The position numbers and the translations under genes were made by a program. From Ignavibacteriota bacterium (GTDB lineage Bacteria > Bacteroidota > Ignavibacteria > UBA10030 > UBA6906), in contig CAWDEM010000008.1 in the NCBI GenBank assembly GCA_963801355.1, positions 1,920,001-1,984,000 of the forward strand: a stretch of 64,000 bases of DNA, given 5' to 3'. Below the pieces are notes generated by a model, which worked only from the letters and a program-made list of their open reading frames with translations, did not search any database and was not told where the DNA came from. Positions 1 through 64,000 of this stretch are shown here, one piece after another. Each line of letters opens with the position of its first letter. Position 1 is the first letter of the stretch.

Positions 1-26
1 AGAACGACAGTGAGACGTTCCATTGG

Positions 27-2606
27 CTACCGCACCACGATATTCACGAGTTTGTTTCTCACCACGATGATCTTGACGACCTGTTTACCCTCGGTATATT
101 TCCGGACACCCGCGTCCGCGGCGGCGAGTTTCTTCAGTTCCTCCTCCTGGGCCGTTGCCGGAACAGCAATCTTGCCGCGGAGCTTGCCGTTGACCTGGAG
201 GACCACCTCGACGGTATCGCTGTGAATCCGCGCCGGGTCATAGGAAGGCCAGGGTGCGTACGTCAGGCTCTCTGCATGCCCCAGTTTCTGCCAGAGCTCT
301 TCCGCCACGTGCGGTGCAAACGGCGCAAGGAGAAGAAGGAAGGGCTCCAGCACCGCCCGCGGACGGAGGTCCGCCTTCATCACTTCGTTCACAAAGATCA
401 TGCACTGGGAGATTACCGTGTTGAAGCGGAGAGCCTCAATGTCATCCCCCACCTTCTTCACCGTTGCGTGGTACACCCGCTCAAGTTCAGGTGTGGGCGT
501 GTCCGAGTTCAACCGGGGGTCCGTGTTGCCCTGTTCGTCGACGTACAGCCGCCAGACACGGTTCAGAAAACGGAAGACCCCGTCAACTCCCCTCGTGTTC
601 CAGGGCTTCATCTCTTCAAGGGGTCCCATGAACATCTCGAACAGCCGCATCGCATCGGCCCCGTATTCCTTCACGACGTCGTCAGGGTTCACGACGTTGC
701 CCCTGGACTTCGACATCTTCCGGGAATCCTCGCCCAGGATGATCCCCTGATGGCGAAGTTTCACGAAGGGCTCCCTGGTGCTCACATGCCCGAGATCGAA
801 CAGCACCTTGTGCCAGAAGCGGGCGTACATCAGGTGCAGGACGGCATGCTCCGACCCGCCGAGATAGAAATCGACGGGCATCCAGTAGCGTTCCAGCGCC
901 GGATCACAGAACGCCCGGGCGTTGGACGGGTCAATGTACCGGAGATAGTACCAGCACGAGCCCGCCCATTGGGGCATCGTATTTGTTTCGCGACGTCCTT
1001 TCAGTCCCGTCACAGGATCAACGACAGCGATCCACTCGGTCGCCAGTGCCAGAGGAGATTCCGTCGTACCGCTCGGCTGGAACTTCGTGAGGTCCGGAAG
1101 GAGAAGCGGCAGTTCATCATCCGCCAGGGGTTGCATCGTGCCATCTTCGAAGTGAACGATGGGGATCGGCTCGCCCCAGTATCGCTGCCGCGAAAAGAGC
1201 CAGTCCCGCAGTTTGAATTGTACCACCGGAGTTCCCAGGCCCCGCTTCTCCAACCAGGCGATGATGCGTGATTTTGCCTCGGGCGTTGTCAGGCCGTTCA
1301 GCGACACCTCACTATTGGCGGAATGCACCGCCACCCCGTCGCCGGTATAGGGCTCCTGCAGCACATTTCCTCCGCTGACGACTTCCACAATCGGCAATGC
1401 ATATCTGCGGGCAAACGCATAGTCCCTTTCGTCGTGCCCGGGCACCGCCATGATCGCACCGGTGCCGTATCCCATCAGCACATAGTCGGCAATCCACACA
1501 GGGATCTGAGCTCCGGTGGCCGGATTCACCGCCATGCCCCCCGTAAAAACGCCGGTTTTGTTTTGTTCGACATCCCGCTCGCGCTCGCTTTTGCGGCGGG
1601 CCTGTTCACGGTACGCTTCCACCTGTGCGCGCAGCTCCGGCGTTGTCAATGCATCCACAAGAGGATGCTCCGGCGAAAGCACCATGTACGTCGCCCCGAA
1701 GACCGTATCCGGTCGCGTGGTGAACACACGGAAGTATCCCGTCTGTCCTGCGATCGGAAAATCCATCATCGCGCCCTCCGACCGCCCGATCCAGTTCCGC
1801 TGCTGTTCGAGCGTGGATGCAGGCCAGTCAAGGTCCCGGACATCGTTCAGCAGCCGTTCCGCATAGGCGGTAATCCGCATCATCCATTGTCTCATGGGGC
1901 GGCGTTCAACGCTGTAGCCCTTGTCGACCCACTCGTCCACTTCTTCATTGGCCAGGACTGTGCCGAGCCCCTCGCACCAGTTGACAGGAATTTCCGCGAT
2001 GTAGGCGAGCCTGTAGCGTGCAAGGACGTCCTGTTGCTGTTTTCGCGTCATGCGTTGCCACTCTTCGGACGAAAACGGGACGTCTTCGGCGAGGCCTGCG
2101 GACCCCCGGGAGGCGAAGCGGTCGATGAGGGTCTGGATGGGACGGGCTTTATCAGCCTCCTGATCATACCAGGAGTTGTAGATCTGCAGGAAAATCCATT
2201 GTGTCCATTTGTAGTAGGCGGGATCTGTGGTATCCACTTCCCGTGCCCAGTCGTAGCTCAGCCCCAGCATCTTGATCTGCCGCCTGAACGTCGCGATGTT
2301 CTGCTCCGTCGTCGTGCGCGGATGAATGTTGGTCTGCATAGCGTACCGTTCCGCCGGAAGGCCGAACGCGTCCCACCCCATGGGATGCAGCACGTGGAAA
2401 CCACGCATCCTCTGGAAACGTGCAACGATATCCGTGGCGGTGTATCCCTCCGGATGGCCGACGTGCAGGCCTGCCCCCGAGGGGTAGGGATACATGTCGA
2501 GGATGTAGAGTTTGGGTTTCGAAGAAAGTGGATCCGTCCGGAATGTCTGCTGCTGGTCCCAGTACGCCTGCCACTTGGGTTCAATCGTCGCGAAGGGGTA
2601 CGCCAC
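27..2606 (-). CDS. leuS: Leucyl-tRNA synthetase
   Basis: 859 aa; class I aaRS motifs [14 protein letters not shown] (HIGH), TTRPDT editing domain, [20 protein letters not shown]; GTG start. Confidence 0.98.
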
Positions 2607-3549
2607 TGCTGTCTTCCTTGGTGCTTGCTGTCGGTGGATGTTGGGTGACTTGCGATTCCTCGAGATACAGGCGTGCAGTCATGAGGCTGCCGAGCCGGAG
2701 GCGCTCACGGAGCTCATCGGCGGTGGCACCGTGGCGTGCCATCAGCACGGCCGCGGTGTGCCGGAGGGAGAACGGGGTGATGCGGCGGTCCGGGTGCTGT
2801 TTGAGTCCGGCGGTGACGAGTGAAGCATTGATACGGTCGCGCACACCGCGCGTGGTCATGCGCTGGCCCCGGGTGCGGTTGCCCGCACTTGCAAAGAGCG
2901 GCTCTGCCGCCTCCGGGTGCCCGCGAACCGAGAGATACTGGTCGAGGGCGGCCCGCGCCTCCGGCTGCAGCAGCACGCGCTCGTCCTTCTGCTTCCGCCC
3001 TTTCCCCTGCACCAGCATCCAATGTCCGCGGTCGTCATTCGTCAGATCGCGGATGTCGGCACGCACGAGCTCGATTTCCGACAGGCCGCATTGGAGCATG
3101 AGCAGCAGCATGGCATGATCTCTGATGCCGCGCTCGTCCGGTGTGTGCGCGCCCGCGAGCAGGATCCGCACCTCCTCCTCGCTCAGAAAGTCTCTCGAAT
3201 GGGACGCCGGCCGGCGGTTGCCCCCGACGTACCGTGCGGGATTATCCTCCAGGACCTTCCGGTCCACCAGGTAGGCACAGAAACGGCGCAGCGCGGTCAG
3301 GTATGTAGAGACCGACACTTCCGACAATTTTCTGCGGACGGCCAGGTAGTGTTTATACCGGCGCACATCTTTCACGCGGAAACGGAAGTGCGGATCGCGG
3401 GGGAACCACCGGAGGAATTCGCGGAGCGCCCGCGTGTAGGTACCGCGGGTTTCCGGCGTGTCGCGCTTGAGGCTGGCAACGAAACCGTCGAAATGCCGTG
3501 TCAGGGCACGCGTGGAGAGGCGGACCTGCTTGAATGTCGGATCGTTCAT
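2581..3549 (-). CDS. Tyrosine recombinase/XerC-D-like fold protein with degenerate active site
   Basis: N-terminal SAM-like core-binding region (T..TY..AL..F, SV.TYL.ALR.F) and catalytic-domain motifs RD.A.L.L...GL, V.GKG, SLRH, T..LY. Start moved from the ORF-track 3636 to ATG 3549 (MNDPTF), downstream of the previous stop and a predicted promoter. Overlaps the leuS start by 26 nt. Confidence 0.8.
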
Positions 3550-3580
3550 GAATGCAGGATGAGAGAAAACGCAATAACAG

Positions 3581-3609
3581 AAGCTAACGAACTCCGGGGG
3601 AAGAAGCAA
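3581..3609 (-). promoter_or_regulatory. Putative sigma70-type promoter for recombinase-like gene and leuS
   Basis: Minus strand TTGCTT-17 nt-TAGCTT, about 30 nt upstream of ATG 3549. Confidence 0.45.
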
Positions 3610-5356
3610 GGGACTGCGAAGACTGCGGGCAGGCAACGATGCGGATGACCATCATCGTTATGTCATCGGATTGCGGCGCACCGGCGGCGTGCACCAGAAT
3701 GTCGCGGTGTATAGCGTCAAGCAGACCCTGCGCATCTGCGGATCCGGCTCCGGTGATCATCGCCTCCAGGCGTTCTTCTCCGTATTCCCGGCCCGAGCCG
3801 TTCATCGCTTCGCTCACTCCGTCCGTGAAGAGCACCAACCGGTCTCCGGCGCGCAGCGCCACCTCCCCTTCTTCATACGGTGTCGTTGTCTCCATGACGC
3901 CGAGAATCATTCCCCCTTTGTCCAGCCGCTCCAGAGAGCCACCCCCGCGGAGCACATAGGGATAGTTGTGCCCCGCATTCACATAGCGCAAAGTGCACTC
4001 GCGGTGGTCCAGCACTCCCCAGAAAAATGTCACAAACTTGTCGCCTCCGGTGTTCTGGCACATCAGGTCGTTCACGCGCCCGGTGAGTTCCCCGAGCGGC
4101 AGTTTCAGCGGCACCAGGGCGCGAATCGTCGCTTGCGTGTTCGCCATCAGCAGCGCTGCGGGGGTCCCTTTGCCCGACACGTCACCGATGGCAACAACGA
4201 AACGGTGGTCATCAAGCGGCACGACGTCGTAGTAGTCGCCTCCCACCTGCTTTGACGAAAAATTCGCCGCTGCAATATCGACCCCCTGCACGGTCGGGAG
4301 AACACTCGGCAGGAGCCCCTTCTGGATTTCCCGCGCGATCACCAACTCGTCTTCCATACGCTGCTTTTCAATCGCCTCTTTGAACAGGCGGGCGTTTTCC
4401 AGCGTGATGATTGCAAGGTTTCCGAGTGCAGAGAGGAACTCGAAGTCCGCGGGAGCGAACCGTTCGTGATTCAGCTTTTCGCCCAGCAGGATCACCCCCT
4501 GCACCTGCCCCTGCAGCGCCATGGGAACGATCGCACGGAGACCGAGGGACTCCAGAGTCGGACGCGGGTCGACCGCACCGGTCACAATCATCTCCGCAAT
4601 CGCGGTCGGCGTTTTCACTCTCGTCAGCAGGGCCAGCAATTCGGGCTGGGGTAGTGCACCGTCGACCCGCGACGCCGCGATCCGCATGTCACCCCCCTCC
4701 TTCAGGCACACCAGGTACCGGTGCACGCCCACCTGTCCCATAAGGGAAAACACCAGGAGCCGCACAAGCTTCTGGGGATCCAGAACGGCACCGAATTCCT
4801 TCCCCAGCTCAAACAGTGTGTTCAGTTCCTGGATTTTCCGGTCCAGGCGCCGGTTCACCTGTTTCAGCTCGGCGATGATATGGCATTTGGCGATGGCCGT
4901 GGCGGAGATGTTCGCCAGCGAACGGAGATACGTCGTTTCACGCATCGTGAGGCGTCGCGGCGTTCCGCGTCGCCCGAACGCAAGCATCCCGATGGGTCCG
5001 CTCCCGCTCCGGAGGGGCAGGACTATTTCCAACCCTTGCTCGCGGAGATATTTCACCCAGGGGTGACGCTGCGGATTGATGCGATCGACATACTGCATGC
5101 CACGGGGTAATGTGCGGATGGAGAGCGCACACTCCCGCCCCTCCGAAGGCACGCCTTTCACCATCTCGCACCGGTACGTGCCATCGTCATGGCGCAGGAT
5201 AGCCGCACCACGGCTCGACATCAATTTCCCCATGAGGGTCAGCAAGATATGGCTGAGAATGAACCGGAGATCGAGGGATGAATTGATGACCGTGCTGAAT
5301 TCGAAGAGTGCGGAGTGTTCGAAATGGCTTTCGTACGTCGGGGTTGGCGGGGCCAT
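3584..5356 (-). CDS. GAF-GAF-SpoIIE (RsbU-like PP2C) phosphatase
   Basis: Two GAF-like regions with coiled-coil linkers, then GGDYYD, GDVSGKG, VNAGH, FTDGVSE, DDIT PP2C motifs. Confidence 0.93.
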   Translation of the reverse strand: MAPPTPTYESHFEHSALFEFSTVINSSLDLRFILSHILLTLMGKLMSSRGAAILRHDDGTYRCEMVKGVPSEGRECALSIRTLPRGMQYVDRINPQRHPWVKYLREQGLEIVLPLRSGSGPIGMLAFGRRGTPRRLTMRETTYLRSLANISATAIAKCHIIAELKQVNRRLDRKIQELNTLFELGKEFGAVLDPQKLVRLLVFSLMGQVGVHRYLVCLKEGGDMRIAASRVDGALPQPELLALLTRVKTPTAIAEMIVTGAVDPRPTLESLGLRAIVPMALQGQVQGVILLGEKLNHERFAPADFEFLSALGNLAIITLENARLFKEAIEKQRMEDELVIAREIQKGLLPSVLPTVQGVDIAAANFSSKQVGGDYYDVVPLDDHRFVVAIGDVSGKGTPAALLMANTQATIRALVPLKLPLGELTGRVNDLMCQNTGGDKFVTFFWGVLDHRECTLRYVNAGHNYPYVLRGGGSLERLDKGGMILGVMETTTPYEEGEVALRAGDRLVLFTDGVSEAMNGSGREYGEERLEAMITGAGSADAQGLLDAIHRDILVHAAGAPQSDDITMMVIRIVACPQSSQSLASSPGVR

Positions 5357-5357
5357 G

Positions 5358-5783
5358 TCAGCGGGCGAGGAGCTTGGTCAGGTGTACTTCGTTGTGTCTG
5401 CCCGGGACGATCTTGTATTCGACCTTATCCATCAGGGACTTCATCAGATAGACCCCCAATCCGCCATGGCGGTAGTGTGTGAGGTATTCTTTCATATCGG
5501 GCGACTGGATCCGGGAGGGATCGAAACCGATGCCGGAGTCGGTGATAACGATTTCCAATCCGCCGGTCTTGTTCTTCACCGTCACCGTGATTTCTTTGGA
5601 GGGATCAAATTTATAGGCATGCTTGATGATGTTCGTGCAGGCTTCATCCACTGCGAGGGCGATTTTGCTCACCTCATCATCCGGGAACCCGCATTCCCGC
5701 GCTGCCGCCGAAACGAATTCGCGGACAGCGACGAGGCGTTCGGTGCGACTTTCAATATGGATGGTGCGCTTTCCCACGCTCAT
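5358..5783 (-). CDS. RsbW-like anti-sigma factor / Ser kinase (HATPase_c_2)
   Basis: LAVDEACTNIIKHAY, ITDSG.GF, GGLGVYLM motifs; overlaps the STAS gene stop. Confidence 0.92.
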   Translation of the reverse strand: MSVGKRTIHIESRTERLVAVREFVSAAARECGFPDDEVSKIALAVDEACTNIIKHAYKFDPSKEITVTVKNKTGGLEIVITDSGIGFDPSRIQSPDMKEYLTHYRHGGLGVYLMKSLMDKVEYKIVPGRHNEVHLTKLLAR

Positions 5784-6133
5784 TTTGCCGCGAGAAATTT
5801 CTGCACCGCGTCCTGCTCGTCTTTGGTGATCTCATACAGGAGGGGAAAACCGAGGAGATCGAAAACGTTGAACACCTTCGCCGACATATTGGAGAGCTTG
5901 ATATCGCCTTTGTTCTTCCGGACATCCTCGATGTAGGCCATGAAGACGCCCAAGCCGGCGCTGCTGATGTAGGAGAGGTCTTTGCAGTTGACGACAATGT
6001 TATAGCGCTGGTTCCTGAGAAGCGTCTGGAATGCCTCCTCCAGGGTGGGAGCAGTATGCGCGTCCAGATATCCCTTCAATTCAAGGATATGGACGGTGTC
6101 GTGTTCCCGTTGCGCGATTTTGAACTCACTCAT
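5780..6133 (-). CDS. RsbV/SpoIIAA-like anti-anti-sigma factor (STAS)
   Basis: 117 aa; LKGYLDAHT and DLSYISSAGLG (phosphoacceptor Ser motif). Confidence 0.94.
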   Translation of the reverse strand: MSEFKIAQREHDTVHILELKGYLDAHTAPTLEEAFQTLLRNQRYNIVVNCKDLSYISSAGLGVFMAYIEDVRKNKGDIKLSNMSAKVFNVFDLLGFPLLYEITKDEQDAVQKFLAAK

Positions 6134-6172
6134 GAAAGCGTCCTCCCAGATGCAGAGCCAACGTGACAGACG

Positions 6173-8275
6173 TTACGCGGGGCCGATCCAGCGCAGCACC
6201 ACGAGGGTCAGATCGTCGTGTGGAGCGCCATGATCGATGAATGTATCCACGGATTGCAGCACTTCCTGTTTGATGTCGGCGGCGGTCCGGCTGCGTAACT
6301 GGCGTGTGATACTGAGCAGCCGCTCGTAGCCGAACTCTTCTCCGTTCTGGTGCGCTTCCGTGACACCGTCGGTATAGAACAAACACACGTCTCCCGGATA
6401 CAGCTGAAGGGACTGTTCCTCGATTGCTCCGGCGAACAGTGCCCCTTCACCCAACCCCAGACCCATGCCGTCAGGTCTGACATAGTCGGCACTCGACACA
6501 CTCGCATACAGCATCGGACAATGTCCGGCACGCGCAAGCGTCAAGAGTCCGGTCCCGAGATCCAGGATTGCGTAAATTAAGCTAACGAATGAGTGTTTGT
6601 CAATAGACCCCGCGAGGACCTTATTGGCCTCTATCATAAAGTCACGCGGCGAGTCGTACTGGGCGCCCAGCGACAGAAAGATCCCCTTCACTTCAGACAT
6701 GTAGAACGCTGCAGGCACTCCCTTGCCGGAGACGTCCCCGACGATGATGCCGAGCCGGTTGCCGGGCAGATCGATGAAATCATAATAGTCCCCTCCCACT
6801 TCGAACGCGGGGGTCGACACCGCATCGAGATCGATGGAGGGATGGGCCGGTAGCACCTGTGGCAGCAGCTTTCTCTGCATCTCCTGCGCGAGTGTCATCT
6901 CCCGGACCAGCCGCTCGCGTTCAATCGATTTCTTGATCAGGCGTGAGTTTTCGATCGCCACGGTCGCCTGGTCGGCGAACGTCGAGATCACATCGATATC
7001 ATCCTTCACGAAACCGAATTCGGTGGACTTCGTCACATACAGAAATCCGAGTGGTCCGACATGGGACACGAGGGGCACGACGACCAGAGAAGCGATCGTG
7101 CCGGACGCAACACGTTGTTGTCCCAGGCGGGGATCACCGGCAAGCGCGTCAATCACCAGCGGTTTCCGGTCGGCCAGCACGCGTGCACGGAGCACACCCA
7201 ATCCTGCCGCGTGGAGGTCTTCAACCTCCCGGGCGGAAATATTTTGCAGGGAGACAATATTCACCAGCAATGACCCGGTACGGACCACGCCGGTCTCCCC
7301 TCCGTCGTCCAGGGAGATGATTTCCAGCCAGCAGCTCTGTGCTTCGCACACCTGCAACGTCATCGCAGTCACCGTCTCCACGAGCTCATTGAAATCAAAT
7401 ACCTGGGTCACAAGCTTACTGAGTGTGTGGATTGACGACACTTCCGAACGCTTCCGGTCGAATGCATCCGCCGTCGGCAAATGGAAGAGCGTACTCACAA
7501 ACGCCATCCCGAAATAGATGTTGCTGAAGAGGAGCGAGAGGGCGACAAATTTCTGCAGGGCCGGTGAGTAATAACTGACCCCCTGGGACAGCAGGGTGTT
7601 CTGACTCAGGATTACATTCAACGTCGTCAGAAACGCGAACAGAAAGAACGCATACACAAGGGAGAGCACTTTCTCCCGTCTGGTCAGGTAGACGATCCAG
7701 GGAAGGCGGAAGGCATTCACGACTCCGGCAGCGATGGCGAGACCATAGAGAATGGAGGTCACGACGCTCGAATCCAGCGGCCGCATTGCGAGCGTCGACA
7801 GCGCAGTAATCAGGATGAGGAACACCAGGACACGGAAATTACGAAGCGTCCACTTCCTCCGGTACTGGAGGACGAGGTCGCGGATCAGCCTCAGGTTCAG
7901 GACGGCAAAGAAACCGACGAGAATACTGACTACCGACGAGAGAAACAGGGTGGCAAAATCCTGCGGCGTCAGCGTGAGATCTTTGGCTTCGAATCCCCTG
8001 GCTGACAGTGAGGAAATCAGCAACACCAGCGTGAGCACCAGAATTGCCCCGATGAGCAGCACGCCGAGCCGCCGGACGGGATGCGGCGTCTGTGCCGGAA
8101 GACTGAGGTCGAGCGCCCGGAAAAGGAGCAAGAACGCACCGGCCGTCACCAGCTCGCGGATGAAGGGCACGCCCGCCAGATCCAACGACACACTCATCAT
8201 GATCACGTCGAAGGCGAACTTCAACGTAAACAGAAAGAGCGCGGCAAAGACGAGCAGGAATGGTCGTAGCTTCAT
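6173..8275 (-). CDS. Multi-pass membrane GAF-SpoIIE phosphatase
   Basis: About 260-aa hydrophobic N-terminus (roughly 8 TM), a GAF region, then GGDYYD, GDVSGKG, RAGH, YTDGVTE, DDLT. Confidence 0.92.
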   Translation of the reverse strand: MKLRPFLLVFAALFLFTLKFAFDVIMMSVSLDLAGVPFIRELVTAGAFLLLFRALDLSLPAQTPHPVRRLGVLLIGAILVLTLVLLISSLSARGFEAKDLTLTPQDFATLFLSSVVSILVGFFAVLNLRLIRDLVLQYRRKWTLRNFRVLVFLILITALSTLAMRPLDSSVVTSILYGLAIAAGVVNAFRLPWIVYLTRREKVLSLVYAFFLFAFLTTLNVILSQNTLLSQGVSYYSPALQKFVALSLLFSNIYFGMAFVSTLFHLPTADAFDRKRSEVSSIHTLSKLVTQVFDFNELVETVTAMTLQVCEAQSCWLEIISLDDGGETGVVRTGSLLVNIVSLQNISAREVEDLHAAGLGVLRARVLADRKPLVIDALAGDPRLGQQRVASGTIASLVVVPLVSHVGPLGFLYVTKSTEFGFVKDDIDVISTFADQATVAIENSRLIKKSIERERLVREMTLAQEMQRKLLPQVLPAHPSIDLDAVSTPAFEVGGDYYDFIDLPGNRLGIIVGDVSGKGVPAAFYMSEVKGIFLSLGAQYDSPRDFMIEANKVLAGSIDKHSFVSLIYAILDLGTGLLTLARAGHCPMLYASVSSADYVRPDGMGLGLGEGALFAGAIEEQSLQLYPGDVCLFYTDGVTEAHQNGEEFGYERLLSITRQLRSRTAADIKQEVLQSVDTFIDHGAPHDDLTLVVLRWIGPA

Positions 8276-8278
8276 GCG

Positions 8279-9628
8279 TCACACTTTCATATGAAGCCAT
8301 GCCTTTGATCGGTATTTCAGGTAGACCGCAACGGAGTAGGAGATGATATAAACGGGCAGCGCCAGCCAGGCACCGACAATTCCCCACCCCAGGATGACTC
8401 CCAGCACATAGCAGACTGGCAGGAATATCACCCAATGTGTGAGCACTTCCACCAGCATCACGTACACCGTTGCTCCGGCAGCCTGCAGAGCGTGGGCGAG
8501 AACGATGCCGGAGGCATAGAAAATCTGTGCGGCGCCCGCGATCTGGAGGATCGGTCTGGCAGTGGCGGCCACCTCGGCGTTATTCGTAATGACACTGATG
8601 ACGGTTTCCGGCAGGAGAATGAACAACGCACCCAGGCACACGGTGAAGTATGTGGCCAACCGCGCGGTTTCCATTCCATACCGGTACGCCAACTTGGGCT
8701 GTCCATTTCCCATGCTCTGCCCCACCAGTGTCTGTGCGCCCGTCCCGAACCCGAAGCAGGGAAGAAACGATAGGAAAAGAGCAGTAATCACCACCTGCGA
8801 CGCCGCTTGTTCGGTTGTCCCGATGACGCCGTTGATGGAAGCAAAAACCAGGAAACCGAGGAGAATGAGAATATTCTGAAACGACACCGGCAGGGAGATT
8901 TTCACGATTTGCCGGATGACACCCTCGCGAATTCGCAAGCCGGAGTAATATTTATAGGTTTTTCGATAAAACGGCGTGAAAGTTGCAGCAACGAAATACA
9001 GGCAACCAAAGCAATTGCTGACTGCAGAGGAGAGTCCCGCGCCGGTCAACCCCATCGCCTGAACCCCGAAAGCGCCGAAGATGAAAATGTAGTTGAGAAT
9101 AATATTGGAAACGTTGATGATGATCGCCGAATACATAAAGATCTTCGTATGTCCGATGCCGTTGAAGAACCCCCGGTAGGAGACAACGAAGAGGAAGAAG
9201 ACGAGTCCGAGAAACCGCCACTGCATGTACCCCGTGCCGGCTACGGCGACTTCGCGACTGGCGGAGAAGAAATTGAGTATATCACCTGCGAAGAGGACGC
9301 CGGGAAGCCCGAACAGGATGCCGATGCACAGGGAAAGGAGGAGGGAATTATTCAGTACATCGCCCGCTCCGGTGAGATCCTTCTGTCCGGAACGGCGTGC
9401 AGTGAGAACGTGGGTGCCGGTAGCAAGACTGGAGAACGCACTCGTGATGGCCCAGGTCGCAAGAAGCCCGAGGCTCATGGCGGCGAGAACGACTTTGGTG
9501 TTTTCCAGGCGTCCCACCATGGCCGTCTCCACGACTGAGACGATCATTTGCGACGAGAGGCCCGCAACAGCGGGCGTGGTGATCCGAAGGACGTCGCGGG
9601 TAAGCGCTTTATCCGGTAACAGTCCCAT
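8279..9628 (-). CDS. MATE family efflux transporter
   Basis: 449 aa, about 12 TM; NIILNYIFIFG....MGL.GAG, LVGQSMG, LG..GAW MATE motifs. Confidence 0.92.
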   Translation of the reverse strand: MGLLPDKALTRDVLRITTPAVAGLSSQMIVSVVETAMVGRLENTKVVLAAMSLGLLATWAITSAFSSLATGTHVLTARRSGQKDLTGAGDVLNNSLLLSLCIGILFGLPGVLFAGDILNFFSASREVAVAGTGYMQWRFLGLVFFLFVVSYRGFFNGIGHTKIFMYSAIIINVSNIILNYIFIFGAFGVQAMGLTGAGLSSAVSNCFGCLYFVAATFTPFYRKTYKYYSGLRIREGVIRQIVKISLPVSFQNILILLGFLVFASINGVIGTTEQAASQVVITALFLSFLPCFGFGTGAQTLVGQSMGNGQPKLAYRYGMETARLATYFTVCLGALFILLPETVISVITNNAEVAATARPILQIAGAAQIFYASGIVLAHALQAAGATVYVMLVEVLTHWVIFLPVCYVLGVILGWGIVGAWLALPVYIISYSVAVYLKYRSKAWLHMKV

Positions 9629-9670
9629 GTACTTTCGCCTTCGGTCCCGGAAATGCGCCGCTGTGTGGCG

Positions 9671-10361
9671 CTACACGGAGAACTGTGTAATGTATCGGTC
9701 AGCTTCTCGGCCGGCAGCCGTCGTCGGGTAGTTCTTCTTGATGCGTTTCAGGAGATCGACTGCCTTGCTCTTGTTGCCGGCCAGTGCGTAGTTGCGTGCG
9801 GCACTGTTCAGGTGCTCCGAAATCGTATCGTCCGTCGCGTCCTTGTCCGCCGCGCTCTCGAAATTCCCGGCCGCGTCTTCGTACTTCCCCATCGCTTCAT
9901 AACACGCTGCAATACCTGCGTAACGCGATGCTTTCAGAAGCGCATTGGACGGACTGCAGTCTTTGAACGCTTCGAGCGCTTCCTGGTACTTCCCGGTCTG
10001 GTAGTAGGCATCTGCGAGATAGAACCGCGCCATGATCACCAGCGGGTGTGCTGCCGTAATCTTCCACAATCTGCTTGAGCCCGACGAGATTGCGGTCCGG
10101 CACGCCGTCGATCGCCATCTGATACTGCCCGTTGTCCGAGAACTGGTTGATTGCGGCAAGCTTTGCAGTCGCTAAATCGTTGTTCTTAGCACGATTACTC
10201 AGGAAAATCATTGTTGCGGCAACCACGACGATCACCGCGGTAACACCGATACTGATCTGTTTCTTGTACTGATCGTAGAACCTGGTCACCTTCATATAGG
10301 TGGTGATCAGGGTATCCTGTTTCAGTTCTTTTTTCGATATCTTTTTCTTGGGTTTGAGCAT
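9671..10361 (-). CDS. Membrane-anchored TPR protein (YfgM-like), split by an apparent +1 frameshift near 10033
   Basis: ORF 9897..10361 gives a basic N-terminus, one TM and ...YGSTPAGD; ORF 9671..10159 continues with ARFYLADAYY... TPR helices. Removing one base joins them. Confidence 0.8.
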
Positions 10362-10417
10362 GGTCTTGGACTTCCTACGCTACTCTGATGGCTGCGGATG
10401 GTTACGCTTTATACTCG

Positions 10418-10491
10418 TGCGCCTGTCGGGAGTCGAACCCGAAACCTTTGGCTCCGGAGGCCAACACTCTATCCAATTGAGCTACAGGCGC
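10418..10491 (-). tRNA. tRNA-Arg (anticodon CCG)
   Basis: GCGCCTGTAGCTCAATTGGATAGAGTGTTGGCCTCCGGAGCCAAAGGTTTCGGGTTCGACTCCCGACAGGCGCA folds as a cloverleaf with a TTCGA T-loop; CCA not encoded. Confidence 0.97.
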
Positions 10492-10534
10492 GGGGTGGAT
10501 TACGCCGAAATAAGCCTAAATTTCGCTGAAATAT

Positions 10535-10563
10535 AAGATAAGAAACAGCCTGAATGGATGCAA
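10535..10563 (-). promoter_or_regulatory. Putative sigma70 promoter of tRNA-Arg
   Basis: Minus strand TTGCAT-17 nt-TATCTT, about 45 nt upstream of the tRNA. Confidence 0.5.
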
Positions 10564-10586
10564 GCGATCACTGTGCAAGCGATCAC
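10559..10586. repeat. 13-bp direct repeat TGCAAGCGATCAC x2
   Basis: Copies at 10559-10571 and 10574-10586. Confidence 0.8.
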
Positions 10587-12244
10587 CGCTCGGGCTCCCA
10601 GCCTGAATGCGCCCAGATTAACCCCAACACGAAGACGAGGAGCACGACGCTGTAGGCCGCTGCACTGCCGATATTGAACATCCGCAACTGTGAGAAGATC
10701 TCCACTGAAATCGGACGTGAGGAGAATGAATACAGAAGAACAGAGGCCACGAATTCCCCTGCAGCCATGATCCCCGCAAGAAGCACGCCCGAGAGAACCG
10801 CAGGTCGGATGACGGGGAAGACAACTCCCCAGAACGTCCTCAACTGTGAAGCCCCGAGGGATCTGGCCGCTTCGGGAAGTGCGGGATCCAGGTTGTCCAG
10901 CGCAGCCGACGCAGGCTGCAAGACAAGTGGATATGTGCGAAGGACGTATGCGAGCGGCAGTATCCAGACGGTCCCCACGAGCACAAGATTCCCTGTCAAA
11001 GGGGTCAGACCCCCGAAGGCCTGAATCAGCGCGATCGCCACCACCGTTCCGGGCAGCGCGTACGGCGTGGAAAGCAGCATCCCCATGAAGCCGGCAGCCT
11101 TCATACGGCGATATCGATGCACACCCCATGCGATGCCCAGTCCGACGCCTCCCGAGACTACCATCGTAGCAAGAGCCATCCACGCACTGGTGACCACAGG
11201 CTCATACATGCGCGGATCATTCACAAAGTCTGCATAGTTTTGAAGCGTGTACTCCTGCGGCAGGATTTGCCATGTCCACGACCCCTCCTTTGCAAACGAG
11301 AGAAGCAGAATTACGAGGAACGGGAGCACGGACAGGCCGATAAGCAGGTACGCGGCGATGACGGCAACCCTCCGGAGCGTTGGAGGCAAAGTGAGTCGCA
11401 CCTGGCGCGCAACACCCTTCGTGGCTGTCCGCGCTCCATGTTCGCCTGCCGCCGTCCGCGCGAGGATGAAAAATACCAGGCAAACCGCGGCCAGCAGCAC
11501 CGACTGGGCGGCCGCAAGATCCAGATCACCGTTGAGCTTCGTGAGGTAGATCTGCAGCGTCAGGAACCGGCGTTCCCCTGCAAACAACAACGGCGCGGTG
11601 AACGATGCCATGCTCGCCATGAAGGTCAACACGGAGGCTCCCAGAAACGCCGGGCGCAATCCCGGAAGGAGGACTTGCAGGAACACTTTCCAGGGTCCGG
11701 CGCCCAAAGTGGACGCGGCCTCCAACTGTGCACCATCGAATTTCCGCAGCGCAGCCGCAATCATAAGATAGAAGTAGACGGAGAACGAATATGTGTGCAC
11801 GGCCAGAACGCCTCCGACTCCCGACAGCCCTGGAGTGCGAAACGCACCTCCGCTTATCTCATTCACCAATCGAGGTACGACGCCGGATTCTCCAAAGGCA
11901 AGCAGAATAGCAATTGCTCCTACCAGAGGGGGCAGCCCTACGGGTAACACCGCGAGACGGGCAAGGATCCCCCTCCCCGCAAAGTCCAGCTGTGTCAATG
12001 CAAGCGCCAGCATCGTGCCAACAACAGCACTGGTGATAACCGATAGCAGTGAAATGCCTACCGAGTTGACCACACTTTCGAGGTTGGCCCGATTGGAAGG
12101 GTCGAGCAGCTGGATGTAGCGCTGGACAGAGATCGATCCGTCGACGTCGAGACTCCGGAAGACCAGCATGGCAATGGGAAAGCCGACACATGCCACCAGG
12201 AACAGAACGAGGGCAAAGGCAGGTATCTTCCGCAGGGTACTCAT
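10583..12244 (-). CDS. Fe3+/thiamine-type (FbpB-like) ABC transporter permease, duplicated domain
   Basis: Two EAA loops (LEAASTLGA, PEAARSLGA). Start placed at ATG 12244, an ATGA overlap with the ATPase stop. Confidence 0.9.
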   Translation of the reverse strand: MSTLRKIPAFALVLFLVACVGFPIAMLVFRSLDVDGSISVQRYIQLLDPSNRANLESVVNSVGISLLSVITSAVVGTMLALALTQLDFAGRGILARLAVLPVGLPPLVGAIAILLAFGESGVVPRLVNEISGGAFRTPGLSGVGGVLAVHTYSFSVYFYLMIAAALRKFDGAQLEAASTLGAGPWKVFLQVLLPGLRPAFLGASVLTFMASMASFTAPLLFAGERRFLTLQIYLTKLNGDLDLAAAQSVLLAAVCLVFFILARTAAGEHGARTATKGVARQVRLTLPPTLRRVAVIAAYLLIGLSVLPFLVILLLSFAKEGSWTWQILPQEYTLQNYADFVNDPRMYEPVVTSAWMALATMVVSGGVGLGIAWGVHRYRRMKAAGFMGMLLSTPYALPGTVVAIALIQAFGGLTPLTGNLVLVGTVWILPLAYVLRTYPLVLQPASAALDNLDPALPEAARSLGASQLRTFWGVVFPVIRPAVLSGVLLAGIMAAGEFVASVLLYSFSSRPISVEIFSQLRMFNIGSAAAYSVVLLVFVLGLIWAHSGWEPER

Positions 12245-13302
12245 CGTCCGGGTTTTGAGAATAGCCTTGCCGACTGCCACTCAATATCCATCCCAACCTG
12301 TTGGCCTTCGGACCAGGGAAGCCGCGCCCTGGTGCCCGTCACAGCCGCTTGCAGGAGCAGCGCACCTGCACGGATCGTGAGCATGACACTTGCGCCGCGA
12401 AACTCGACGGATTCCAGCACACCCGGGAGGGATGCACCTTGCACATCGGACAGCACATCAATCATCTCGGGCAACAGGAGGACTTCCGCCGGCCCCTCCG
12501 GTATGTCCGTGGAAACATGGGGCAGTACAACGGGAAGATCGTTCAATCTCATTACATGAGTTGTCCCGTCCACGATCCCTTCGAGCACATTCTCCCAGCC
12601 CAGAAAGCGTGCCACGAATGGGCTTGCCGGCGCATAGTACAGGTCCGCCGGAATTCCCACCTGTTCGATGTGCCCTTCGCGTATCACGGCCACGCGATCC
12701 GAAATACTCAACGCCTCGGCCTGATCGTGCGTCACGTAGAGGGTGGTAATCCCTGTGCGCTTCTGGAGCGTGCGGATCTCCATCCGCGTGCGCTGGCGAA
12801 GTGTGACGTCAAGGTTGCTTAGCGGCTCGTCAAACAGGAGCACGGCGGGTTCGATAACCAGGGCGCGGGCAACCGCGACACGTTGTTGCTCGCCGCCGCT
12901 CAAGCTCGCGACGTTCGCATGCTTCCTGTCGACAAGAGAAACGCGGGTGAGTGCTTCATCCGTTCTTCTCGCCACCTCACCGGGGGAAACCCCGCGAAGC
13001 CGGAGACCGAAAGAGACATTTTCCTCAACGGTCATATGGGGAAAGAGCGCATAGTTCTGGAACACCAGGCCGACTCCGCGGTTCTGCGGCGGAAGGCCTG
13101 TGATGTCGCGTTCCCCCAGCATTACCGTGCCGCTGTCGGGGCGTTCGAGGCCTGCCGCGATGCGCAGCAAGGTCGATTTGCCGCTGCCACTCGGTCCGAG
13201 CAGTGAAAAGAATTCCCCGGCACGAATGTCCAGATCAACGGCATCCACGGCTTTCCGCCCGCCGAACTGTCGTGATATTCCGTGAAAGGTCAGCCCTGTC
13301 AT
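12241..13302 (-). CDS. ABC transporter ATP-binding protein (FbpC/PotA-like)
   Basis: GPSGSGKS, VFQNYALFPH, LSGGEQQR, LLFDEP, VTHD, C-terminal TOBE-like region. Confidence 0.95.
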   Translation of the reverse strand: MTGLTFHGISRQFGGRKAVDAVDLDIRAGEFFSLLGPSGSGKSTLLRIAAGLERPDSGTVMLGERDITGLPPQNRGVGLVFQNYALFPHMTVEENVSFGLRLRGVSPGEVARRTDEALTRVSLVDRKHANVASLSGGEQQRVAVARALVIEPAVLLFDEPLSNLDVTLRQRTRMEIRTLQKRTGITTLYVTHDQAEALSISDRVAVIREGHIEQVGIPADLYYAPASPFVARFLGWENVLEGIVDGTTHVMRLNDLPVVLPHVSTDIPEGPAEVLLLPEMIDVLSDVQGASLPGVLESVEFRGASVMLTIRAGALLLQAAVTGTRARLPWSEGQQVGMDIEWQSARLFSKPGR

Positions 13303-14324
13303 CGTGCCTGCCGCCCCCGTCCTTTTACCTCTTCATCCCAGAGCTTCATCCATTCCTGTTCTCTTGCGGCAATCGACCGCCAGTCGACGTCCATGGATTT
13401 CACGTGCAGTCCGGCTATCCAGGCGGGCAGCAGGGAGGCAGGAATGTCACCGCGCGCCGGAATGCGGAAGAATCGCTGGGCCTGGATGACCGTGTTTTCG
13501 ATGGATGTCACGTACTCATAGAACGACACCGCCGCGGCGCGGTGCCGGGCTCCCTTGACCAGGGCGATGCCATCGGTGATCACCGGAGTGCCGCTGGCAG
13601 GAATGCTGTATGCGAAGGGGTACCCATGCTCGCGGGCCTGAATAACCACGTCGGGAAGATCCCAGATGGTCACCACTCCCTCTTCGCGTGCGATTTTCAG
13701 GTAGAGTTGTGTCGGGTCGGCCGCATACGACCGCGTGTTTGCATCCAGCGCACGCAACCACCGGAGTCCCGCATCAGTACTGCCGCTGCGCCGCAACTCC
13801 CGCTCGATGATCGCAGCAAACATCGTCCGCATTGTCCCCGAGGCCAGGGGGAGCCTGATGATGATCCGATCCTGCCAGCGTGGCGCGAGCAAATCATCCC
13901 AATCTCGGGGCGCATCCGCGCTGTCCACGACACGGGAGTTGTACATGATCACTTCCGGCAGCAATGCCGTGCCGTACCAGAACGACTTCGCACTTTTTGC
14001 CTCTGCCGTGACCGCACCGCCCCAGGAAGGCACATACGGATCCAACAAGTCTTCCTTCTCCGCCCGGTCAAAGAGAACCATCGGTCCACCCCACCAGAGA
14101 TCAGCCTGCGGATTCCCTCTCTCGGTGCGAACGCGATCCAGCGCATCCTGCGATCCCATGTCCAGCCACTGGACGTCATACTCCGGGTGGACTGCTTCGT
14201 AGCGTTCTTCGAATTCGCGGAGCAGCTCTTTGCCATGGGGGGAATAGACGACAATCGGTTCGCGGGCGGTTCCGCCGCAACCGAGAAGGAACACCAGTGT
14301 GCCGATCGCCGGAAGTTGACGCAT
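13299..14324 (-). CDS. ABC transporter substrate-binding lipoprotein (FbpA/AfuA-like)
   Basis: Lipobox LLGC; E..NPQADLWWGG, P.DW.DLL.P, P..GT motifs of SBP family 6. Confidence 0.9.
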   Translation of the reverse strand: MRQLPAIGTLVFLLGCGGTAREPIVVYSPHGKELLREFEERYEAVHPEYDVQWLDMGSQDALDRVRTERGNPQADLWWGGPMVLFDRAEKEDLLDPYVPSWGGAVTAEAKSAKSFWYGTALLPEVIMYNSRVVDSADAPRDWDDLLAPRWQDRIIIRLPLASGTMRTMFAAIIERELRRSGSTDAGLRWLRALDANTRSYAADPTQLYLKIAREEGVVTIWDLPDVVIQAREHGYPFAYSIPASGTPVITDGIALVKGARHRAAAVSFYEYVTSIENTVIQAQRFFRIPARGDIPASLLPAWIAGLHVKSMDVDWRSIAAREQEWMKLWDEEVKGRGRQAR

Positions 14325-14327
14325 CGC

Positions 14328-16667
14328 TCAGCGTGCCCTGAGAGGGTAGGAGACCATGTTCGCCAGGCAGCGGAGGGCGCCCGGGTGGCGGTCCTTGAGC
14401 TGGCGGTACCAGACGTAGGTGGTGTAGATGTAGCTCCCCGCGCCGTACGAGGCACAGAGGTAGCCGGTGTCCGCATCCGGTTCATCAGGATCATGGGTGC
14501 TGATCAACCGTTCGTACACGGGAGGGACATCCACCGGGAGATACACCGACCGCTCCTGCTTCCAGCCGTCCCAATCGCGCGCAGTGATCGCATTGGGCCA
14601 ACGGAGTAACGGATGTCCCGGGAGAAGAGCGATGACGGGAGCATCCTCCATTGTTACCCGTTGCCGGCTGACGGAGAACGGGTATGGCGCGTACTCTCCT
14701 TTCCATTCAGCGTCACGCTGGTACATGACGACAAGGTTCCCACCCCTCCGGACCCAGTCGATCAGGCGGCGGTTGTGTTCTCGGAGCGCAGCGCGGACAA
14801 GATATGCACGCATGTCAACGATGATCGTCTGATACAGACTCAGATCTCCGTCCGCCAGGGTGGCATCGTTGAGTGTGTCACAGCGCACCCGAAGGTCCCT
14901 TAATGAGCCCGACAATGTACTGTCATAACTTGACACGAGGCCAACGCGGACAGCCGCTGGTACCACGACATCGGCAACGCGGAGGATGATTGTCCGCGCG
15001 GCATAGTCGGTGCTCAAATGAATTGTATACTCGCCTTCAGCGGGGTCTGCCGGAGCCACGAGCAGCACCATTCCATCCTCTGTTGCACCCTCCTTTTCCA
15101 GCGCAAACGTGAACCCTCTCGCCTTCCAGCCGGCCGGGGCACTAACGCTGACAGTGCCGGCACTCTTATGAGGAAACATGTTCGTCACGGTGCACGGAAG
15201 AGAAATCCCTTTTGCGGCGTCGCCGGTCTGTGCCCAGAGTACTTCGGAGCCCGTCCGCAGCAGGTGCGGCGATGCGATGTCAATAACCAGCGGGACGCGA
15301 AGGGTCAACGGCTGACCATCGAGTGTATATGCCATGAGGACTTCCGGCGTGTCGCCGTCCTCGATTGCACGATAGAGATGTTCGGCCTTGGGGAACGAAA
15401 TCCGCGGTCGATCACCCACACGGAGCGTGAATGTTCTTATCTTCGCCCCCGTCACGGACTCCTCTTGCTGTACGGACCAGCCGTCCGGCAAAGACCATCC
15501 CATACTGTCGACAGAGAACGGCCCTTCCGCCGCATGCGGCGAGACAGTCACCTGCATCCGCTGTCCCGCGACCAGTATCGAATCATCATAGCGGACGCGG
15601 CATTCGAGCCCGGTTGCGACCGCCGCGAGATGCTCAACCCGTTCGCGCCAGCGCGCGAGAATTCTGCTGCTCAGCGTCGTCCGCCCCGCCGGGGTCCGTC
15701 CGATCACGTCGATCTGACGCAAACACGATGACGCCGTCCGGGTCAACATTTCCCACGGTTCACCCGGGTGCATTGTCTGCAGGGAATCCGCAAGCGGCTT
15801 CAACGATTGCATGGGTTCGTGGGACCAATTCCTGATGCCGGTGAAGAAATCGGTGCTGTCCTGAGGGAACAGGCTGCTTGCCCGGGCCAGCCGATAGGAG
15901 CTCCGGCCGCGATTGAACGCACGGAGATCGGCCCGATCCAGCCCCTGCGTCCGGTGCATGCGCAATGCCTGAGTTGCGACGTCGATATACGCAACACCAC
16001 GAATATCGTTCACCTCTTCCAGGTTGTGCACAACATCGAGAGTCCCGGGGGATCCCCCGAATACTCTGAGGAACAACTTCCGGGGTTGCCAGAGGTCAAT
16101 GCCGGGTTCATGCAGTTGCTCCGGGAACATGCTCGAGTCGGCAGCGGCGTCAAACGCGGCGATGAGGGTTACAGCGACCGCCTGATGATGTCCGTGGCCG
16201 CCCCAGGTGTTGTGATTGCTGAACAAGACGTCGGGCTTCACGCGGCGGATGACGTAGACCAGGCGGCGCAGCACCTCCTGCTGCCCTCCCCAGATACGGA
16301 ACGCCTCCGTCGCGGTCTTTGAATAGCCGAAATCGGGGAAGTTCAGAAACTCCACTTCGGCTCCGAGGATTGCCCCCGCGGCGCGGGTCTCCGCCGTACG
16401 GATCACCCCGAGGTCTTCGTACAGCTCGGATCCCTTCTCGTTTTGTCCGCCCTCGCCACGCGTAAACAGCACGGAGTACGTGTGGACCCCATACTTCATC
16501 CGGTAGTACGCGAGCGTCGCGCCGTCTTCGTCGTCGGGATGGGCGGAAATATCCATCAGAACGCAGGGCTGGGAAAGATCCCGCAACGTCCGGGCGATCT
16601 CCGTACGGTCGCGGGCTGAAGTCCCGATGGCGATCAGGGCAAGTACGATGGTGACCAGATACTTCAC
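14328..16667 (-). CDS. Exported PIG-L/LmbE family deacetylase with NEW3-like Ig and C-terminal GATase-like domains
   Basis: Signal peptide; SAHPDDE, TRGEGGQN, DFGYSK, HGHHQ motifs; C-terminal ..GGNLVVMYQ..PYP..GW.QER. Confidence 0.88.
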   Translation of the reverse strand: MKYLVTIVLALIAIGTSARDRTEIARTLRDLSQPCVLMDISAHPDDEDGATLAYYRMKYGVHTYSVLFTRGEGGQNEKGSELYEDLGVIRTAETRAAGAILGAEVEFLNFPDFGYSKTATEAFRIWGGQQEVLRRLVYVIRRVKPDVLFSNHNTWGGHGHHQAVAVTLIAAFDAAADSSMFPEQLHEPGIDLWQPRKLFLRVFGGSPGTLDVVHNLEEVNDIRGVAYIDVATQALRMHRTQGLDRADLRAFNRGRSSYRLARASSLFPQDSTDFFTGIRNWSHEPMQSLKPLADSLQTMHPGEPWEMLTRTASSCLRQIDVIGRTPAGRTTLSSRILARWRERVEHLAAVATGLECRVRYDDSILVAGQRMQVTVSPHAAEGPFSVDSMGWSLPDGWSVQQEESVTGAKIRTFTLRVGDRPRISFPKAEHLYRAIEDGDTPEVLMAYTLDGQPLTLRVPLVIDIASPHLLRTGSEVLWAQTGDAAKGISLPCTVTNMFPHKSAGTVSVSAPAGWKARGFTFALEKEGATEDGMVLLVAPADPAEGEYTIHLSTDYAARTIILRVADVVVPAAVRVGLVSSYDSTLSGSLRDLRVRCDTLNDATLADGDLSLYQTIIVDMRAYLVRAALREHNRRLIDWVRRGGNLVVMYQRDAEWKGEYAPYPFSVSRQRVTMEDAPVIALLPGHPLLRWPNAITARDWDGWKQERSVYLPVDVPPVYERLISTHDPDEPDADTGYLCASYGAGSYIYTTYVWYRQLKDRHPGALRCLANMVSYPLRAR

Positions 16668-17323
16668 TCTCGTGCTTCCCCTCCCTGGATTTCCGGAATC
16701 GCCTCCCGCAACGCCTGCAGCGGCACAACACCAAGGCGGAGTATGCGGGGGGGAGAAACGGTGACGTCGATCACAGTGGATGGCGGCGTCGGAGGGAGTT
16801 CACCCGCATCGAGAAACAGATCCACACCGCGCGGGATTGCATTGTGGATTTCCTTCACGGCATGAAGAGAGGGCCCCCCGGAGAGATTCGCGCTCGTGGA
16901 AGTCAACGGGCAACCACAGAGAGCCAGCAGCCTGCGACACAGCGGGCTTGAGGATATGCGTATGCCGATGGTTCCGGAGCCGTGCGAGAGGAGATCGGGC
17001 ACCTCTTTTGTCGCCTTGAATACCATGGTCAGGGGACCCGGCCAGAACCTTGCCATGAGCAGACGGGCCTCCTCGCTGATTTCCGTCGTCAGCGCCGCGA
17101 GTTGCTGTTCATCTCTGACTATCACAAGGATCGGCTTGTGCCCTTCGCGTTGTTTGATCGCGCGCACCTTGGCGATGGCCGATCCATCCCAGCCGTTCGC
17201 CCCGATCCCGTACAGCGTCTCGGTCGGATACACGATGACGCCTCCGGCCTGGATGACCTCTGCTGCCAGCACCATCGCCTTGTCTTCCGGGTGTGCAGCA
17301 TCCACCTTCATGACGAGAGACAT
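16664..17323 (-). CDS. tsaC: L-threonylcarbamoyladenylate synthase (TsaC/YrdC)
   Basis: YPTETLYG, K.R...KP, FWPGPLT, STSANLSG, PSTVID. Confidence 0.95.
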   Translation of the reverse strand: MSLVMKVDAAHPEDKAMVLAAEVIQAGGVIVYPTETLYGIGANGWDGSAIAKVRAIKQREGHKPILVIVRDEQQLAALTTEISEEARLLMARFWPGPLTMVFKATKEVPDLLSHGSGTIGIRISSSPLCRRLLALCGCPLTSTSANLSGGPSLHAVKEIHNAIPRGVDLFLDAGELPPTPPSTVIDVTVSPPRILRLGVVPLQALREAIPEIQGGEARE

Positions 17324-17335
17324 GATGAACTCCGC

Positions 17336-18394
17336 TTATTGACCGGACATGATATCATGGATTGCGGCCATCACATGCGGGACCGTAATTCCGCGCATGC
17401 AGGCGAATGAACCGATCGGGCATTCGTTGCCGCCATGTATATTGCACGGGCGGCATGGAAGATCCACCACCTCGAGTACACGATCCTTCGGACCGACGGG
17501 TGCAAACCCGATTGCAGGGACGGTTGGCCCGAACAGTGCAAGAACGGGCGTGTCGACACCCATGGCGATATGGCCGGGAGCGCTGTCATTGGACACCAGC
17601 AGGCGACAGCGGTGCAACAGCGCGGCTGATACGGCAAGTGAAGTCATTCCCGCAGCATTGAAAAGCCCGGCAGACCTCCCGCTGGCGTCTGCAATGCTAT
17701 CACAGAGTTTCACATCCCGGTCACCGCCGATGAGCACAACACTGAAACCCTCCCGCATGAGTGTACAGCCGAGCTCTGCATACGCCTCCATCGGCCAGCG
17801 TTTGGTGAGCCAGACCGAACCGGGAGCAAGGGCGATGAGTGGCTTCCGGCTGAACCCCGGAATCGTACGGTCCGCAGTTTCGAGAAGCACGGCTGCAGCC
17901 TGCGCATCCTCTTCATGGATGGCGATAACCGGCAGCACGCGGGAGGGAATGCTTCCCAGCACCGGCTGAAGGAGGCTGAGGTCCCGGTCGATTTCATGAT
18001 CAGATGACCGGTACGGAACTCGTTCGGTAAAGAGCCGCGCTCCGGCGCTCGAGGAGAACCCGATCCGCCGGGGGATGCGTGCCATCCGGACGATCAGCGC
18101 ACTGCGAATGGACCGGTGCGGCACAAGTGCAAGGGTGAACTGCCGCTTCTGCAGAAGCCTGACAAGCCCGTGCATTCCCCGCCATCCGCGATGGACTCCC
18201 CGTTTGTCATAGGGGATAACATCATCAACCGCGGGGTGTTTTCTCACAAGTTCGGCCACCGCAGGAACTGTGACAACGCTGATTGTGCCGCCGGGTCTCT
18301 GTTGCCGGAGGGTCTGGAGCAGGGGGAACATCAGGACAACATCCCCGATGAATGCCGTATGAAACACGAGCACCCGCTCCGCAGCCGGCGTCAT
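17336..18394 (-). CDS. waaF: GT9 lipopolysaccharide heptosyltransferase (WaaF-like)
   Basis: AFIGDVV, APGSVW.TKRWP, SNDSAP.H, LFGPT, C.PC...C motifs. Confidence 0.85.
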   Translation of the reverse strand: MTPAAERVLVFHTAFIGDVVLMFPLLQTLRQQRPGGTISVVTVPAVAELVRKHPAVDDVIPYDKRGVHRGWRGMHGLVRLLQKRQFTLALVPHRSIRSALIVRMARIPRRIGFSSSAGARLFTERVPYRSSDHEIDRDLSLLQPVLGSIPSRVLPVIAIHEEDAQAAAVLLETADRTIPGFSRKPLIALAPGSVWLTKRWPMEAYAELGCTLMREGFSVVLIGGDRDVKLCDSIADASGRSAGLFNAAGMTSLAVSAALLHRCRLLVSNDSAPGHIAMGVDTPVLALFGPTVPAIGFAPVGPKDRVLEVVDLPCRPCNIHGGNECPIGSFACMRGITVPHVMAAIHDIMSGQ

Positions 18395-19326
18395 GGCTCG
18401 GCCTTCGGGGGCATGTGCTGCGACCGGGTATCACGCTGCAACGATTCGTAGTAGGGCGTGTGTTTCCACCGCTTGTGCATCCAGAGCCAGTGGTCCGGAT
18501 TGCGCCGGATTGCCCGTTCGAGTACTGCCGTGTGCCTCTTCGTGAGTTCTGCGACCTGTTCTTCACGGGAGCCCTGGAGTCCGCCGGTATCGACTTCTTC
18601 AAATGCGCCCCGGTATGTACCATCCGTCTGGCGCACGAGGAACAATGCGAGAATGGCTGCACCCGAGCGCAGGGCGAAGGCGGCCGCGCCGCGGTGGGTG
18701 GCTGACGGGCGTCCGAAGAACGGGACAAAGATGGATTCCCTTGGGCCGCTCTGGTCGCCGAGAATGAGCACAGCCTCATTGCGACGGAGGGCCGCGAGCA
18801 CTTCACGCACAGCCGGGCCCATCGGCACGGTCACCGTGTCAAACCGCCTGCGCCGCTCGTCAACGCGGGCATCGACATATGCATTGCGCTGACGCTGGGC
18901 AATCGCCGTCACTCTGACCGGAAGCTGAAGCCGCACGCTGCTCAAGAGGAGTTCCCACGATCCGAAATGTGCACTGAGAAGGATCACACCCTTCCCGCGC
19001 TTCAGTGCGTCAGCCAGGAGCCCGGGATTCTCTATATGAACGAGTGGGACAAGCACCCCGGGACCCTGACCGTAGGTCCAGAGCATTTCCACCAGGGCGA
19101 TACCATAGTTTCTATACGCGCCGCGCAGGATCGTCTCCCTCTCGTGAGGCGTGAGTTCGGGAAGCGCCCGGGCGAGGTTGTCGCGCGTGACATTCCTGCG
19201 ATAGCCGGTCAGCCGGAGGATAAGCGTACCCAGCACTGCACCGACACGCTGTGCACCGCGGGGCGAGAGGGAGCGCACAAGCCACGCGAGAAGCCGGAAC
19301 AGTGCATATTCAATTCTGGATGTCAT
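18391..19326 (-). CDS. Lipid A late acyltransferase (LpxL/HtrB family)
   Basis: SAHFGSWE, DQ......VPFFG, IR..P..W.W.HKRWK. Confidence 0.9.
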   Translation of the reverse strand: MTSRIEYALFRLLAWLVRSLSPRGAQRVGAVLGTLILRLTGYRRNVTRDNLARALPELTPHERETILRGAYRNYGIALVEMLWTYGQGPGVLVPLVHIENPGLLADALKRGKGVILLSAHFGSWELLLSSVRLQLPVRVTAIAQRQRNAYVDARVDERRRRFDTVTVPMGPAVREVLAALRRNEAVLILGDQSGPRESIFVPFFGRPSATHRGAAAFALRSGAAILALFLVRQTDGTYRGAFEEVDTGGLQGSREEQVAELTKRHTAVLERAIRRNPDHWLWMHKRWKHTPYYESLQRDTRSQHMPPKAEP

Positions 19327-19350
19327 GCGCGGGCGCGTGGCGGCTTCACC

Positions 19351-20760
19351 CTAGCGCGTGATGCCAACGCGATCCCAGTTCTCGTCGTGCAGTTCGTTGC
19401 GATGAGTTGAATGGACGAGCTCGTAATCACCCGCTGAATTTCTCAGGACAAACACGAAGATCACGCCGCCCTGGATGTTGTTGTAACTCCAGATCTCGTA
19501 CGGACGCGTCTCGGTTTCGTTGGGATGACGCTCCATATCGTCCGGCGCACCGTAGATGATATGCACACGGCCGCGGTCGGTCCGGAACCCGTCACGCGAC
19601 AGGATCCGGAAATTCGCATTGGCATAGGCGACCCTGGCCAGATACTCTTCACGCAGGCCGGGATTGCGGTGCCGCCAGAAATCGCTCAAGAACTTTCTCT
19701 TGGCATCCACAATCGCTTTTGCATCCGCTTCAGTTTTGGCGTCCTTCGCACTGCCCAGTCCTTCATATTGGTCCTTCTCTTCGTCCATCGCCGCGTAGCG
19801 GCACCATTCATTTTCGCGGTCGAGTTCCGACTCGTCCATCGACATGTACTGGGTCATGGGCAATGATGTGGAAGTCGCCAGTAAGGAAGAGTCAACGCCC
19901 AGCGTTGCGTTGTACACAAAGAACTTGCGGCCACTGCTGGCGACGGGAGGCCGGCCGCTGCTGTCCAACAAAGAGAGAATCAACGTGTACGTCCCCGTGC
20001 GCATGCTGTTCACGCCGAACTGATCGACGAGGACACTGGATTCCGACACGCGCTTCCGCGGGCGTTCGCGCGACATGATCTCCTTCCCCACCGCATCATA
20101 CACATTGCTCCGGACAATATAATCGCTCGTATCCTGGCCGCGGAGAAGGTTGTATGCTTCGGCGTAGTAGTAGACCTTCTGATCTTCGGTATAGAGCCCG
20201 CCGACGTTCGGCACTATATCCAGCGTGTTCTTGTAGAAGATACTCCCCTTTGTGCCCTGCCGGATGGAGGACGCAAGCTCCACGTCGCTCAGGACGGGCT
20301 TGGTGGTGCTAACTGCGCGCACCGGCACGTTTAACAGCATGCTGTCGCGGCGGGCGGGGTCATGCCGGTCTCTCCCGACCAGACGAAATCTGTAGTCACC
20401 GTCGGAAAGCTGAAATGCATACAGCCCGACGAGGTTCACCTCCCTCGACAACACCGACGTGTCGGCAATGCTGTGGGGCACCAGCCATCGATCGGCATGG
20501 ACGACAGAATCTTTGAGTGACACAAGAAGAGTAAGGTCAAGGGCACCGCTGAAGCCCGAGGTGTCGACCATGTAGGTGATTGACCTCTCGGGGAAGGCGT
20601 ACGTGATTTCGATGTGCGTGGAGGCATCATCCGAGCCCCGATAACGATTGATGTCCGCGGTGATCCGTATGCGTTCATTGGCAGGACGCGTCTGCGCGAC
20701 AAGTGCAGGCACGACACACAGCACAACAATAGCGAAGATGACATACCTCGACAGTCTCAT
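19351..20760 (-). CDS. Exported GWxTD-domain protein
   Basis: Signal peptide, two Ig-like regions, FW....R..YAN..F....GFRTDRGRVHIIYGAPD....YEIW.Y. Confidence 0.85.
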   Translation of the reverse strand: MRLSRYVIFAIVVLCVVPALVAQTRPANERIRITADINRYRGSDDASTHIEITYAFPERSITYMVDTSGFSGALDLTLLVSLKDSVVHADRWLVPHSIADTSVLSREVNLVGLYAFQLSDGDYRFRLVGRDRHDPARRDSMLLNVPVRAVSTTKPVLSDVELASSIRQGTKGSIFYKNTLDIVPNVGGLYTEDQKVYYYAEAYNLLRGQDTSDYIVRSNVYDAVGKEIMSRERPRKRVSESSVLVDQFGVNSMRTGTYTLILSLLDSSGRPPVASSGRKFFVYNATLGVDSSLLATSTSLPMTQYMSMDESELDRENEWCRYAAMDEEKDQYEGLGSAKDAKTEADAKAIVDAKRKFLSDFWRHRNPGLREEYLARVAYANANFRILSRDGFRTDRGRVHIIYGAPDDMERHPNETETRPYEIWSYNNIQGGVIFVFVLRNSAGDYELVHSTHRNELHDENWDRVGITR

Positions 20761-20795
20761 AGTTGCTCCTTCACAGAAATAGGGACAGCGGGTTT

Positions 20796-21215
20796 CTACT
20801 CACCCATCACTTTGACTACAACACGTTTGCGCCGGCATCCATCAAATTCGGCATAGTACACCTGCTGCCAGGGGCCGAGGTCAAGGACTCCTTTGGTCAC
20901 CGGCAGGATCACTTCATGATGAACCAGCAAGCTCTTGAGATGAGCATCACCGTTCGTTTCCCCCGTCCGGTGATGCCGGTATCCTTTGTTGAAAGGCGCA
21001 AGCCTTTCCAGCCATTCGTCAATATCCTGAATCAATCCGTCTTCTGCGTCATTCACGTACACGCCCGCGGTGATGTGCATCGCGGACACCAACACCATAC
21101 CCTCCTGCACGCCGCTTTTTCGGACAATTTCCTCCACCTGCGAGGTGATGTTGAGATATTCCCGCCTGGTACGCGTGGTAAACCACAAGTAGTCCGTGGC
21201 CGTTCGCAAGCTCAT
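20796..21215 (-). CDS. yjbQ: YjbQ/UPF0047 family protein
   Basis: MHITAG, Y.HH..GE.NGDAHLK, LGPWQQ.Y..EFDG. Confidence 0.9.
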
Positions 21216-21592
21216 TGCAGCATGGCTTTCAGCTTGGCAATCGCTTCCGATGGCTTGAACGGTTTCGCAAGAAAGTCATCGGCGCCGGCCTTTATCACCA
21301 TGTCGTGCACGGCCTTACCCCCCATCCCGCTGGTCCCGACTATCTTGATCGAAGGGTTCAATACGCGGGCACGGGCAATCAGGTCCACACCGGCCACCCG
21401 TGGAAGGTTGAGATCCGTAATCAGGAGCCTGACGTCAGCCGCATGCTTCTCCAGAAGCTCGAGCCCCTGCTTGCCGTCATTCGCCTGGAGGACGCTGAAT
21501 CCCTCAATCTCGAGCAGAATTGCAAATAGTTTCCTCAGCTCCTGTTCATCTTCAACGATGAGCACCCCCTTGCCAGTCTGCTCCGCCATCAT
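21212..21592 (-). CDS. Stand-alone response-regulator receiver (CheY-like)
   Basis: IVEDE, ITDLNLP (phospho-Asp), TSG, KPF; no output domain. Confidence 0.9.
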
Positions 21593-21690
21593 CCAGGTCT
21601 CCTCTGATTATCAATATATGCACACCCCGCCTCATCCGCAACCCTGCTTTCCAGAGCAGAAACGGCAATTCGACAGGTTGAAGGGAACGG

Positions 21691-21719
21691 TTGGACAACG
21701 TGCAGCAGATTCGTATATT
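21691..21719 (+). promoter_or_regulatory. Putative sigma70 promoter, possibly giving a leaderless transcript
   Basis: TTGGAC-17 nt-TATATT ending 5 nt before ATG 21725. Confidence 0.45.
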
Positions 21720-21724
21720 TGTCT

Positions 21725-21946
21725 ATGGCAAGACAAGATATTCTCCTTCTCGTGGCATTCGGTTCCCTCGCGTTGATCACATTCGTTGCGGCGATCATCT
21801 GTTTCCGAAAAGCGCTGGCGGTGGCGAACCAGAAAGACGGTGACATCAAGATGTTCCTCTGGGCTGTGGCAACATTTGTCAGCCTCATCGTTTCCGGTCT
21901 CAGCGCCGCCTATATCCTTCTACCCATTATCTTCCATTACCTATGA
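21725..21946 (+). CDS. Small two-TM membrane protein of unknown function
   Basis: 73 aa from ATG 21725, two hydrophobic segments; stop overlaps the next ATG (ATGA). Confidence 0.65.
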   Translation: MARQDILLLVAFGSLALITFVAAIICFRKALAVANQKDGDIKMFLWAVATFVSLIVSGLSAAYILLPIIFHYL

Positions 21947-24900
21947 TCTCGAGGCGCAGCATCCTGCTCGCAGCGCTCTACGGCATGGGTATGTCCATTT
22001 CGGCTGGACCCACCCTTGACCGGCTTGGCGTGGAGGTGCGTCACACATCCCGCCCATTCATCTACACCAATAAGCAAGAGGCGACATATTACGGGGAGAC
22101 TCACAGCCGTAACCGGGTCAGCTGGCAGGGATTCACTGTCCGGGGCCACGAGTTTCTGGATGACTATGACATCGTAGTGAACGGGACGACTCTCGACCGA
22201 TCGGCGGCGTTGAACGTGGTGGTGTACCCGGATCATCTCGAACGTACGTACCCCGGAGGCCTCGTTGAGGAGCTCTGGCCGGTGGACAGCCTCGCGATAG
22301 TGGGAATTCACTTGCGTTCACCCCGACCCATCGCGGCGGGTTTTGTGCCATACTTCACCGACGGCCGACGGCCCCCGGACTACATCATCCGGCTCAAGAG
22401 CGGTGTCGCGCTCCTCGCCAGGTCGACTCATCCGGAACGCACAGCCTCTGCCGACTACCCGGTCTGGCTGGCGATCGGTTCCCGGCGGGCTCTCCCCGAC
22501 ACTGTTGCCGTGGCCTCCGGACGCCAGTTCTCGCCCGTGCGGCTGTCAGGTTTGCTGGCCCGGACCCATATCTTCTCCGTGGCTGTTGCCAACACCGCCG
22601 AACAGGCTGAAGCTCTGGTTCGCACGTATCCCGACCGGCTCACGTCGTACGCAGCACAGCGCAGGGCCCGGATGGAGCAGCTTCTGGCCGAGACAGAGGT
22701 CAGGACATCCAATCCGCGCTTCGATATGGCCCTCCAGTGGGCCGTGCTGTCCCTGGATGCGCTGGTGATGAACCAGACGGGGAGAGGGATATTCGCCGGT
22801 CTTCCCTGGTTCAACAATTACTGGGGACGTGATACGTTCATTTCCCTGCCGGGGGCCGCGCTCGTGACGGAACGATTCCCCCTGGCCCGGCAACTCCTGG
22901 AGTCATTCGGGGCGTTTCAGCAGTACGATTCCCTCTCCCCCGATTACGGCCGCATACCGAACATCGTCTCTGTTACCGATACCGCGTACAATACCGCCGA
23001 CGGCACGCCGCGATTTGTCGACATGGCACGCGAGTATGTAGTGCGTTCGGGAGACGAAAAATTCCTGCTCCGCATGTACCCCGTGATTCTGCGCTCGATC
23101 GAAGGCACCCTGAAGTACCATACCGATTCACTGGGTTTCCTCATACACGGGGATGCCGAAACCTGGATGGATGCCGTGGGACCTTCCGGCCCCTGGAGTC
23201 CCCGTGGCAATCGCGCAAACGATATCCAGGCCCTCTGGGCCAGGCAACTCGATGCCGGCGTTTGGTGCGCCTCACGGCTCGGCGACTTTGTCTCGGCACA
23301 CCGGTGGAACGCCGCCCTGAAGAAGTTGAAACTGAATTTCACGAAGTACTTCGACACGCCCGGGGGGCCGGTCGTCGACCATCTGCTCCCGGACGGTACG
23401 GCCGACGCCCGGACGCGTCCTAATCAGCTTTTCACCGCCCCTCTGCTGGACACCCCGACACGCGCCTCGATGGTCCGCTCGGTGGCATCTCAACTCACAT
23501 TTCACTACGGCGTCGCATCACTGGCACAGACCGACGGCGGTTTCCACCCGTTTCATGAGTACCCCCCTTACTACCCCAAAGATGCCGCGTATCACAACGG
23601 AACTGTCTGGACCTGGCTCCAGGGACAATTGATTTCCGAACTGTGCCGCTACCAACTGGCCGATTCCGCATTCGTGCTCACCGGGGATGCCGTGCACCAG
23701 ATTCTCGACAGGGGAGCAGTCGGGACACAGTCGGAACTTCTCGACGCATTGCCCCGTCCGGGCGAATCGGAGCCCCGTCTGTCGGGCACGGTCTCCCAGG
23801 CATGGAATCTGGCGGAGTTTGTCCGCAACGTGTACGATGACTACCTTGGAATCCGGATTGAGCGATTCACCCGCCGTGTCATTCTGCATCCGCACATTCC
23901 CCGGGCGCTGGGGACAGTACGGGCTTCATTCCGCATCGACGGCCGCAGATTGGGTCTTACGGCGGGAAAGATCGGCGATACGCTCAGTGTGACGATGAAT
24001 TTCCCGCACCTCGACCGGCCGTATGCGGTGGAAGTCGTCCTCCCCAACGACCGCGGTGAAGAGTTTTCGACGAGCTTCGCGCTCTCTGCAATGGGCGAGG
24101 TTGCAGTGCATCTGCGTGATACCCTATTCTCCATCTCCTCGGGTGATCCCTCGTTCGCCCATACCGGCATCATCCGCCGGAATTGTCCCGCAAAAGACGA
24201 ACTGGCGCCCTTTTCGTTCGCCGTACCACGGTCCGCTGAAGGATTGGCCGTGTTGCGCGGACCAAACTATCCCCTTCTGTCCCACGCGACAGTCATGCGG
24301 ACCAATGCACGGGCAAAGCTCATTGCCCGTTCCGACGATGCTCTCAATGATGACACCGGCGTGCGAGTCAACGGACGCGGCGTGAGCTACAGCTACCCCG
24401 GCAGCCCCAATTTCGTGCCGGGCTCTTTCGACATCGTGAATTTTACTTTGTCGTCCGACGATAGCCTGGCCTATTTCACGCTGGGCTTCAGATCCCTGTC
24501 GGATCCGGGATGGCATCCCGAATACGGGTCTCAGCTCACGTTTGCTGCAATCGCTATCGACACCAATGGAGTCGCGAGTGGAGGGCAAAGGGAAATTCAG
24601 GCGAATGCACAATTCCGGCTGGAGCCGGATCGTGCGTACGAGCGGCTCATCCTTGTCGGCGGCGGGTTCAGGCTGGAGGATCAGTCTGGAACAGTCCTTG
24701 CGGCGTACACTCCTACAGAAGATGCCCTGAGTTCACCCTTCGGGAACACAGCAACCGGGAAGTTTCAATTCGCAGTCCCGACGCGCTTCCTTGGTGTTCC
24801 GAATACCCGTTGGAAGTTCACGGTCCTTGCCGGAGCGCAGGACGACCACGGCGGCGCAGGCATTGGCGAATTCCGGACTGTTAATCCCCAACGGGGTGAA

Positions 24901-24975
24901 TGGAACGGCGGTGGGCGCCTGCGGCAATCAGATTCGAATATCTACGACCTGCTGATCTGCGGCAACCAGAGGTAG
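21943..24975 (+). CDS. Amylo-alpha-1,6-glucosidase (GH133/GDE_C) with C-terminal glucodextranase-type DOMON-like domain
   Basis: AGLPWF..WGRDTFISLPG, YNTADG, TWMDA, RPNQ, YHNG.VW.W, SQAW; C-terminal DD.G...Y.YP.....G.FD...NIYD; signal-like N-terminus. Confidence 0.88.
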   Translation: MISRRSILLAALYGMGMSISAGPTLDRLGVEVRHTSRPFIYTNKQEATYYGETHSRNRVSWQGFTVRGHEFLDDYDIVVNGTTLDRSAALNVVVYPDHLERTYPGGLVEELWPVDSLAIVGIHLRSPRPIAAGFVPYFTDGRRPPDYIIRLKSGVALLARSTHPERTASADYPVWLAIGSRRALPDTVAVASGRQFSPVRLSGLLARTHIFSVAVANTAEQAEALVRTYPDRLTSYAAQRRARMEQLLAETEVRTSNPRFDMALQWAVLSLDALVMNQTGRGIFAGLPWFNNYWGRDTFISLPGAALVTERFPLARQLLESFGAFQQYDSLSPDYGRIPNIVSVTDTAYNTADGTPRFVDMAREYVVRSGDEKFLLRMYPVILRSIEGTLKYHTDSLGFLIHGDAETWMDAVGPSGPWSPRGNRANDIQALWARQLDAGVWCASRLGDFVSAHRWNAALKKLKLNFTKYFDTPGGPVVDHLLPDGTADARTRPNQLFTAPLLDTPTRASMVRSVASQLTFHYGVASLAQTDGGFHPFHEYPPYYPKDAAYHNGTVWTWLQGQLISELCRYQLADSAFVLTGDAVHQILDRGAVGTQSELLDALPRPGESEPRLSGTVSQAWNLAEFVRNVYDDYLGIRIERFTRRVILHPHIPRALGTVRASFRIDGRRLGLTAGKIGDTLSVTMNFPHLDRPYAVEVVLPNDRGEEFSTSFALSAMGEVAVHLRDTLFSISSGDPSFAHTGIIRRNCPAKDELAPFSFAVPRSAEGLAVLRGPNYPLLSHATVMRTNARAKLIARSDDALNDDTGVRVNGRGVSYSYPGSPNFVPGSFDIVNFTLSSDDSLAYFTLGFRSLSDPGWHPEYGSQLTFAAIAIDTNGVASGGQREIQANAQFRLEPDRAYERLILVGGGFRLEDQSGTVLAAYTPTEDALSSPFGNTATGKFQFAVPTRFLGVPNTRWKFTVLAGAQDDHGGAGIGEFRTVNPQRGEWNGGGRLRQSDSNIYDLLICGNQR

Positions 24976-25017
24976 GGATCAGACCTGGGCCTGACCTCTT
25001 TGGTAAGATAGCCACGC

Positions 25018-26334
25018 TTATGCTGCAACTCCGAAGTCATCCACCCGCTTCGACACGAAACCCACGCAGAGCCCAGCCAGAATCATCGAGCATCCCCCTA
25101 ACAGCACTGCATTCATGGGATTTCCCCCCAACAAGTTTGTCATCATGACGCCGAGTCCGAGAGACGCCAGAATCTGCGGCAGGACGATGAAGAAATTGAA
25201 CACGCCCATATAGAAGCCCATCTTTTCCGCAGGAATTGCGTTTGAGAGCATTGCATAGGGCATAGACAGTATGCTCGCCCATGCAATGCCGACGAGAAGC
25301 ATCGAGAACAGGAGCAGATACTGATCGCGCAATACGACCGCAAGCACGAGTCCCGCGCCGCCGGTAATCAACGCCACGCGGTGAATCGATCGGGGGGAGA
25401 ACTTCTTCACCAGCGCCAGCAGCACAAACGAAAAGACAAACGCCGTACCGTTATACACTGAGAAGCAGAGGCCACCCCACTCGTTCCCGCGCTGATACTC
25501 CGGCGAACCCGGAACTCCCCCGAAGACGGTGGTGGCGACAGCGGGAACAAAATAGATCCACATGCAGAACATCGCGAACCAGGTGAAAAACTGCACTATC
25601 GCCAGTTGCTTCATGGCAGCCGGCATTGAGGTGATGCCCTGGAAGATCTCTGCGAACGCTTTCCCGATACCGGCCGACGCCGCATTCCTCTTCCGGAATT
25701 CCTCCAGATTGTCCGGCGGATATTCCTTCGTCGTGAATATTGTGTACAGCACCGCAGCGAGCAACACCGCGGAGCCGACATAGAACGCCAGTTGCACGGT
25801 CCTCGGGATCGCAGCCTGTCCTGCAGTCCCAGTCACCCCGAACCAGTTTGTGAGGAGATACGGAAGCGCCGAGGAGAGCACGGCGCCGAGGCCTATGAGG
25901 AGGCTCTGCATGGCAAAGCCGGACTTTCGTTGGTCCTGCGGCAGCATATCCCCGACAAACGCACGAAACGGCTCCATGGTAATATTGATGCTTGCGTCCA
26001 GGACCCAGAGGAGCCCGGCCGCCATCCAGACAGTCGAAGAGTTGGGCATGGCGATCAGGGCAAGCGTGGAGAGCAGTGCACCTGCGAGGAAATACGGACG
26101 CCGCCTCCCCAATCGCCCCCAGGTACGATCGCTCGAGTATCCGACTATGGGTTGAACAATGAGCCCGGTAAGCGGCGCGGCAATCCAGAGCCACGCAATC
26201 TGGTCCTGGTTTGCCCCCAGGTACTCATAGATGGCGCTCATGTTTGCCATCTGCAGCCCCCAGCCGAACTGAATGCCGAAGAAGCCGAAACTCATGTTCC
26301 AGATTTGCAGCGGTGAGAGGCGGGGTTTGATCAT
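25018..26334 (-). CDS. MFS sugar transporter (maltose/sucrose, SLC45-like)
   Basis: IWNMSFGFFGIQFG, QPIVGY.SD.TW...GRRRPY, G.YMG.FN.FIV.PQ. Start moved to ATG 26334. Confidence 0.92.
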   Translation of the reverse strand: MIKPRLSPLQIWNMSFGFFGIQFGWGLQMANMSAIYEYLGANQDQIAWLWIAAPLTGLIVQPIVGYSSDRTWGRLGRRRPYFLAGALLSTLALIAMPNSSTVWMAAGLLWVLDASINITMEPFRAFVGDMLPQDQRKSGFAMQSLLIGLGAVLSSALPYLLTNWFGVTGTAGQAAIPRTVQLAFYVGSAVLLAAVLYTIFTTKEYPPDNLEEFRKRNAASAGIGKAFAEIFQGITSMPAAMKQLAIVQFFTWFAMFCMWIYFVPAVATTVFGGVPGSPEYQRGNEWGGLCFSVYNGTAFVFSFVLLALVKKFSPRSIHRVALITGGAGLVLAVVLRDQYLLLFSMLLVGIAWASILSMPYAMLSNAIPAEKMGFYMGVFNFFIVLPQILASLGLGVMMTNLLGGNPMNAVLLGGCSMILAGLCVGFVSKRVDDFGVAA

Positions 26335-26350
26335 GATGTTCTCGAACTTT

Positions 26351-27196
26351 TTATTCCTTGACGCTTCCGAGTGTGAGACCTGAGACCAGCCAGCGGCTGA
26401 GTGAGAGGAAGAGTGCGACCACGGGAATTGTGACGATGACCGAGGCCGCCCCGTACAGGCCCCACTCGGAACCCATATTCGATTCAAATGATTTGAGGCC
26501 GAGCGGGAGCGTCCATAATTCCGTGTCCTGCAGAATCTGCGCCGCCACCACGTATTCCGTCCACGCAGACATGAACGAGAAGAGTGCGGTGATGACCAGT
26601 GCGGGGGCCGCGAGCGGGAGAATGATACGGTAAAACGTCTGAAACTCGTTGCACCCGTCGATTTTTCCTGCTTCTTCCAGACTCGTGGGGATGGTATCGT
26701 AGTATCCTTTCATCTGCCAGATGCAGAAGGGCAGCGCCGTCGCCGAATACATGATGACGATGCCGAGATAACTGTTGATCAGATGCAGCTGTACGAGCAT
26801 GATGTACATCGGCAACAGCAGCATGGTGGCCGGGAACATCTGCGTGACCAGCAGGCTCAGCAGACCGATCTTCTTGCCGATGAACGAAAAGCGGGAAAAC
26901 GCATAGCCGCACATCGAGGCCAGGAGCACGCCGGTGAGCGTCACCGTCAGAGACACGAGCGTGCTGTTCAACATCCAGAGGAGAAACGGCCGTTCGGTGA
27001 AGAGCGCGGCATAGTTCCCGAACGATGCGTTCGCCGGGATCAACTCGAGCGACGTGCTGAGAAGACGGTTCGACGGGCGGAGTGAGATGTTGAAGATTTG
27101 CCAGACGGGGTAGAGCGCAACGAGAGAAAATACCATCAGCACCGCGTAGCTGGCCGTGACACGGAAAGCCGTCGATGTTTTGCCGCGCACCATCAT
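26351..27196 (-). CDS. malG: Maltodextrin ABC transporter permease (MalG-like)
   Basis: TQMFP, KGYYDTIP.SLEEA..IDG, IILPL..P, TLPLGL. Confidence 0.88.
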   Translation of the reverse strand: MMVRGKTSTAFRVTASYAVLMVFSLVALYPVWQIFNISLRPSNRLLSTSLELIPANASFGNYAALFTERPFLLWMLNSTLVSLTVTLTGVLLASMCGYAFSRFSFIGKKIGLLSLLVTQMFPATMLLLPMYIMLVQLHLINSYLGIVIMYSATALPFCIWQMKGYYDTIPTSLEEAGKIDGCNEFQTFYRIILPLAAPALVITALFSFMSAWTEYVVAAQILQDTELWTLPLGLKSFESNMGSEWGLYGAASVIVTIPVVALFLSLSRWLVSGLTLGSVKE

Positions 27197-27205
27197 GTGC
27201 CTCGA

Positions 27206-28112
27206 TCAGGAATAGACATTCCGGGTTGCCTTGGATTTTCGCATGAACGTGATGCTGAAAATCAGAAGGATGAAGAAGATCACCATGGAAAGTGCGGCTC
27301 CGTAGCCGTACCGGTAGAAATTGAACGCCGCTTTGTACACAAAGGAGACCATGAGATGCGTCTGGTCCGACGGCTCACCGGCATTGCTGACCAGCCAGAC
27401 GATATTCAGGTTGTTGAATGTCCAGATCGTTCCCGAGCGTGATTGCCGGGACCATGACGGGCTGTATCAGCGGGATGGTGATGTGCCGCAGTTTGTGATA
27501 CCACGATGCTCCGTCAATATCCGCTGCTTCATAGAGATCGTGCGGGATGCTCTGCAACGCGCCGAGCGCAATCACCATCATGAAGGGGAAGCCCAGCCAG
27601 ACATTGGTGATGATCACCGCGATGAAGGCTTCCAGCGGCTGGCGGAGCCATTGTACCCCGGGAAGATTGAACCACTGCGTCAACATCAGGTTGATCGACC
27701 CGTACTCATAGTTGAACATGCCGCGCCAGGTCAGCGCAACGATGAGCTGCGGCACGGCCCAGGGAAGCACGAGGATCGCGCGGAAGATTGCTTTGCCCCT
27801 GACCTCCTTCTGGTTCAGGACGAGCGCCAGGAACACGCCCAGCACAACGTGAAAGAAAAGATTCACCACGGTCCAGATGACAGTCTTCAAGAACACCACA
27901 TAGAAATCGGGCTGCGACGGCTCCGTGAAGACCTTGATGTACTGTCCGAAGCCGATGATTCTCCAATCCCGGATGTGACGCAAGTTCATATTCGAGAGGG
28001 AGAGCACGATATTGTAGAAGAAGGGATAAATCACGACGCCGAACAGCACGACGAAGGCCGGTGCAACGAGGATGAAGAGGAATATCCTGTGACGGAAGGT
28101 CTGGCTTTGCAT
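27206..28112 (-). CDS. malF: Maltodextrin ABC transporter permease (MalF-like), apparent +1 frameshift near 27432
   Basis: LPWAVP, W.GFPFMM...GALQSIP..LYEAA.IDGA. After ITLG, removing one base gives TIWTFNNLNIVWL...YGYGAALS...VYS* ending at 27206. Confidence 0.85.
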
Positions 28113-28123
28113 GGTGGTCGGGG

Positions 28124-29386
28124 TTATTCGTTCATTTCTTTGATGCGCCGGAGGGCGAGGCGCTGCATCTCCTCAGCAGCCTTCTCGGGGGTCATGGTAC
28201 TTGCCAGGACTGCCTGATAACTCGGGCGCATGGCATCCCAGATGGCACGGAGTTCCGGCACGACGGGAAGCGGACGTCCGCGGGTGATCTGTATCCGTGA
28301 GTTTCGCAGGATCTCGTTGTGTTGCACGAAGTCGCTTTGTTGAGCGCCCAGGTGCGTCGGCATCGTGAAAAGCTCCCGCGTCGCCTCCATCTGGCATTCT
28401 TCCGACATGAGGAAACGGATCAGCTCCAGCGCCAGGGCCTTCTTTTCGTCGGAGATGTTGGCATTGAGGGAAAACCCTTTGGGTGACACCATCGGCGCAC
28501 ACCAGAGCCCCGTCGAAGAGATTCGCGGCAACGGCGCGACCCCGATATCCAGACCCGCATTCTGGTAGCCGGCCCACGACCAATCGCCGTTGATGATCAT
28601 CCCGGCATTGCCGTCTTTGAAGAGGATGTCGGCGACATTGTAGTCCGCCTCGTTGGGAATAATCTTTTCCACATCCCGCAACCGTTTGATAAACTTGAGC
28701 CCGTCGATGGTGCCGCGGTTGTTGAGGGTGGGATTCCCCGCCTCATCCATGATCCAGCCGCCGAAGCCCGTCATGAAGGGGATGAAGAAAAACGGCTCCG
28801 TGTAGTTCCACGTCAGTCCATACCGGTCGGTCTTTCCGTCGCCGTTGAGGTCCGCCGTGAGCCCTTTGCCGATGCGGATCAGGTCTTCATCCGATGAGGG
28901 GGGAACCGGCACGAGCTTCTTGTTGTAGACGAGCGTGAGATGATTCCCGAGTTTGTCCGCCACCTGATAGAGATGTCCCTTGTACCAGGTCAATCCCTTC
29001 GGATCGAATTGTGCGAGCCACTCCCCGGGGAAAGACTCCTCCAGGGGGAGGATAATCTGCATGAGCTCAAATGGTCCGACCTGGTCTGACGGGCCGTACA
29101 CGATTTCGGGCCCCTGTCCGGCGAGGGCGGCAATGATGAAACCCGACCGCAATTCCTCCGTCTCCTTGAACAGCTGCTCGACACGCACGCCGGGATGCGT
29201 CTGCATGAACCGATCCAGCTGTCTCTGGAGAATGATCCGGATATCGATGCGGTCCTGATGCCAGATCGTCAGACGGATACGGTCGTCGCCTCTGCATGTG
29301 CAGCCATCCGTCGTGATGACGGCCGCAAGAGCAATGATGGTGCTCATCAGGCCGACGGCCGTCCGAAGTGCTGTTCGTGCGTTCAC
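28124..29386 (-). CDS. malE: Maltose/maltodextrin ABC substrate-binding protein (MalE-like)
   Basis: AGQGPE...GPSDQVG, YNKKLV..PP, F..G.A.MIING.W, P.P.VPE..A.W; signal/lipobox-like N-terminus. Confidence 0.85.
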   Translation of the reverse strand: MNARTALRTAVGLMSTIIALAAVITTDGCTCRGDDRIRLTIWHQDRIDIRIILQRQLDRFMQTHPGVRVEQLFKETEELRSGFIIAALAGQGPEIVYGPSDQVGPFELMQIILPLEESFPGEWLAQFDPKGLTWYKGHLYQVADKLGNHLTLVYNKKLVPVPPSSDEDLIRIGKGLTADLNGDGKTDRYGLTWNYTEPFFFIPFMTGFGGWIMDEAGNPTLNNRGTIDGLKFIKRLRDVEKIIPNEADYNVADILFKDGNAGMIINGDWSWAGYQNAGLDIGVAPLPRISSTGLWCAPMVSPKGFSLNANISDEKKALALELIRFLMSEECQMEATRELFTMPTHLGAQQSDFVQHNEILRNSRIQITRGRPLPVVPELRAIWDAMRPSYQAVLASTMTPEKAAEEMQRLALRRIKEMNE

Positions 29387-30669
29387 CGGGTGTTGCCTTC
29401 CGCCGGATCTGTTGCCGTGTTTCGCCTGGGCTCATGAACGAGCAACCAGACAACCGCAGAAACCGCGAGCGAGACCCCGCTGATCAGGAAGATGATGGAT
29501 TTGTCCTCTGAACGGTAGATCACCGTCCCCAGCACGAGGCTCACAAAGAGTTGCGGCAGCACGACCGAGAGATTGAAGATCCCCATGAAGAATCCCATGC
29601 GCGACTTCTCCACCTTTTCCGTCATGATGGCGAACGGAAGCGAAACGATGGAAGCCCAGCCGATGCCGGCCACCGCCATGAGCAGGTAGAGCATGACGGG
29701 ACTTGCTCCGGCAAATGCGATGGCGAAATATGCGGCAGCCATGATGGCCAGGGCGGTCAGGTGCACGCGCACGCGGCCGAAGCGCATTGCCAGCGGCTCG
29801 AGCACGGGAGCGGGCAGCAGGAATCCCACGGTGTTCAGGATGGCGAAGGAGATCGCGATGATGCGGCCCGAATCCTCCGCGATCGCACCGGGGTCTGAGG
29901 TGGCAAGCATTTTCTGCTGGATAAAAGCGATGATGTAGACGAACATTGTCTGTACGCCGATCCAGGAGAACCCGTGGGCGACGTAGATCCTCATCAGTTC
30001 TCCCCACCGCGAGACCACGGCTGCCGCCTTCCCGTCCGCCGCAGGTGCATCCTCCAGCTCGCGCCGTTCGGTGATGAACATGACGGGGACAACGGAGCAG
30101 AGAAAGACCACCACGACGCCAACGGAGATAAGCACGTAGTTCCCCGCCGCGGCACCGATGACGTAGGCCATGACGCCGAAGAAGCCGGAGATGGTCTGCA
30201 TCCAGGTATACCCCTTTGTGCGGGCCTCTCCTTCCGGCGTCACGTCGGCGATGATGGAACGGGTCGGATTGAAGCTGATGTTGATTGCCAGATCGAGCGT
30301 GAGCGCCACTGCGATCGCTACCGCGAGCAGACTGCCCACGCCCAGGGCGTCGTTGATGAGGTCGATATTGGGGAGTGCAAGCAGCATGAGCGCCGCAAGC
30401 GTTCCGCCGATCAGAATAAACGGACGGCGGCGGCCTCCCCAGAACCAGACACGATCGCTGATCAGGCCTATCACGACCTGTCCGACAATCCCTGCCAGAG
30501 GACCTGCGGCCCAGACGAAGCCGACCTGGTGAATATCCAGGTGATATTTCGTCGTCAGAAGCCAGCTGAGCGCCGAAATCTGAATCGACAGCGCAAACCC
30601 CATTGCCGTGGAGGGCAGGCTGATGAGGGCATAGAACCCGTTGGTCAAGCGTTCCTGAAATGCTCGCAT
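29383..30669 (-). CDS. Second MFS sugar transporter (SLC45-like)
   Basis: GLISD..W.WGGRRRPF, GWASIVSLP, MG.FMGIFN...VLPQ; ATG 30669 preceded by GGAAGG. Confidence 0.9.
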   Translation of the reverse strand: MRAFQERLTNGFYALISLPSTAMGFALSIQISALSWLLTTKYHLDIHQVGFVWAAGPLAGIVGQVVIGLISDRVWFWGGRRRPFILIGGTLAALMLLALPNIDLINDALGVGSLLAVAIAVALTLDLAINISFNPTRSIIADVTPEGEARTKGYTWMQTISGFFGVMAYVIGAAAGNYVLISVGVVVVFLCSVVPVMFITERRELEDAPAADGKAAAVVSRWGELMRIYVAHGFSWIGVQTMFVYIIAFIQQKMLATSDPGAIAEDSGRIIAISFAILNTVGFLLPAPVLEPLAMRFGRVRVHLTALAIMAAAYFAIAFAGASPVMLYLLMAVAGIGWASIVSLPFAIMTEKVEKSRMGFFMGIFNLSVVLPQLFVSLVLGTVIYRSEDKSIIFLISGVSLAVSAVVWLLVHEPRRNTATDPAEGNTR

Positions 30670-30686
30670 GGTACCCTTCCGACTGG

Positions 30687-32627
30687 TCAGTATTCGAACA
30701 CGAGACACTCACCTGGCCCGAGGGCTACGTTGAGCACGCCATGCATCAGGTGTACACGCTTGCCGGACAGCAGGTCGACAACCTGAGTCTTTGTAGTGTT
30801 GAGTGTAGTCTTGGACATCTGCGTTGCGTGGAAATCCATATTGCCGATGACGGCCACGCGCAGTTTTCCTCCAGGGACGACGCGGGCGAATGACAACACG
30901 TGCGTATTGCCCTCGTGAAGCATCTGCATGGTTGCAGGCGTGGATTGCACCACAAGCGAGCGGTACTTCTTCCGCACTGATTGCACTTTGGCGATAAGCG
31001 GCGCGAATTGCTCCTGGCTGATCCAGTTGTACCCCCCTTCGCTGAACAATGGGAGTTTTTCGGATGGGAGAGCCCGTATCTGAGCACTGGTAAAGTCCAG
31101 ACCGGTGTTGATCGGGAAGCGCTCCGCAAGTTCGTAGCCGGAATGGAGAAATGGTATTCCCGGCAGGAAGGCATTGATCACCGCCGCCCACCGTGAGTAC
31201 GGGACGCCGCCGGGACGCGACGCTGCGCGCGGCGTGTTGTGGTTCTCGGGCGTCGCGAAAAACGGAATCGGAAACTCCTCTTTGGTTCTGTGGACGCAGA
31301 AGGCCCGCATGCGGTCGGCATGATGCTGATCGAAGATCGTGTAGCCGAATACGGCGTTGTACCCTTCGTCGCGGCTTTTCCGGGTGACGGAGAAATTCTC
31401 GTCCCAGAAGGCAAAATCGGCATTCAGCCCTCGCGCCTTCTTGACCATCTCCGCTTTCAACTCCATGGGCAGAGCGTGCCCCATGTCGATCATGACACCG
31501 TCGATACCGAATTCCCGTTGGTAGTACGGCACGATGCCCACGATCCTATCCCATAACGGCCTGTTGACATGTTCCGGCCGGGCGAGGCGCGCATCGTACA
31601 TGCGGATGGTGTTGTAGCCGATATAGTTGAATTCCGGGTGCGTGTACATCCGGAGATATGTCACGTCGTTCCAGGGCGGCTGATTGTCGTCCGGCGGCCA
31701 ATCGGCGAATGCTCCGGGAATCCGCACGCGTGTTCCGTCGGCCAGTGTGCCGATGTAGCGTCCATCTTCCTTCTTCACCGTCTGGGCATCCGGCGGTTCC
31801 GTGAAGAATTCACGATAGACACGATGCGGCGGGACAAGTGCGTCGAGCTTCTTTGCATCCACGTCGCGATGAATCTGCGCCAGCTCCTCCGGCGAGAAAA
31901 TGGGGGAGCCGTATTTGTGTTCATCCGTTTCATTGGGAGCCCGCGGGGGAACGGACTCCTTGATCCAGTAGAACCATTCGGGATGCTCTTTCACCCAATC
32001 GCCGTCCTTGGCCGCCGTCCTGAAGACAAACTCCACAACCACGCGCAAGCCCAGACGATGGGCCGCCTCCACGAAGGCCTTGAACTCGGTCTTGATGTCC
32101 AGACCCAGTGTCGGCTCTCCCAGGTTCTCGTCGAGTTCGTACGGATTGCGGATGGCATAAGGGGAACCGAGCGTCCCCTTGTTGCCGTCGTGTCCGATGG
32201 AGGTGATGGGCAGGAGATGCACCGTGTTCGCGCCGAGCCGCTTGATGTACGGAAGCATCGCCATCGCTTTGACAAATGTCCCCGTTTCGCGAAACCCTTC
32301 CGGGTTTGTCGGAAGATCGAGCGCACTGTTGCCGTCATGATCGAAGGCGGTCGTGGTCCGCACGAAGAGATTGTAGATCACTGCGTTGCGCGTCCATTCG
32401 CCACCGCTGGGTGCGGGACGTTTCGGCGCTTTGGCCGCTTTGAGCTTTTTGACTATGCCGAGATAGTAGGCGTACGGGTGCACCTTGATCCTCCGGGGCG
32501 TGCCGCGGAGTGACCCCCAGAGAGATGGAACTGTGTAATGGTATTTGCGGAGGCGACTCTCGCGCACTTTGTGCTTGAGTGCACGCACGATCTGATCCAG
32601 TGCCTTTGGAGGTGTGTATGTTCCCAT
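30687..32627 (-). CDS. Cytoplasmic GH13 protein resembling Thermotoga maltodextrin glycosyltransferase (maltosyltransferase)
   Basis: ETGTF.K...LPY, GSPYAI.N, VVEFVFRTAA.D, FADWP..D.QPPW.DVTYLR.Y, GIDGVMIDMGHALP, ENHNTPR; no signal peptide. Confidence 0.75.
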   Translation of the reverse strand: MGTYTPPKALDQIVRALKHKVRESRLRKYHYTVPSLWGSLRGTPRRIKVHPYAYYLGIVKKLKAAKAPKRPAPSGGEWTRNAVIYNLFVRTTTAFDHDGNSALDLPTNPEGFRETGTFVKAMAMLPYIKRLGANTVHLLPITSIGHDGNKGTLGSPYAIRNPYELDENLGEPTLGLDIKTEFKAFVEAAHRLGLRVVVEFVFRTAAKDGDWVKEHPEWFYWIKESVPPRAPNETDEHKYGSPIFSPEELAQIHRDVDAKKLDALVPPHRVYREFFTEPPDAQTVKKEDGRYIGTLADGTRVRIPGAFADWPPDDNQPPWNDVTYLRMYTHPEFNYIGYNTIRMYDARLARPEHVNRPLWDRIVGIVPYYQREFGIDGVMIDMGHALPMELKAEMVKKARGLNADFAFWDENFSVTRKSRDEGYNAVFGYTIFDQHHADRMRAFCVHRTKEEFPIPFFATPENHNTPRAASRPGGVPYSRWAAVINAFLPGIPFLHSGYELAERFPINTGLDFTSAQIRALPSEKLPLFSEGGYNWISQEQFAPLIAKVQSVRKKYRSLVVQSTPATMQMLHEGNTHVLSFARVVPGGKLRVAVIGNMDFHATQMSKTTLNTTKTQVVDLLSGKRVHLMHGVLNVALGPGECLVFEY

Positions 32628-32673
32628 AGATGCGTGTCGGAGTTGTTCTGATTGAGTGTGAATAGTGTCCGGA

Positions 32674-34983
32674 CTATTTTTTACTTTCCCTGCTCTTCCC
32701 CATCACTCCCGTACCGGCGGAGCCGGGTTCCGGCGCGTTCGATGCCCCATCGCGGATGATGGGCGTAAAGGCTCTCACCGGCATCCTGCCGCCGGCCAGC
32801 CGTGCAAAACGGTACACATTGTTCAGATGGGCGAGATACGCGAGATCAAACGGTGTGTCACCTGCGGGAGCAGTCTGATCGGCGCCATACCACCAGAACC
32901 AATCCGATCCCTCGGCGGCATACATCTCTTCCCACGCCATGTAGGCGTACCATGCGCGTGTTCCTTCGCGCGGTGCGTCGCCCCGCGGGTCCGGCCGTTG
33001 TACCCCCGATCGCTGCAGGTCCTGCCGGACCCGCAGGAGGTACTCCCATGCTGCGTTTTCTTCCTTTTCTCCAACCCAGGTGTCAAAGTTGCCGTTGATC
33101 CATGAGCCGGGCCAGAGCCACTCCATGGCCGGTTGCGAGGCCACGGGGTGGGGGGGGATGCCGCGACCGGGATTCCCTGCGATATATTCGGACATTGTTG
33201 TGGAAGTGATGCGTCCCTGCTTATACAGTGCTCCGAGCTTGCGGTACAATGCATGGAGGAACTTCTTGCCGTCGACATCCTGCCGGTACCACTCCCACGC
33301 ATTTTCGCCGTCGAGAATTACCGTGATGAGCGCATCCGGTTGATCCTTGCCCGGCGCGAACCCGAGAAGACTCTGTACGAAGTCCTCCGCTGCGGCCTCG
33401 CCGTCCATCGACTGATATTTGAAACCGATCCTGTCGGAGAGCTCGGTATCGCGGAACACCAGCGATATCGGCTTTCGGCCCGCCGGGAACCGGAATGGCG
33501 TGGTGTTCGGCTGATCCGCCGGACGTGAGCGCTGCAGCACGCGCACATCGCTCGCGGTCCAGAGAATCCCGTTGTCGCGGAACACCTCCAGGACCGGCTG
33601 GGCCACCGACCCTTCTCCGGGCCACATCCCCGTCGGCGCAGCGCCGAAGATCTCCTTGTACATGCTGACCGCTTTCACGACTTGCGCCCGGGCATCCTCG
33701 GGGTATGCGAAACGCGGGGGGAGGGAATCATGCGGTTGACAGGTGCGTGCAAGGTCCGAATCGTAGATCAACGGCAGAATCGGATGGTAGTATGGCGTTG
33801 TGATGATATCGATCTGGCCGGTCCGTTTCTCCGGTGAATACTGTAAGGAGCGGTGCACGGGGATGACTGCCGCCATGACGTTGTATGCTTCCACGACCAT
33901 GCGCACGCAGTCAGCGTGTGTCACGGCACGTTGCAGCCGGAACACACCGTTCCCTTCCTCCTGCACCAGATCGCTCAGGTCGCACACTACGCCTCCCGGC
34001 AGCGTCACCGGCCCGCGCAGGAAGTCCGGATCGAAATATGCCAGGTAGAACCAGAAAACAATTTCCTGCAACTCCGGCACGGTGAACATATCGCCCTGCG
34101 GATCGGCAGACGATGCTTGTTTCTGTTTCAGGGCCTGATACTGTGGAAAGCGCTCGAGCATCACGTCATTGATGCCGAAGGCGTTCCAGGCGTTTCTGTA
34201 GATGAAATCCTTGTCATTGCCGGTGTAGGATGCAGCGGGAGTGAGCGCCAGATCGATCCACGGATCTGTTTTTCCTTTCCAGTGTTCCCAGAAACCACGG
34301 GTGTCAATCGTCCGTTTCCGGGCGTCTATATACGGCCCCAGCCGGTCAAGATAGTAGCCGCGGAGCTGGTGGAGCAGCGAAGAGGTGAGATTGATCGTAC
34401 AATGAACATCGGGATACTTCTCGAGCATGGCCGCCATGTCATAGTAGTCTTTCGTGCCATGCGTGCGTACCCAGGGACCGGCAAGCTGGTCGGTTTCCGG
34501 ATCGGCGTAGAGAGGTTGATGCTGGTGCCAGAGGATGTGGACATATACCTTCTTGCGATCCCCGGCGGGGGCATAGACATCGTTCGGGTTCAGCGTGGCC
34601 GGCGGCGGTTCCGCCGAAAGAAGGATTTGGTTTCCGGCAGTCAGCACGAACACCGAATTCTGCGAAGACCGATTGTAGTTGTCGATCAGTGCGGGATTGT
34701 CCGGGTCATTGACATACTCCGTTCCATCCACCAGGAATTTGTACTGGTAGAGCCCCGGCCGGAGCGGTCGGACGGTTGACCAGACCCCATGGGGCCCCGC
34801 TTTGAGCCGGTCGACTTCCTTGGACCAGCCGTTGAAGTCCGCCACGACGGAGACGCTGGATTTCACCTGTCCAGTATAGGCAAACCGGACACCGTCCTGT
34901 ACGATGGTAGGCTGGGCAATGCCGCCAGTCGTGGCCCCGAGCACCATGACACCTGCGAGTACAATAGCTATGGATGTTTTCAT
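32674..34983 (-). CDS. Exported GH57 amylopullulanase-type enzyme with N-terminal CBM48-like domain
   Basis: Signal peptide; DFNGW..YQYKF.VDG..DP.NP; WHQHQP, PYYHPILPL, GMWPGEG, ILDGENAWE, AEGSDWFWW. Confidence 0.92.
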   Translation of the reverse strand: MKTSIAIVLAGVMVLGATTGGIAQPTIVQDGVRFAYTGQVKSSVSVVADFNGWSKEVDRLKAGPHGVWSTVRPLRPGLYQYKFLVDGTEYVNDPDNPALIDNYNRSSQNSVFVLTAGNQILLSAEPPPATLNPNDVYAPAGDRKKVYVHILWHQHQPLYADPETDQLAGPWVRTHGTKDYYDMAAMLEKYPDVHCTINLTSSLLHQLRGYYLDRLGPYIDARKRTIDTRGFWEHWKGKTDPWIDLALTPAASYTGNDKDFIYRNAWNAFGINDVMLERFPQYQALKQKQASSADPQGDMFTVPELQEIVFWFYLAYFDPDFLRGPVTLPGGVVCDLSDLVQEEGNGVFRLQRAVTHADCVRMVVEAYNVMAAVIPVHRSLQYSPEKRTGQIDIITTPYYHPILPLIYDSDLARTCQPHDSLPPRFAYPEDARAQVVKAVSMYKEIFGAAPTGMWPGEGSVAQPVLEVFRDNGILWTASDVRVLQRSRPADQPNTTPFRFPAGRKPISLVFRDTELSDRIGFKYQSMDGEAAAEDFVQSLLGFAPGKDQPDALITVILDGENAWEWYRQDVDGKKFLHALYRKLGALYKQGRITSTTMSEYIAGNPGRGIPPHPVASQPAMEWLWPGSWINGNFDTWVGEKEENAAWEYLLRVRQDLQRSGVQRPDPRGDAPREGTRAWYAYMAWEEMYAAEGSDWFWWYGADQTAPAGDTPFDLAYLAHLNNVYRFARLAGGRMPVRAFTPIIRDGASNAPEPGSAGTGVMGKSRESKK

Positions 34984-35046
34984 ATGTGTCCTAGTCCCAA
35001 GCTCTCATCGCTCTTCCTTAACCCCGCCCTCAATCCTAACCTGAAC

Positions 35047-36573
35047 CTATTTTCCTCTCTCAATCACCATCCCCGACAGGCCAGGCAGGATCACGGTGGG
35101 ATCCCCATTCTGGTCGGGCCCAAGGTCACTCCCCATCGGGTGAACAACGCGCCACATCCCGCTTCCTCCAACAGCGCTGAGTGGAAGGGCTACGCGTGCA
35201 GGCAAGGGCCCCGCGTTCAGCACAACGACTCCGCGTGATGCGCCGTCTTTGCGAGCGAAGATAAAGACCTTCTGCTCGTCATCGGCACGCAGAGTCTCGT
35301 ACGACCCTTGACGCCACAAAGCGTGCGCGCGGCGCAATGCAATCATCGCTTTGTACCACTCGAGGAGTTCGGCTCGCTGCTTCTTCTTATCCCAGACCAT
35401 CGTTCCGCGGCACGCCGGATCCTTCCCGCCTTCCATGCCGATTTCGTCACCGTAGTACACCATTGGCGCACCGGGATAGGTCATTTGAAACAGCACACCC
35501 AGCTTTTCACGCTGCTCATTGCCGGCGCACACAGTACGCAAGCGTTCAGTGTCATGACTCCCCAGAAGGTTGAGCAGCGCAAAGTTCACCTGCTCGGGAT
35601 AGTCCTGCCGTTGGTGAGCAAGGGCCGTGTCAAACGCTGTCGGGCTGGTTGTTCCTAGCGCAAGGAATTGCAGGCAAAGGTCGCGAAGACGGTAGTTCAT
35701 CACCGCGTCGAACTGATCCCCCTGCAGCCACGCATTGGCGTTATCCCATATCTCGCCAACGATATAGCAGTCCGGGTTGATGGATTTCACAAGCTTCCGC
35801 CACTCGATCCAGAAATCGTGCGGAATCTCATTCGGGACATCCAGACGCCACCCATCAACCCCCATCGTTGTCCACTTGCGCGCGACATTGAAGAGATACG
35901 CGCGCACGGCCGGGTTCTCCGTCCGCAGTTTGGGCAGCGAGCCATGCCCCCACCAGCATTCGTAGTTGGGCCGGGACGGAGGACCGACGGGAAAGCTGCG
36001 TATGGTGTACCAGTCCTTGTAGAGTGATCGCTTTCCTTTCGCCCGGACATCAGCGAAGGCGAAGAAGGCGATACCGGTGTGGTTGAACACGCCGTCAATC
36101 ACCACACGGATCCCACGGACATGGCATGAATCAAGCAATCGCTTGAATGTCGCATCATCTCCGAAATGCGGGTCTATCCGCATGTAATCGGTCGTATTGT
36201 ATTTGTGATTCGTCGTCGCTTCAAAGATAGGGTTCAGATAGAGCGCATTGACTCCGAGATCCTGAATGTAGTCCAGGCGGTCGATGATCCCTTGCAGATC
36301 TCCGCCGGAGAAATTGCGTCCCGTGGGCTTTTCGCCCCATGGTACGACACCACGGGGGTCGTTTGCCGTGTCACCATTGGCGAATCGTTCGGGAAAAATC
36401 TGGTAGAAGACCGCGTCCTTGACCCAATCGGGGACAAAGCTGCCGGCCCGGAGTGGCAACGCCGCGGCTATCATGAGCAATGCTCCACCGAGGAAGCGAA
36501 CGGGCATTCGGACCGATACGTGACGACGTTTATTGACGCGTGCAATCTGCTGTGCACCAGGAGAGGCATTCAC
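35047..36573 (-). CDS. Exported GH13 neopullulanase/cyclomaltodextrinase-like alpha-glycosidase
   Basis: FYQIFPERF, DGVFNH, DGWRLDV, GEIW, LGSHD, YYGDEIG; hydrophobic N-terminus. Start is GTG 36573 or ATG 36507. Confidence 0.92.
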   Translation of the reverse strand: MNASPGAQQIARVNKRRHVSVRMPVRFLGGALLMIAAALPLRAGSFVPDWVKDAVFYQIFPERFANGDTANDPRGVVPWGEKPTGRNFSGGDLQGIIDRLDYIQDLGVNALYLNPIFEATTNHKYNTTDYMRIDPHFGDDATFKRLLDSCHVRGIRVVIDGVFNHTGIAFFAFADVRAKGKRSLYKDWYTIRSFPVGPPSRPNYECWWGHGSLPKLRTENPAVRAYLFNVARKWTTMGVDGWRLDVPNEIPHDFWIEWRKLVKSINPDCYIVGEIWDNANAWLQGDQFDAVMNYRLRDLCLQFLALGTTSPTAFDTALAHQRQDYPEQVNFALLNLLGSHDTERLRTVCAGNEQREKLGVLFQMTYPGAPMVYYGDEIGMEGGKDPACRGTMVWDKKKQRAELLEWYKAMIALRRAHALWRQGSYETLRADDEQKVFIFARKDGASRGVVVLNAGPLPARVALPLSAVGGSGMWRVVHPMGSDLGPDQNGDPTVILPGLSGMVIERGK

Positions 36574-36578
36574 CGTTC

Positions 36579-36638
36579 ACAATAGAGATTGTGGTTCTGA
36601 AAAGCAACGCTTGCTTTGACGCTGGAACCTGCTATATT
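36579..36638. promoter_or_regulatory. Divergent back-to-back sigma70 promoters
   Basis: Minus: TTGCTT(36607-36602)-17-TATTGT(36584-36579). Plus: TTGCTT(36611-36616)-16-TATATT(36633-36638) with an extended -10 TG. Confidence 0.5.
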
Positions 36639-36694
36639 CTTTTCCATCAAAAGACTTTCGCCCTGCAACCTCATACAAAGACGTCCGCAGATCG

Positions 36695-38506
36695 ATGAAA
36701 CAACGCCGACCGCCCCCTCACCGCCGTGTGCAGGAACAACTCAGTGCATCCAGGCGCCATGCCTACCTGGCCATCACGTTTGCGTTTCCTTGTGTCGTCC
36801 TGCTTCTCCTGGAAGCCAGTCTGCGTGTTCTTCATTATGGACCTGACCTTTCACTCTTCATCACCCAGGAACTGCACGGCCGCACATATCACATCATGAA
36901 TCCTGAAGTGCGCCGTCGGTACTTTTCCCGGGTTTCATTCGCTCCCTCCACTTCACCCGACTATTTTCTCGTGCCAAAACCAGAAGGCACATATCGCATC
37001 TTCTGCTTCGGCGGCTCCACCACGGCAGGCTTCCCCTATTGGTTCAACGGTGCCTTCTCGTCGTTCCTCCGTGACCGGTTGCGGAGCAGCTTCCCAGACC
37101 GCCCCATCGAAGTAATCAATTTGGGCATGACCGCAACCAACAGCTACACAGTTGTCGATATGGCAAGGGATGCGCTTGAGTATGAACCCGACCTCATCAT
37201 CGTGTATGACGGGCATAACGAGTTCTATGGCGCACTCGGCACTGCCTCGCGTGAAGCGATGGGTGGTTCACGATGGTTGTCGCACCTCGCCCTTGCGCTT
37301 GCCCATGCCCGCACATATCAGCTCGCACTCGATATCTCTGCGGCGTTCAGCAGCGTCTTCGGCAACAGTGACAACCCCGCATCGCGCGGGACCCTGATGG
37401 AGCGCCTCGCACGTGGGAAGACCGTGCCGTATGACAGTCAGACCTATCGCGACGGACTGGAGATATTCTCGGCGAATCTCCAAGAGCTCAAAGAACTGTG
37501 CACTGACCGCGGGGTACCAGTCATTCTTGGAACGCAGGTATCCAATCTCCGGGGTCTTGTTCCCTTTGTCTCAGGCACTCCCCCCGAGACGCCTCCGCAG
37601 ACACGCCTGGCCTTCAATACTCGCTTCAATACCGGGATTGAGCAGCGCTTGAACGGGAACTTCGTTGCCGCCGTAGCGAACTTCCGCGCCGCAGCTGAAC
37701 TGGTGCCTGGCCACGCGGAGGCACATTACCGCCTTGCCCAAGCCCTCGATACGCTCGGACGGACCGCGGAAGCACTTCCAGAATACGTCATAGCTCGCGA
37801 TCTTGATGAACTCCGCTTCCGCGCATGCACAGACTTCAACATAGCCATCCGCACCATGGACGACGGGAAGACATTCTTCTGTGCCGACATGGAAGCGTCA
37901 TTTGCCGGCGCATCCCCCGCACACATCATCGGCAATGACCTGATTCTCGATCATCTCCATCCTACCGCATTCGGGCAGTTCCTTATGGCCCGTTCCTTCG
38001 CCCAGGCGATGCGCACCAACGGACTTCTAGCGACTGAACATCAGTGGAGCAAGGCCGACACACTCAGCGACAATGCTCTCTGGAGCAACCGGCACGTGAC
38101 ATCCGTCGATGACCGCATCGCTGCGCGGCGAATCGAGGCACTTGTCACTGCCTGGCCGTTCCAATCGGAAGAAATGCCACTTAGGGAGATTACGCCCCGC
38201 GATACACTCGGCCAGATCGCAGACCAGTTTGCCCGCGGAGAGATCCACTGGAAACAGGCGCATGACAGCGCCACAGCGTACTACTCTTCGCGCAAGAATC
38301 TCCGTGCCCTCGAAAGAGAGTACCGGACGGTCATTAACCAGCTTCCGTACATCGATATCGCACCCTATATCCACCTCGCACAACTCCTCCTGGACCAGAG
38401 GAAGACCAGCGAAGCGCGCGATATCCTCCAGAAACTCCTCGCGATTGAACCCGATTGCCCGCCTGCAATGGAATTGCTCAGTAACATGCACGCGCCCGCA
38501 CGGTGA
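36695..38506 (+). CDS. Membrane-anchored SGNH/GDSL-fold protein with TPR repeats (paralogue 1)
   Basis: One N-terminal TM; FGGSTTAG, INLG, YDGHNE, DHLHP blocks; TPR helices inserted and at the C-terminus. Confidence 0.85.
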   Translation: MKQRRPPPHRRVQEQLSASRRHAYLAITFAFPCVVLLLLEASLRVLHYGPDLSLFITQELHGRTYHIMNPEVRRRYFSRVSFAPSTSPDYFLVPKPEGTYRIFCFGGSTTAGFPYWFNGAFSSFLRDRLRSSFPDRPIEVINLGMTATNSYTVVDMARDALEYEPDLIIVYDGHNEFYGALGTASREAMGGSRWLSHLALALAHARTYQLALDISAAFSSVFGNSDNPASRGTLMERLARGKTVPYDSQTYRDGLEIFSANLQELKELCTDRGVPVILGTQVSNLRGLVPFVSGTPPETPPQTRLAFNTRFNTGIEQRLNGNFVAAVANFRAAAELVPGHAEAHYRLAQALDTLGRTAEALPEYVIARDLDELRFRACTDFNIAIRTMDDGKTFFCADMEASFAGASPAHIIGNDLILDHLHPTAFGQFLMARSFAQAMRTNGLLATEHQWSKADTLSDNALWSNRHVTSVDDRIAARRIEALVTAWPFQSEEMPLREITPRDTLGQIADQFARGEIHWKQAHDSATAYYSSRKNLRALEREYRTVINQLPYIDIAPYIHLAQLLLDQRKTSEARDILQKLLAIEPDCPPAMELLSNMHAPAR

Positions 38507-38519
38507 GCATCTCACCTTC

Positions 38520-41309
38520 TCATTTCAAGAACAGCATACTCCGAGAACTCACGAACCCATCCGTCGTGAGCCGGTAAATGTACACACCGCTGGCAAGTCC
38601 TGACGCATTAAACGAGACCGTGTAGTCACCCGCCGACTGCTTCTCGTTCACCAGCGTCCCCACTTCTCTACCCAACATGTCGTACACGACGAGCCTAACC
38701 AAACTGCCGCCCACTGCCGGTAGGCTATAACGTATCATCGTACTCGGATTGAACGGGTTCGGAAAATTCTGTTGGAGCGCGAAGCTGCCCGGCACGATGG
38801 TCTCGTCCCGGCTGCCGACTTTCGTCAAAAGCGTGTCGCGTATTGTAGAGTACACGAGTGCCGTGTACGCAGGAACGACCATCGTATCAATCGTCATTGA
38901 AGACACAGCCATCGCTGATCCGTCGGACACATTGTACCATGTTCCTGTACCGAGCCACGGCACCGCAGTGATCGTATGGGAAATCCCGCGGAAATTAGCC
39001 ACAACCATGACTTTTGCCGAGGACAGTGTGTCTTCAAACCCCCAGACAAGTACTTTTTGTGAGGAATACTGATACAACGGACGAAAAACGCCCCGAAACA
39101 ACGAGGGATTCATCACGCGCTGACGCGCGAGCGACCGGTACCACGAGAAATGCGCCTGCCCCTCAGGGGTTTGTTGCCGTGAGAATTGCACCGGTCGGTA
39201 AGTGAGTTTCAGACCGTCCGACGGCCAACCGCGTGGCTCCGCGAACTCCATGCCTTCCCAGAGCATTGGTATGCCAAGCGATGTGAACATCAATGCACCG
39301 TACAGCTTGTCGCGCTGAACCGCCTCGGCCGCTGACACACCCTGGAATTGTGTCATTTCATAGATAAGCGATTGCTCGTCGTGCGTGACGGTCGCATTCA
39401 CGGGTTCCGTCCGGTTTCCGTACGACGAGGGCTCTGATGGCGTGTCGTTCCCGGGGAATGCACCCAAGCCAAGAACAAGGGACTGCAGATCCGTCAGCAG
39501 CACGTTGCGGTATCTCGCCTCATCGAAAACGCGATCGCGGAAGCTGTCGTGCCATCCCGATGTCGCCCCACTGTAATAGATGAGAGCCGGGCTTTCCGGT
39601 AGATGCTCGAGGATCTGATAGATTCTGCCGCCATATTCCTGGTCGATGCGATTCACCCACCCAAGAATACCTTTTGTCGGCTGGCCGACATCCCATCCGA
39701 TCCCCTGTGTGTAGTCGTACCGGAAACCGTCAATATGGTATTCATCGATCCACATCTTGAGCGATGTGTACACCAACTCCTGCGTCTCAGAAGTCCAGTG
39801 GTCCATGTCGCGGAAAAATTGCAGCTGATCCTCATTCGGACGTACGTCGGAAATCGATTTGAAGTATGGATTCGCCACTTCATCAGGAAGCATCTGCCAC
39901 AGTGGCCCCGTATCATTCTGGTGATTGAATACTACGTCAAGAATGATCGCGATCCCGTGTGCATGGGCGGAATCCACAAGTGATTTGAATTCGGCGGGGG
40001 TGCCGTATGACGGCTCGAGCGCAGTATAGGAATTGAGGTCGTATCCCCACGAGTTGCCAGACCTGCCGACGGAGCCGGCGTCGTTCACCGGCATGAGTTC
40101 CAGCGCATTCACGCCGAGAGAATCGAAATGGCCCATGAGCTTCGACATGTGCATGAATCCCGCTTTGCCGGATGCGAGACCGAAGGCCCCACCCGCAAAC
40201 TCGCCGATATGCAGTTCGTAAATGACGATCCGATTGAGCGCAGGACGCGTGTACGCAGTGGAAGCCCAACTATAGTCATCCGCAGCCAGACCGGAGGGAC
40301 CGGTTGAGAATTGTGTACCATAGTCGCCGACCCGGCGTCCCCAGGGATCGGTGATCAACTTGCCGTTCTCAAGCTCGTACAAATACTCATAGGTCGAGTC
40401 GCCTGCAAGCTTGACATTCAACCACCAGTCATCGGACCCCGGCGATCGGCGCATCAACCGTGGTGAAGCGAGCGCAGGGGGTTGACCCGCAGGTGCAATC
40501 CTCACCCATACCGCGTCCTTGAGAGGAACGCGAAGCCGGAAGGTTACCGAATCGTTTGATGCGGTTGACGGGAGAGTGACACCATGCTTCGCATATGCCG
40601 GCAATGGAACCTGGGGAACAACGATTCCTCCCCGGGCATAGACCAGCGAGTCGCCCTTGTTCGTTCGAGCCACGAGCCGGATGTACGATGCACGGGGAAT
40701 GGGAGCCGGCAGCACCAGATCGAAGATCCTTGTGCTCTCATTGAACGCTGAAAGAACATCGCTGACCGCCAGAGGGGTGAGTTGCGTTTCTCCCGTGCTG
40801 AGCGTGATCGAGGTGATGGTGTCGCTGTTGGCATGAACCAGTCCGGCAGTCAGCCGGGTGATCTGCGCAGTCGATTCCGCAGCGAGCACTTCAAACCAGA
40901 AGAGGCGTGTCAGCCTGAGGACCGAATTGCTGTTATCGTTCGGATTCGTTTCAGAGTTCAGCGGGTCGGAGTACCAACCGTTGAACGTCCCTCCACGATT
41001 GAATTTGTACTGATAGACCGAATCGCCGAGAGTGCGCGTCGCACTGCCGGGCTCATGGATCTTGAAGGTGTAGGTCTTCACCCATGCCCCGAGAGCTGGG
41101 TCATAACTCATCTCCGACGGAGCTCCTGTTGCGATAACACCTCCCAAATTCGGGCCCCATCCGTTGAATTGGCCGGGCACAAACACACTCGGCGAGGAGG
41201 GCTGGTGCGCACGGAAAGACATACGGACGCTGTCGGAAGACGATTGTGCGAAAGCATGTACCTGGAGTCCCAAGAGCCCAGCTATCAACATCCGTTGCAT
41301 AAGAATCAT
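38520..41309 (-). CDS. T9SS-exported GH13 alpha-amylase-family enzyme with CBM48-like domains
   Basis: Signal peptide; PGQFNGW, IYELH, SWGYD, LDVVFNH, DGFRYD, LEH, THDE; CTD QNFPNPFNP...LASGVYIYRL...MLFLK. Confidence 0.9.
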   Translation of the reverse strand: MILMQRMLIAGLLGLQVHAFAQSSSDSVRMSFRAHQPSSPSVFVPGQFNGWGPNLGGVIATGAPSEMSYDPALGAWVKTYTFKIHEPGSATRTLGDSVYQYKFNRGGTFNGWYSDPLNSETNPNDNSNSVLRLTRLFWFEVLAAESTAQITRLTAGLVHANSDTITSITLSTGETQLTPLAVSDVLSAFNESTRIFDLVLPAPIPRASYIRLVARTNKGDSLVYARGGIVVPQVPLPAYAKHGVTLPSTASNDSVTFRLRVPLKDAVWVRIAPAGQPPALASPRLMRRSPGSDDWWLNVKLAGDSTYEYLYELENGKLITDPWGRRVGDYGTQFSTGPSGLAADDYSWASTAYTRPALNRIVIYELHIGEFAGGAFGLASGKAGFMHMSKLMGHFDSLGVNALELMPVNDAGSVGRSGNSWGYDLNSYTALEPSYGTPAEFKSLVDSAHAHGIAIILDVVFNHQNDTGPLWQMLPDEVANPYFKSISDVRPNEDQLQFFRDMDHWTSETQELVYTSLKMWIDEYHIDGFRYDYTQGIGWDVGQPTKGILGWVNRIDQEYGGRIYQILEHLPESPALIYYSGATSGWHDSFRDRVFDEARYRNVLLTDLQSLVLGLGAFPGNDTPSEPSSYGNRTEPVNATVTHDEQSLIYEMTQFQGVSAAEAVQRDKLYGALMFTSLGIPMLWEGMEFAEPRGWPSDGLKLTYRPVQFSRQQTPEGQAHFSWYRSLARQRVMNPSLFRGVFRPLYQYSSQKVLVWGFEDTLSSAKVMVVANFRGISHTITAVPWLGTGTWYNVSDGSAMAVSSMTIDTMVVPAYTALVYSTIRDTLLTKVGSRDETIVPGSFALQQNFPNPFNPSTMIRYSLPAVGGSLVRLVVYDMLGREVGTLVNEKQSAGDYTVSFNASGLASGVYIYRLTTDGFVSSRSMLFLK

Positions 41310-41456
41310 CGCGTGTCTCCTCGTTCCGCTGCTCTTCTGCTATCGCTGTGCGTCCATAGGTTATTCAATGTAATGTAGCAAACTTCTCTCATAGAAGCCT
41401 GCATGGTTTTTTCCACAATTCCACCTATATTCCATCATGCTCATGCGAGTCGAAAC

Positions 41457-43511
41457 GTGACCAAAGCTCCCCGGCCGAAGACCCGGAATATTCGGAAGAA
41501 TGGCCCTTCAGCAACGGAAAGAAGGCCAAGCGCTGCTCTTCCTCTCTCAAGAAGGAAGAGAGTCGTCTTGTGGGTTCTGACCCTGGCATTCCCCTTTCTA
41601 CTCCTTGGTAGTGTCGAGCTGATCCTCCGATTAGTCAACTACGGTCCCGATATTTCACTGTTCACGACTGAAGTCATTGGCGGCCGCGCGTACTACATCA
41701 TGAACCCCGACGTGAAAGCACGGTACTTCACTCAAGTCGAGTTCACTCCGACCACGTCTGCTGACTACTTTCCGGTGCGGAAGCAGAAGGGTTCGTTTCG
41801 CATATTCTGCCTGGGCGGCTCCACAACAGTAGGCTTCCCGTATGGCTATGCCGGATCGTTCCCGCTGCATCTGCGCGAGCGGCTCCGCAGAATGTTCCCC
41901 GACAAAAACATCGAGGTCATCAATCTGGGAATGACCGCCACCAACAGCTTCACCGCGCTGGACCTCGCAACCGAGCTGCCTGCATATGACCCGGACCTCA
42001 TCATTGTGTATGATGGACACAACGAGTTCTACGGGGCTCTCGGCGTTGCCTCCAGAGAATCCGTCGGTCAATCGCTCTGGCTCACCCGCATCTACCTCCG
42101 TGCCATTCACAGCAAACTGTTCCTCGCACTTCGCGATGCCTACACACGCATCCGGGGGATACCGTCGTCGCAACCCGCAGAAGGTGCCGGGACAATGATG
42201 GAACGGCTGGCGCGCGGCCAGGAAATCGAACGCGGAAGCGCAACCTATGCGCGGGCGCTCGAAATCTTCCGTGCTAATACGGAGGATCTTGTGTCGGTGG
42301 CCCAGCGTCATCATATCCCGATCCTTTTTGGCACACAGGTGTCTAACCTCCGCGACCTTCCGCCGTTCGTCTCACGGCATCGTCCGGACTTGTCTGCGAA
42401 TCAGCTGCAGACATTCGACATTGCAATCGATCGCGGACTCGCGGAGCGTCGAAGCGGCAGACACGAGGCAGCCCTCTCCGCCTTTCAGGAAGCGCTGCTC
42501 ATCGATTCGACATACGCCCGCATCTGCTATGAAATCGCCCGCTCCTTGGATACACTGGGGAGAGTCGACGAGGCTTTCGTTCATTACATCCGCGCGCGCG
42601 ACCTTGATTGTCTCCGTTTCAGGGCCAGCAGCGACTTCAACGAAGTGATCCGCAATGCAGCGCGCACACCGGGAGTGTTTGTTGCGGAGATCGAGCGAAG
42701 TTTCCTGAAGGCGTCTCCGCAGGGAATTGTCGGGTCAAATCTGATCCTCGAACATGTGCATCCCAATTTGCGGGGATACTTCCTTCTGGCGCGCACTTAT
42801 TGTAGCGCAATGCGCGATGGAGGAATTCTCGCATTGCCAGATGCATGGGCACGCCGCGATAGTCTGTCAGAGGCCTCACTCTGGAACGATATGCGTCTCA
42901 CGGAGCTCGACAACCGCGCCGCCGCCCGGAGAATCGCGATGCTGACATCGGGGTGGCCATTCAGGAATTCCACCGCACCTCTCCCTGTTCCTCCCGCAAA
43001 GGATGAAATTGCCCACATCGTGGACCGTCTGACCGGGGCCCGCACTTCGTGGGAGGAGGCACATGTCGCAGCCGCCGAATTCTACAGGCGCACCAGTGAC
43101 ATACCCAACCTCGAACATGAGTACCGTACATTGATCCGTGTCCTTCCTGTGAATGTGTCGGCTTACCTCCTTCTCGGCGATCTCTACATTCGAACAGGCA
43201 AGGCTGCTCCCGCCGCTGAGATCCTAAGGAGATCGCTGACAATTGAGCGCACGCACTATGCACTCAATTCCCTCGGCGCACTGGCTCTCGACGGAGGCCG
43301 GTCGGACACCGCGATCGTGTACCTCCGCGAGGCTCTCCAGTATGCTCAACATACGAAAGCACGCCAGCAAACGGAGTATCTGATCGCAAAGGCGTACCTG
43401 CATTCCGGAGATACGAGTGCCGCACGCCAGAGCCTCCAACGTATGCTGGAACAGGGCCCGAGTTTCGAACCGGCCACACTCTTAATGAAACGTCTGGAGG
43501 GTTCGCGTTGA
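41457..43511 (+). CDS. Membrane-anchored SGNH/GDSL-fold protein with TPR repeats (paralogue 2)
   Basis: LGGSTTVG, INLG, YDGHNE, ARDLD.LRFRA, EHVHP. Start probably GTG 41457 (TATATT at 41426-41431); ORF track starts at 41403. Confidence 0.85.
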   Translation: MTKAPRPKTRNIRKNGPSATERRPSAALPLSRRKRVVLWVLTLAFPFLLLGSVELILRLVNYGPDISLFTTEVIGGRAYYIMNPDVKARYFTQVEFTPTTSADYFPVRKQKGSFRIFCLGGSTTVGFPYGYAGSFPLHLRERLRRMFPDKNIEVINLGMTATNSFTALDLATELPAYDPDLIIVYDGHNEFYGALGVASRESVGQSLWLTRIYLRAIHSKLFLALRDAYTRIRGIPSSQPAEGAGTMMERLARGQEIERGSATYARALEIFRANTEDLVSVAQRHHIPILFGTQVSNLRDLPPFVSRHRPDLSANQLQTFDIAIDRGLAERRSGRHEAALSAFQEALLIDSTYARICYEIARSLDTLGRVDEAFVHYIRARDLDCLRFRASSDFNEVIRNAARTPGVFVAEIERSFLKASPQGIVGSNLILEHVHPNLRGYFLLARTYCSAMRDGGILALPDAWARRDSLSEASLWNDMRLTELDNRAAARRIAMLTSGWPFRNSTAPLPVPPAKDEIAHIVDRLTGARTSWEEAHVAAAEFYRRTSDIPNLEHEYRTLIRVLPVNVSAYLLLGDLYIRTGKAAPAAEILRRSLTIERTHYALNSLGALALDGGRSDTAIVYLREALQYAQHTKARQQTEYLIAKAYLHSGDTSAARQSLQRMLEQGPSFEPATLLMKRLEGSR

Positions 43512-45596
43512 CTCCGCGTCCACACAAGCGGGTTGACGGAAGGCCGCGAGGAGAGCAGACTGCCACACACCCATCTCCCGCCCTCCGCAGGGTTTTCTGG
43601 ATCGTTACTCTTGCTCTCCCCATCATTGTCCTCGTGCTGTGCGAAGCGGGGCTCCGCATCGCTGACTACGGTGGAAATCTCGATCTGGTGGTCAGAAAGA
43701 ACACCCATGGCAGGGAATTCAACTGCATCAATCGGAGTGTCGCCCAGAGGTACTTTCCTCCTTCCGGATCCAGTATCCCTGAACCCAGAGACCAGATATT
43801 CCAACTTCGGAAGGGTCCGCGGACACGGCGTATCTTCTGCCTGGGGGAATCCACGATGGCGGGCTTTCCGTACGACTTCCATGCTACCGCGCCATCGTTT
43901 CTGTCCGACCGCCTGCAGAACCTCTTCCCCGAAGACACAATAGAGGTCATCAACGTGGGGCTCTCCGCCGTGGGGAGCCATGTGGTCCTCGATTTTGCGC
44001 TCGAGTTGCTCGACTACGAACCTGATCTTTTCATCGTGTATTTGGGTCACAATGAATTCTACGGTGTTTATGGCGTCGGGTCTTCGCTCTCGGTCGGCGG
44101 TGGATCATGGATGACCCGCCTCACGCTCCGCCTGGTCCGCTTCAGGACGTTTCTGCTCGCCCGCAACTTCTACGCTTCCCTCACTGCACGTTCATCTCCA
44201 CCCACGGGTGAGGATGCAACGCTCATGGAAAACGTAGTCGGAGAGGGGTCAATCCCCTATGGCTCCAGGGCCTACAACGATGCCCGCGAGATTTACCGCG
44301 AGAATCTGGAGCGCATCATTGACGCTTCCAGGTCGCGCAACGTCCCGATCATGTTTACTGCTCTCGTCAGCAACCTCCGCACCCACGCGCCGTTCCAGCC
44401 GGTGTTCGCCGACGGCACGCCCATAGAGGCACGGGCTCAACACACTGCACTCATGAAATTGGCAGACAGCCTCCTGGCGAACGGAGATGCCATGGGCGCG
44501 TTTGCACAGAGCAGCCGCGCGGTCCTTCTCGACTCGAGCCATGCCGGCGGCTGGTTCGCCCGGGCCACAGCGGCCTACGCGCTCGGGAAGTACGATACCG
44601 CTGAGCGTGCATTCCGGCAGGCGAAAGGATCTTGATGCACTCCGGTTCCGCGCAACAGAAGAATTCCAGGATGTACTGTTCTCAGTCTGCGCCAAGCAGG
44701 GTGTCCCTGTGATCCATGCAGACTCCGCATTCGCCGCGGCCTCGCCTCACCGGATTGTTGGCTCCGAGCTGATGACGGATCACCTCCACCCGAACATCCG
44801 TGGCTACTTCCTGATGGGGAAGGTGATGACCGAGGCGATCCGTGACGCCGGGCTGCTTGCCCCTCCCGATCGCTGGAGGAACGACCGCGCATTGACCGAC
44901 GACGAGTACTTCGCGCGTTCAACCGTATCAGATTTCGACAGTCTTTGCGGGGCGATCAGGATAGAACTCCTCATGAAGCACTGGCCATTCCCATCACGCG
45001 GCGCTGTGGCCGGCTACAGGCCGGCGACACCCGAGGCCACAATTGCGTACGCCTATGTCCGCAACGCGCGGGCATGGCAGCTCGCGAGGTACGACATGGC
45101 ATCGCACTACGAGCTCCAACGCAGGTTTGACCTTGCCCGCCGCGAATGCCTCGCGGTGGCAAAGGCTGCACCGTACTCCTATGAACCCTTGCTCCGTGTG
45201 GCAGATTACTTCAGGATGGAAGGAAATGCCGCGGACGCTGAACGGTACTATCGCTTGTCATTTCAGACCGAGAACAATCCCTTCGCCCGGATGAAGCTTG
45301 CAGTCATGCTTCTTGAAGCTGAGCGGTCGCAGGAGGCCGTGGAACAGCTCGTCACAACACTTGACCTGGAGCGGCAGGCAGGCGCCCGGTTGGATGCGCA
45401 GGCAACGGCGACGGCCAGATACCTCCTTGCGGTCGCACTCGCCAAAACCGGGAAATTCGACACCGCGCGCGAGAACCTCGATGTGGCCCTGCAGCTTGAC
45501 CCCCGCAACACAAGCGCGCGCGACCTCCTAAAGCAGATCGATATACATGATAAGCGGTTGCAAACGCGAAAGGGCGCGGCAGAAGAGCAGCACTAA
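43508..45596 (+). CDS. Membrane-anchored SGNH/GDSL-fold protein with TPR repeats (paralogue 3), apparent +1 frameshift near 44625
   Basis: LGESTMAG, YLGHNE in 43508..44635; DHLHP and TPRs in 44487..45596. GCGAAAGGAT minus one base restores AKDLDALRFRA as in the paralogues. Confidence 0.83.
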
Positions 45597-45647
45597 GGAC
45601 CAATCGACCGGACCACCCGCATCTCCACCGCCGATTGGCGCTGACCT

Positions 45648-45690
45648 AACAGCAGAGGGGCACGGCGTCATCGCCGTGCCCCTCTCTGTT
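45648..45690. terminator. Strong hairpin between convergent genes (likely bidirectional terminator)
   Basis: AGAGGGGCACGGCG-TCAT-CGCCGTGCCCCTCT, a 14-bp perfect stem flanked by AACAG/CTGTT. Confidence 0.75.
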
Positions 45691-45710
45691 GAATCTACCA
45701 TCACCGCAGT

Positions 45711-48672
45711 TTACTTCAACAGCAGCATCTTCTTCACTTCAACAAACTTGCCCGCCTCAAGCCGGTAGAAGTACACGCCGGTCGACAGCTTCTGTGCATC
45801 GAACAGCGCAACATAGTTGCCCCGCCCCTGCACTTCATTGTTGACCAGTGTAGCCACTTCCTGTCCGATGAGGTTGAACACTCTCAATGTCACGCTCGCT
45901 TCCGCCGGAATGGAGTAGCGGATGCGCGTGGCAGGGTTGAAGGGGTTCGGGTAGTTTTGCAGTAACGCGAACTCGTTCGGGAGACCCATTCCGGGTTCAG
46001 GCGCCACATCCGTCGAGAATGGTGCCAGCTCGCCCGTCAACGGAGCATCCCGCTTCCACTGATCCACCGGAGCAGCGTACGAAGCCGGCCATGCATTCGG
46101 ACCCGTTGGCTGGATGAACCGTGTGATATACGGGTTCTGGGTGCCGAGACCGCCGCCCTGATCCACGGCGTTGCCACCGGCGTGAATGTAGCGGTATGTG
46201 TACTGCATGTTGTAGTGTGTCTTCCCCTTCACGGTGAAGATCGCCTGGTAGATCGAGTCACCGCCACCCGGGGCGAGAGTCATCGTAATATCCGGGAACT
46301 GACCACTCGCACCGCCGCGTGCAGCGCGCTGGGCACTCCGCCAGAGAATATTCTGCCAGATCAATCGCACGGTGTCCGCAGCAGGAACAAAGGCATCAAT
46401 ATACCGTTTCGCGGGACCCATGTTAACTTTCAGCGTCACGACGCAGCTGTCCGTCGTGTTCAGGAACAAGCCCCGCGAATCGATGTCGGAGAACCAGCGG
46501 CGCGGAACCACGGTGTTGCCGCCGCCAGTAACAAAGAACTGAATGTTGCCATCTCCACGCTCCGCAGGGTGATCGTAGCAGAAGCCGTCACGTGTCGCAC
46601 CGGTTCCCGAGTTGACATACCCGGGGAAACGAGCCGTGGCACCGACCGAATCAAGCGCCATGAAATACTTGTACGACAGTTGGTCACCGATTGCGCCGTT
46701 GTACACCAATGCCGCTTCATAGTTGCCCGGCTGTCCGATTACAGGCAACAGCTTCGTCCCGACCCAGCCGTTGAACCCGCCACGCACCTCGATGGAATCC
46801 TTCAGATCCGGACGGAACCACCCCAGCGTCTGGTATGCACTCATATTAATCTGCCAGAGGAAGTTCACCGTCACGGGGGCATTGAAGAGCGAGTCGTTAT
46901 CGAAGTACACGAGCGGGGTCGAGCCGCCGCCAACCGGCACATTGTACTTGCGGTTGTCCACACCCTCCCAGTCGCCGCTCCGAGTGGTTTTGAGGTACTT
47001 GTACTCGATCGCCTGACCTTCGTTCAGGGTGATCGTCTTCGTATAGATGCTGTCATTGTTGGCATCTTTCAATGTGTCGGTCGAGCTTCCCCAGTTGTTG
47101 AAGCTGCCCGCGACACGAACGATGTCACCGCTCCCGGGCAGGAAGGTCTGCTCAAGCATCTTGATCTTCATGTTCACCTGGAACGTCACACCTGCAGGCA
47201 CAGGAGGCGTGTAGATCGAGTCATTGTCAAAGTATACTGCAGGAATCGTCTGCGCACCCGCCACAACGGTATACGTGCGGTTCGAAACGGACTCCCAATC
47301 GAGTCCCGCGCGGAGGGTCTTGAAGAATTTGTACTCGATGCGCACCCGCTGGCATATAGATGGCCTTGGTGTAGACGCTGTCGCCGTCCAGATCGGTCAA
47401 GAAGTCCGAGCCGCCCCAGCCGTTGAAGCTCCCTTTCACTTGAAGAACATCACCGCTGCCGGGCAAGAAGCCGCCCTCGCGCATCTTGATGTTCATCTTC
47501 GCTTGCAACGTCACGCTGCTGACCTTGAATTTCAGCGCTCTGTAGTACCCCACGACGTACGCGCTGTGGGGATTCATGAATTGCGCATTGGTCAGATCGG
47601 CGCCGATGGATGTCGTGTCAGGGGCGATCAGGGCCCATGTCGCGCCACCATCAACCGACCAGTCAGCCTTCGGATAGTTGCCTTGGTACCCCATGGCCAG
47701 CAGATTGTTCGTGCCTTTTACCGGCATGACGGACTTCAGAGTGATGCCAGATTCCACGAGAATCGTGTCGCTCCAGGTGGCACCGCCATCTGTGGTCTTG
47801 TGGGCGTAGCAGAATAGTGTAGAAGATGTCCGGCGAGGGACTATCCAGCCGACGTTCTCATCCAGCATATTGATCGACTTGATGTAGTATGCATTCGTAA
47901 GCCCGCCGGTCAGTGTGACAGGGGTTGAGGTCCATGTATCGCCGAAATTCGTTGAACGTACGATGCGCGGCGCAGTCCCGGAGCCTTCGTACGTCGTAAT
48001 CCAAATATTCCTGCCGATGATGTCCATCGGCTGCCGGTACGTTGCATACGAGGCATACTTGTTGGCGGTCGCATCTTCGGCGGGAAGGTTCGAGAAGCGG
48101 GTCCAGGTTGCCCCGGCATCCAGACTCTTGAGGACGAGGAGGCCCAGAGCATCAGCATCACCAATAGCGATGATGCTATCCCCACCTGTAAACACTACTC
48201 CATTGATATATAGCGTCCCATCGCCAAAGTGGTACACGCTGTCCCAGCTCGTTCCACCGTTCGTCGTGCGGTACATGTAGCCATCGAACGTGCCGAGAAC
48301 GGCAACGTTCGCGTCACGAGCTCCAAGCGTGAATCCTTTCTTGTTTGTGAATCCCAACGTATCGTAGCTCCAGCTCGCGCCCGTATCCGTAGACTTAAAG
48401 AGAATATCCTCTTTGGTCGAGTTGATGTAACCGGTAATCCAGATCGTGCCGTCATTGAATGCCTTCACTTGGTTCAGGACTAACCCTGCGGCCTTCAATG
48501 ACAGCGTATCCCAGTATGCTGGGTTTGCGCTGATACCCTCGACCCTTGAGGGCGTAATACCCCTCGTGTCAATACCGTCCAAGGTGTTTTTCCTCTCCAC
48601 CTTGTCACCGGCTGCAAACGCGATGCCAGCAATAAGAGTCACTGACAGGAGTGCCAGTAGAATCTTGCGCAT
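45711..48672 (-). CDS. T9SS-exported protein: Asp-box beta-propeller plus tandem CBM20/48-like modules, apparent +1 frameshift near 47341
   Basis: Signal peptide, six S/T-x-D/N-x-G-x-T/S-W boxes, three G.FN.W...YK repeats, CTD QNYPNPFNP...STGVYFYRL...MLLLK. The frameshift falls inside repeat 1. Confidence 0.82.
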
Positions 48673-48782
48673 GATTTGCTCCTCACATAGTGTTGGTTGT
48701 TGGAAAGTGAACTGATGAGACAGGGTGCTACTGCACCATTACGATACAACGAAATAGATGTGACTATTCGCAGAAGTGCTAC

Positions 48783-48811
48783 AACATAGGCAATTTAGGC
48801 CACACAATCAA
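48783..48811 (-). promoter_or_regulatory. Putative sigma70 promoter for the propeller/CBM gene
   Basis: Minus strand TTGATT-17 nt-TATGTT; SD GAGGAG before ATG 48672. Confidence 0.5.
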
Positions 48812-48896
48812 GATATGCCCGGATCGCCGACACATCTGCAAAGTATCCTCCTTGTGTTGGTGTAGGTATAGTCCATTGCGGCATGACCCTCGCGGA

Positions 48897-49922
48897 TCAG
48901 TACATCAAAGCAACCGAAAACTTGTGCACATCACTCAGCAACCCGAACTTCTCGTACGCGTAGTCGAGTCGGAACACCAGGTTGTCGGTCAAACCATACC
49001 GTACGCCGCCCCCAACGGTGAACTGTTCTTCGCTGTCGCGGGCACCGAGAGCTCTATATCCTGCACGGATCGAGAGAATGCGCTGCAACACCGAGTACTC
49101 GAACCCGACATTGATGTTTTCCGCATTGTCGTTGGGGTGTGAGGCATCTACCGCCAGAATCAGCGACTGATCTTCGTCTGCGATGGGCTGATACGCCACA
49201 CCGATGCGAAGCGCGAGGGGAAGATCGAAGCTCTCCGTGCTCAGGTTCGCATTCACGTTTGCATTGTTGCCGTTGTTGGGAGAGATGTCCTTCTGCACAA
49301 GCAGATCGTCTCCGCTCATCCTGAGCTTCGTTCCGAAATTCGATATACCGGCGCCGAAGGTGACCCCTTCAAAGGGCGTCTTGAACAACGTACCGACATC
49401 CACTGCGAACGCCGTGGCATTCGAGTTCCAGATGTGTTCGTTGACGTATCGGACCGTGCCGCCGATGGCAAACCAATCCGTCAGGTTTTTCGCATAAGAG
49501 AGACCGAGAGCGAAGCTGCCCGCCGAGAACGTCTGACCCGTTCCCTCAGGTTGGTCCTCAGTGGTACGTTCCATCTCCGCCATCGAGAGCGAGGTGACAC
49601 TTAAGCCGAGGGTGCCGAATTCTCCGACCGGGAGCATCACACCGCCCCAATTGAAGTTGATGTCAGCCAGCCACGCCGCATGGTTGACGAGCACCTCCGC
49701 CTGCGTTGCACGAGCCAGCCCGGCGGGATTCCAGAACATCGCCGTGGCATCGTCTGCAATGCCGACAAAGGCGCCCCCCATTCCAAGAGCGCGTGCACCC
49801 ACCGGGATGCTGAGGAATTTGGCCGTCGTTGTGCCGACTTTGGTCACCTTCTGCGCTGATGCAGGCACCACGAGCAAGCCTATCACCAGCGCGAGAGCGA
49901 GACTTCTGAGATTCCTGTCCAC
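48897..49922 (-). CDS. PorV/PorQ-like (UPF0164, FadL-related) outer-membrane beta-barrel
   Basis: FL.IPVGARALGMGGAF....DDA.A.FWNPAGL, alternating beta strands, C-terminal aromatic residue; GTG 49922 with SD AGGAGG. Confidence 0.85.
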   Translation of the reverse strand: MDRNLRSLALALVIGLLVVPASAQKVTKVGTTTAKFLSIPVGARALGMGGAFVGIADDATAMFWNPAGLARATQAEVLVNHAAWLADINFNWGGVMLPVGEFGTLGLSVTSLSMAEMERTTEDQPEGTGQTFSAGSFALGLSYAKNLTDWFAIGGTVRYVNEHIWNSNATAFAVDVGTLFKTPFEGVTFGAGISNFGTKLRMSGDDLLVQKDISPNNGNNANVNANLSTESFDLPLALRIGVAYQPIADEDQSLILAVDASHPNDNAENINVGFEYSVLQRILSIRAGYRALGARDSEEQFTVGGGVRYGLTDNLVFRLDYAYEKFGLLSDVHKFSVALMY

Positions 49923-49932
49923 GTCGTCCTCC

Positions 49933-52900
49933 TTACTTGATAATCGCGAACTTGCCGACCTTCTCTCCCACACCCGGGGCATCCACATGGTAGATGTAGA
50001 TCCCGTATGCGGTAGAGAGGTTATCCCGCGTCAGGAGATTCCACTCGGCAGTTCCGTTGTTCATTGACGATGCGTGCTGGATGGTCGTCACGAGTTCACC
50101 ATTCACCGTGAAAATGCGGATCGTGCAGACCTGCGGCAGATGCGTGAAGTGGATCGCCCGCGGTCCGCGGCCCGACGTGTAGGGATTCCGCTCTTCCCAT
50201 GTTGCGGCGGCTACGTATGGATTCGGGACAACCTTGATCAGGTCAAGACTCCCTTTCGCGAGCTCCGCATCCACCTTCTGGCCCGTCGTGGAGAACTCGA
50301 ATACGTCATCTTTGCGGAAGAGCTTCGAGAGAACGACACGCAACGTGTCTCCCGCTTTGGGAGCACTCAGAATTGAATCATACCCCATACTGAGCCCCCA
50401 GCTGATGGCCAGCGAATCTTTCGAGTCCCGCTCGAGAAACACTATGAAGTCGCTGACATTGTCAAAACCGACCATTCCCGTGCTGAACAATCCGGGTCCT
50501 CCCGTCAGATCAAGCTCCCAGAAGGCAAAGTCGATCTGCTTGTTCTCCGACGTATTGAACACCTTGAAGTTTACCGGGACGGCCGGGAGCGGAGAGGCAA
50601 ATGTTCGGACAGTAAAGGACGTGGAAGTATCGGTACCCACCGGGCCGAACACGATCTTGTAGTCCGCGGGTTTCTGTTGCCCCACCACAAACCCGCTCTT
50701 CCACTGACGGAAATCAAATGTGTACACGCCCAGGCGACTCCACCCCGAGAGCGCACCGTTGACGCCAAAGGCCTTCTCGTTGTTCACGACGAGCCGGAAC
50801 CCGTGCGTCAGTGGATGCTCCACGGTGTCGGCAAGCTTTGTGGTCCGCCGGATAAGCGTGTCAATCATCGATGAGTTGGTGATGTCTGCCAGCGTCAATG
50901 TCTTCGTCAGGAAGGTATCAGGAGCTGAAGCCCCCCCTGCGTGCACAGTGTCCTCAAAGGTGATTCGGTACTTGTGGTTGTCTCGCACACTGTCGGGATC
51001 CACAATCACATACCCGAGGCTGCCTGTTGTTGAACCCGACACGAGTTTGATGGGACTCACCTTTGCTCCAACATACCCGGCCACCGACGCTTCCGGTACC
51101 GCGATCGCCACCGATGTCCCCTTGCCGACGAGTTGCCCGGTGACGTTGTCGATGTTGATCTTGAGATTGCTTTCCGAAGGAGTGATGTTCAGCGGTGCGT
51201 ACCCCTGGTCGAACGCGCGGACTACGTAGTAATACTTCTGCCCGTTCTGAACGGAACTGTCTGTCCATTCATGTGCAAGGCCATAGTCCGTTCCCAGGTA
51301 GAACTGGACGCCGTTGTACGGTGTCGGGTGGAACCCCTTTATACCGTCCACCAAATCGAATTGCATGATCGGTTTGAGGAACGGAGCCGCTGAGCCGAAT
51401 CCGTCGGTGATCAACTTCGCATCGAGGAACGAGGCGTCAGTTGCCCGGTAAATCCTGTATCCTTCGAAGTCGTGCGCGGGAGCCCCCGGAATGCCCTGAA
51501 GGAACCTGTCCGTCGATTCCTCGGCCCTTCTATCCCAGTAGAGCGTGACCCTTTTATCTCCCACCACCGCTTTCACGACGGGTTCAATCGGGGCCTGTGC
51601 AAACTGGTAATCTTCGTTGTAGGCGAGCTGCGCGAATTCCCTCTTCCTCAGCGCGTCGTCGAATGCCCCACTGACGCGCGCATTCCCGTAGGTGGTCGCG
51701 GCACCGAATACCACAGCAAACGAGATCCGCTCAATCTGGCCGGCCTTCATCGGGAATATGCCTGACGATACGAACAGATCGCTCTCTCCCGTCGGGATAA
51801 GGGCAGGGTTGACAAATTTGCCGGGGAGCATGAAGTCACCCCAGAACCGGATGTCGGCGGTCGTGCTGAAATTGATGGCACCCGCAGCAAGGTACTGCAC
51901 GTTCGTCAGACCGATTTGATCGGCCTCAGATACGTCCGTTTTGTCGATGTTTGGCTCCCCGGGGAATGGTGTGCCGACGCCTGAAGTCGGCCTGCCATCT
52001 CCTTCACCCTCATCACCGGTGCTGGCGGCACCATCGAGTCCTACATCATCCGTGAGGCGGTTCCAGTCGCCGTCATTGTCGACGCCGTCGTTTCGCCCCT
52101 CATCGATCATGTCGTCGATCCCCTCGTCTATCCCGGCAACAATCAACCCGTCTTTGTTGATGTACTTCTTCCCCACGTCTTCCGCGCCGACGTCATAAAG
52201 GATCACGTTGGACCCGGGGACCCGGTAGCGGTGAAAAGGATCGCTCGCGGCCTGAGTCACCATATCCTGCGTGACCACCGGGAGGTTATCCAGACAGTCG
52301 CCGTTGTTATCGATGTTGTCTTTATATTTCTTCCCGAGATCGTCAGGCCCGGCCACATCGATGAGATGGATGCTCCCCTGCTGAAAGGCGTCCTTTTCCG
52401 GTTCCTGGGGCCAACGTTTCCAAAGATCAAGTGACGCCTGGCTGATCATGGTTTGTGTGATGACCGGACTCCCCGATTCGCCGTTGCCGTCGTTGTCGAT
52501 GCCGTCGGCAAAGCCGACGCCACGCTGTTCCCCAAAGGCGATATACGTCGAGTCCTCGTCTATGAGTCCGTTGAGATTGTTGTCGATTTGATCGCCACTG
52601 ATCTCTGCACTTGTTCCGGGAATGCGCGACTCAAACATCGCCCCCGTCACTTTGGGGCCCATCTGGAACTCGGGACTGTCACCGTCGTTGTCGATCCTGT
52701 CGGTTGCGTTCCCTGGTGTTTCCAGATAGAGCGTCGCTGCACAGCCAACGGGGACACCGGAGAAAGCAGGATTCGAACTCTTCCCATCGGCATCAAGCGA
52801 GAACGCGATATCCAGAATCAGATCAAATGACGGGCTGTCATCCTGCGAATCGCCGTCCCCTCCGACAAAGTCGGCCAGCCAGAGCGTGACACCGGTCCGC

Positions 52901-53622
52901 GCGATGTCTTTCGTGCCGTCATTCTTGACTTCGTGAATGAAAAATACCGCATCGGCCACAGACGCTTGCGACCACTGCAGCGCACGGCCATCCACAATCA
53001 TCCCGAGGCCGCGCCGCTTGGTGTCGGTGGTGTCAGGAGTGTAGTCCCAGCGGTCGTAGTTGTCATCTCCCACACGGTAGTAAATTTCCTGATCCGCACT
53101 AAACTGGTTCTTGCCAAAATAGCCATTCCACGATCCTGCCCAGCCCGGGTCTGTCCGATCGCCCACTTTGTCGGGCCAGTTTTTCGGCCAGGTGTCAGGC
53201 TCGTCGCTCTTGGCGAGCTTTCCTTGGTCGGGGTTGAAATAGCCCGGGACGGGGCCCATATTCCAATCCGCTCCGCTGCCAGGGTTCGTCCGGTAGGCCG
53301 GCAGATCGACAATGCGAATAGTCTTCCCCGTATTGTCGGTCACTTCCCCTCCTACAAACAGCGCAATGAGGGCGATGTAAACGCGGTTCGTGTTTTTCGG
53401 CCACTCGTACGGAACGCCCTGCCCGGCGCCCGTGCGACCGGAGAACACAAAGTTGAAGACGCTTGTGCGGACGTTGTTCCCATCCATCTCTGTCCGCCGG
53501 CGCAGTGTCGGGTCGACCCGCTCTTTGCTCGGCGTATGCCCGCTTGTTTGAGCGGAAACACCCGCCAGGCCGGAAGCCAGGAGCAGCACCGTGAAGACGA
53601 TTATGAAATTCTTGCGAAACAT
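49933..53622 (-). CDS. Large exported protein (1229 aa) with Asp-rich Ca-binding-type repeats, FN3-like region and divergent T9SS-like CTD
   Basis: SPI signal (GVSA-Q), DxDNDGD repeats, VTLYWD..FEGYRIYR..NGQKYYYVVRAFD, C-terminal IKVVPNPY...IRIFT..GELV...GIYIYHV...KFAIIK. Confidence 0.8.
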   Translation of the reverse strand: MFRKNFIIVFTVLLLASGLAGVSAQTSGHTPSKERVDPTLRRRTEMDGNNVRTSVFNFVFSGRTGAGQGVPYEWPKNTNRVYIALIALFVGGEVTDNTGKTIRIVDLPAYRTNPGSGADWNMGPVPGYFNPDQGKLAKSDEPDTWPKNWPDKVGDRTDPGWAGSWNGYFGKNQFSADQEIYYRVGDDNYDRWDYTPDTTDTKRRGLGMIVDGRALQWSQASVADAVFFIHEVKNDGTKDIARTGVTLWLADFVGGDGDSQDDSPSFDLILDIAFSLDADGKSSNPAFSGVPVGCAATLYLETPGNATDRIDNDGDSPEFQMGPKVTGAMFESRIPGTSAEISGDQIDNNLNGLIDEDSTYIAFGEQRGVGFADGIDNDGNGESGSPVITQTMISQASLDLWKRWPQEPEKDAFQQGSIHLIDVAGPDDLGKKYKDNIDNNGDCLDNLPVVTQDMVTQAASDPFHRYRVPGSNVILYDVGAEDVGKKYINKDGLIVAGIDEGIDDMIDEGRNDGVDNDGDWNRLTDDVGLDGAASTGDEGEGDGRPTSGVGTPFPGEPNIDKTDVSEADQIGLTNVQYLAAGAINFSTTADIRFWGDFMLPGKFVNPALIPTGESDLFVSSGIFPMKAGQIERISFAVVFGAATTYGNARVSGAFDDALRKREFAQLAYNEDYQFAQAPIEPVVKAVVGDKRVTLYWDRRAEESTDRFLQGIPGAPAHDFEGYRIYRATDASFLDAKLITDGFGSAAPFLKPIMQFDLVDGIKGFHPTPYNGVQFYLGTDYGLAHEWTDSSVQNGQKYYYVVRAFDQGYAPLNITPSESNLKINIDNVTGQLVGKGTSVAIAVPEASVAGYVGAKVSPIKLVSGSTTGSLGYVIVDPDSVRDNHKYRITFEDTVHAGGASAPDTFLTKTLTLADITNSSMIDTLIRRTTKLADTVEHPLTHGFRLVVNNEKAFGVNGALSGWSRLGVYTFDFRQWKSGFVVGQQKPADYKIVFGPVGTDTSTSFTVRTFASPLPAVPVNFKVFNTSENKQIDFAFWELDLTGGPGLFSTGMVGFDNVSDFIVFLERDSKDSLAISWGLSMGYDSILSAPKAGDTLRVVLSKLFRKDDVFEFSTTGQKVDAELAKGSLDLIKVVPNPYVAAATWEERNPYTSGRGPRAIHFTHLPQVCTIRIFTVNGELVTTIQHASSMNNGTAEWNLLTRDNLSTAYGIYIYHVDAPGVGEKVGKFAIIK

Positions 53623-53647
53623 TCCGGGTTCTCCTCTGGTTGAGATC

Positions 53648-56476
53648 TTAGAAACTCAGCTCGACGCCGACCTGCACTTCACGTGGCTCGGTGAAATAGT
53701 CCGGCCGAACAATGTAGTCTCCGACCGAATTGATGCGACCCGCCGCGTCGATGTTCTGCGCTCCCAGCGCCTGCACCGTTGCAGTGGCACGCCCGGTCTG
53801 GCCATAGATTTCCGCTTCGTTCCGTCGGTCGAACAGATTAAACACTTTCAGGAACACACTTGCAGTCATGGGTCCCAAGGTGAAGTTCTTGAACGCCCGG
53901 AGATCCACAGTATAGTTCTCCGGTCTTCTCCTGCTGTTCTTCTGCACGGCCCTGGCGGCATCCTCACCACGTCCCTCTGCCTGGTTGATCACAGGAGTGT
54001 ACGGGAGACCCGAACCATAACGGCCCAGGACGAAGAGACCCCAATCCTCCTCGCCAACGCCCAGCGTGAGATTCACCGTGTGAGTCTGATCCCAATCGAG
54101 CGGTGTGAGCGCACGGGCAGGTTCGGTATTGTTCCGGTACGCCGCCGCCTCATCATCCGGATTCGAGTTGTTCCCTTCGGCAGCCTGGAATGTGTATGCC
54201 AGGTTGAGAGACCATAGATCGCTTTGACGCTTCGTAATCGTCAACGTCACACCCCGGGAATTTGCATAGTCGCGGTTGATGTACGTGAGGTATGACGACG
54301 TAAACGTATCAAGGTCACGCACCGGGATGGGCGTACTGGTCGTCACCCAGTCACGAGTGTCGCGATAGAATCCTGTGACGTCGAACGTCAGCACGTCGCT
54401 CACCTGCTGCTGGAGGCCGATCTCGTACATGATCGTCCGCTGTGGCTCGAGATCAGGATTCCCCCACGTCCCCTGCACCCCGCTCGCCTGCGTCACCTTG
54501 TAGCCGGGCTTCTGATACAGATGAATGAAGGAGGGAATCTGCAGGAAATGGCCGTACGAGAAATGCAGGACGCCCTTATCCGTGATGGGATACGAGATGC
54601 CGAACCTCGGGCTCACGCTGTACTTGGCTGTCGCATTCTTGTACCATTTTGCCATCCGCTCCTCGAGCGACAACACCTTGTTCTCCTCCTTCTGAGGAAG
54701 GTAGACGTTCGGGTCCTGAAGATCTGCCGGCGACTTGCCGCGTGAATTGAAGTAGTCGAACCGGAGACCAATGTTCACGATCATCCTCTCATATTCCAGT
54801 TTGTCCTGGACGTACACGGAGAACTCCCGTGGGGTCTGAGTGTATTCCTCATACAACGGGCTGTCCGTGGCAGGAATGATCGGCCCTGCCCCGGTCAGCG
54901 CATCCTCGGTAAGGTTGAAGTCCTCGAGGTAGAGACGATGGACTTTCATCTCCAACCCCAGCTTTAGTTGATGCAACTGGCTGAGCTGATCCGTGTAATC
55001 GAATTTCGCAACAGCGGTTTCCGTGCGACGCTTGAAGCGATGATTGTTTGTTCCCTTGCTGATGTATTCGTACAAGTTGCGGTTCAAGGCGTTCGGATCA
55101 GTCACGTACCGTGAATCGTACGGATCGTCGTAGAGATACTCTTTGAAGTCCTTCAGGAAGAATGACACTCCGAGAGTGTAGAACGATGTCGCTCCCAACG
55201 TGTGTGTCCAGAGGGCGGCCGTATTGTAGCCCCGATCGAACTTTTTCACGTCTCCGTCAGGCGTCAAGAACCAGTCGTGCGAGTAATCTCGATAGTCGAT
55301 CTTACTGCCAAGTCCGCTCAGGCTCAGTTTGATGGAGCCGGAAATCTGATAGGTGAGCTTGAACTGGCCGGAATACCTGGTGCGATCGTTCATAGGAACA
55401 GGATCATCGGCCACCGACGCGCCTGTCACATTTCCCTGCTGGTCGAGCAGAAGCGTCGGCGGATGCGCGAGCTCCGGATTCCCGAAGGCGTTGGGCTGAG
55501 GCAGGAACACCCTGTTCCCCCAGAGGTAGCCGTCGGAGTGGTAGTAGCGGCCGGATGCATAGAACGTGAGGCCGTTCAATTCCGGCACAGGACCGCTTAT
55601 GCTTCCCTCAAAATTCTTGTTATTGAACGGACGGATCTTGTCCATATTGTAGTAGAGCTCGCTGACGTCCGTCCCTTCCGAAGGCTGACTCGCGGTCGAC
55701 ATGATATCGCGCCCGCCGAAAAGCCATCCATTGCCGGTTACGTAGGACCCGGCATAGGCCTGCAGAGTGCCGTGATAGTTGCTTTCACCATCCTTGGTAA
55801 CGATATTCACGATCCCCGACATCGCCTGACCGTATTCGGCATTGAACGTGCCGCTGATCACCTGCAACTCCTGCACGGCATTGTTGTCCACCTGCACCGC
55901 CTGTCCGCCGTCATAGGCATCGGAGACCGAGACGCCGTCAACCCAGTACGCCACTTCACTCGAGCGGCCCCCGCGGATGTGAATGCCGCCTCCACGGTCA
56001 ACGGTGATCCCGGCCTGCAGCGACAGCACTTCGCTGACCTCCTGCACCGGCAGCGACTCGATCTGCGCGGCATCCACACGCGCCTCCGAAGAGGTCAGGT
56101 CCTTTTTCACCGCCCTCCGTTCCGCCGTGACCACTACCTCCTCCGCCTCCACCATCGCCGACGCAATTTGAACGTCCACGGTGCTTGTGAGGTCGATGCT
56201 CACTGCCACACCGACCACACGTTTCTTCGTGTACCCGACGGCCGAAGCAACGAGAGTATACTTGCCCGGGGGAACATTCAAGATGACATAGTACCCGTCA
56301 AGGTTGGAGGCAGCTCCCATCAACGTTCCTTCGAGCTGGATGTTCACGCCAGCGAGCAGCTCGCCGGTTTGCGCGTCTTTGATTTCACCCGCAATCTTAC
56401 CGGTCGTCCCCGCCCATCCCGCAGCGGCAAAGGCCAGGACCATCGCGAGGATTCCTCTCATGCGCAATGGCTTCAT
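53648..56476 (-). CDS. TonB-dependent outer-membrane transporter with N-terminal CarboxypepD_reg-like domain
   Basis: GKIAG...G.Y.ILNVPPG.Y; plug HIRGGR..EV...VDG, SG.FNAEYG.AMSG.VNIVTKDG; barrel SPRFG.SYP, GNPDL.P, NLFD; terminal F. Confidence 0.95.
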   Translation of the reverse strand: MKPLRMRGILAMVLAFAAAGWAGTTGKIAGEIKDAQTGELLAGVNIQLEGTLMGAASNLDGYYVILNVPPGKYTLVASAVGYTKKRVVGVAVSIDLTSTVDVQIASAMVEAEEVVVTAERRAVKKDLTSSEARVDAAQIESLPVQEVSEVLSLQAGITVDRGGGIHIRGGRSSEVAYWVDGVSVSDAYDGGQAVQVDNNAVQELQVISGTFNAEYGQAMSGIVNIVTKDGESNYHGTLQAYAGSYVTGNGWLFGGRDIMSTASQPSEGTDVSELYYNMDKIRPFNNKNFEGSISGPVPELNGLTFYASGRYYHSDGYLWGNRVFLPQPNAFGNPELAHPPTLLLDQQGNVTGASVADDPVPMNDRTRYSGQFKLTYQISGSIKLSLSGLGSKIDYRDYSHDWFLTPDGDVKKFDRGYNTAALWTHTLGATSFYTLGVSFFLKDFKEYLYDDPYDSRYVTDPNALNRNLYEYISKGTNNHRFKRRTETAVAKFDYTDQLSQLHQLKLGLEMKVHRLYLEDFNLTEDALTGAGPIIPATDSPLYEEYTQTPREFSVYVQDKLEYERMIVNIGLRFDYFNSRGKSPADLQDPNVYLPQKEENKVLSLEERMAKWYKNATAKYSVSPRFGISYPITDKGVLHFSYGHFLQIPSFIHLYQKPGYKVTQASGVQGTWGNPDLEPQRTIMYEIGLQQQVSDVLTFDVTGFYRDTRDWVTTSTPIPVRDLDTFTSSYLTYINRDYANSRGVTLTITKRQSDLWSLNLAYTFQAAEGNNSNPDDEAAAYRNNTEPARALTPLDWDQTHTVNLTLGVGEEDWGLFVLGRYGSGLPYTPVINQAEGRGEDAARAVQKNSRRRPENYTVDLRAFKNFTLGPMTASVFLKVFNLFDRRNEAEIYGQTGRATATVQALGAQNIDAAGRINSVGDYIVRPDYFTEPREVQVGVELSF

Positions 56477-56489
56477 ACGATGCCCCTTC

Positions 56490-58196
56490 TCATTTTTTCA
56501 CCAAATGGACTGAAACATTCGCCAGATTCTCGACATTCATAGTGACGCTTGCTCTTCCGCGCAATGCGTCCAGCGCTTCCTTGAACGCTTCCCGATTCTT
56601 CATCTCCTTCACTTGCGTGAGCGTCTGGTCTTGTGATTCCTCGAAGGACCTGACCCGCGCTTCTTTTTTCTCCACGACTCTAAACACTCCCCAATACGGG
56701 TCCACTCTTTCGGGACCCACAATATCTCCGACACGCGCTGCAAAAAACTTCTCACCCATCACACCGTAGCCTGCCTTGGAGCTGAATCCTAGCTCCCCTC
56801 CACGCTTTGCCGCCCAGAGCCGGATGGAGTGCGCACGGGCAAGACCCGCGAAATCGACTCCTCGGCGCGCCTGCCGTGCGATCAACTTCGCCTCCGCCTC
56901 CGTGCGGACCAGGACCTCAGCAACGTTGACCAGTGGCGGGTCGGCGTAGTTCATCTTGTTTTCTTCATAGATCCGACGGAGCAGAGTGTCGGGCCACCCA
57001 TCCCGCCCCACCGTATCCTGGACGAGATCCGCCCAGTACCGGAGACGAAATTCGCCGCCGAGGTTATCCATCTGATCGACGACCTGCGGATCTTCGTCCA
57101 GATCCAGATCCTCAGCGCGCTTCAGAATCTCGTCGCGGGCAGCGAGGCCGAGGATGACCTCCTTAAGATCATCGGCACTTTTCACACGGCGACGCTGACG
57201 TTCCTTGGTGTCTGCAAGCTTCTGCTTCAGCGTTTCAACGGTCCACCAGGACCCGTGGAATCGGGCAAGTTTGCTCCCGCGAAGGTCACGCGAAGGCGGG
57301 AGAGCGGACTCCGGGCGTTGCATCGCCTTATCATCGATGGTCAGCGAGGTCCACTCCGCAACCACCGCTTCGACCGTTGTCTCGTCGAACTGCGGGTCCA
57401 TCGCACGCGTGATCGTCATGACGTGTTCGCGCAGGAGACGCGGTGCCGTGCGTTTCACAATCGCCTCTGCCAGCTTCCCCCTCACTTTAGCAAAGTCACC
57501 CTCGGATGCAAGGGGATTGACCACTGCTCTCGAATCAACGCGGACGATCGCATAACCCATGCTCATCTTCAACGGCTCCGACAGCGCCCCGACCGGCAGC
57601 GTATAGGCGGCCTCCTCCAGTGCCTCCTCCATTTCCCCCCAACCAAAGGTCCCGAGGGATCCGCCATTATTTGCCAGGCCAGGGTCTTCAAACGTCTCAC
57701 GAGCGAGACGTTCGAAGGTCTCACCCTTTACCAACCGTTCCTTGAGCCTTTGTGCCCCCTCCTCTGTTCGTGCATACAGGTAACGTGCGGAAACCCGCGT
57801 GTTGTACCTCCGAAACTCGAGTTCAAGCTGCTGCGGTGTCACAGTCAAGGTATCGGTGGTCACGCGGCGTGCGTACCCATCAGCCATCGCTTGCCGGCGA
57901 ATCAAATCCATCTCTTTCCGATATGCAGAATCCTGCTCAGCTCCGTGGGCCCGCAGATCCTCGAAAATCAGCCGTTCGTTGATCATGTTCTGGAGCACCT
58001 GCTTGCGCACCTGGATATTGTCCTTCACCGAGGTGCTCGAAAGGTACTTCTGGTATCGCGTTCGAAATTGATCGGCGGATATCCGCACACCGTCGACCAC
58101 GGCAACCTCATCCCCCCTGTCGGTCCCACATCCACCGAGAAGCACAAACGCGACAGCCACGATAATAGACACCGAGACTGAATTCCGACGCATCAT
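56490..58196 (-). CDS. Peptidyl-prolyl cis-trans isomerase lipoprotein (PrsA/SurA-like, two parvulin domains)
   Basis: Lipobox LGGC; F..LA....D......GG.LG, F..LA..HS......GG.LG. Confidence 0.85.
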   Translation of the reverse strand: MMRRNSVSVSIIVAVAFVLLGGCGTDRGDEVAVVDGVRISADQFRTRYQKYLSSTSVKDNIQVRKQVLQNMINERLIFEDLRAHGAEQDSAYRKEMDLIRRQAMADGYARRVTTDTLTVTPQQLELEFRRYNTRVSARYLYARTEEGAQRLKERLVKGETFERLARETFEDPGLANNGGSLGTFGWGEMEEALEEAAYTLPVGALSEPLKMSMGYAIVRVDSRAVVNPLASEGDFAKVRGKLAEAIVKRTAPRLLREHVMTITRAMDPQFDETTVEAVVAEWTSLTIDDKAMQRPESALPPSRDLRGSKLARFHGSWWTVETLKQKLADTKERQRRRVKSADDLKEVILGLAARDEILKRAEDLDLDEDPQVVDQMDNLGGEFRLRYWADLVQDTVGRDGWPDTLLRRIYEENKMNYADPPLVNVAEVLVRTEAEAKLIARQARRGVDFAGLARAHSIRLWAAKRGGELGFSSKAGYGVMGEKFFAARVGDIVGPERVDPYWGVFRVVEKKEARVRSFEESQDQTLTQVKEMKNREAFKEALDALRGRASVTMNVENLANVSVHLVKK

Positions 58197-60112
58197 TTGC
58201 CCGACTTCAAAATGCGGCCAGCTACACGGTCGACCGGCACCGCCAGTGTGGTCTTCCCGGCGATGAACTCATCACCAGAGCGGAGATCACGCCAGCGGGA
58301 TCCTTCGGTCACACCGGGGAGCGGGATCGTCAGCGTGGCCTGCGCCCCGTTGTTGATGAGCACCAGCAGGCGATCTGTACCGAGGGAACGCTCGAAGGCA
58401 AATGCATCCTGGCCGTCGTTCACCGAGACCACGCGGTATTCACCTCGACGCAGTGCCGGCTCAGCCGTCCGCAAGCGCATCAGCGTCCGGTATTCATCAT
58501 GCAGTCCGGCATTGAACACCACGCTATCGCGCGGGCGGGATTTGCCGAGCGGGTGGCTGACTTCGGGATCATACGTCAACTCGCGCCAGACCATCGGCTT
58601 CCGCTCGTCCGGGTCATCACCGCCCCACATGCCGGCCTCTTCGCCGTAGTAGACCGCGGGTGCGCCTACATAGGTCATTTGAAAGAAGACGAGCAGCTTC
58701 TGCCGCCGGATCTCTTCGTCCGAGGGTTTGCGCACGTCGTACTCCGGATTGTCGCGCGCGCCCACCCGGTGATCAAAGAGCATGTCAATATTGACCAACA
58801 TCGAACCCAGCCGATCGGTGTCATGGCTGGCGTAGAGATTCATCAGAACCGCGTTCACGTCCGCACGATAGTCGGCGCGAAGGGCATCGAGCCGCGCAAT
58901 GAGCTCCGTCGCGGTGATCTTGAGTGTGCGATCACGGAAGAAATGAAGAGCTTCTGCAGCCCAGCGGTAGTTCATCACCGCGTCGAACACATCTCCGCGC
59001 AGCCAGGGTTCGGCGTTGAACATCTTGTTCTTGGGCCAATCCTCCCACCAAACCTCACCCGTAAGGTAGGAATCGGGATTGATCTCCCGTGTCCACTGCC
59101 GGAATTGACGCCAGAACGGAATCCCAACCATTTCTGCAACGTCGAGCCGCCATCCGTCAATGCCGTCCGAGGGATCACCGTCACCGTTCGGGTCCATCCA
59201 GCGCTTCACAACGCTGTGGATGTGCTCCCGCGGTCCGGTAACGATGCCGTTTTCGTCTTCGCGCCACTCGGGCAGGTCCTTCAGCCCTGCCCAGCCGGTG
59301 TAGTCGAATTCATCAGCCGACGTGGAGGGATCGTCCCATGTCGTAACCGTGAACCAATCGCTGAACGCCGACGCTTTTCCCTTCGCACGCAGGTCACGAA
59401 ACGCCCAGAACGTTGTTCCGACGTGGTTGAAGACACCGTCGATGATGACATGCATGCCCCGGCGATGAGCCTCGTCAACAACCTTCAGAAACAGCTTGTC
59501 GGCAGAGGTCCACGTCCAGGTGGCGGGATCCTCCGGTCGCTCGGTTGCCCATAGGCGAGTATCCCCGGCGGGATCCGGGCCGAAGTTGTTGTCGATGTGA
59601 TGGTACATCGATGCTTCGTACTTGTGCAACGACGGTGCTTCGAACAGCGGATTGAAATAGATGGCAGTCACGCCGAGGTCCTGCAGATAGTCGAGCTTGT
59701 CAAGAACGCCCTGAAGATCACCGCCATACCGGCGCTGGTGCACAATCTCGTAGAACTTCTTGCCCGAAGTTTTCTCCCACGGCTGCAGCTCGTACCAGTC
59801 TCCCGTCCATTTTGAGATGCGCCACCCCTTCGGGCGTTCGAAGGGATAGGACAGCACGACATCTTCCACCGTCGGATCGTTGACCGGATCCCCGTTCCGA
59901 AATCGTTCGGGGAAAATCTGGTACCAGACTGCATCGCGCGCCCACTCTGGTACCCGAAGCAGACGTTCGGGGATGCGATGGTCGGTATTGGACGGCGCAC
60001 AGGCATACAGGAGTGAACACAAAAGAGCAACGCAAGCGACAGCCATGAGCACGAAGAGCGTCCGGACTCGACGCAAAGAAGATCGGCACGCTGTGTGTTT
60101 GGTGGTTATCAT
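58193..60112 (-). CDS. GH13 cyclomaltodextrinase/neopullulanase-like lipoprotein
   Basis: WYQIFPERF, DGVFNH, DGWRLDV, GEVW, ASHD, YYGEE.GM.G.DDPD; LYAC lipobox-like; ATG 60112 overlaps the lacI stop (ATGA). Confidence 0.92.
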   Translation of the reverse strand: MITTKHTACRSSLRRVRTLFVLMAVACVALLCSLLYACAPSNTDHRIPERLLRVPEWARDAVWYQIFPERFRNGDPVNDPTVEDVVLSYPFERPKGWRISKWTGDWYELQPWEKTSGKKFYEIVHQRRYGGDLQGVLDKLDYLQDLGVTAIYFNPLFEAPSLHKYEASMYHHIDNNFGPDPAGDTRLWATERPEDPATWTWTSADKLFLKVVDEAHRRGMHVIIDGVFNHVGTTFWAFRDLRAKGKASAFSDWFTVTTWDDPSTSADEFDYTGWAGLKDLPEWREDENGIVTGPREHIHSVVKRWMDPNGDGDPSDGIDGWRLDVAEMVGIPFWRQFRQWTREINPDSYLTGEVWWEDWPKNKMFNAEPWLRGDVFDAVMNYRWAAEALHFFRDRTLKITATELIARLDALRADYRADVNAVLMNLYASHDTDRLGSMLVNIDMLFDHRVGARDNPEYDVRKPSDEEIRRQKLLVFFQMTYVGAPAVYYGEEAGMWGGDDPDERKPMVWRELTYDPEVSHPLGKSRPRDSVVFNAGLHDEYRTLMRLRTAEPALRRGEYRVVSVNDGQDAFAFERSLGTDRLLVLINNGAQATLTIPLPGVTEGSRWRDLRSGDEFIAGKTTLAVPVDRVAGRILKSGK

Positions 60113-61167
60113 GTCAATACCGTGCGTGGAGTGGAGCCGGTGAGCACCTGCATCTTCGCGCCGCACGAGCGGCGCACAATCAGATCCGGAAGAAACATTG
60201 TCAGTGTCGGGAGATCGTCCGGCTCCTTCATGCGGCGCATCAGCTTCTCCATCGCCAGCTGCCCCATCTCGTACATGGGCTGACGCATTGTGGTCAGCTC
60301 GGCATATTGCGCGAGCTCGATGTCGTCGAATCCCACGATGGCAAGATCCTCAGGGATGCGTACGCCCGCCGTCCGCGCCGCTTCAAGCGCTCCGATGGCC
60401 TGCACATCACTTGCGATGACCACAGCGGTGGCGCGGTCCGGTCCGGTGTTCCGCTCCAGCAGGCGCCGCATCGATTCGCGCCCTGCCTCACGGCTGAACC
60501 CGTCGTTCTTGCCGAAATCGCCGATGACAAGAAGGTCCGATCGAAACGGAATGCCCGCCTCTTCCAACCCCATGCGATATCCTTCCAATCGCTCCAGCGC
60601 GGGCTGAGTAGACAGATTCGCGTTGATCATGGCGATGGAACGATGACCCAGGGCCACAAGATGTCGTGTCGCTGCAAGCGCCCCGTCGCGGTTCTGCACG
60701 CGGATCGAGTCAAACTTCGGGTGAAACGCATCCACCAGGACCAGCGGCAGACGCGTTTGCTCGAACTTGGCCGCGTGTGCCTCCGGAAGCTTCATGGAAA
60801 AAAAGAGGACACCGTCGACGTGACCGCGGTGCGACGAACGACGGAGGTATTCATCCACCTGTGCGGGATGATTCACGCTGTAAAGGATCAAATCGACACC
60901 GCAGTCGGCAGCATAATCCTGCACGCCCTGCAACACCTGAACGAAAAAATAGTTCGTGAAGGAGGGAATGATGACTGAGATCGTGTTGGTGCGGCGCGAC
61001 GCGAGGCGCTGGGCCTGCGCATGCGGTTGATAACTGAGTCGTATGGCTGCTGCGAGAACTTTTGCACGGGTCGGAGCTGAGACGTGGGGCTGATCATTCA
61101 AACAGCGTGAAACCGTCCCAATACCGACGCCTGCTTCGCGCGCCAGATCGTAGATAGTAACTCCCAT
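60109..61167 (-). CDS. LacI-family transcriptional regulator
   Basis: TIYDLAREAGVGIGTVSR HTH, Y.P...A..L hinge, P.D...VGFDD, LTT..QP. Confidence 0.96.
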   Translation of the reverse strand: MGVTIYDLAREAGVGIGTVSRCLNDQPHVSAPTRAKVLAAAIRLSYQPHAQAQRLASRRTNTISVIIPSFTNYFFVQVLQGVQDYAADCGVDLILYSVNHPAQVDEYLRRSSHRGHVDGVLFFSMKLPEAHAAKFEQTRLPLVLVDAFHPKFDSIRVQNRDGALAATRHLVALGHRSIAMINANLSTQPALERLEGYRMGLEEAGIPFRSDLLVIGDFGKNDGFSREAGRESMRRLLERNTGPDRATAVVIASDVQAIGALEAARTAGVRIPEDLAIVGFDDIELAQYAELTTMRQPMYEMGQLAMEKLMRRMKEPDDLPTLTMFLPDLIVRRSCGAKMQVLTGSTPRTVLT

Positions 61168-61210
61168 CGATGGGGAGCAGTTCAGTATACAAGTGAGAAG
61201 GAGGTGAACC

Positions 61211-61232
61211 TTTTTGGAAGCGCTTCCATAAA
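61211..61232. promoter_or_regulatory. LacI-type operator
   Basis: Perfect CG-centred palindrome TGGAAGCGCTTCCA (61215-61228) extended by TTT/AAA, directly downstream of the lacI -10 box. Confidence 0.8.
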
Positions 61233-61259
61233 GATAGAGTTTTCGAGCTGATTAGTCAA
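61231..61259 (-). promoter_or_regulatory. sigma70 promoter of the lacI operon
   Basis: Minus strand TTGACT-17 nt-TATCTT. Confidence 0.65.
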
Positions 61260-61314
61260 GATATTTTTTTCCGGCAGTTCAAAATACGAGGCCCTTGTTC
61301 AGATGCCCGCCCTG

Positions 61315-61343
61315 TTGCGTTTTCCTCCATCCGTGGCTATATT
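61315..61343 (+). promoter_or_regulatory. sigma70 promoter of malK-GH31
   Basis: TTGCGT-17 nt-TATATT. Confidence 0.55.
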
Positions 61344-61401
61344 CTTTACACTATCGTGAGCTGAATTCACGGATCGCCTCCCCCTACGACAGGCTCCCCC
61401 C

Positions 61402-62505
61402 ATGGCTGAAGTAAAGCTCGAAAATGTCTCGAAAATCTACGACGGCAAAGTTACAGCCGTCCGCGACGTCAACGTCACTATTAATGATAAAGAGTTCGTC
61501 GTTCTCGTCGGGCCCTCCGGATGCGGCAAATCTACTGTGCTCAGGATGATCGCAGGACTGGAGGAAATCACTGCGGGCACTGTGACCATCGGCGACCGCA
61601 TCGTGAACGATGTCCCCCCGAAAGACCGCGACATTGCGATGGTCTTTCAGAACTATGCCCTCTATCCACACATGACGGTGTATGACAATCTCGCGTTCGG
61701 TTTGAAGCTCAGGAAGTACAGCAAACCGGAAATCGACCAGCGCGTCAAGGAAGCCGCAAAGATCCTCGGGATCGAAAGCTACCTCGAGCGAAAACCCAAG
61801 GCCCTCTCCGGCGGCCAGCGTCAACGCGTGGCGCTCGGCAGAGCCATCGTCCGGCAACCCAAGGTCTTTCTTTTCGACGAACCCCTGAGCAACCTCGACG
61901 CCAACCTCCGGGTCCAGATGCGCACGGAAATCTCGCGGCTGCACCACCGCCTTCAGACAACCATGATCTACGTCACTCATGATCAGATCGAAGCAATGTC
62001 CATGGGCGACCGGATTGTCGTTATGCGCGATGGCGTCGTGCAACAGGTCGATACTCCCCTGACGATTTATCACCACCCGACCAACAAGTTTGTTGCCGGC
62101 TTCATCGGAAGCCCGACCATGAACTTCATTGCCGGCCGGCTGCAAATGAACGGCACGGTCTCATTCCGGCAGGACGATGCGAACCTGACCCTTCCGCTGC
62201 CTTCTTCTCTCGCAGAACGGATGAAGGGTGTTTCCGCAGGACCGGTGACCCTGGGCATCCGCCCCGAGCACATCCATATGTACAAACCCGCCGATGTCAC
62301 AACAGTTGCGCCCATCCCGGCGATGATCGACGTGGTGGAGCCCGTCGGCAACGAGATCTTCGTGTACTTCACCACGGGCGCATCTGCACAGCTCGTGGCA
62401 CGCATTGCGACCGACCACCCGCCGGTCGTCGGCAAGCAGTCTGAATTGCTCGTCGATACTTCCCGTATCCACCTTTTCGATCACTCAACCGAACGCGCGC
62501 TCTAG
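61402..62505 (+). CDS. malK: Sugar ABC transporter ATPase (MalK/MsmX/UgpC family)
   Basis: [57 protein letters not shown]. Confidence 0.93.
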
Positions 62506-62509
62506 ACCA

Positions 62510-64000
62510 ATGTCGCACCTCCGCTTCTGCTTCCTCGTGTTCTTTCTTCCAGCAACTGTGGCAGGGCAATGGCAGACGATCGGCAATGCGGACCTGTCCG
62601 CTGCTCAGGGACGAAGTGCGGCGACGCTCACAGCGTCCGGTGCCACGCTCGCCATCAACGTCCTTGCCGACGACCTTGTGCGGATTCACCTTACCCCGCC
62701 GGCAGCGCGCGGACAGAAGTCTCCCGCACCGTCACCTTCGTGGGCCGTGGTCAAGACCGATTGGCCTCCGGTGCGCGCAGAAATTGCCGATGCCCCCGAT
62801 GCGCTGACGATTACCACGGCGGCCCTGCAGATCCGCGTCGGGAAGAAGCCTGTCCGCATCGCTTTCTACGATCGATCCGGCACGCTGCTGAATGCCGACC
62901 ACCCGCTGAAAGGTATGGCCTGGATGAGCCGCATGCGGCCCGATTCGCTCCGCGATGCCCCGGGCACCGCCGGGGCGGAGGTGCGCGTCTGGAAATCGAA
63001 CCCGCCCGATGCCCGGTACTTCGGGTTAGGCGAGAAGGCCGGATCATTCGTGCAAGGGGGGAAAAGCCTGACAATGTGGAACGCCGATATACCGGCCTAC
63101 ACTGAAGCTACCGATCCACTGTACCAGACGATCCCCTTCTTCATGGGTATCCGTGCGGGCCGGGCGTACGGGATTTTCTTTGACAACACCTACTGGTCGA
63201 ACTTCGATATGGGGAAGGAATCCCGCGATCAGTACTCGTTCGGCGCAGAAGGAGGAGACCTCGACTACTATTTCTTTGCCGGACCGACCCCCAAGTCGAT
63301 CCTTACACGGTTCACCGAACTCGTCGGACGCATGCCGCTGCCCCCCCTCTGGTCACTCGGATATCAGCAGTGCAGGTGGAGCTATTCACCGGAAAGCCGG
63401 GTGCGCGAGATCGCACGCGGCTTCCGCGAGAACAACATTCCCTGCGACGTCCTATACCTCGATATCGATTACATGGACGGGTTCAGAATATTCACCTGGA
63501 ATCCTTCAGCCTTTCCCGACCCGCGCCGCCTGGTGAGCGATCTCTCCGCGCAGGGATTCCGCGTCGCAGTCATCATGGATCCGGGTATCAAAACAGATTC
63601 GATGTATGCCGCGTACCGATCCGGCCTCGCAGCCGATGCTTTCCTGAAATATCCCGATGGACGTATCTTCATGGGAGACGTCTGGCCGGGCCGCTGCGCG
63701 TTTCCCGATTTTACCTCCGATGCCGCCCGCCGCTGGTGGGGTGACCGGATGTCCGATCTGGTTGACGTCGGAGTGCGCGGATACTGGAACGACATGAACG
63801 AACCGTCGGTCTTCAATACTCCCACAAAAACGGTGGATCTGACGGTGCTCCACAACGACCGCGGACTGTGGACGCGCCATGCCAAGAATCACAACATTTA
63901 CGGCATGCAGATGACGCGCGCGACGTATGAAGGCTTGCTGCGCCACAATCCCTCAGAGCGTCCCTTCGTGCTCACCCGGGCATCCTATGCCGGCGGCTGG
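62510..64000 (+). CDS. GH31 alpha-glucosidase, exported, truncated by the window end
   Basis: Absent from the ORF track because it has no stop. ATG 62510 MSHLRFCFLVFFLPATVAGQW (signal); GLGE, PLYQ.IPF, W.LGYQQ, LDIDYM, in-frame YWNDMNEP (W at 63785), HNIYG, RPF.LTR. Confidence 0.93.
   Translation, partial: MSHLRFCFLVFFLPATVAGQWQTIGNADLSAAQGRSAATLTASGATLAINVLADDLVRIHLTPPAARGQKSPAPSPSWAVVKTDWPPVRAEIADAPDALTITTAALQIRVGKKPVRIAFYDRSGTLLNADHPLKGMAWMSRMRPDSLRDAPGTAGAEVRVWKSNPPDARYFGLGEKAGSFVQGGKSLTMWNADIPAYTEATDPLYQTIPFFMGIRAGRAYGIFFDNTYWSNFDMGKESRDQYSFGAEGGDLDYYFFAGPTPKSILTRFTELVGRMPLPPLWSLGYQQCRWSYSPESRVREIARGFRENNIPCDVLYLDIDYMDGFRIFTWNPSAFPDPRRLVSDLSAQGFRVAVIMDPGIKTDSMYAAYRSGLAADAFLKYPDGRIFMGDVWPGRCAFPDFTSDAARRWWGDRMSDLVDVGVRGYWNDMNEPSVFNTPTKTVDLTVLHNDRGLWTRHAKNHNIYGMQMTRATYEGLLRHNPSERPFVLTRASYAGGW

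Follow-up and report, generated by a model that had tools for sequence, protein, structure and literature searches.

A putative LacI-controlled alpha-glucan uptake operon in Ignavibacteriota with a giant secreted protein and a PorV-family barrel beside its TonB-dependent transporter

How might a relative of the Bacteroidetes capture starch at its surface when the locus concerned encodes no SusD? The question is raised by a 64,000-nucleotide stretch of an Ignavibacteriota genome (the window), where a minus-strand run at 48897-61259 encodes, in order, a LacI-family repressor, a GH13 enzyme, a SurA-like peptidyl-prolyl isomerase (PPIase), a TonB-dependent transporter (TBDT), a 1229-aa protein and a PorV/PorQ-family barrel. 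The protein encoded between the TBDT and PorV-like genes is called BIG here. The reading developed below, given about an even chance, is that of a LacI-controlled operon for alpha-glucan (starch or maltodextrin) uptake, whose outer-membrane core is a co-inherited three-gene unit, usually preceded by a fourth gene, with BIG as the surface-held partner of the TBDT.

A sugar-regulated operon in an alpha-glucan locus

The six genes are tightly packed. The lacI stop codon overlaps the GH13 start codon in the sequence ATGA, the GH13 stop and PPIase start overlap in the same way, and the remaining intergenic gaps measure 13 nt (PPIase-TBDT), 25 nt (TBDT-BIG) and 10 nt (BIG-PorV-like gene). The initial annotation had described exactly this same-strand run, and coordinates and domain calls agree with it. 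The repressor gene (60109..61167, minus strand) encodes a LacI helix-turn-helix (HTH; E 3.6e-14) and a Peripla_BP_3 domain (E 8e-33). Upstream of it lies a perfect 14-bp palindrome, TGGAAGCGCTTCCA (61215..61228), whose exact sequence occurs once in the window and of which a copy with at most three mismatches precedes lacI in all 18 related loci that have a lacI match. This operator is 3' of a promoter-like site on the minus strand (61231..61259), TTGACT and TATCTT separated by a 17-nt spacer, with 9 of 12 consensus matches. Such sites occur in the region at chance level (6 found against 6.4 expected), and only its position speaks in favour of this one. The HTH, the periplasmic-binding-protein fold and the palindrome at the promoter together characterise a LacI/GalR repressor with its operator. 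Of the promoter with a perfect operator proposed earlier, the operator is thus well founded, while the promoter-like site is of a kind expected by chance.

The operon's GH13 enzyme (58193..60112, minus strand) resembles a cyclomaltodextrinase, neopullulanase or maltodextrin glucosidase (Alpha-amylase E 1e-45; Malt_amylase_C), with matches to NF008051 and NF041090 that both fall below cut-off. Besides a signal sequence it shows a possible lipobox, LLYAC, whose non-canonical form qualifies the earlier designation of the enzyme as a lipoprotein. The PPIase (56490..58196, minus strand) is a SurA-like parvulin lipoprotein with a canonical lipobox (LLGGC). It combines a SurA-like N-terminal domain (SurA_N_3, E 4e-8) with two rotamase domains (Rotamase, E 1e-22 at 143-221; Rotamase_2, E 7e-20 at 406-520), as in parvulin chaperones of the SurA/PpiD type.

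Further minus-strand genes for secreted proteins lie downstream of the operon. A BNR/Ycf48-like beta-propeller protein (47227..48672) is not conserved in the majority of related loci. It is followed by a starch-binding protein (45711..47345) with CBM_20 and a Por_Secre_tail, that is, a canonical type IX secretion system (T9SS) tail of type A (TIGR04183 39 bits, cut-off 23). Its start codon is uncertain, as the ORF overlaps the preceding gene, and its orthologues have CBM20, CBM48, CBM53 or X25. A second GH13 protein, of pullulanase/debranching type (38520..41309), also ends in a canonical type A tail (37.5 bits, cut-off 23) and is likely a surface or secreted amylase. The CBM20 protein, overlooked in the initial annotation, is a more obvious surface starch binder than BIG and could account for all starch binding. 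Gene content, here and in related loci, identifies an alpha-glucan utilisation locus, in line with the substrate first proposed.

The transporter, its giant neighbour and the barrel

The TBDT (53648..56476, minus strand) has a signal peptide, a CarboxypepD_reg-like N-terminal extension (CarbopepD_reg_2 at 28-116), a plug (124-221) and a barrel. A TonB-box-like motif, EEVVVTA, lies between extension and plug and is conserved. Extension, TonB box and plug together are a trait of SusC/RagA transporters. Membership of the SusC family itself was rejected, with 77.8 bits to TIGR04056 against a cut-off of 368.25 and a match confined to residues 27-232. The TBDT profile matches the plugs of Cir, FepA and PqqU, and it matches the SusC homologue 8aa4 over the N-terminal extension only. 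Judged by sequence, the barrel is non-SusC despite its SusC-style N-terminal extension.

SusD families are equally missing, both from the 42 window ORFs scanned and, by Pfam, from 101 flanking ORFs of 12 diverse related loci. The adjacent susC-like and susD-like pair that defines a polysaccharide utilisation locus is therefore not found at this locus. Both the absence of a susD-like gene from the window and the failure of SusC and SusD models had been anticipated, and both are borne out.

BIG (49933..53622, minus strand) is a secreted all-beta protein. Its signal is of the SPI type, with cleavage after VSA, a mature N-terminal Q and no Cys at the cleavage site. A Trp-rich N-terminal beta-sandwich is followed by Asp-rich DNDGD-type repeats, FN3/Ig-like domains and a divergent T9SS-type tail. 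The protein matches no Pfam family and, by sequence comparison, no solved structure; its N-terminal half matches no known fold, and a search for carbohydrate-binding modules and enzyme folds detected none. BIG was also rejected as a SusD/RagB protein: it has no SusD Pfam match, its models are almost all beta and not all-alpha TPR-like, and it has no lipidated Cys. The initial description of a post-TBDT gene with an SPI signal, and with neither a lipobox nor SusD repeats, is therefore accurate, and BIG matches neither SusD nor a known glycoside hydrolase. At E <= 1e-3, 4039 clusters (50% identity) match BIG. In many of them the match is confined to residues 474-1200 or to residues 2-275, and BIG is, by this pattern of matches, a modular protein.

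The N-terminal module, rich in invariant Trp, Tyr, Asp and Glu residues and of no known fold, together with Asp-rich repeats and FN3 strings typical of adhesins, would also suit a protein that acts on starch alone. BIG would then be an adhesin, scaffold or enzyme of unrecognised fold that forms no complex with the TBDT, and the adjacency of the two genes would reflect co-regulation in a starch regulon. Other T9SS cargo acting extracellularly is encoded in the same locus, which fits this account. It is nonetheless rather unlikely in view of the gene order described in the next section.

The BIG tail (49936..50235, minus strand) resembles a type A T9SS C-terminal domain (CTD) in which some 15 residues are inserted behind the PNPY motif. 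It scores 16 bits against TIGR04183, below the cut-off of 23, and the Pfam family PF18962 matches none of 35 family members; CHU_C, of type B, matches weakly in 2 of the 35. The best NCBIfam matches are the PorZ tail (E 2.7e-5) and the PorU tail (E 1.1e-3). Apart from the 15-residue insertion, the Pfam-recognised Por_Secre_tail of paralogue P0163 lines up with the BIG tail in register (pair E 2e-6), and some paralogues have a Por_Secre_tail or FlgD_ig at this position. Structure models give a terminal beta-sandwich with moderate confidence. The CTD-like tail claimed at the outset thus fails the standard cut-offs. VVPNPY and a terminal K are invariant, and mean pairwise identity is higher in the tail (0.69) than in the rest of BIG (0.55). 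This is no sign of retention, because the canonical tail of the CBM20 protein is likewise more conserved (0.53) than the rest of that protein (0.35).

The last gene of the operon (48897..49922, minus strand), with a GTG start behind AGGAGG, encodes an outer-membrane barrel of the PorV/PorQ family (NF033709 220.1 bits, cut-off 90) that also matches PorV in the PDB (6h3i_F, E 1.3e-10). Three closer identities were rejected on bit scores: PorV equivalog (NF033710, 85.6 against 250), PorQ equivalog (NF033711, 104.6 against 220) and BamG (22.9 against 250). A complex model that pairs the barrel (residues 24-341) with the 116-residue BIG tail scored 0.91, and the best of three controls 0.00. Of solved complexes, 58 of 80 attain the mark used for such scores, as do 2 of 110 mismatched pairs; because own alignments were used, these counts apply only approximately. 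Three runs share at least 95% of contacts, with a partner pLDDT of at least 77. The model supports a predicted binding of the BIG tail to the PorV-like barrel, as the initial annotation had proposed. Since PorV-CTD complexes have already been solved (8gl6 and others; PMC10994853), the score may reflect likeness to those structures. It bears on binding, and not on permanence or on specificity for BIG over the canonical tails of the same locus.

The barrel might instead be a general shuttle for type A cargo, or one for all CTD proteins of the locus, with the BIG tail cleaved and BIG attached or released like other cargo. Its family membership, the two canonical CTD proteins encoded nearby (the CBM20 protein and the tailed GH13), a complex model that cannot separate shuttle from anchor and a conservation control that does not single out the BIG tail all fit such a role. 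Against it stand a score far below the PorV equivalog cut-off, a gene position directly after BIG and not after canonical cargo, and a second barrel copy that accompanies a BIG paralogue on a Rhodothermus marinus plasmid. Moreover, its insertion marks the BIG tail as a subtype of its own, which matches best to two retained tails, those of PorZ and PorU. A shuttle is, on this evidence, quite improbable. A cognate barrel that keeps its CTD uncleaved has precedent among PorV-like proteins, as the review PMC10202324 indicates.

A conserved unit across several phyla

Synteny was counted over testable loci among the best 80 of at least 562 related loci, whose labels span several phyla of the FCB group (Ignavibacteria, Melioribacteraceae, Calditrichota, Marinimicrobia/Fidelibacterota, KSB1 and Rhodothermales). 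Within this sample, the TBDT gene lies directly upstream of BIG in 76/76 loci, the PorV-like gene directly downstream in 69/70, and the PPIase gene upstream of the TBDT in 59/59. Downstream of the PorV-like gene, a T9SS-tailed CBM20/48 protein is encoded in 50/55, and tblastn places an alpha-glucan glycoside hydrolase within 10 kb in 26/31 full-flank loci. The flank families that recur by Pfam (101 ORFs, 12 diverse loci) are GH13, CBM20/48 with Por_Secre_tail, LacI, HTCS-like or TrmB regulators and sugar transporters. A conserved, CAZyme-linked triad, as predicted at the outset, is thus supported. One locus (L041) appears degraded.

The strict order and short gaps argue against a BIG that works without the TBDT, all the more because the remaining genes of these loci shuffle freely. 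The same order is kept in a paralogous set outside starch loci. On the R. marinus plasmid pRMAR01, three adjacent genes encode a TBDT (39% identity over residues 21-942), a paralogue of BIG (35%) and a PorV/PorQ protein (43%), in surroundings with no starch gene and no PPIase. Their neighbours encode an Amidase_2 protein (peptidoglycan amidase) and a beta-lactamase-like hydrolase. For all three, the orthologues from Rhodothermales starch loci are not the nearest relatives (ranks 52-63 of 70-80), so all three have diverged together. Because this diverged set has stayed adjacent, the triad behaves, as far as gene content and order can tell, as a unit.

The identity of BIG (45-86%) and the TBDT (40-84%) across phyla is unusually high, and in locus L054 the four core genes stand among unrelated genes. 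Both observations would fit a module with a housekeeping role in the envelope, for example in outer-membrane biogenesis or in anchoring a surface layer, that lies beside starch genes by chance. The Bacteroidota BAM offers a parallel: PMC12611786 describes a FadL-like barrel, BamG, with a surface canopy of BamH and BamM, the latter with a PPIase fold and a calcium-bound domain. The present locus would share with that description a FadL/PorV-like barrel that anchors an extracellular protein next to a barrel of 16-22 strands, together with a protein of PPIase type and motifs of calcium type. It differs in being sugar-regulated and starch-linked, in a BIG that is no lipoprotein and in a barrel that scores far below the BamG cut-off. 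Across phyla, moreover, the core genes occur with alpha-glucan genes or CBM20/48 proteins and under the control of sugar regulators (TrmB, an HTCS-like kinase, or LacI with its conserved operator), and plug and TonB box of the TBDT are normal. A housekeeping role is therefore very improbable.

The uptake operon thus remains the preferred reading, with one point against its first form, in which BIG replaced the SusD lid. A canonical susCDE operon is reported for Melioribacter roseus in PMC3534657, and a MAG labelled M. roseus holds the TBDT-BIG-PorV triad (locus L057), so the triad would not simply be a substitute in lineages without SusD. The first interpretation is thus supported in part: the alpha-glucan locus, the conserved CAZyme-linked triad without SusD and the modelled tail-barrel binding all stand, and a role as a lid that simply replaces SusD would be a conjecture.

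Proposed mechanism and comparison with known systems

As the genomic context suggests, the TBDT would import malto-oligosaccharides. BIG, to judge by its SPI signal and CTD-like tail, would be secreted as T9SS cargo. BIG would stay at the cell surface through its divergent CTD, bound, as modelled, to the cognate barrel encoded 10 nt downstream; by analogy, PorZ is held by PorQ and PorU by PorV. Strict gene adjacency and the modular paralogues suggest that BIG is the extracellular partner of the TBDT, capturing substrate or capping the transporter, with its Trp-rich N-terminal module as the likely specificity part. The SurA-like lipoprotein may chaperone assembly. The CBM20 protein and the GH13 enzyme encoded at 38520..41309, as canonical T9SS cargo, would bind and cut starch at the surface, the GH13 enzyme encoded after lacI would trim imported oligosaccharides, and MalK/ABC and MFS systems would carry oligosaccharides across the inner membrane.

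This arrangement resembles the Bacteroides thetaiotaomicron Sus system and utilisomes in its substrate-regulated locus and in a TBDT with an N-terminal extension, TonB box and plug. As in SusC/SusD loci, the TBDT gene is directly followed by that of a large cell-surface partner, and surface starch-binding proteins, GH13 enzymes and inner-membrane sugar transporters are encoded. Unlike those loci, it has a non-SusC TBDT barrel and lacks a SusD gene, both within the window and across 12 related loci. The partner here, all-beta and 1229 aa long, has an SPI signal and ends in a T9SS-like tail, whereas SusD is a TPR lipoprotein of about 550 aa; the starch binder and amylase are T9SS cargo by tail match, whereas in Sus they are lipoproteins. 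Oligosaccharide import by a TBDT without SusD is also found in Proteobacteria, in the TBDT loci for maltodextrin and sucrose in Caulobacter and Xanthomonas. Those loci are not known to encode a giant CTD protein or a PorV-family barrel, nor are these organisms known to have a T9SS.

The closest likeness for BIG and its barrel lies in PorQ-PorZ, PorV-PorU and PorP/SprF-SprB, in which a cognate PorV-like barrel keeps a T9SS protein on the surface. Here, too, a PorV/PorQ-family barrel gene adjoins one for a large protein, whose tail is CTD-like, has PorZ and PorU tails as best family matches and is predicted to bind the barrel. Unlike these two pairs, BIG and its barrel stand outside the T9SS attachment complex. 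Type B cargo genes as a rule cluster with their own barrel gene, according to PMC10202324; yet the BIG tail is type A-like with an insertion, unlike type B adhesins such as SprB with PorP/SprF. Unlike other cognate PorV-like systems, the pair belongs to a sugar regulon, where TBDT and PPIase are encoded in the same operon.

A broader proposal is more tentative and, on balance, doubtful: TBDT-BIG-PorV triads may form a second outer-membrane machine for nutrient capture, SusD-independent, T9SS-dependent and FCB-wide. An exchangeable N-terminal module would recognise the substrate, and the conserved C-terminal two thirds would dock BIG on the TBDT and, through an uncleaved tail, on a private PorV-type barrel. 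The substrate would be alpha-glucan here and perhaps peptidoglycan fragments for the R. marinus plasmid triad, and the N-terminal module of BIG would have a fold not yet seen among solved structures. None of these triads would be picked up by locus predictors that rely on SusC/SusD pairs. Collectively, this undescribed and widely conserved gene set suggests a second route of polysaccharide capture in relatives of the Bacteroidetes, one that uses a giant surface protein with its own barrel instead of a SusD lid.

A LacI-controlled operon in an alpha-glucan locus

Six closely packed genes, all on the minus strand, span 48897-61259 in the ORF reading of the window. The first is lacI (60109-61167), and its stop overlaps, as ATGA, the start of a GH13 gene (58193-60112; Alpha-amylase, E 1e-45) whose product resembles a cyclomaltodextrinase or maltodextrin glucosidase and scores below the NCBIfam equivalog cut-offs. 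A second ATGA joins the GH13 stop to the gene for a SurA-like PPIase (56490-58196), which carries SurA_N, two parvulin domains and a canonical lipobox, LLGGC. After a gap of 13 nt comes the TonB-dependent transporter (TBDT; 53648-56476), with CarbopepD_reg_2, Plug and barrel domains. It is followed, 25 nt further on, by BIG (49933-53622), a 1229-aa protein without a Pfam family, and, after another 10 nt, by a PorV-like gene (48897-49922) with a GTG start behind AGGAGG. These coordinates agree with the gene order, overlaps and gaps of the initial annotation, as Pfam and NCBIfam do with its assignments of LacI, GH13, PPIase, TBDT and PorV-family barrel.

Upstream of the operon lies a promoter-like TTGACT-17-TATCTT, a type of hexamer pair found in the region at chance frequency (6 against 6.4 expected), and then a perfect palindrome, TGGAAGCGCTTCCA, at 61215-61228. 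The palindrome occurs once in the window, and a version with at most three mismatches stands upstream of lacI in each of the 18 related loci where lacI is matched. This uniqueness and retention argue that the perfect operator described earlier is indeed a real one, through which LacI would regulate its own gene.

The remaining window is an alpha-glucan locus, with three further GH13 genes, GH57, GH133, GH31, MalK, a solute-binding protein, permeases and MFS transporters, and the alpha-glucan context first proposed is upheld by these genes. The operon belongs to an alpha-glucan regulon under LacI. Two same-strand genes that the initial annotation overlooked continue 225 nt past the PorV-like gene: a BNR-like gene (47227-48672, minus strand), followed by a gene for a CBM20 protein (45711-47345, minus strand) with a canonical T9SS type A tail (TIGR04183, 39 bits against a cut-off of 23). 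A 929-aa GH13 protein (38520-41309) also ends in a canonical tail (37.5 bits against 23). Judging by these tails, the organism has ordinary T9SS cargo available to bind and cut starch at its surface. The longest CBM20 ORF shares 119 nt with the BNR-like gene, and its actual start codon therefore probably lies downstream of the one assumed. In most related loci, the BNR-like protein is matched over only about 60 aa.

Genes for proteins that join a GDSL/SGNH hydrolase domain to TPR repeats lie at 36695-38506 and 41403-43511 on the plus strand, and at 43508-44635 and 44487-45596. Their relatives recur near the triad (TBDT, BIG and PorV-like barrel) in most related loci, across phyla. Elsewhere in the window, a tyrosine recombinase next to leuS precedes two GAF and SpoIIE (PP2C) phosphatases (2581-3636, 3584-5356 and 6173-8275, minus strand), which are unrelated to the triad.

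Conservation of the triad across phyla

A scan of species-representative genomes gave at least 600 candidate stretches and at least 562 confirmed relatives, of which the best 80 were analysed. These are the closest relatives, that is, orthologues, and paralogues lie outside their scope. By record title, they come from Ignavibacteria, Ignavibacteriales, Melioribacteraceae, Calditrichota, Neomarinimicrobiota/Marinimicrobia/Fidelibacterota, a KSB1 MAG and Rhodothermia/Rhodothermales, together with many MAGs labelled only as Bacteroidota. Triad loci were thus recovered in all four groups that the initial annotation had named, Ignavibacteria, Rhodothermia, Calditrichota and KSB1.

Synteny was counted by tblastn of window proteins at loci with sufficient flanking DNA. 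Among the best 80 of at least 562 loci, a TBDT gene immediately precedes BIG, on the same strand, in 76 of 76 testable cases, a PorV-like gene directly downstream in 69 of 70, a PPIase upstream of the TBDT in 59 of 59, and a CBM20/T9SS-tail protein after the PorV-like gene in 50 of 55. The sole locus lacking the PorV-like gene (L065) is a 5-kb contig on which BIG probably reaches the contig end. One of the 69 positives (L041) has a PorV-like frame with three in-frame stops; there a match to BIG extends over no more than 744 aa and the PPIase is fragmented, which suggests a decaying copy or an assembly error. No second copies of triad genes occur within the best 80 loci.

The link to carbohydrate-active enzymes claimed earlier also holds: at least one alpha-glucan glycoside hydrolase match longer than 200 aa appears in 26 of the 31 full-flank loci (tblastn, best 80 of at least 562). 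Of the five others, L029, L052 and L053 encode CBM20/48 proteins with T9SS tails according to Pfam, L054 has the four core genes (PPIase and triad) amid unrelated genes, and L041 looks degraded. Pfam found no SusD family in 101 flanking ORFs of 12 diverse loci from the best 80, and none of the 42 window ORFs scanned matched one. The system has no SusD across these ORFs, as the initial annotation had stated for the window. On this synteny, the TBDT, BIG and PorV-like genes form a co-inherited unit.

Regulators differ between orthologous loci (LacI, HTCS-like kinase with LuxR-type response regulators, TrmB), and the core stays constant. Two Melioribacter-type loci encode a Reg_prop/Y_Y_Y histidine kinase with LuxR-type response regulators (L052, 148-4400; L057, 416-5248), and a Fidelibacterota locus has a TrmB-type regulator (L067, 19146-19976) where the window has LacI. 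Recurrent neighbours of the triad are FG-GAP or ASPIC-UnbV proteins that end in FlgD_ig or CHU_C-type tails (L029, 17100-18920; L055, 16876-18834; and the plasmid locus L081, 7918-10650).

A tblastn search with BIG against 72,556 plasmids returned a single record, pRMAR01 of Rhodothermus marinus DSM 4252. Six genes there encode, in this order, an FG-GAP protein that ends in a T9SS-type tail; a TonB-dependent receptor that shares the domain set of the window TBDT and is 39% identical to it over residues 21-942; a 1132-aa hypothetical protein matching BIG at 35% over residues 441-1229 and 33% over 130-315; a PorV/PorQ-family protein 43% identical to the window PorV-like protein; an Amidase_2 (N-acetylmuramoyl-L-alanine amidase) with a CTD-like tail; and a class A beta-lactamase-like hydrolase. 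Annotation and comparisons reveal no starch genes, PPIase or SusD at this locus. For the three triad genes, the Rhodothermales starch-locus orthologues rank only 52-63 of 70-80 and none is closest, so the set has diverged, or moved, together. Although only one example, the plasmid shows that the unit is the triad itself, without a tie to starch. We regard a housekeeping role in the envelope for the PPIase-TBDT-BIG-PorV module as very improbable. The plasmid triad (L081, record 1-31067) is flanked by type III-A (csm1-5) and type I-U (cas7u, csb2, cas3u) CRISPR-Cas loci.

BIG, the transporter and the barrel

As read from the sequence, BIG begins with an SPI signal that is cut after VSA, leaving Q at the mature N-terminus. 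A word-indexed search yielded more than 1643 homologues, all annotated "hypothetical" except one "fibronectin type III domain-containing protein" and all without precomputed Pfam domains. An exhaustive search gave 4039 clusters (50% identity) at E <= 1e-3, of which 546 reach E <= 1e-30. Many of these clusters cover residues 474-1200 alone or 2-275 alone, which indicates a modular family. A weak search for longer, fused forms found none. Two loci carry one stop each in the 5' part of BIG (L013, 5494-7053; L034, 1013-2572), either decaying copies or assembly errors.

Searches for a known family or fold gave little. Across 35 family members, Pfam returned only a weak CHU_C match in two, and a profile of the 35 turned up nothing in the PDB beyond chance matches and one FN3-like chain (E 0.02). 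Among 39 paralogue representatives, Pfam detected no CBM or GH domains, and T9SS tails, Reg_prop or BNR in some. The whole-protein model (pLDDT 70, pTM 0.46) is nearly all beta, and Foldseek matched it only to generic FN3/Ig strings with TM < 0.1. The N-terminal 476 residues, modelled separately, are confidently predicted (pLDDT 85.6, pTM 0.67) and have no PDB match at E <= 0.001; in the ESM Atlas, the nearest clusters are all unnamed, and residues 30-310 lack a usable named match. BIG is without a known family or fold in these searches. It is neither a SusD nor a recognisable glycoside hydrolase, either of which would have contradicted the initial annotation. The alignment shows many invariant Trp, Tyr, Asp and Glu residues in the N-terminal module and, directly after it, Asp-rich DNDGD-type loop-helix repeats that look calcium-binding.

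The transporter combines a SusC-style N-terminal extension with a TonB-box-like EEVVVTA and a plug. TIGR04056 reaches 77.8 bits against a cut-off of 368, over residues 27-232 only, and a profile of 32 orthologues matches the plugs of Cir, FepA and PqqU, and a SusC homologue only over the extension. The protein would work like a TBDT and, by the curated model, falls outside the SusC family; the prediction that SusC and SusD models would miss the locus is confirmed. With the TBDT gene next to BIG in every testable locus, it is unlikely, in our estimate, that BIG handles starch without involvement of the TBDT.

The PorV-like protein belongs to the PorV/PorQ family (NF033709, 220 bits against 90) and scores far under the equivalog cut-offs for PorV (85.6 against 250) and PorQ (104.6 against 220). 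Among plasmids, it matches just the R. marinus copy and one distant PorQ. In the last approximately 100 residues of BIG, a VVPNPY motif and the terminal Lys are both invariant, and the whole-protein model folds this stretch as a beta-sandwich. The CTD-like tail of the initial annotation aligns in register, save for some 15 inserted residues, with the Por_Secre_tail that Pfam recognises in the paralogue P0163, and several paralogues have Por_Secre_tail or FlgD_ig at this position; yet it stays under the TIGR04183 cut-off (16 bits against 23) and has no Pfam match in any of 35 family members. Its top NCBIfam matches, both weak, are to the C-terminal ends of PorZ (E 2.7e-5) and PorU (E 1.1e-3). 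These are described as the two T9SS proteins with uncleaved tails, bound to PorQ and PorV (PMC10202324), and the likeness is a lead, not proof. Over 41 genomes, mean pairwise identity is 0.69 for the tail against 0.55 for the rest of BIG. In the CBM20 protein, too, the canonical tail exceeds the remainder (0.53 against 0.35), so conservation alone is uninformative on retention of BIG and fails as proof of it.

Residues 24-341 of the barrel (32-row alignment) were modelled with the last 116 residues of BIG (35-row alignment). The predicted complex scores 0.91, against 0.00 for the best of three controls; 58 of 80 solved complexes attain the score mark, as do 2 of 110 mismatched pairs, rough counts because our own alignments were used. 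Three runs share at least 95% of contacts, with partner pLDDT of at least 77. The model supports binding of the BIG tail to the barrel, as originally proposed. PorV-CTD complexes have already been solved (PMC10994853; PDB entries), so the pass may mirror likeness to those structures. The model does not separate transient shuttling from permanent anchoring, nor the BIG tail from nearby canonical tails. A barrel serving as a general or locus-wide shuttle would suit those neighbouring tails; with the barrel gene so regularly placed directly behind BIG, we rate this as quite unlikely.

A candidate mechanism and its significance

In the mechanism we favour, the T9SS would export BIG, which would stay on its cognate barrel, like PorZ on PorQ, and act on or beside the TBDT; the N-terminal module would set substrate specificity, and the PPIase would serve as an assembly chaperone. 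As a whole, this package is evenly balanced between right and wrong. Within it, the triad is very probably a functional unit, and anchoring of BIG by the barrel is slightly favoured. A true SusD-like lid role for BIG, central to the SusD-less importer first envisaged, is doubtful. The system would work much as a polysaccharide utilisation locus does, and as T9SS barrels do with their cognate cargo; by the defining features of each, it is a member of neither.

Full-text literature searches, which covered main texts rather than supplements, found no paper describing the triad. The available part of the Melioribacter genome paper reports a canonical susCDE operon elsewhere in the genome and does not mention the triad cluster (PMC3534657). 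The triad likewise goes unmentioned in the available part of the Caldithrix genome paper.

The triad merits specialist attention because it is widespread, entirely unannotated, missed by predictors based on SusC/SusD and testable in culture. It occurs at no fewer than 562 loci among species representatives, with thousands of BIG-matching clusters (4039 at 50% identity), and BIG is "hypothetical" throughout. In starch loci of Ignavibacteria, Calditrichota, Marinimicrobia/Fidelibacterota, KSB1 and Rhodothermales, BIG holds the position of SusD behind the TBDT. Glycan uptake in Bacteroidota and their relatives has been mapped almost wholly by searching for SusC/SusD pairs, to which these systems are invisible, and several of the groups that carry them are abundant members of sediment, subsurface and ocean communities. 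Cultured carriers, R. marinus DSM 4252 and probably Melioribacter, Ignavibacterium and Caldithrix, make the triad open to testing. If it is a working complex, it would tie the T9SS to TonB-dependent import, offer a new protein fold to study, and shift estimates of polysaccharide use in these phyla.
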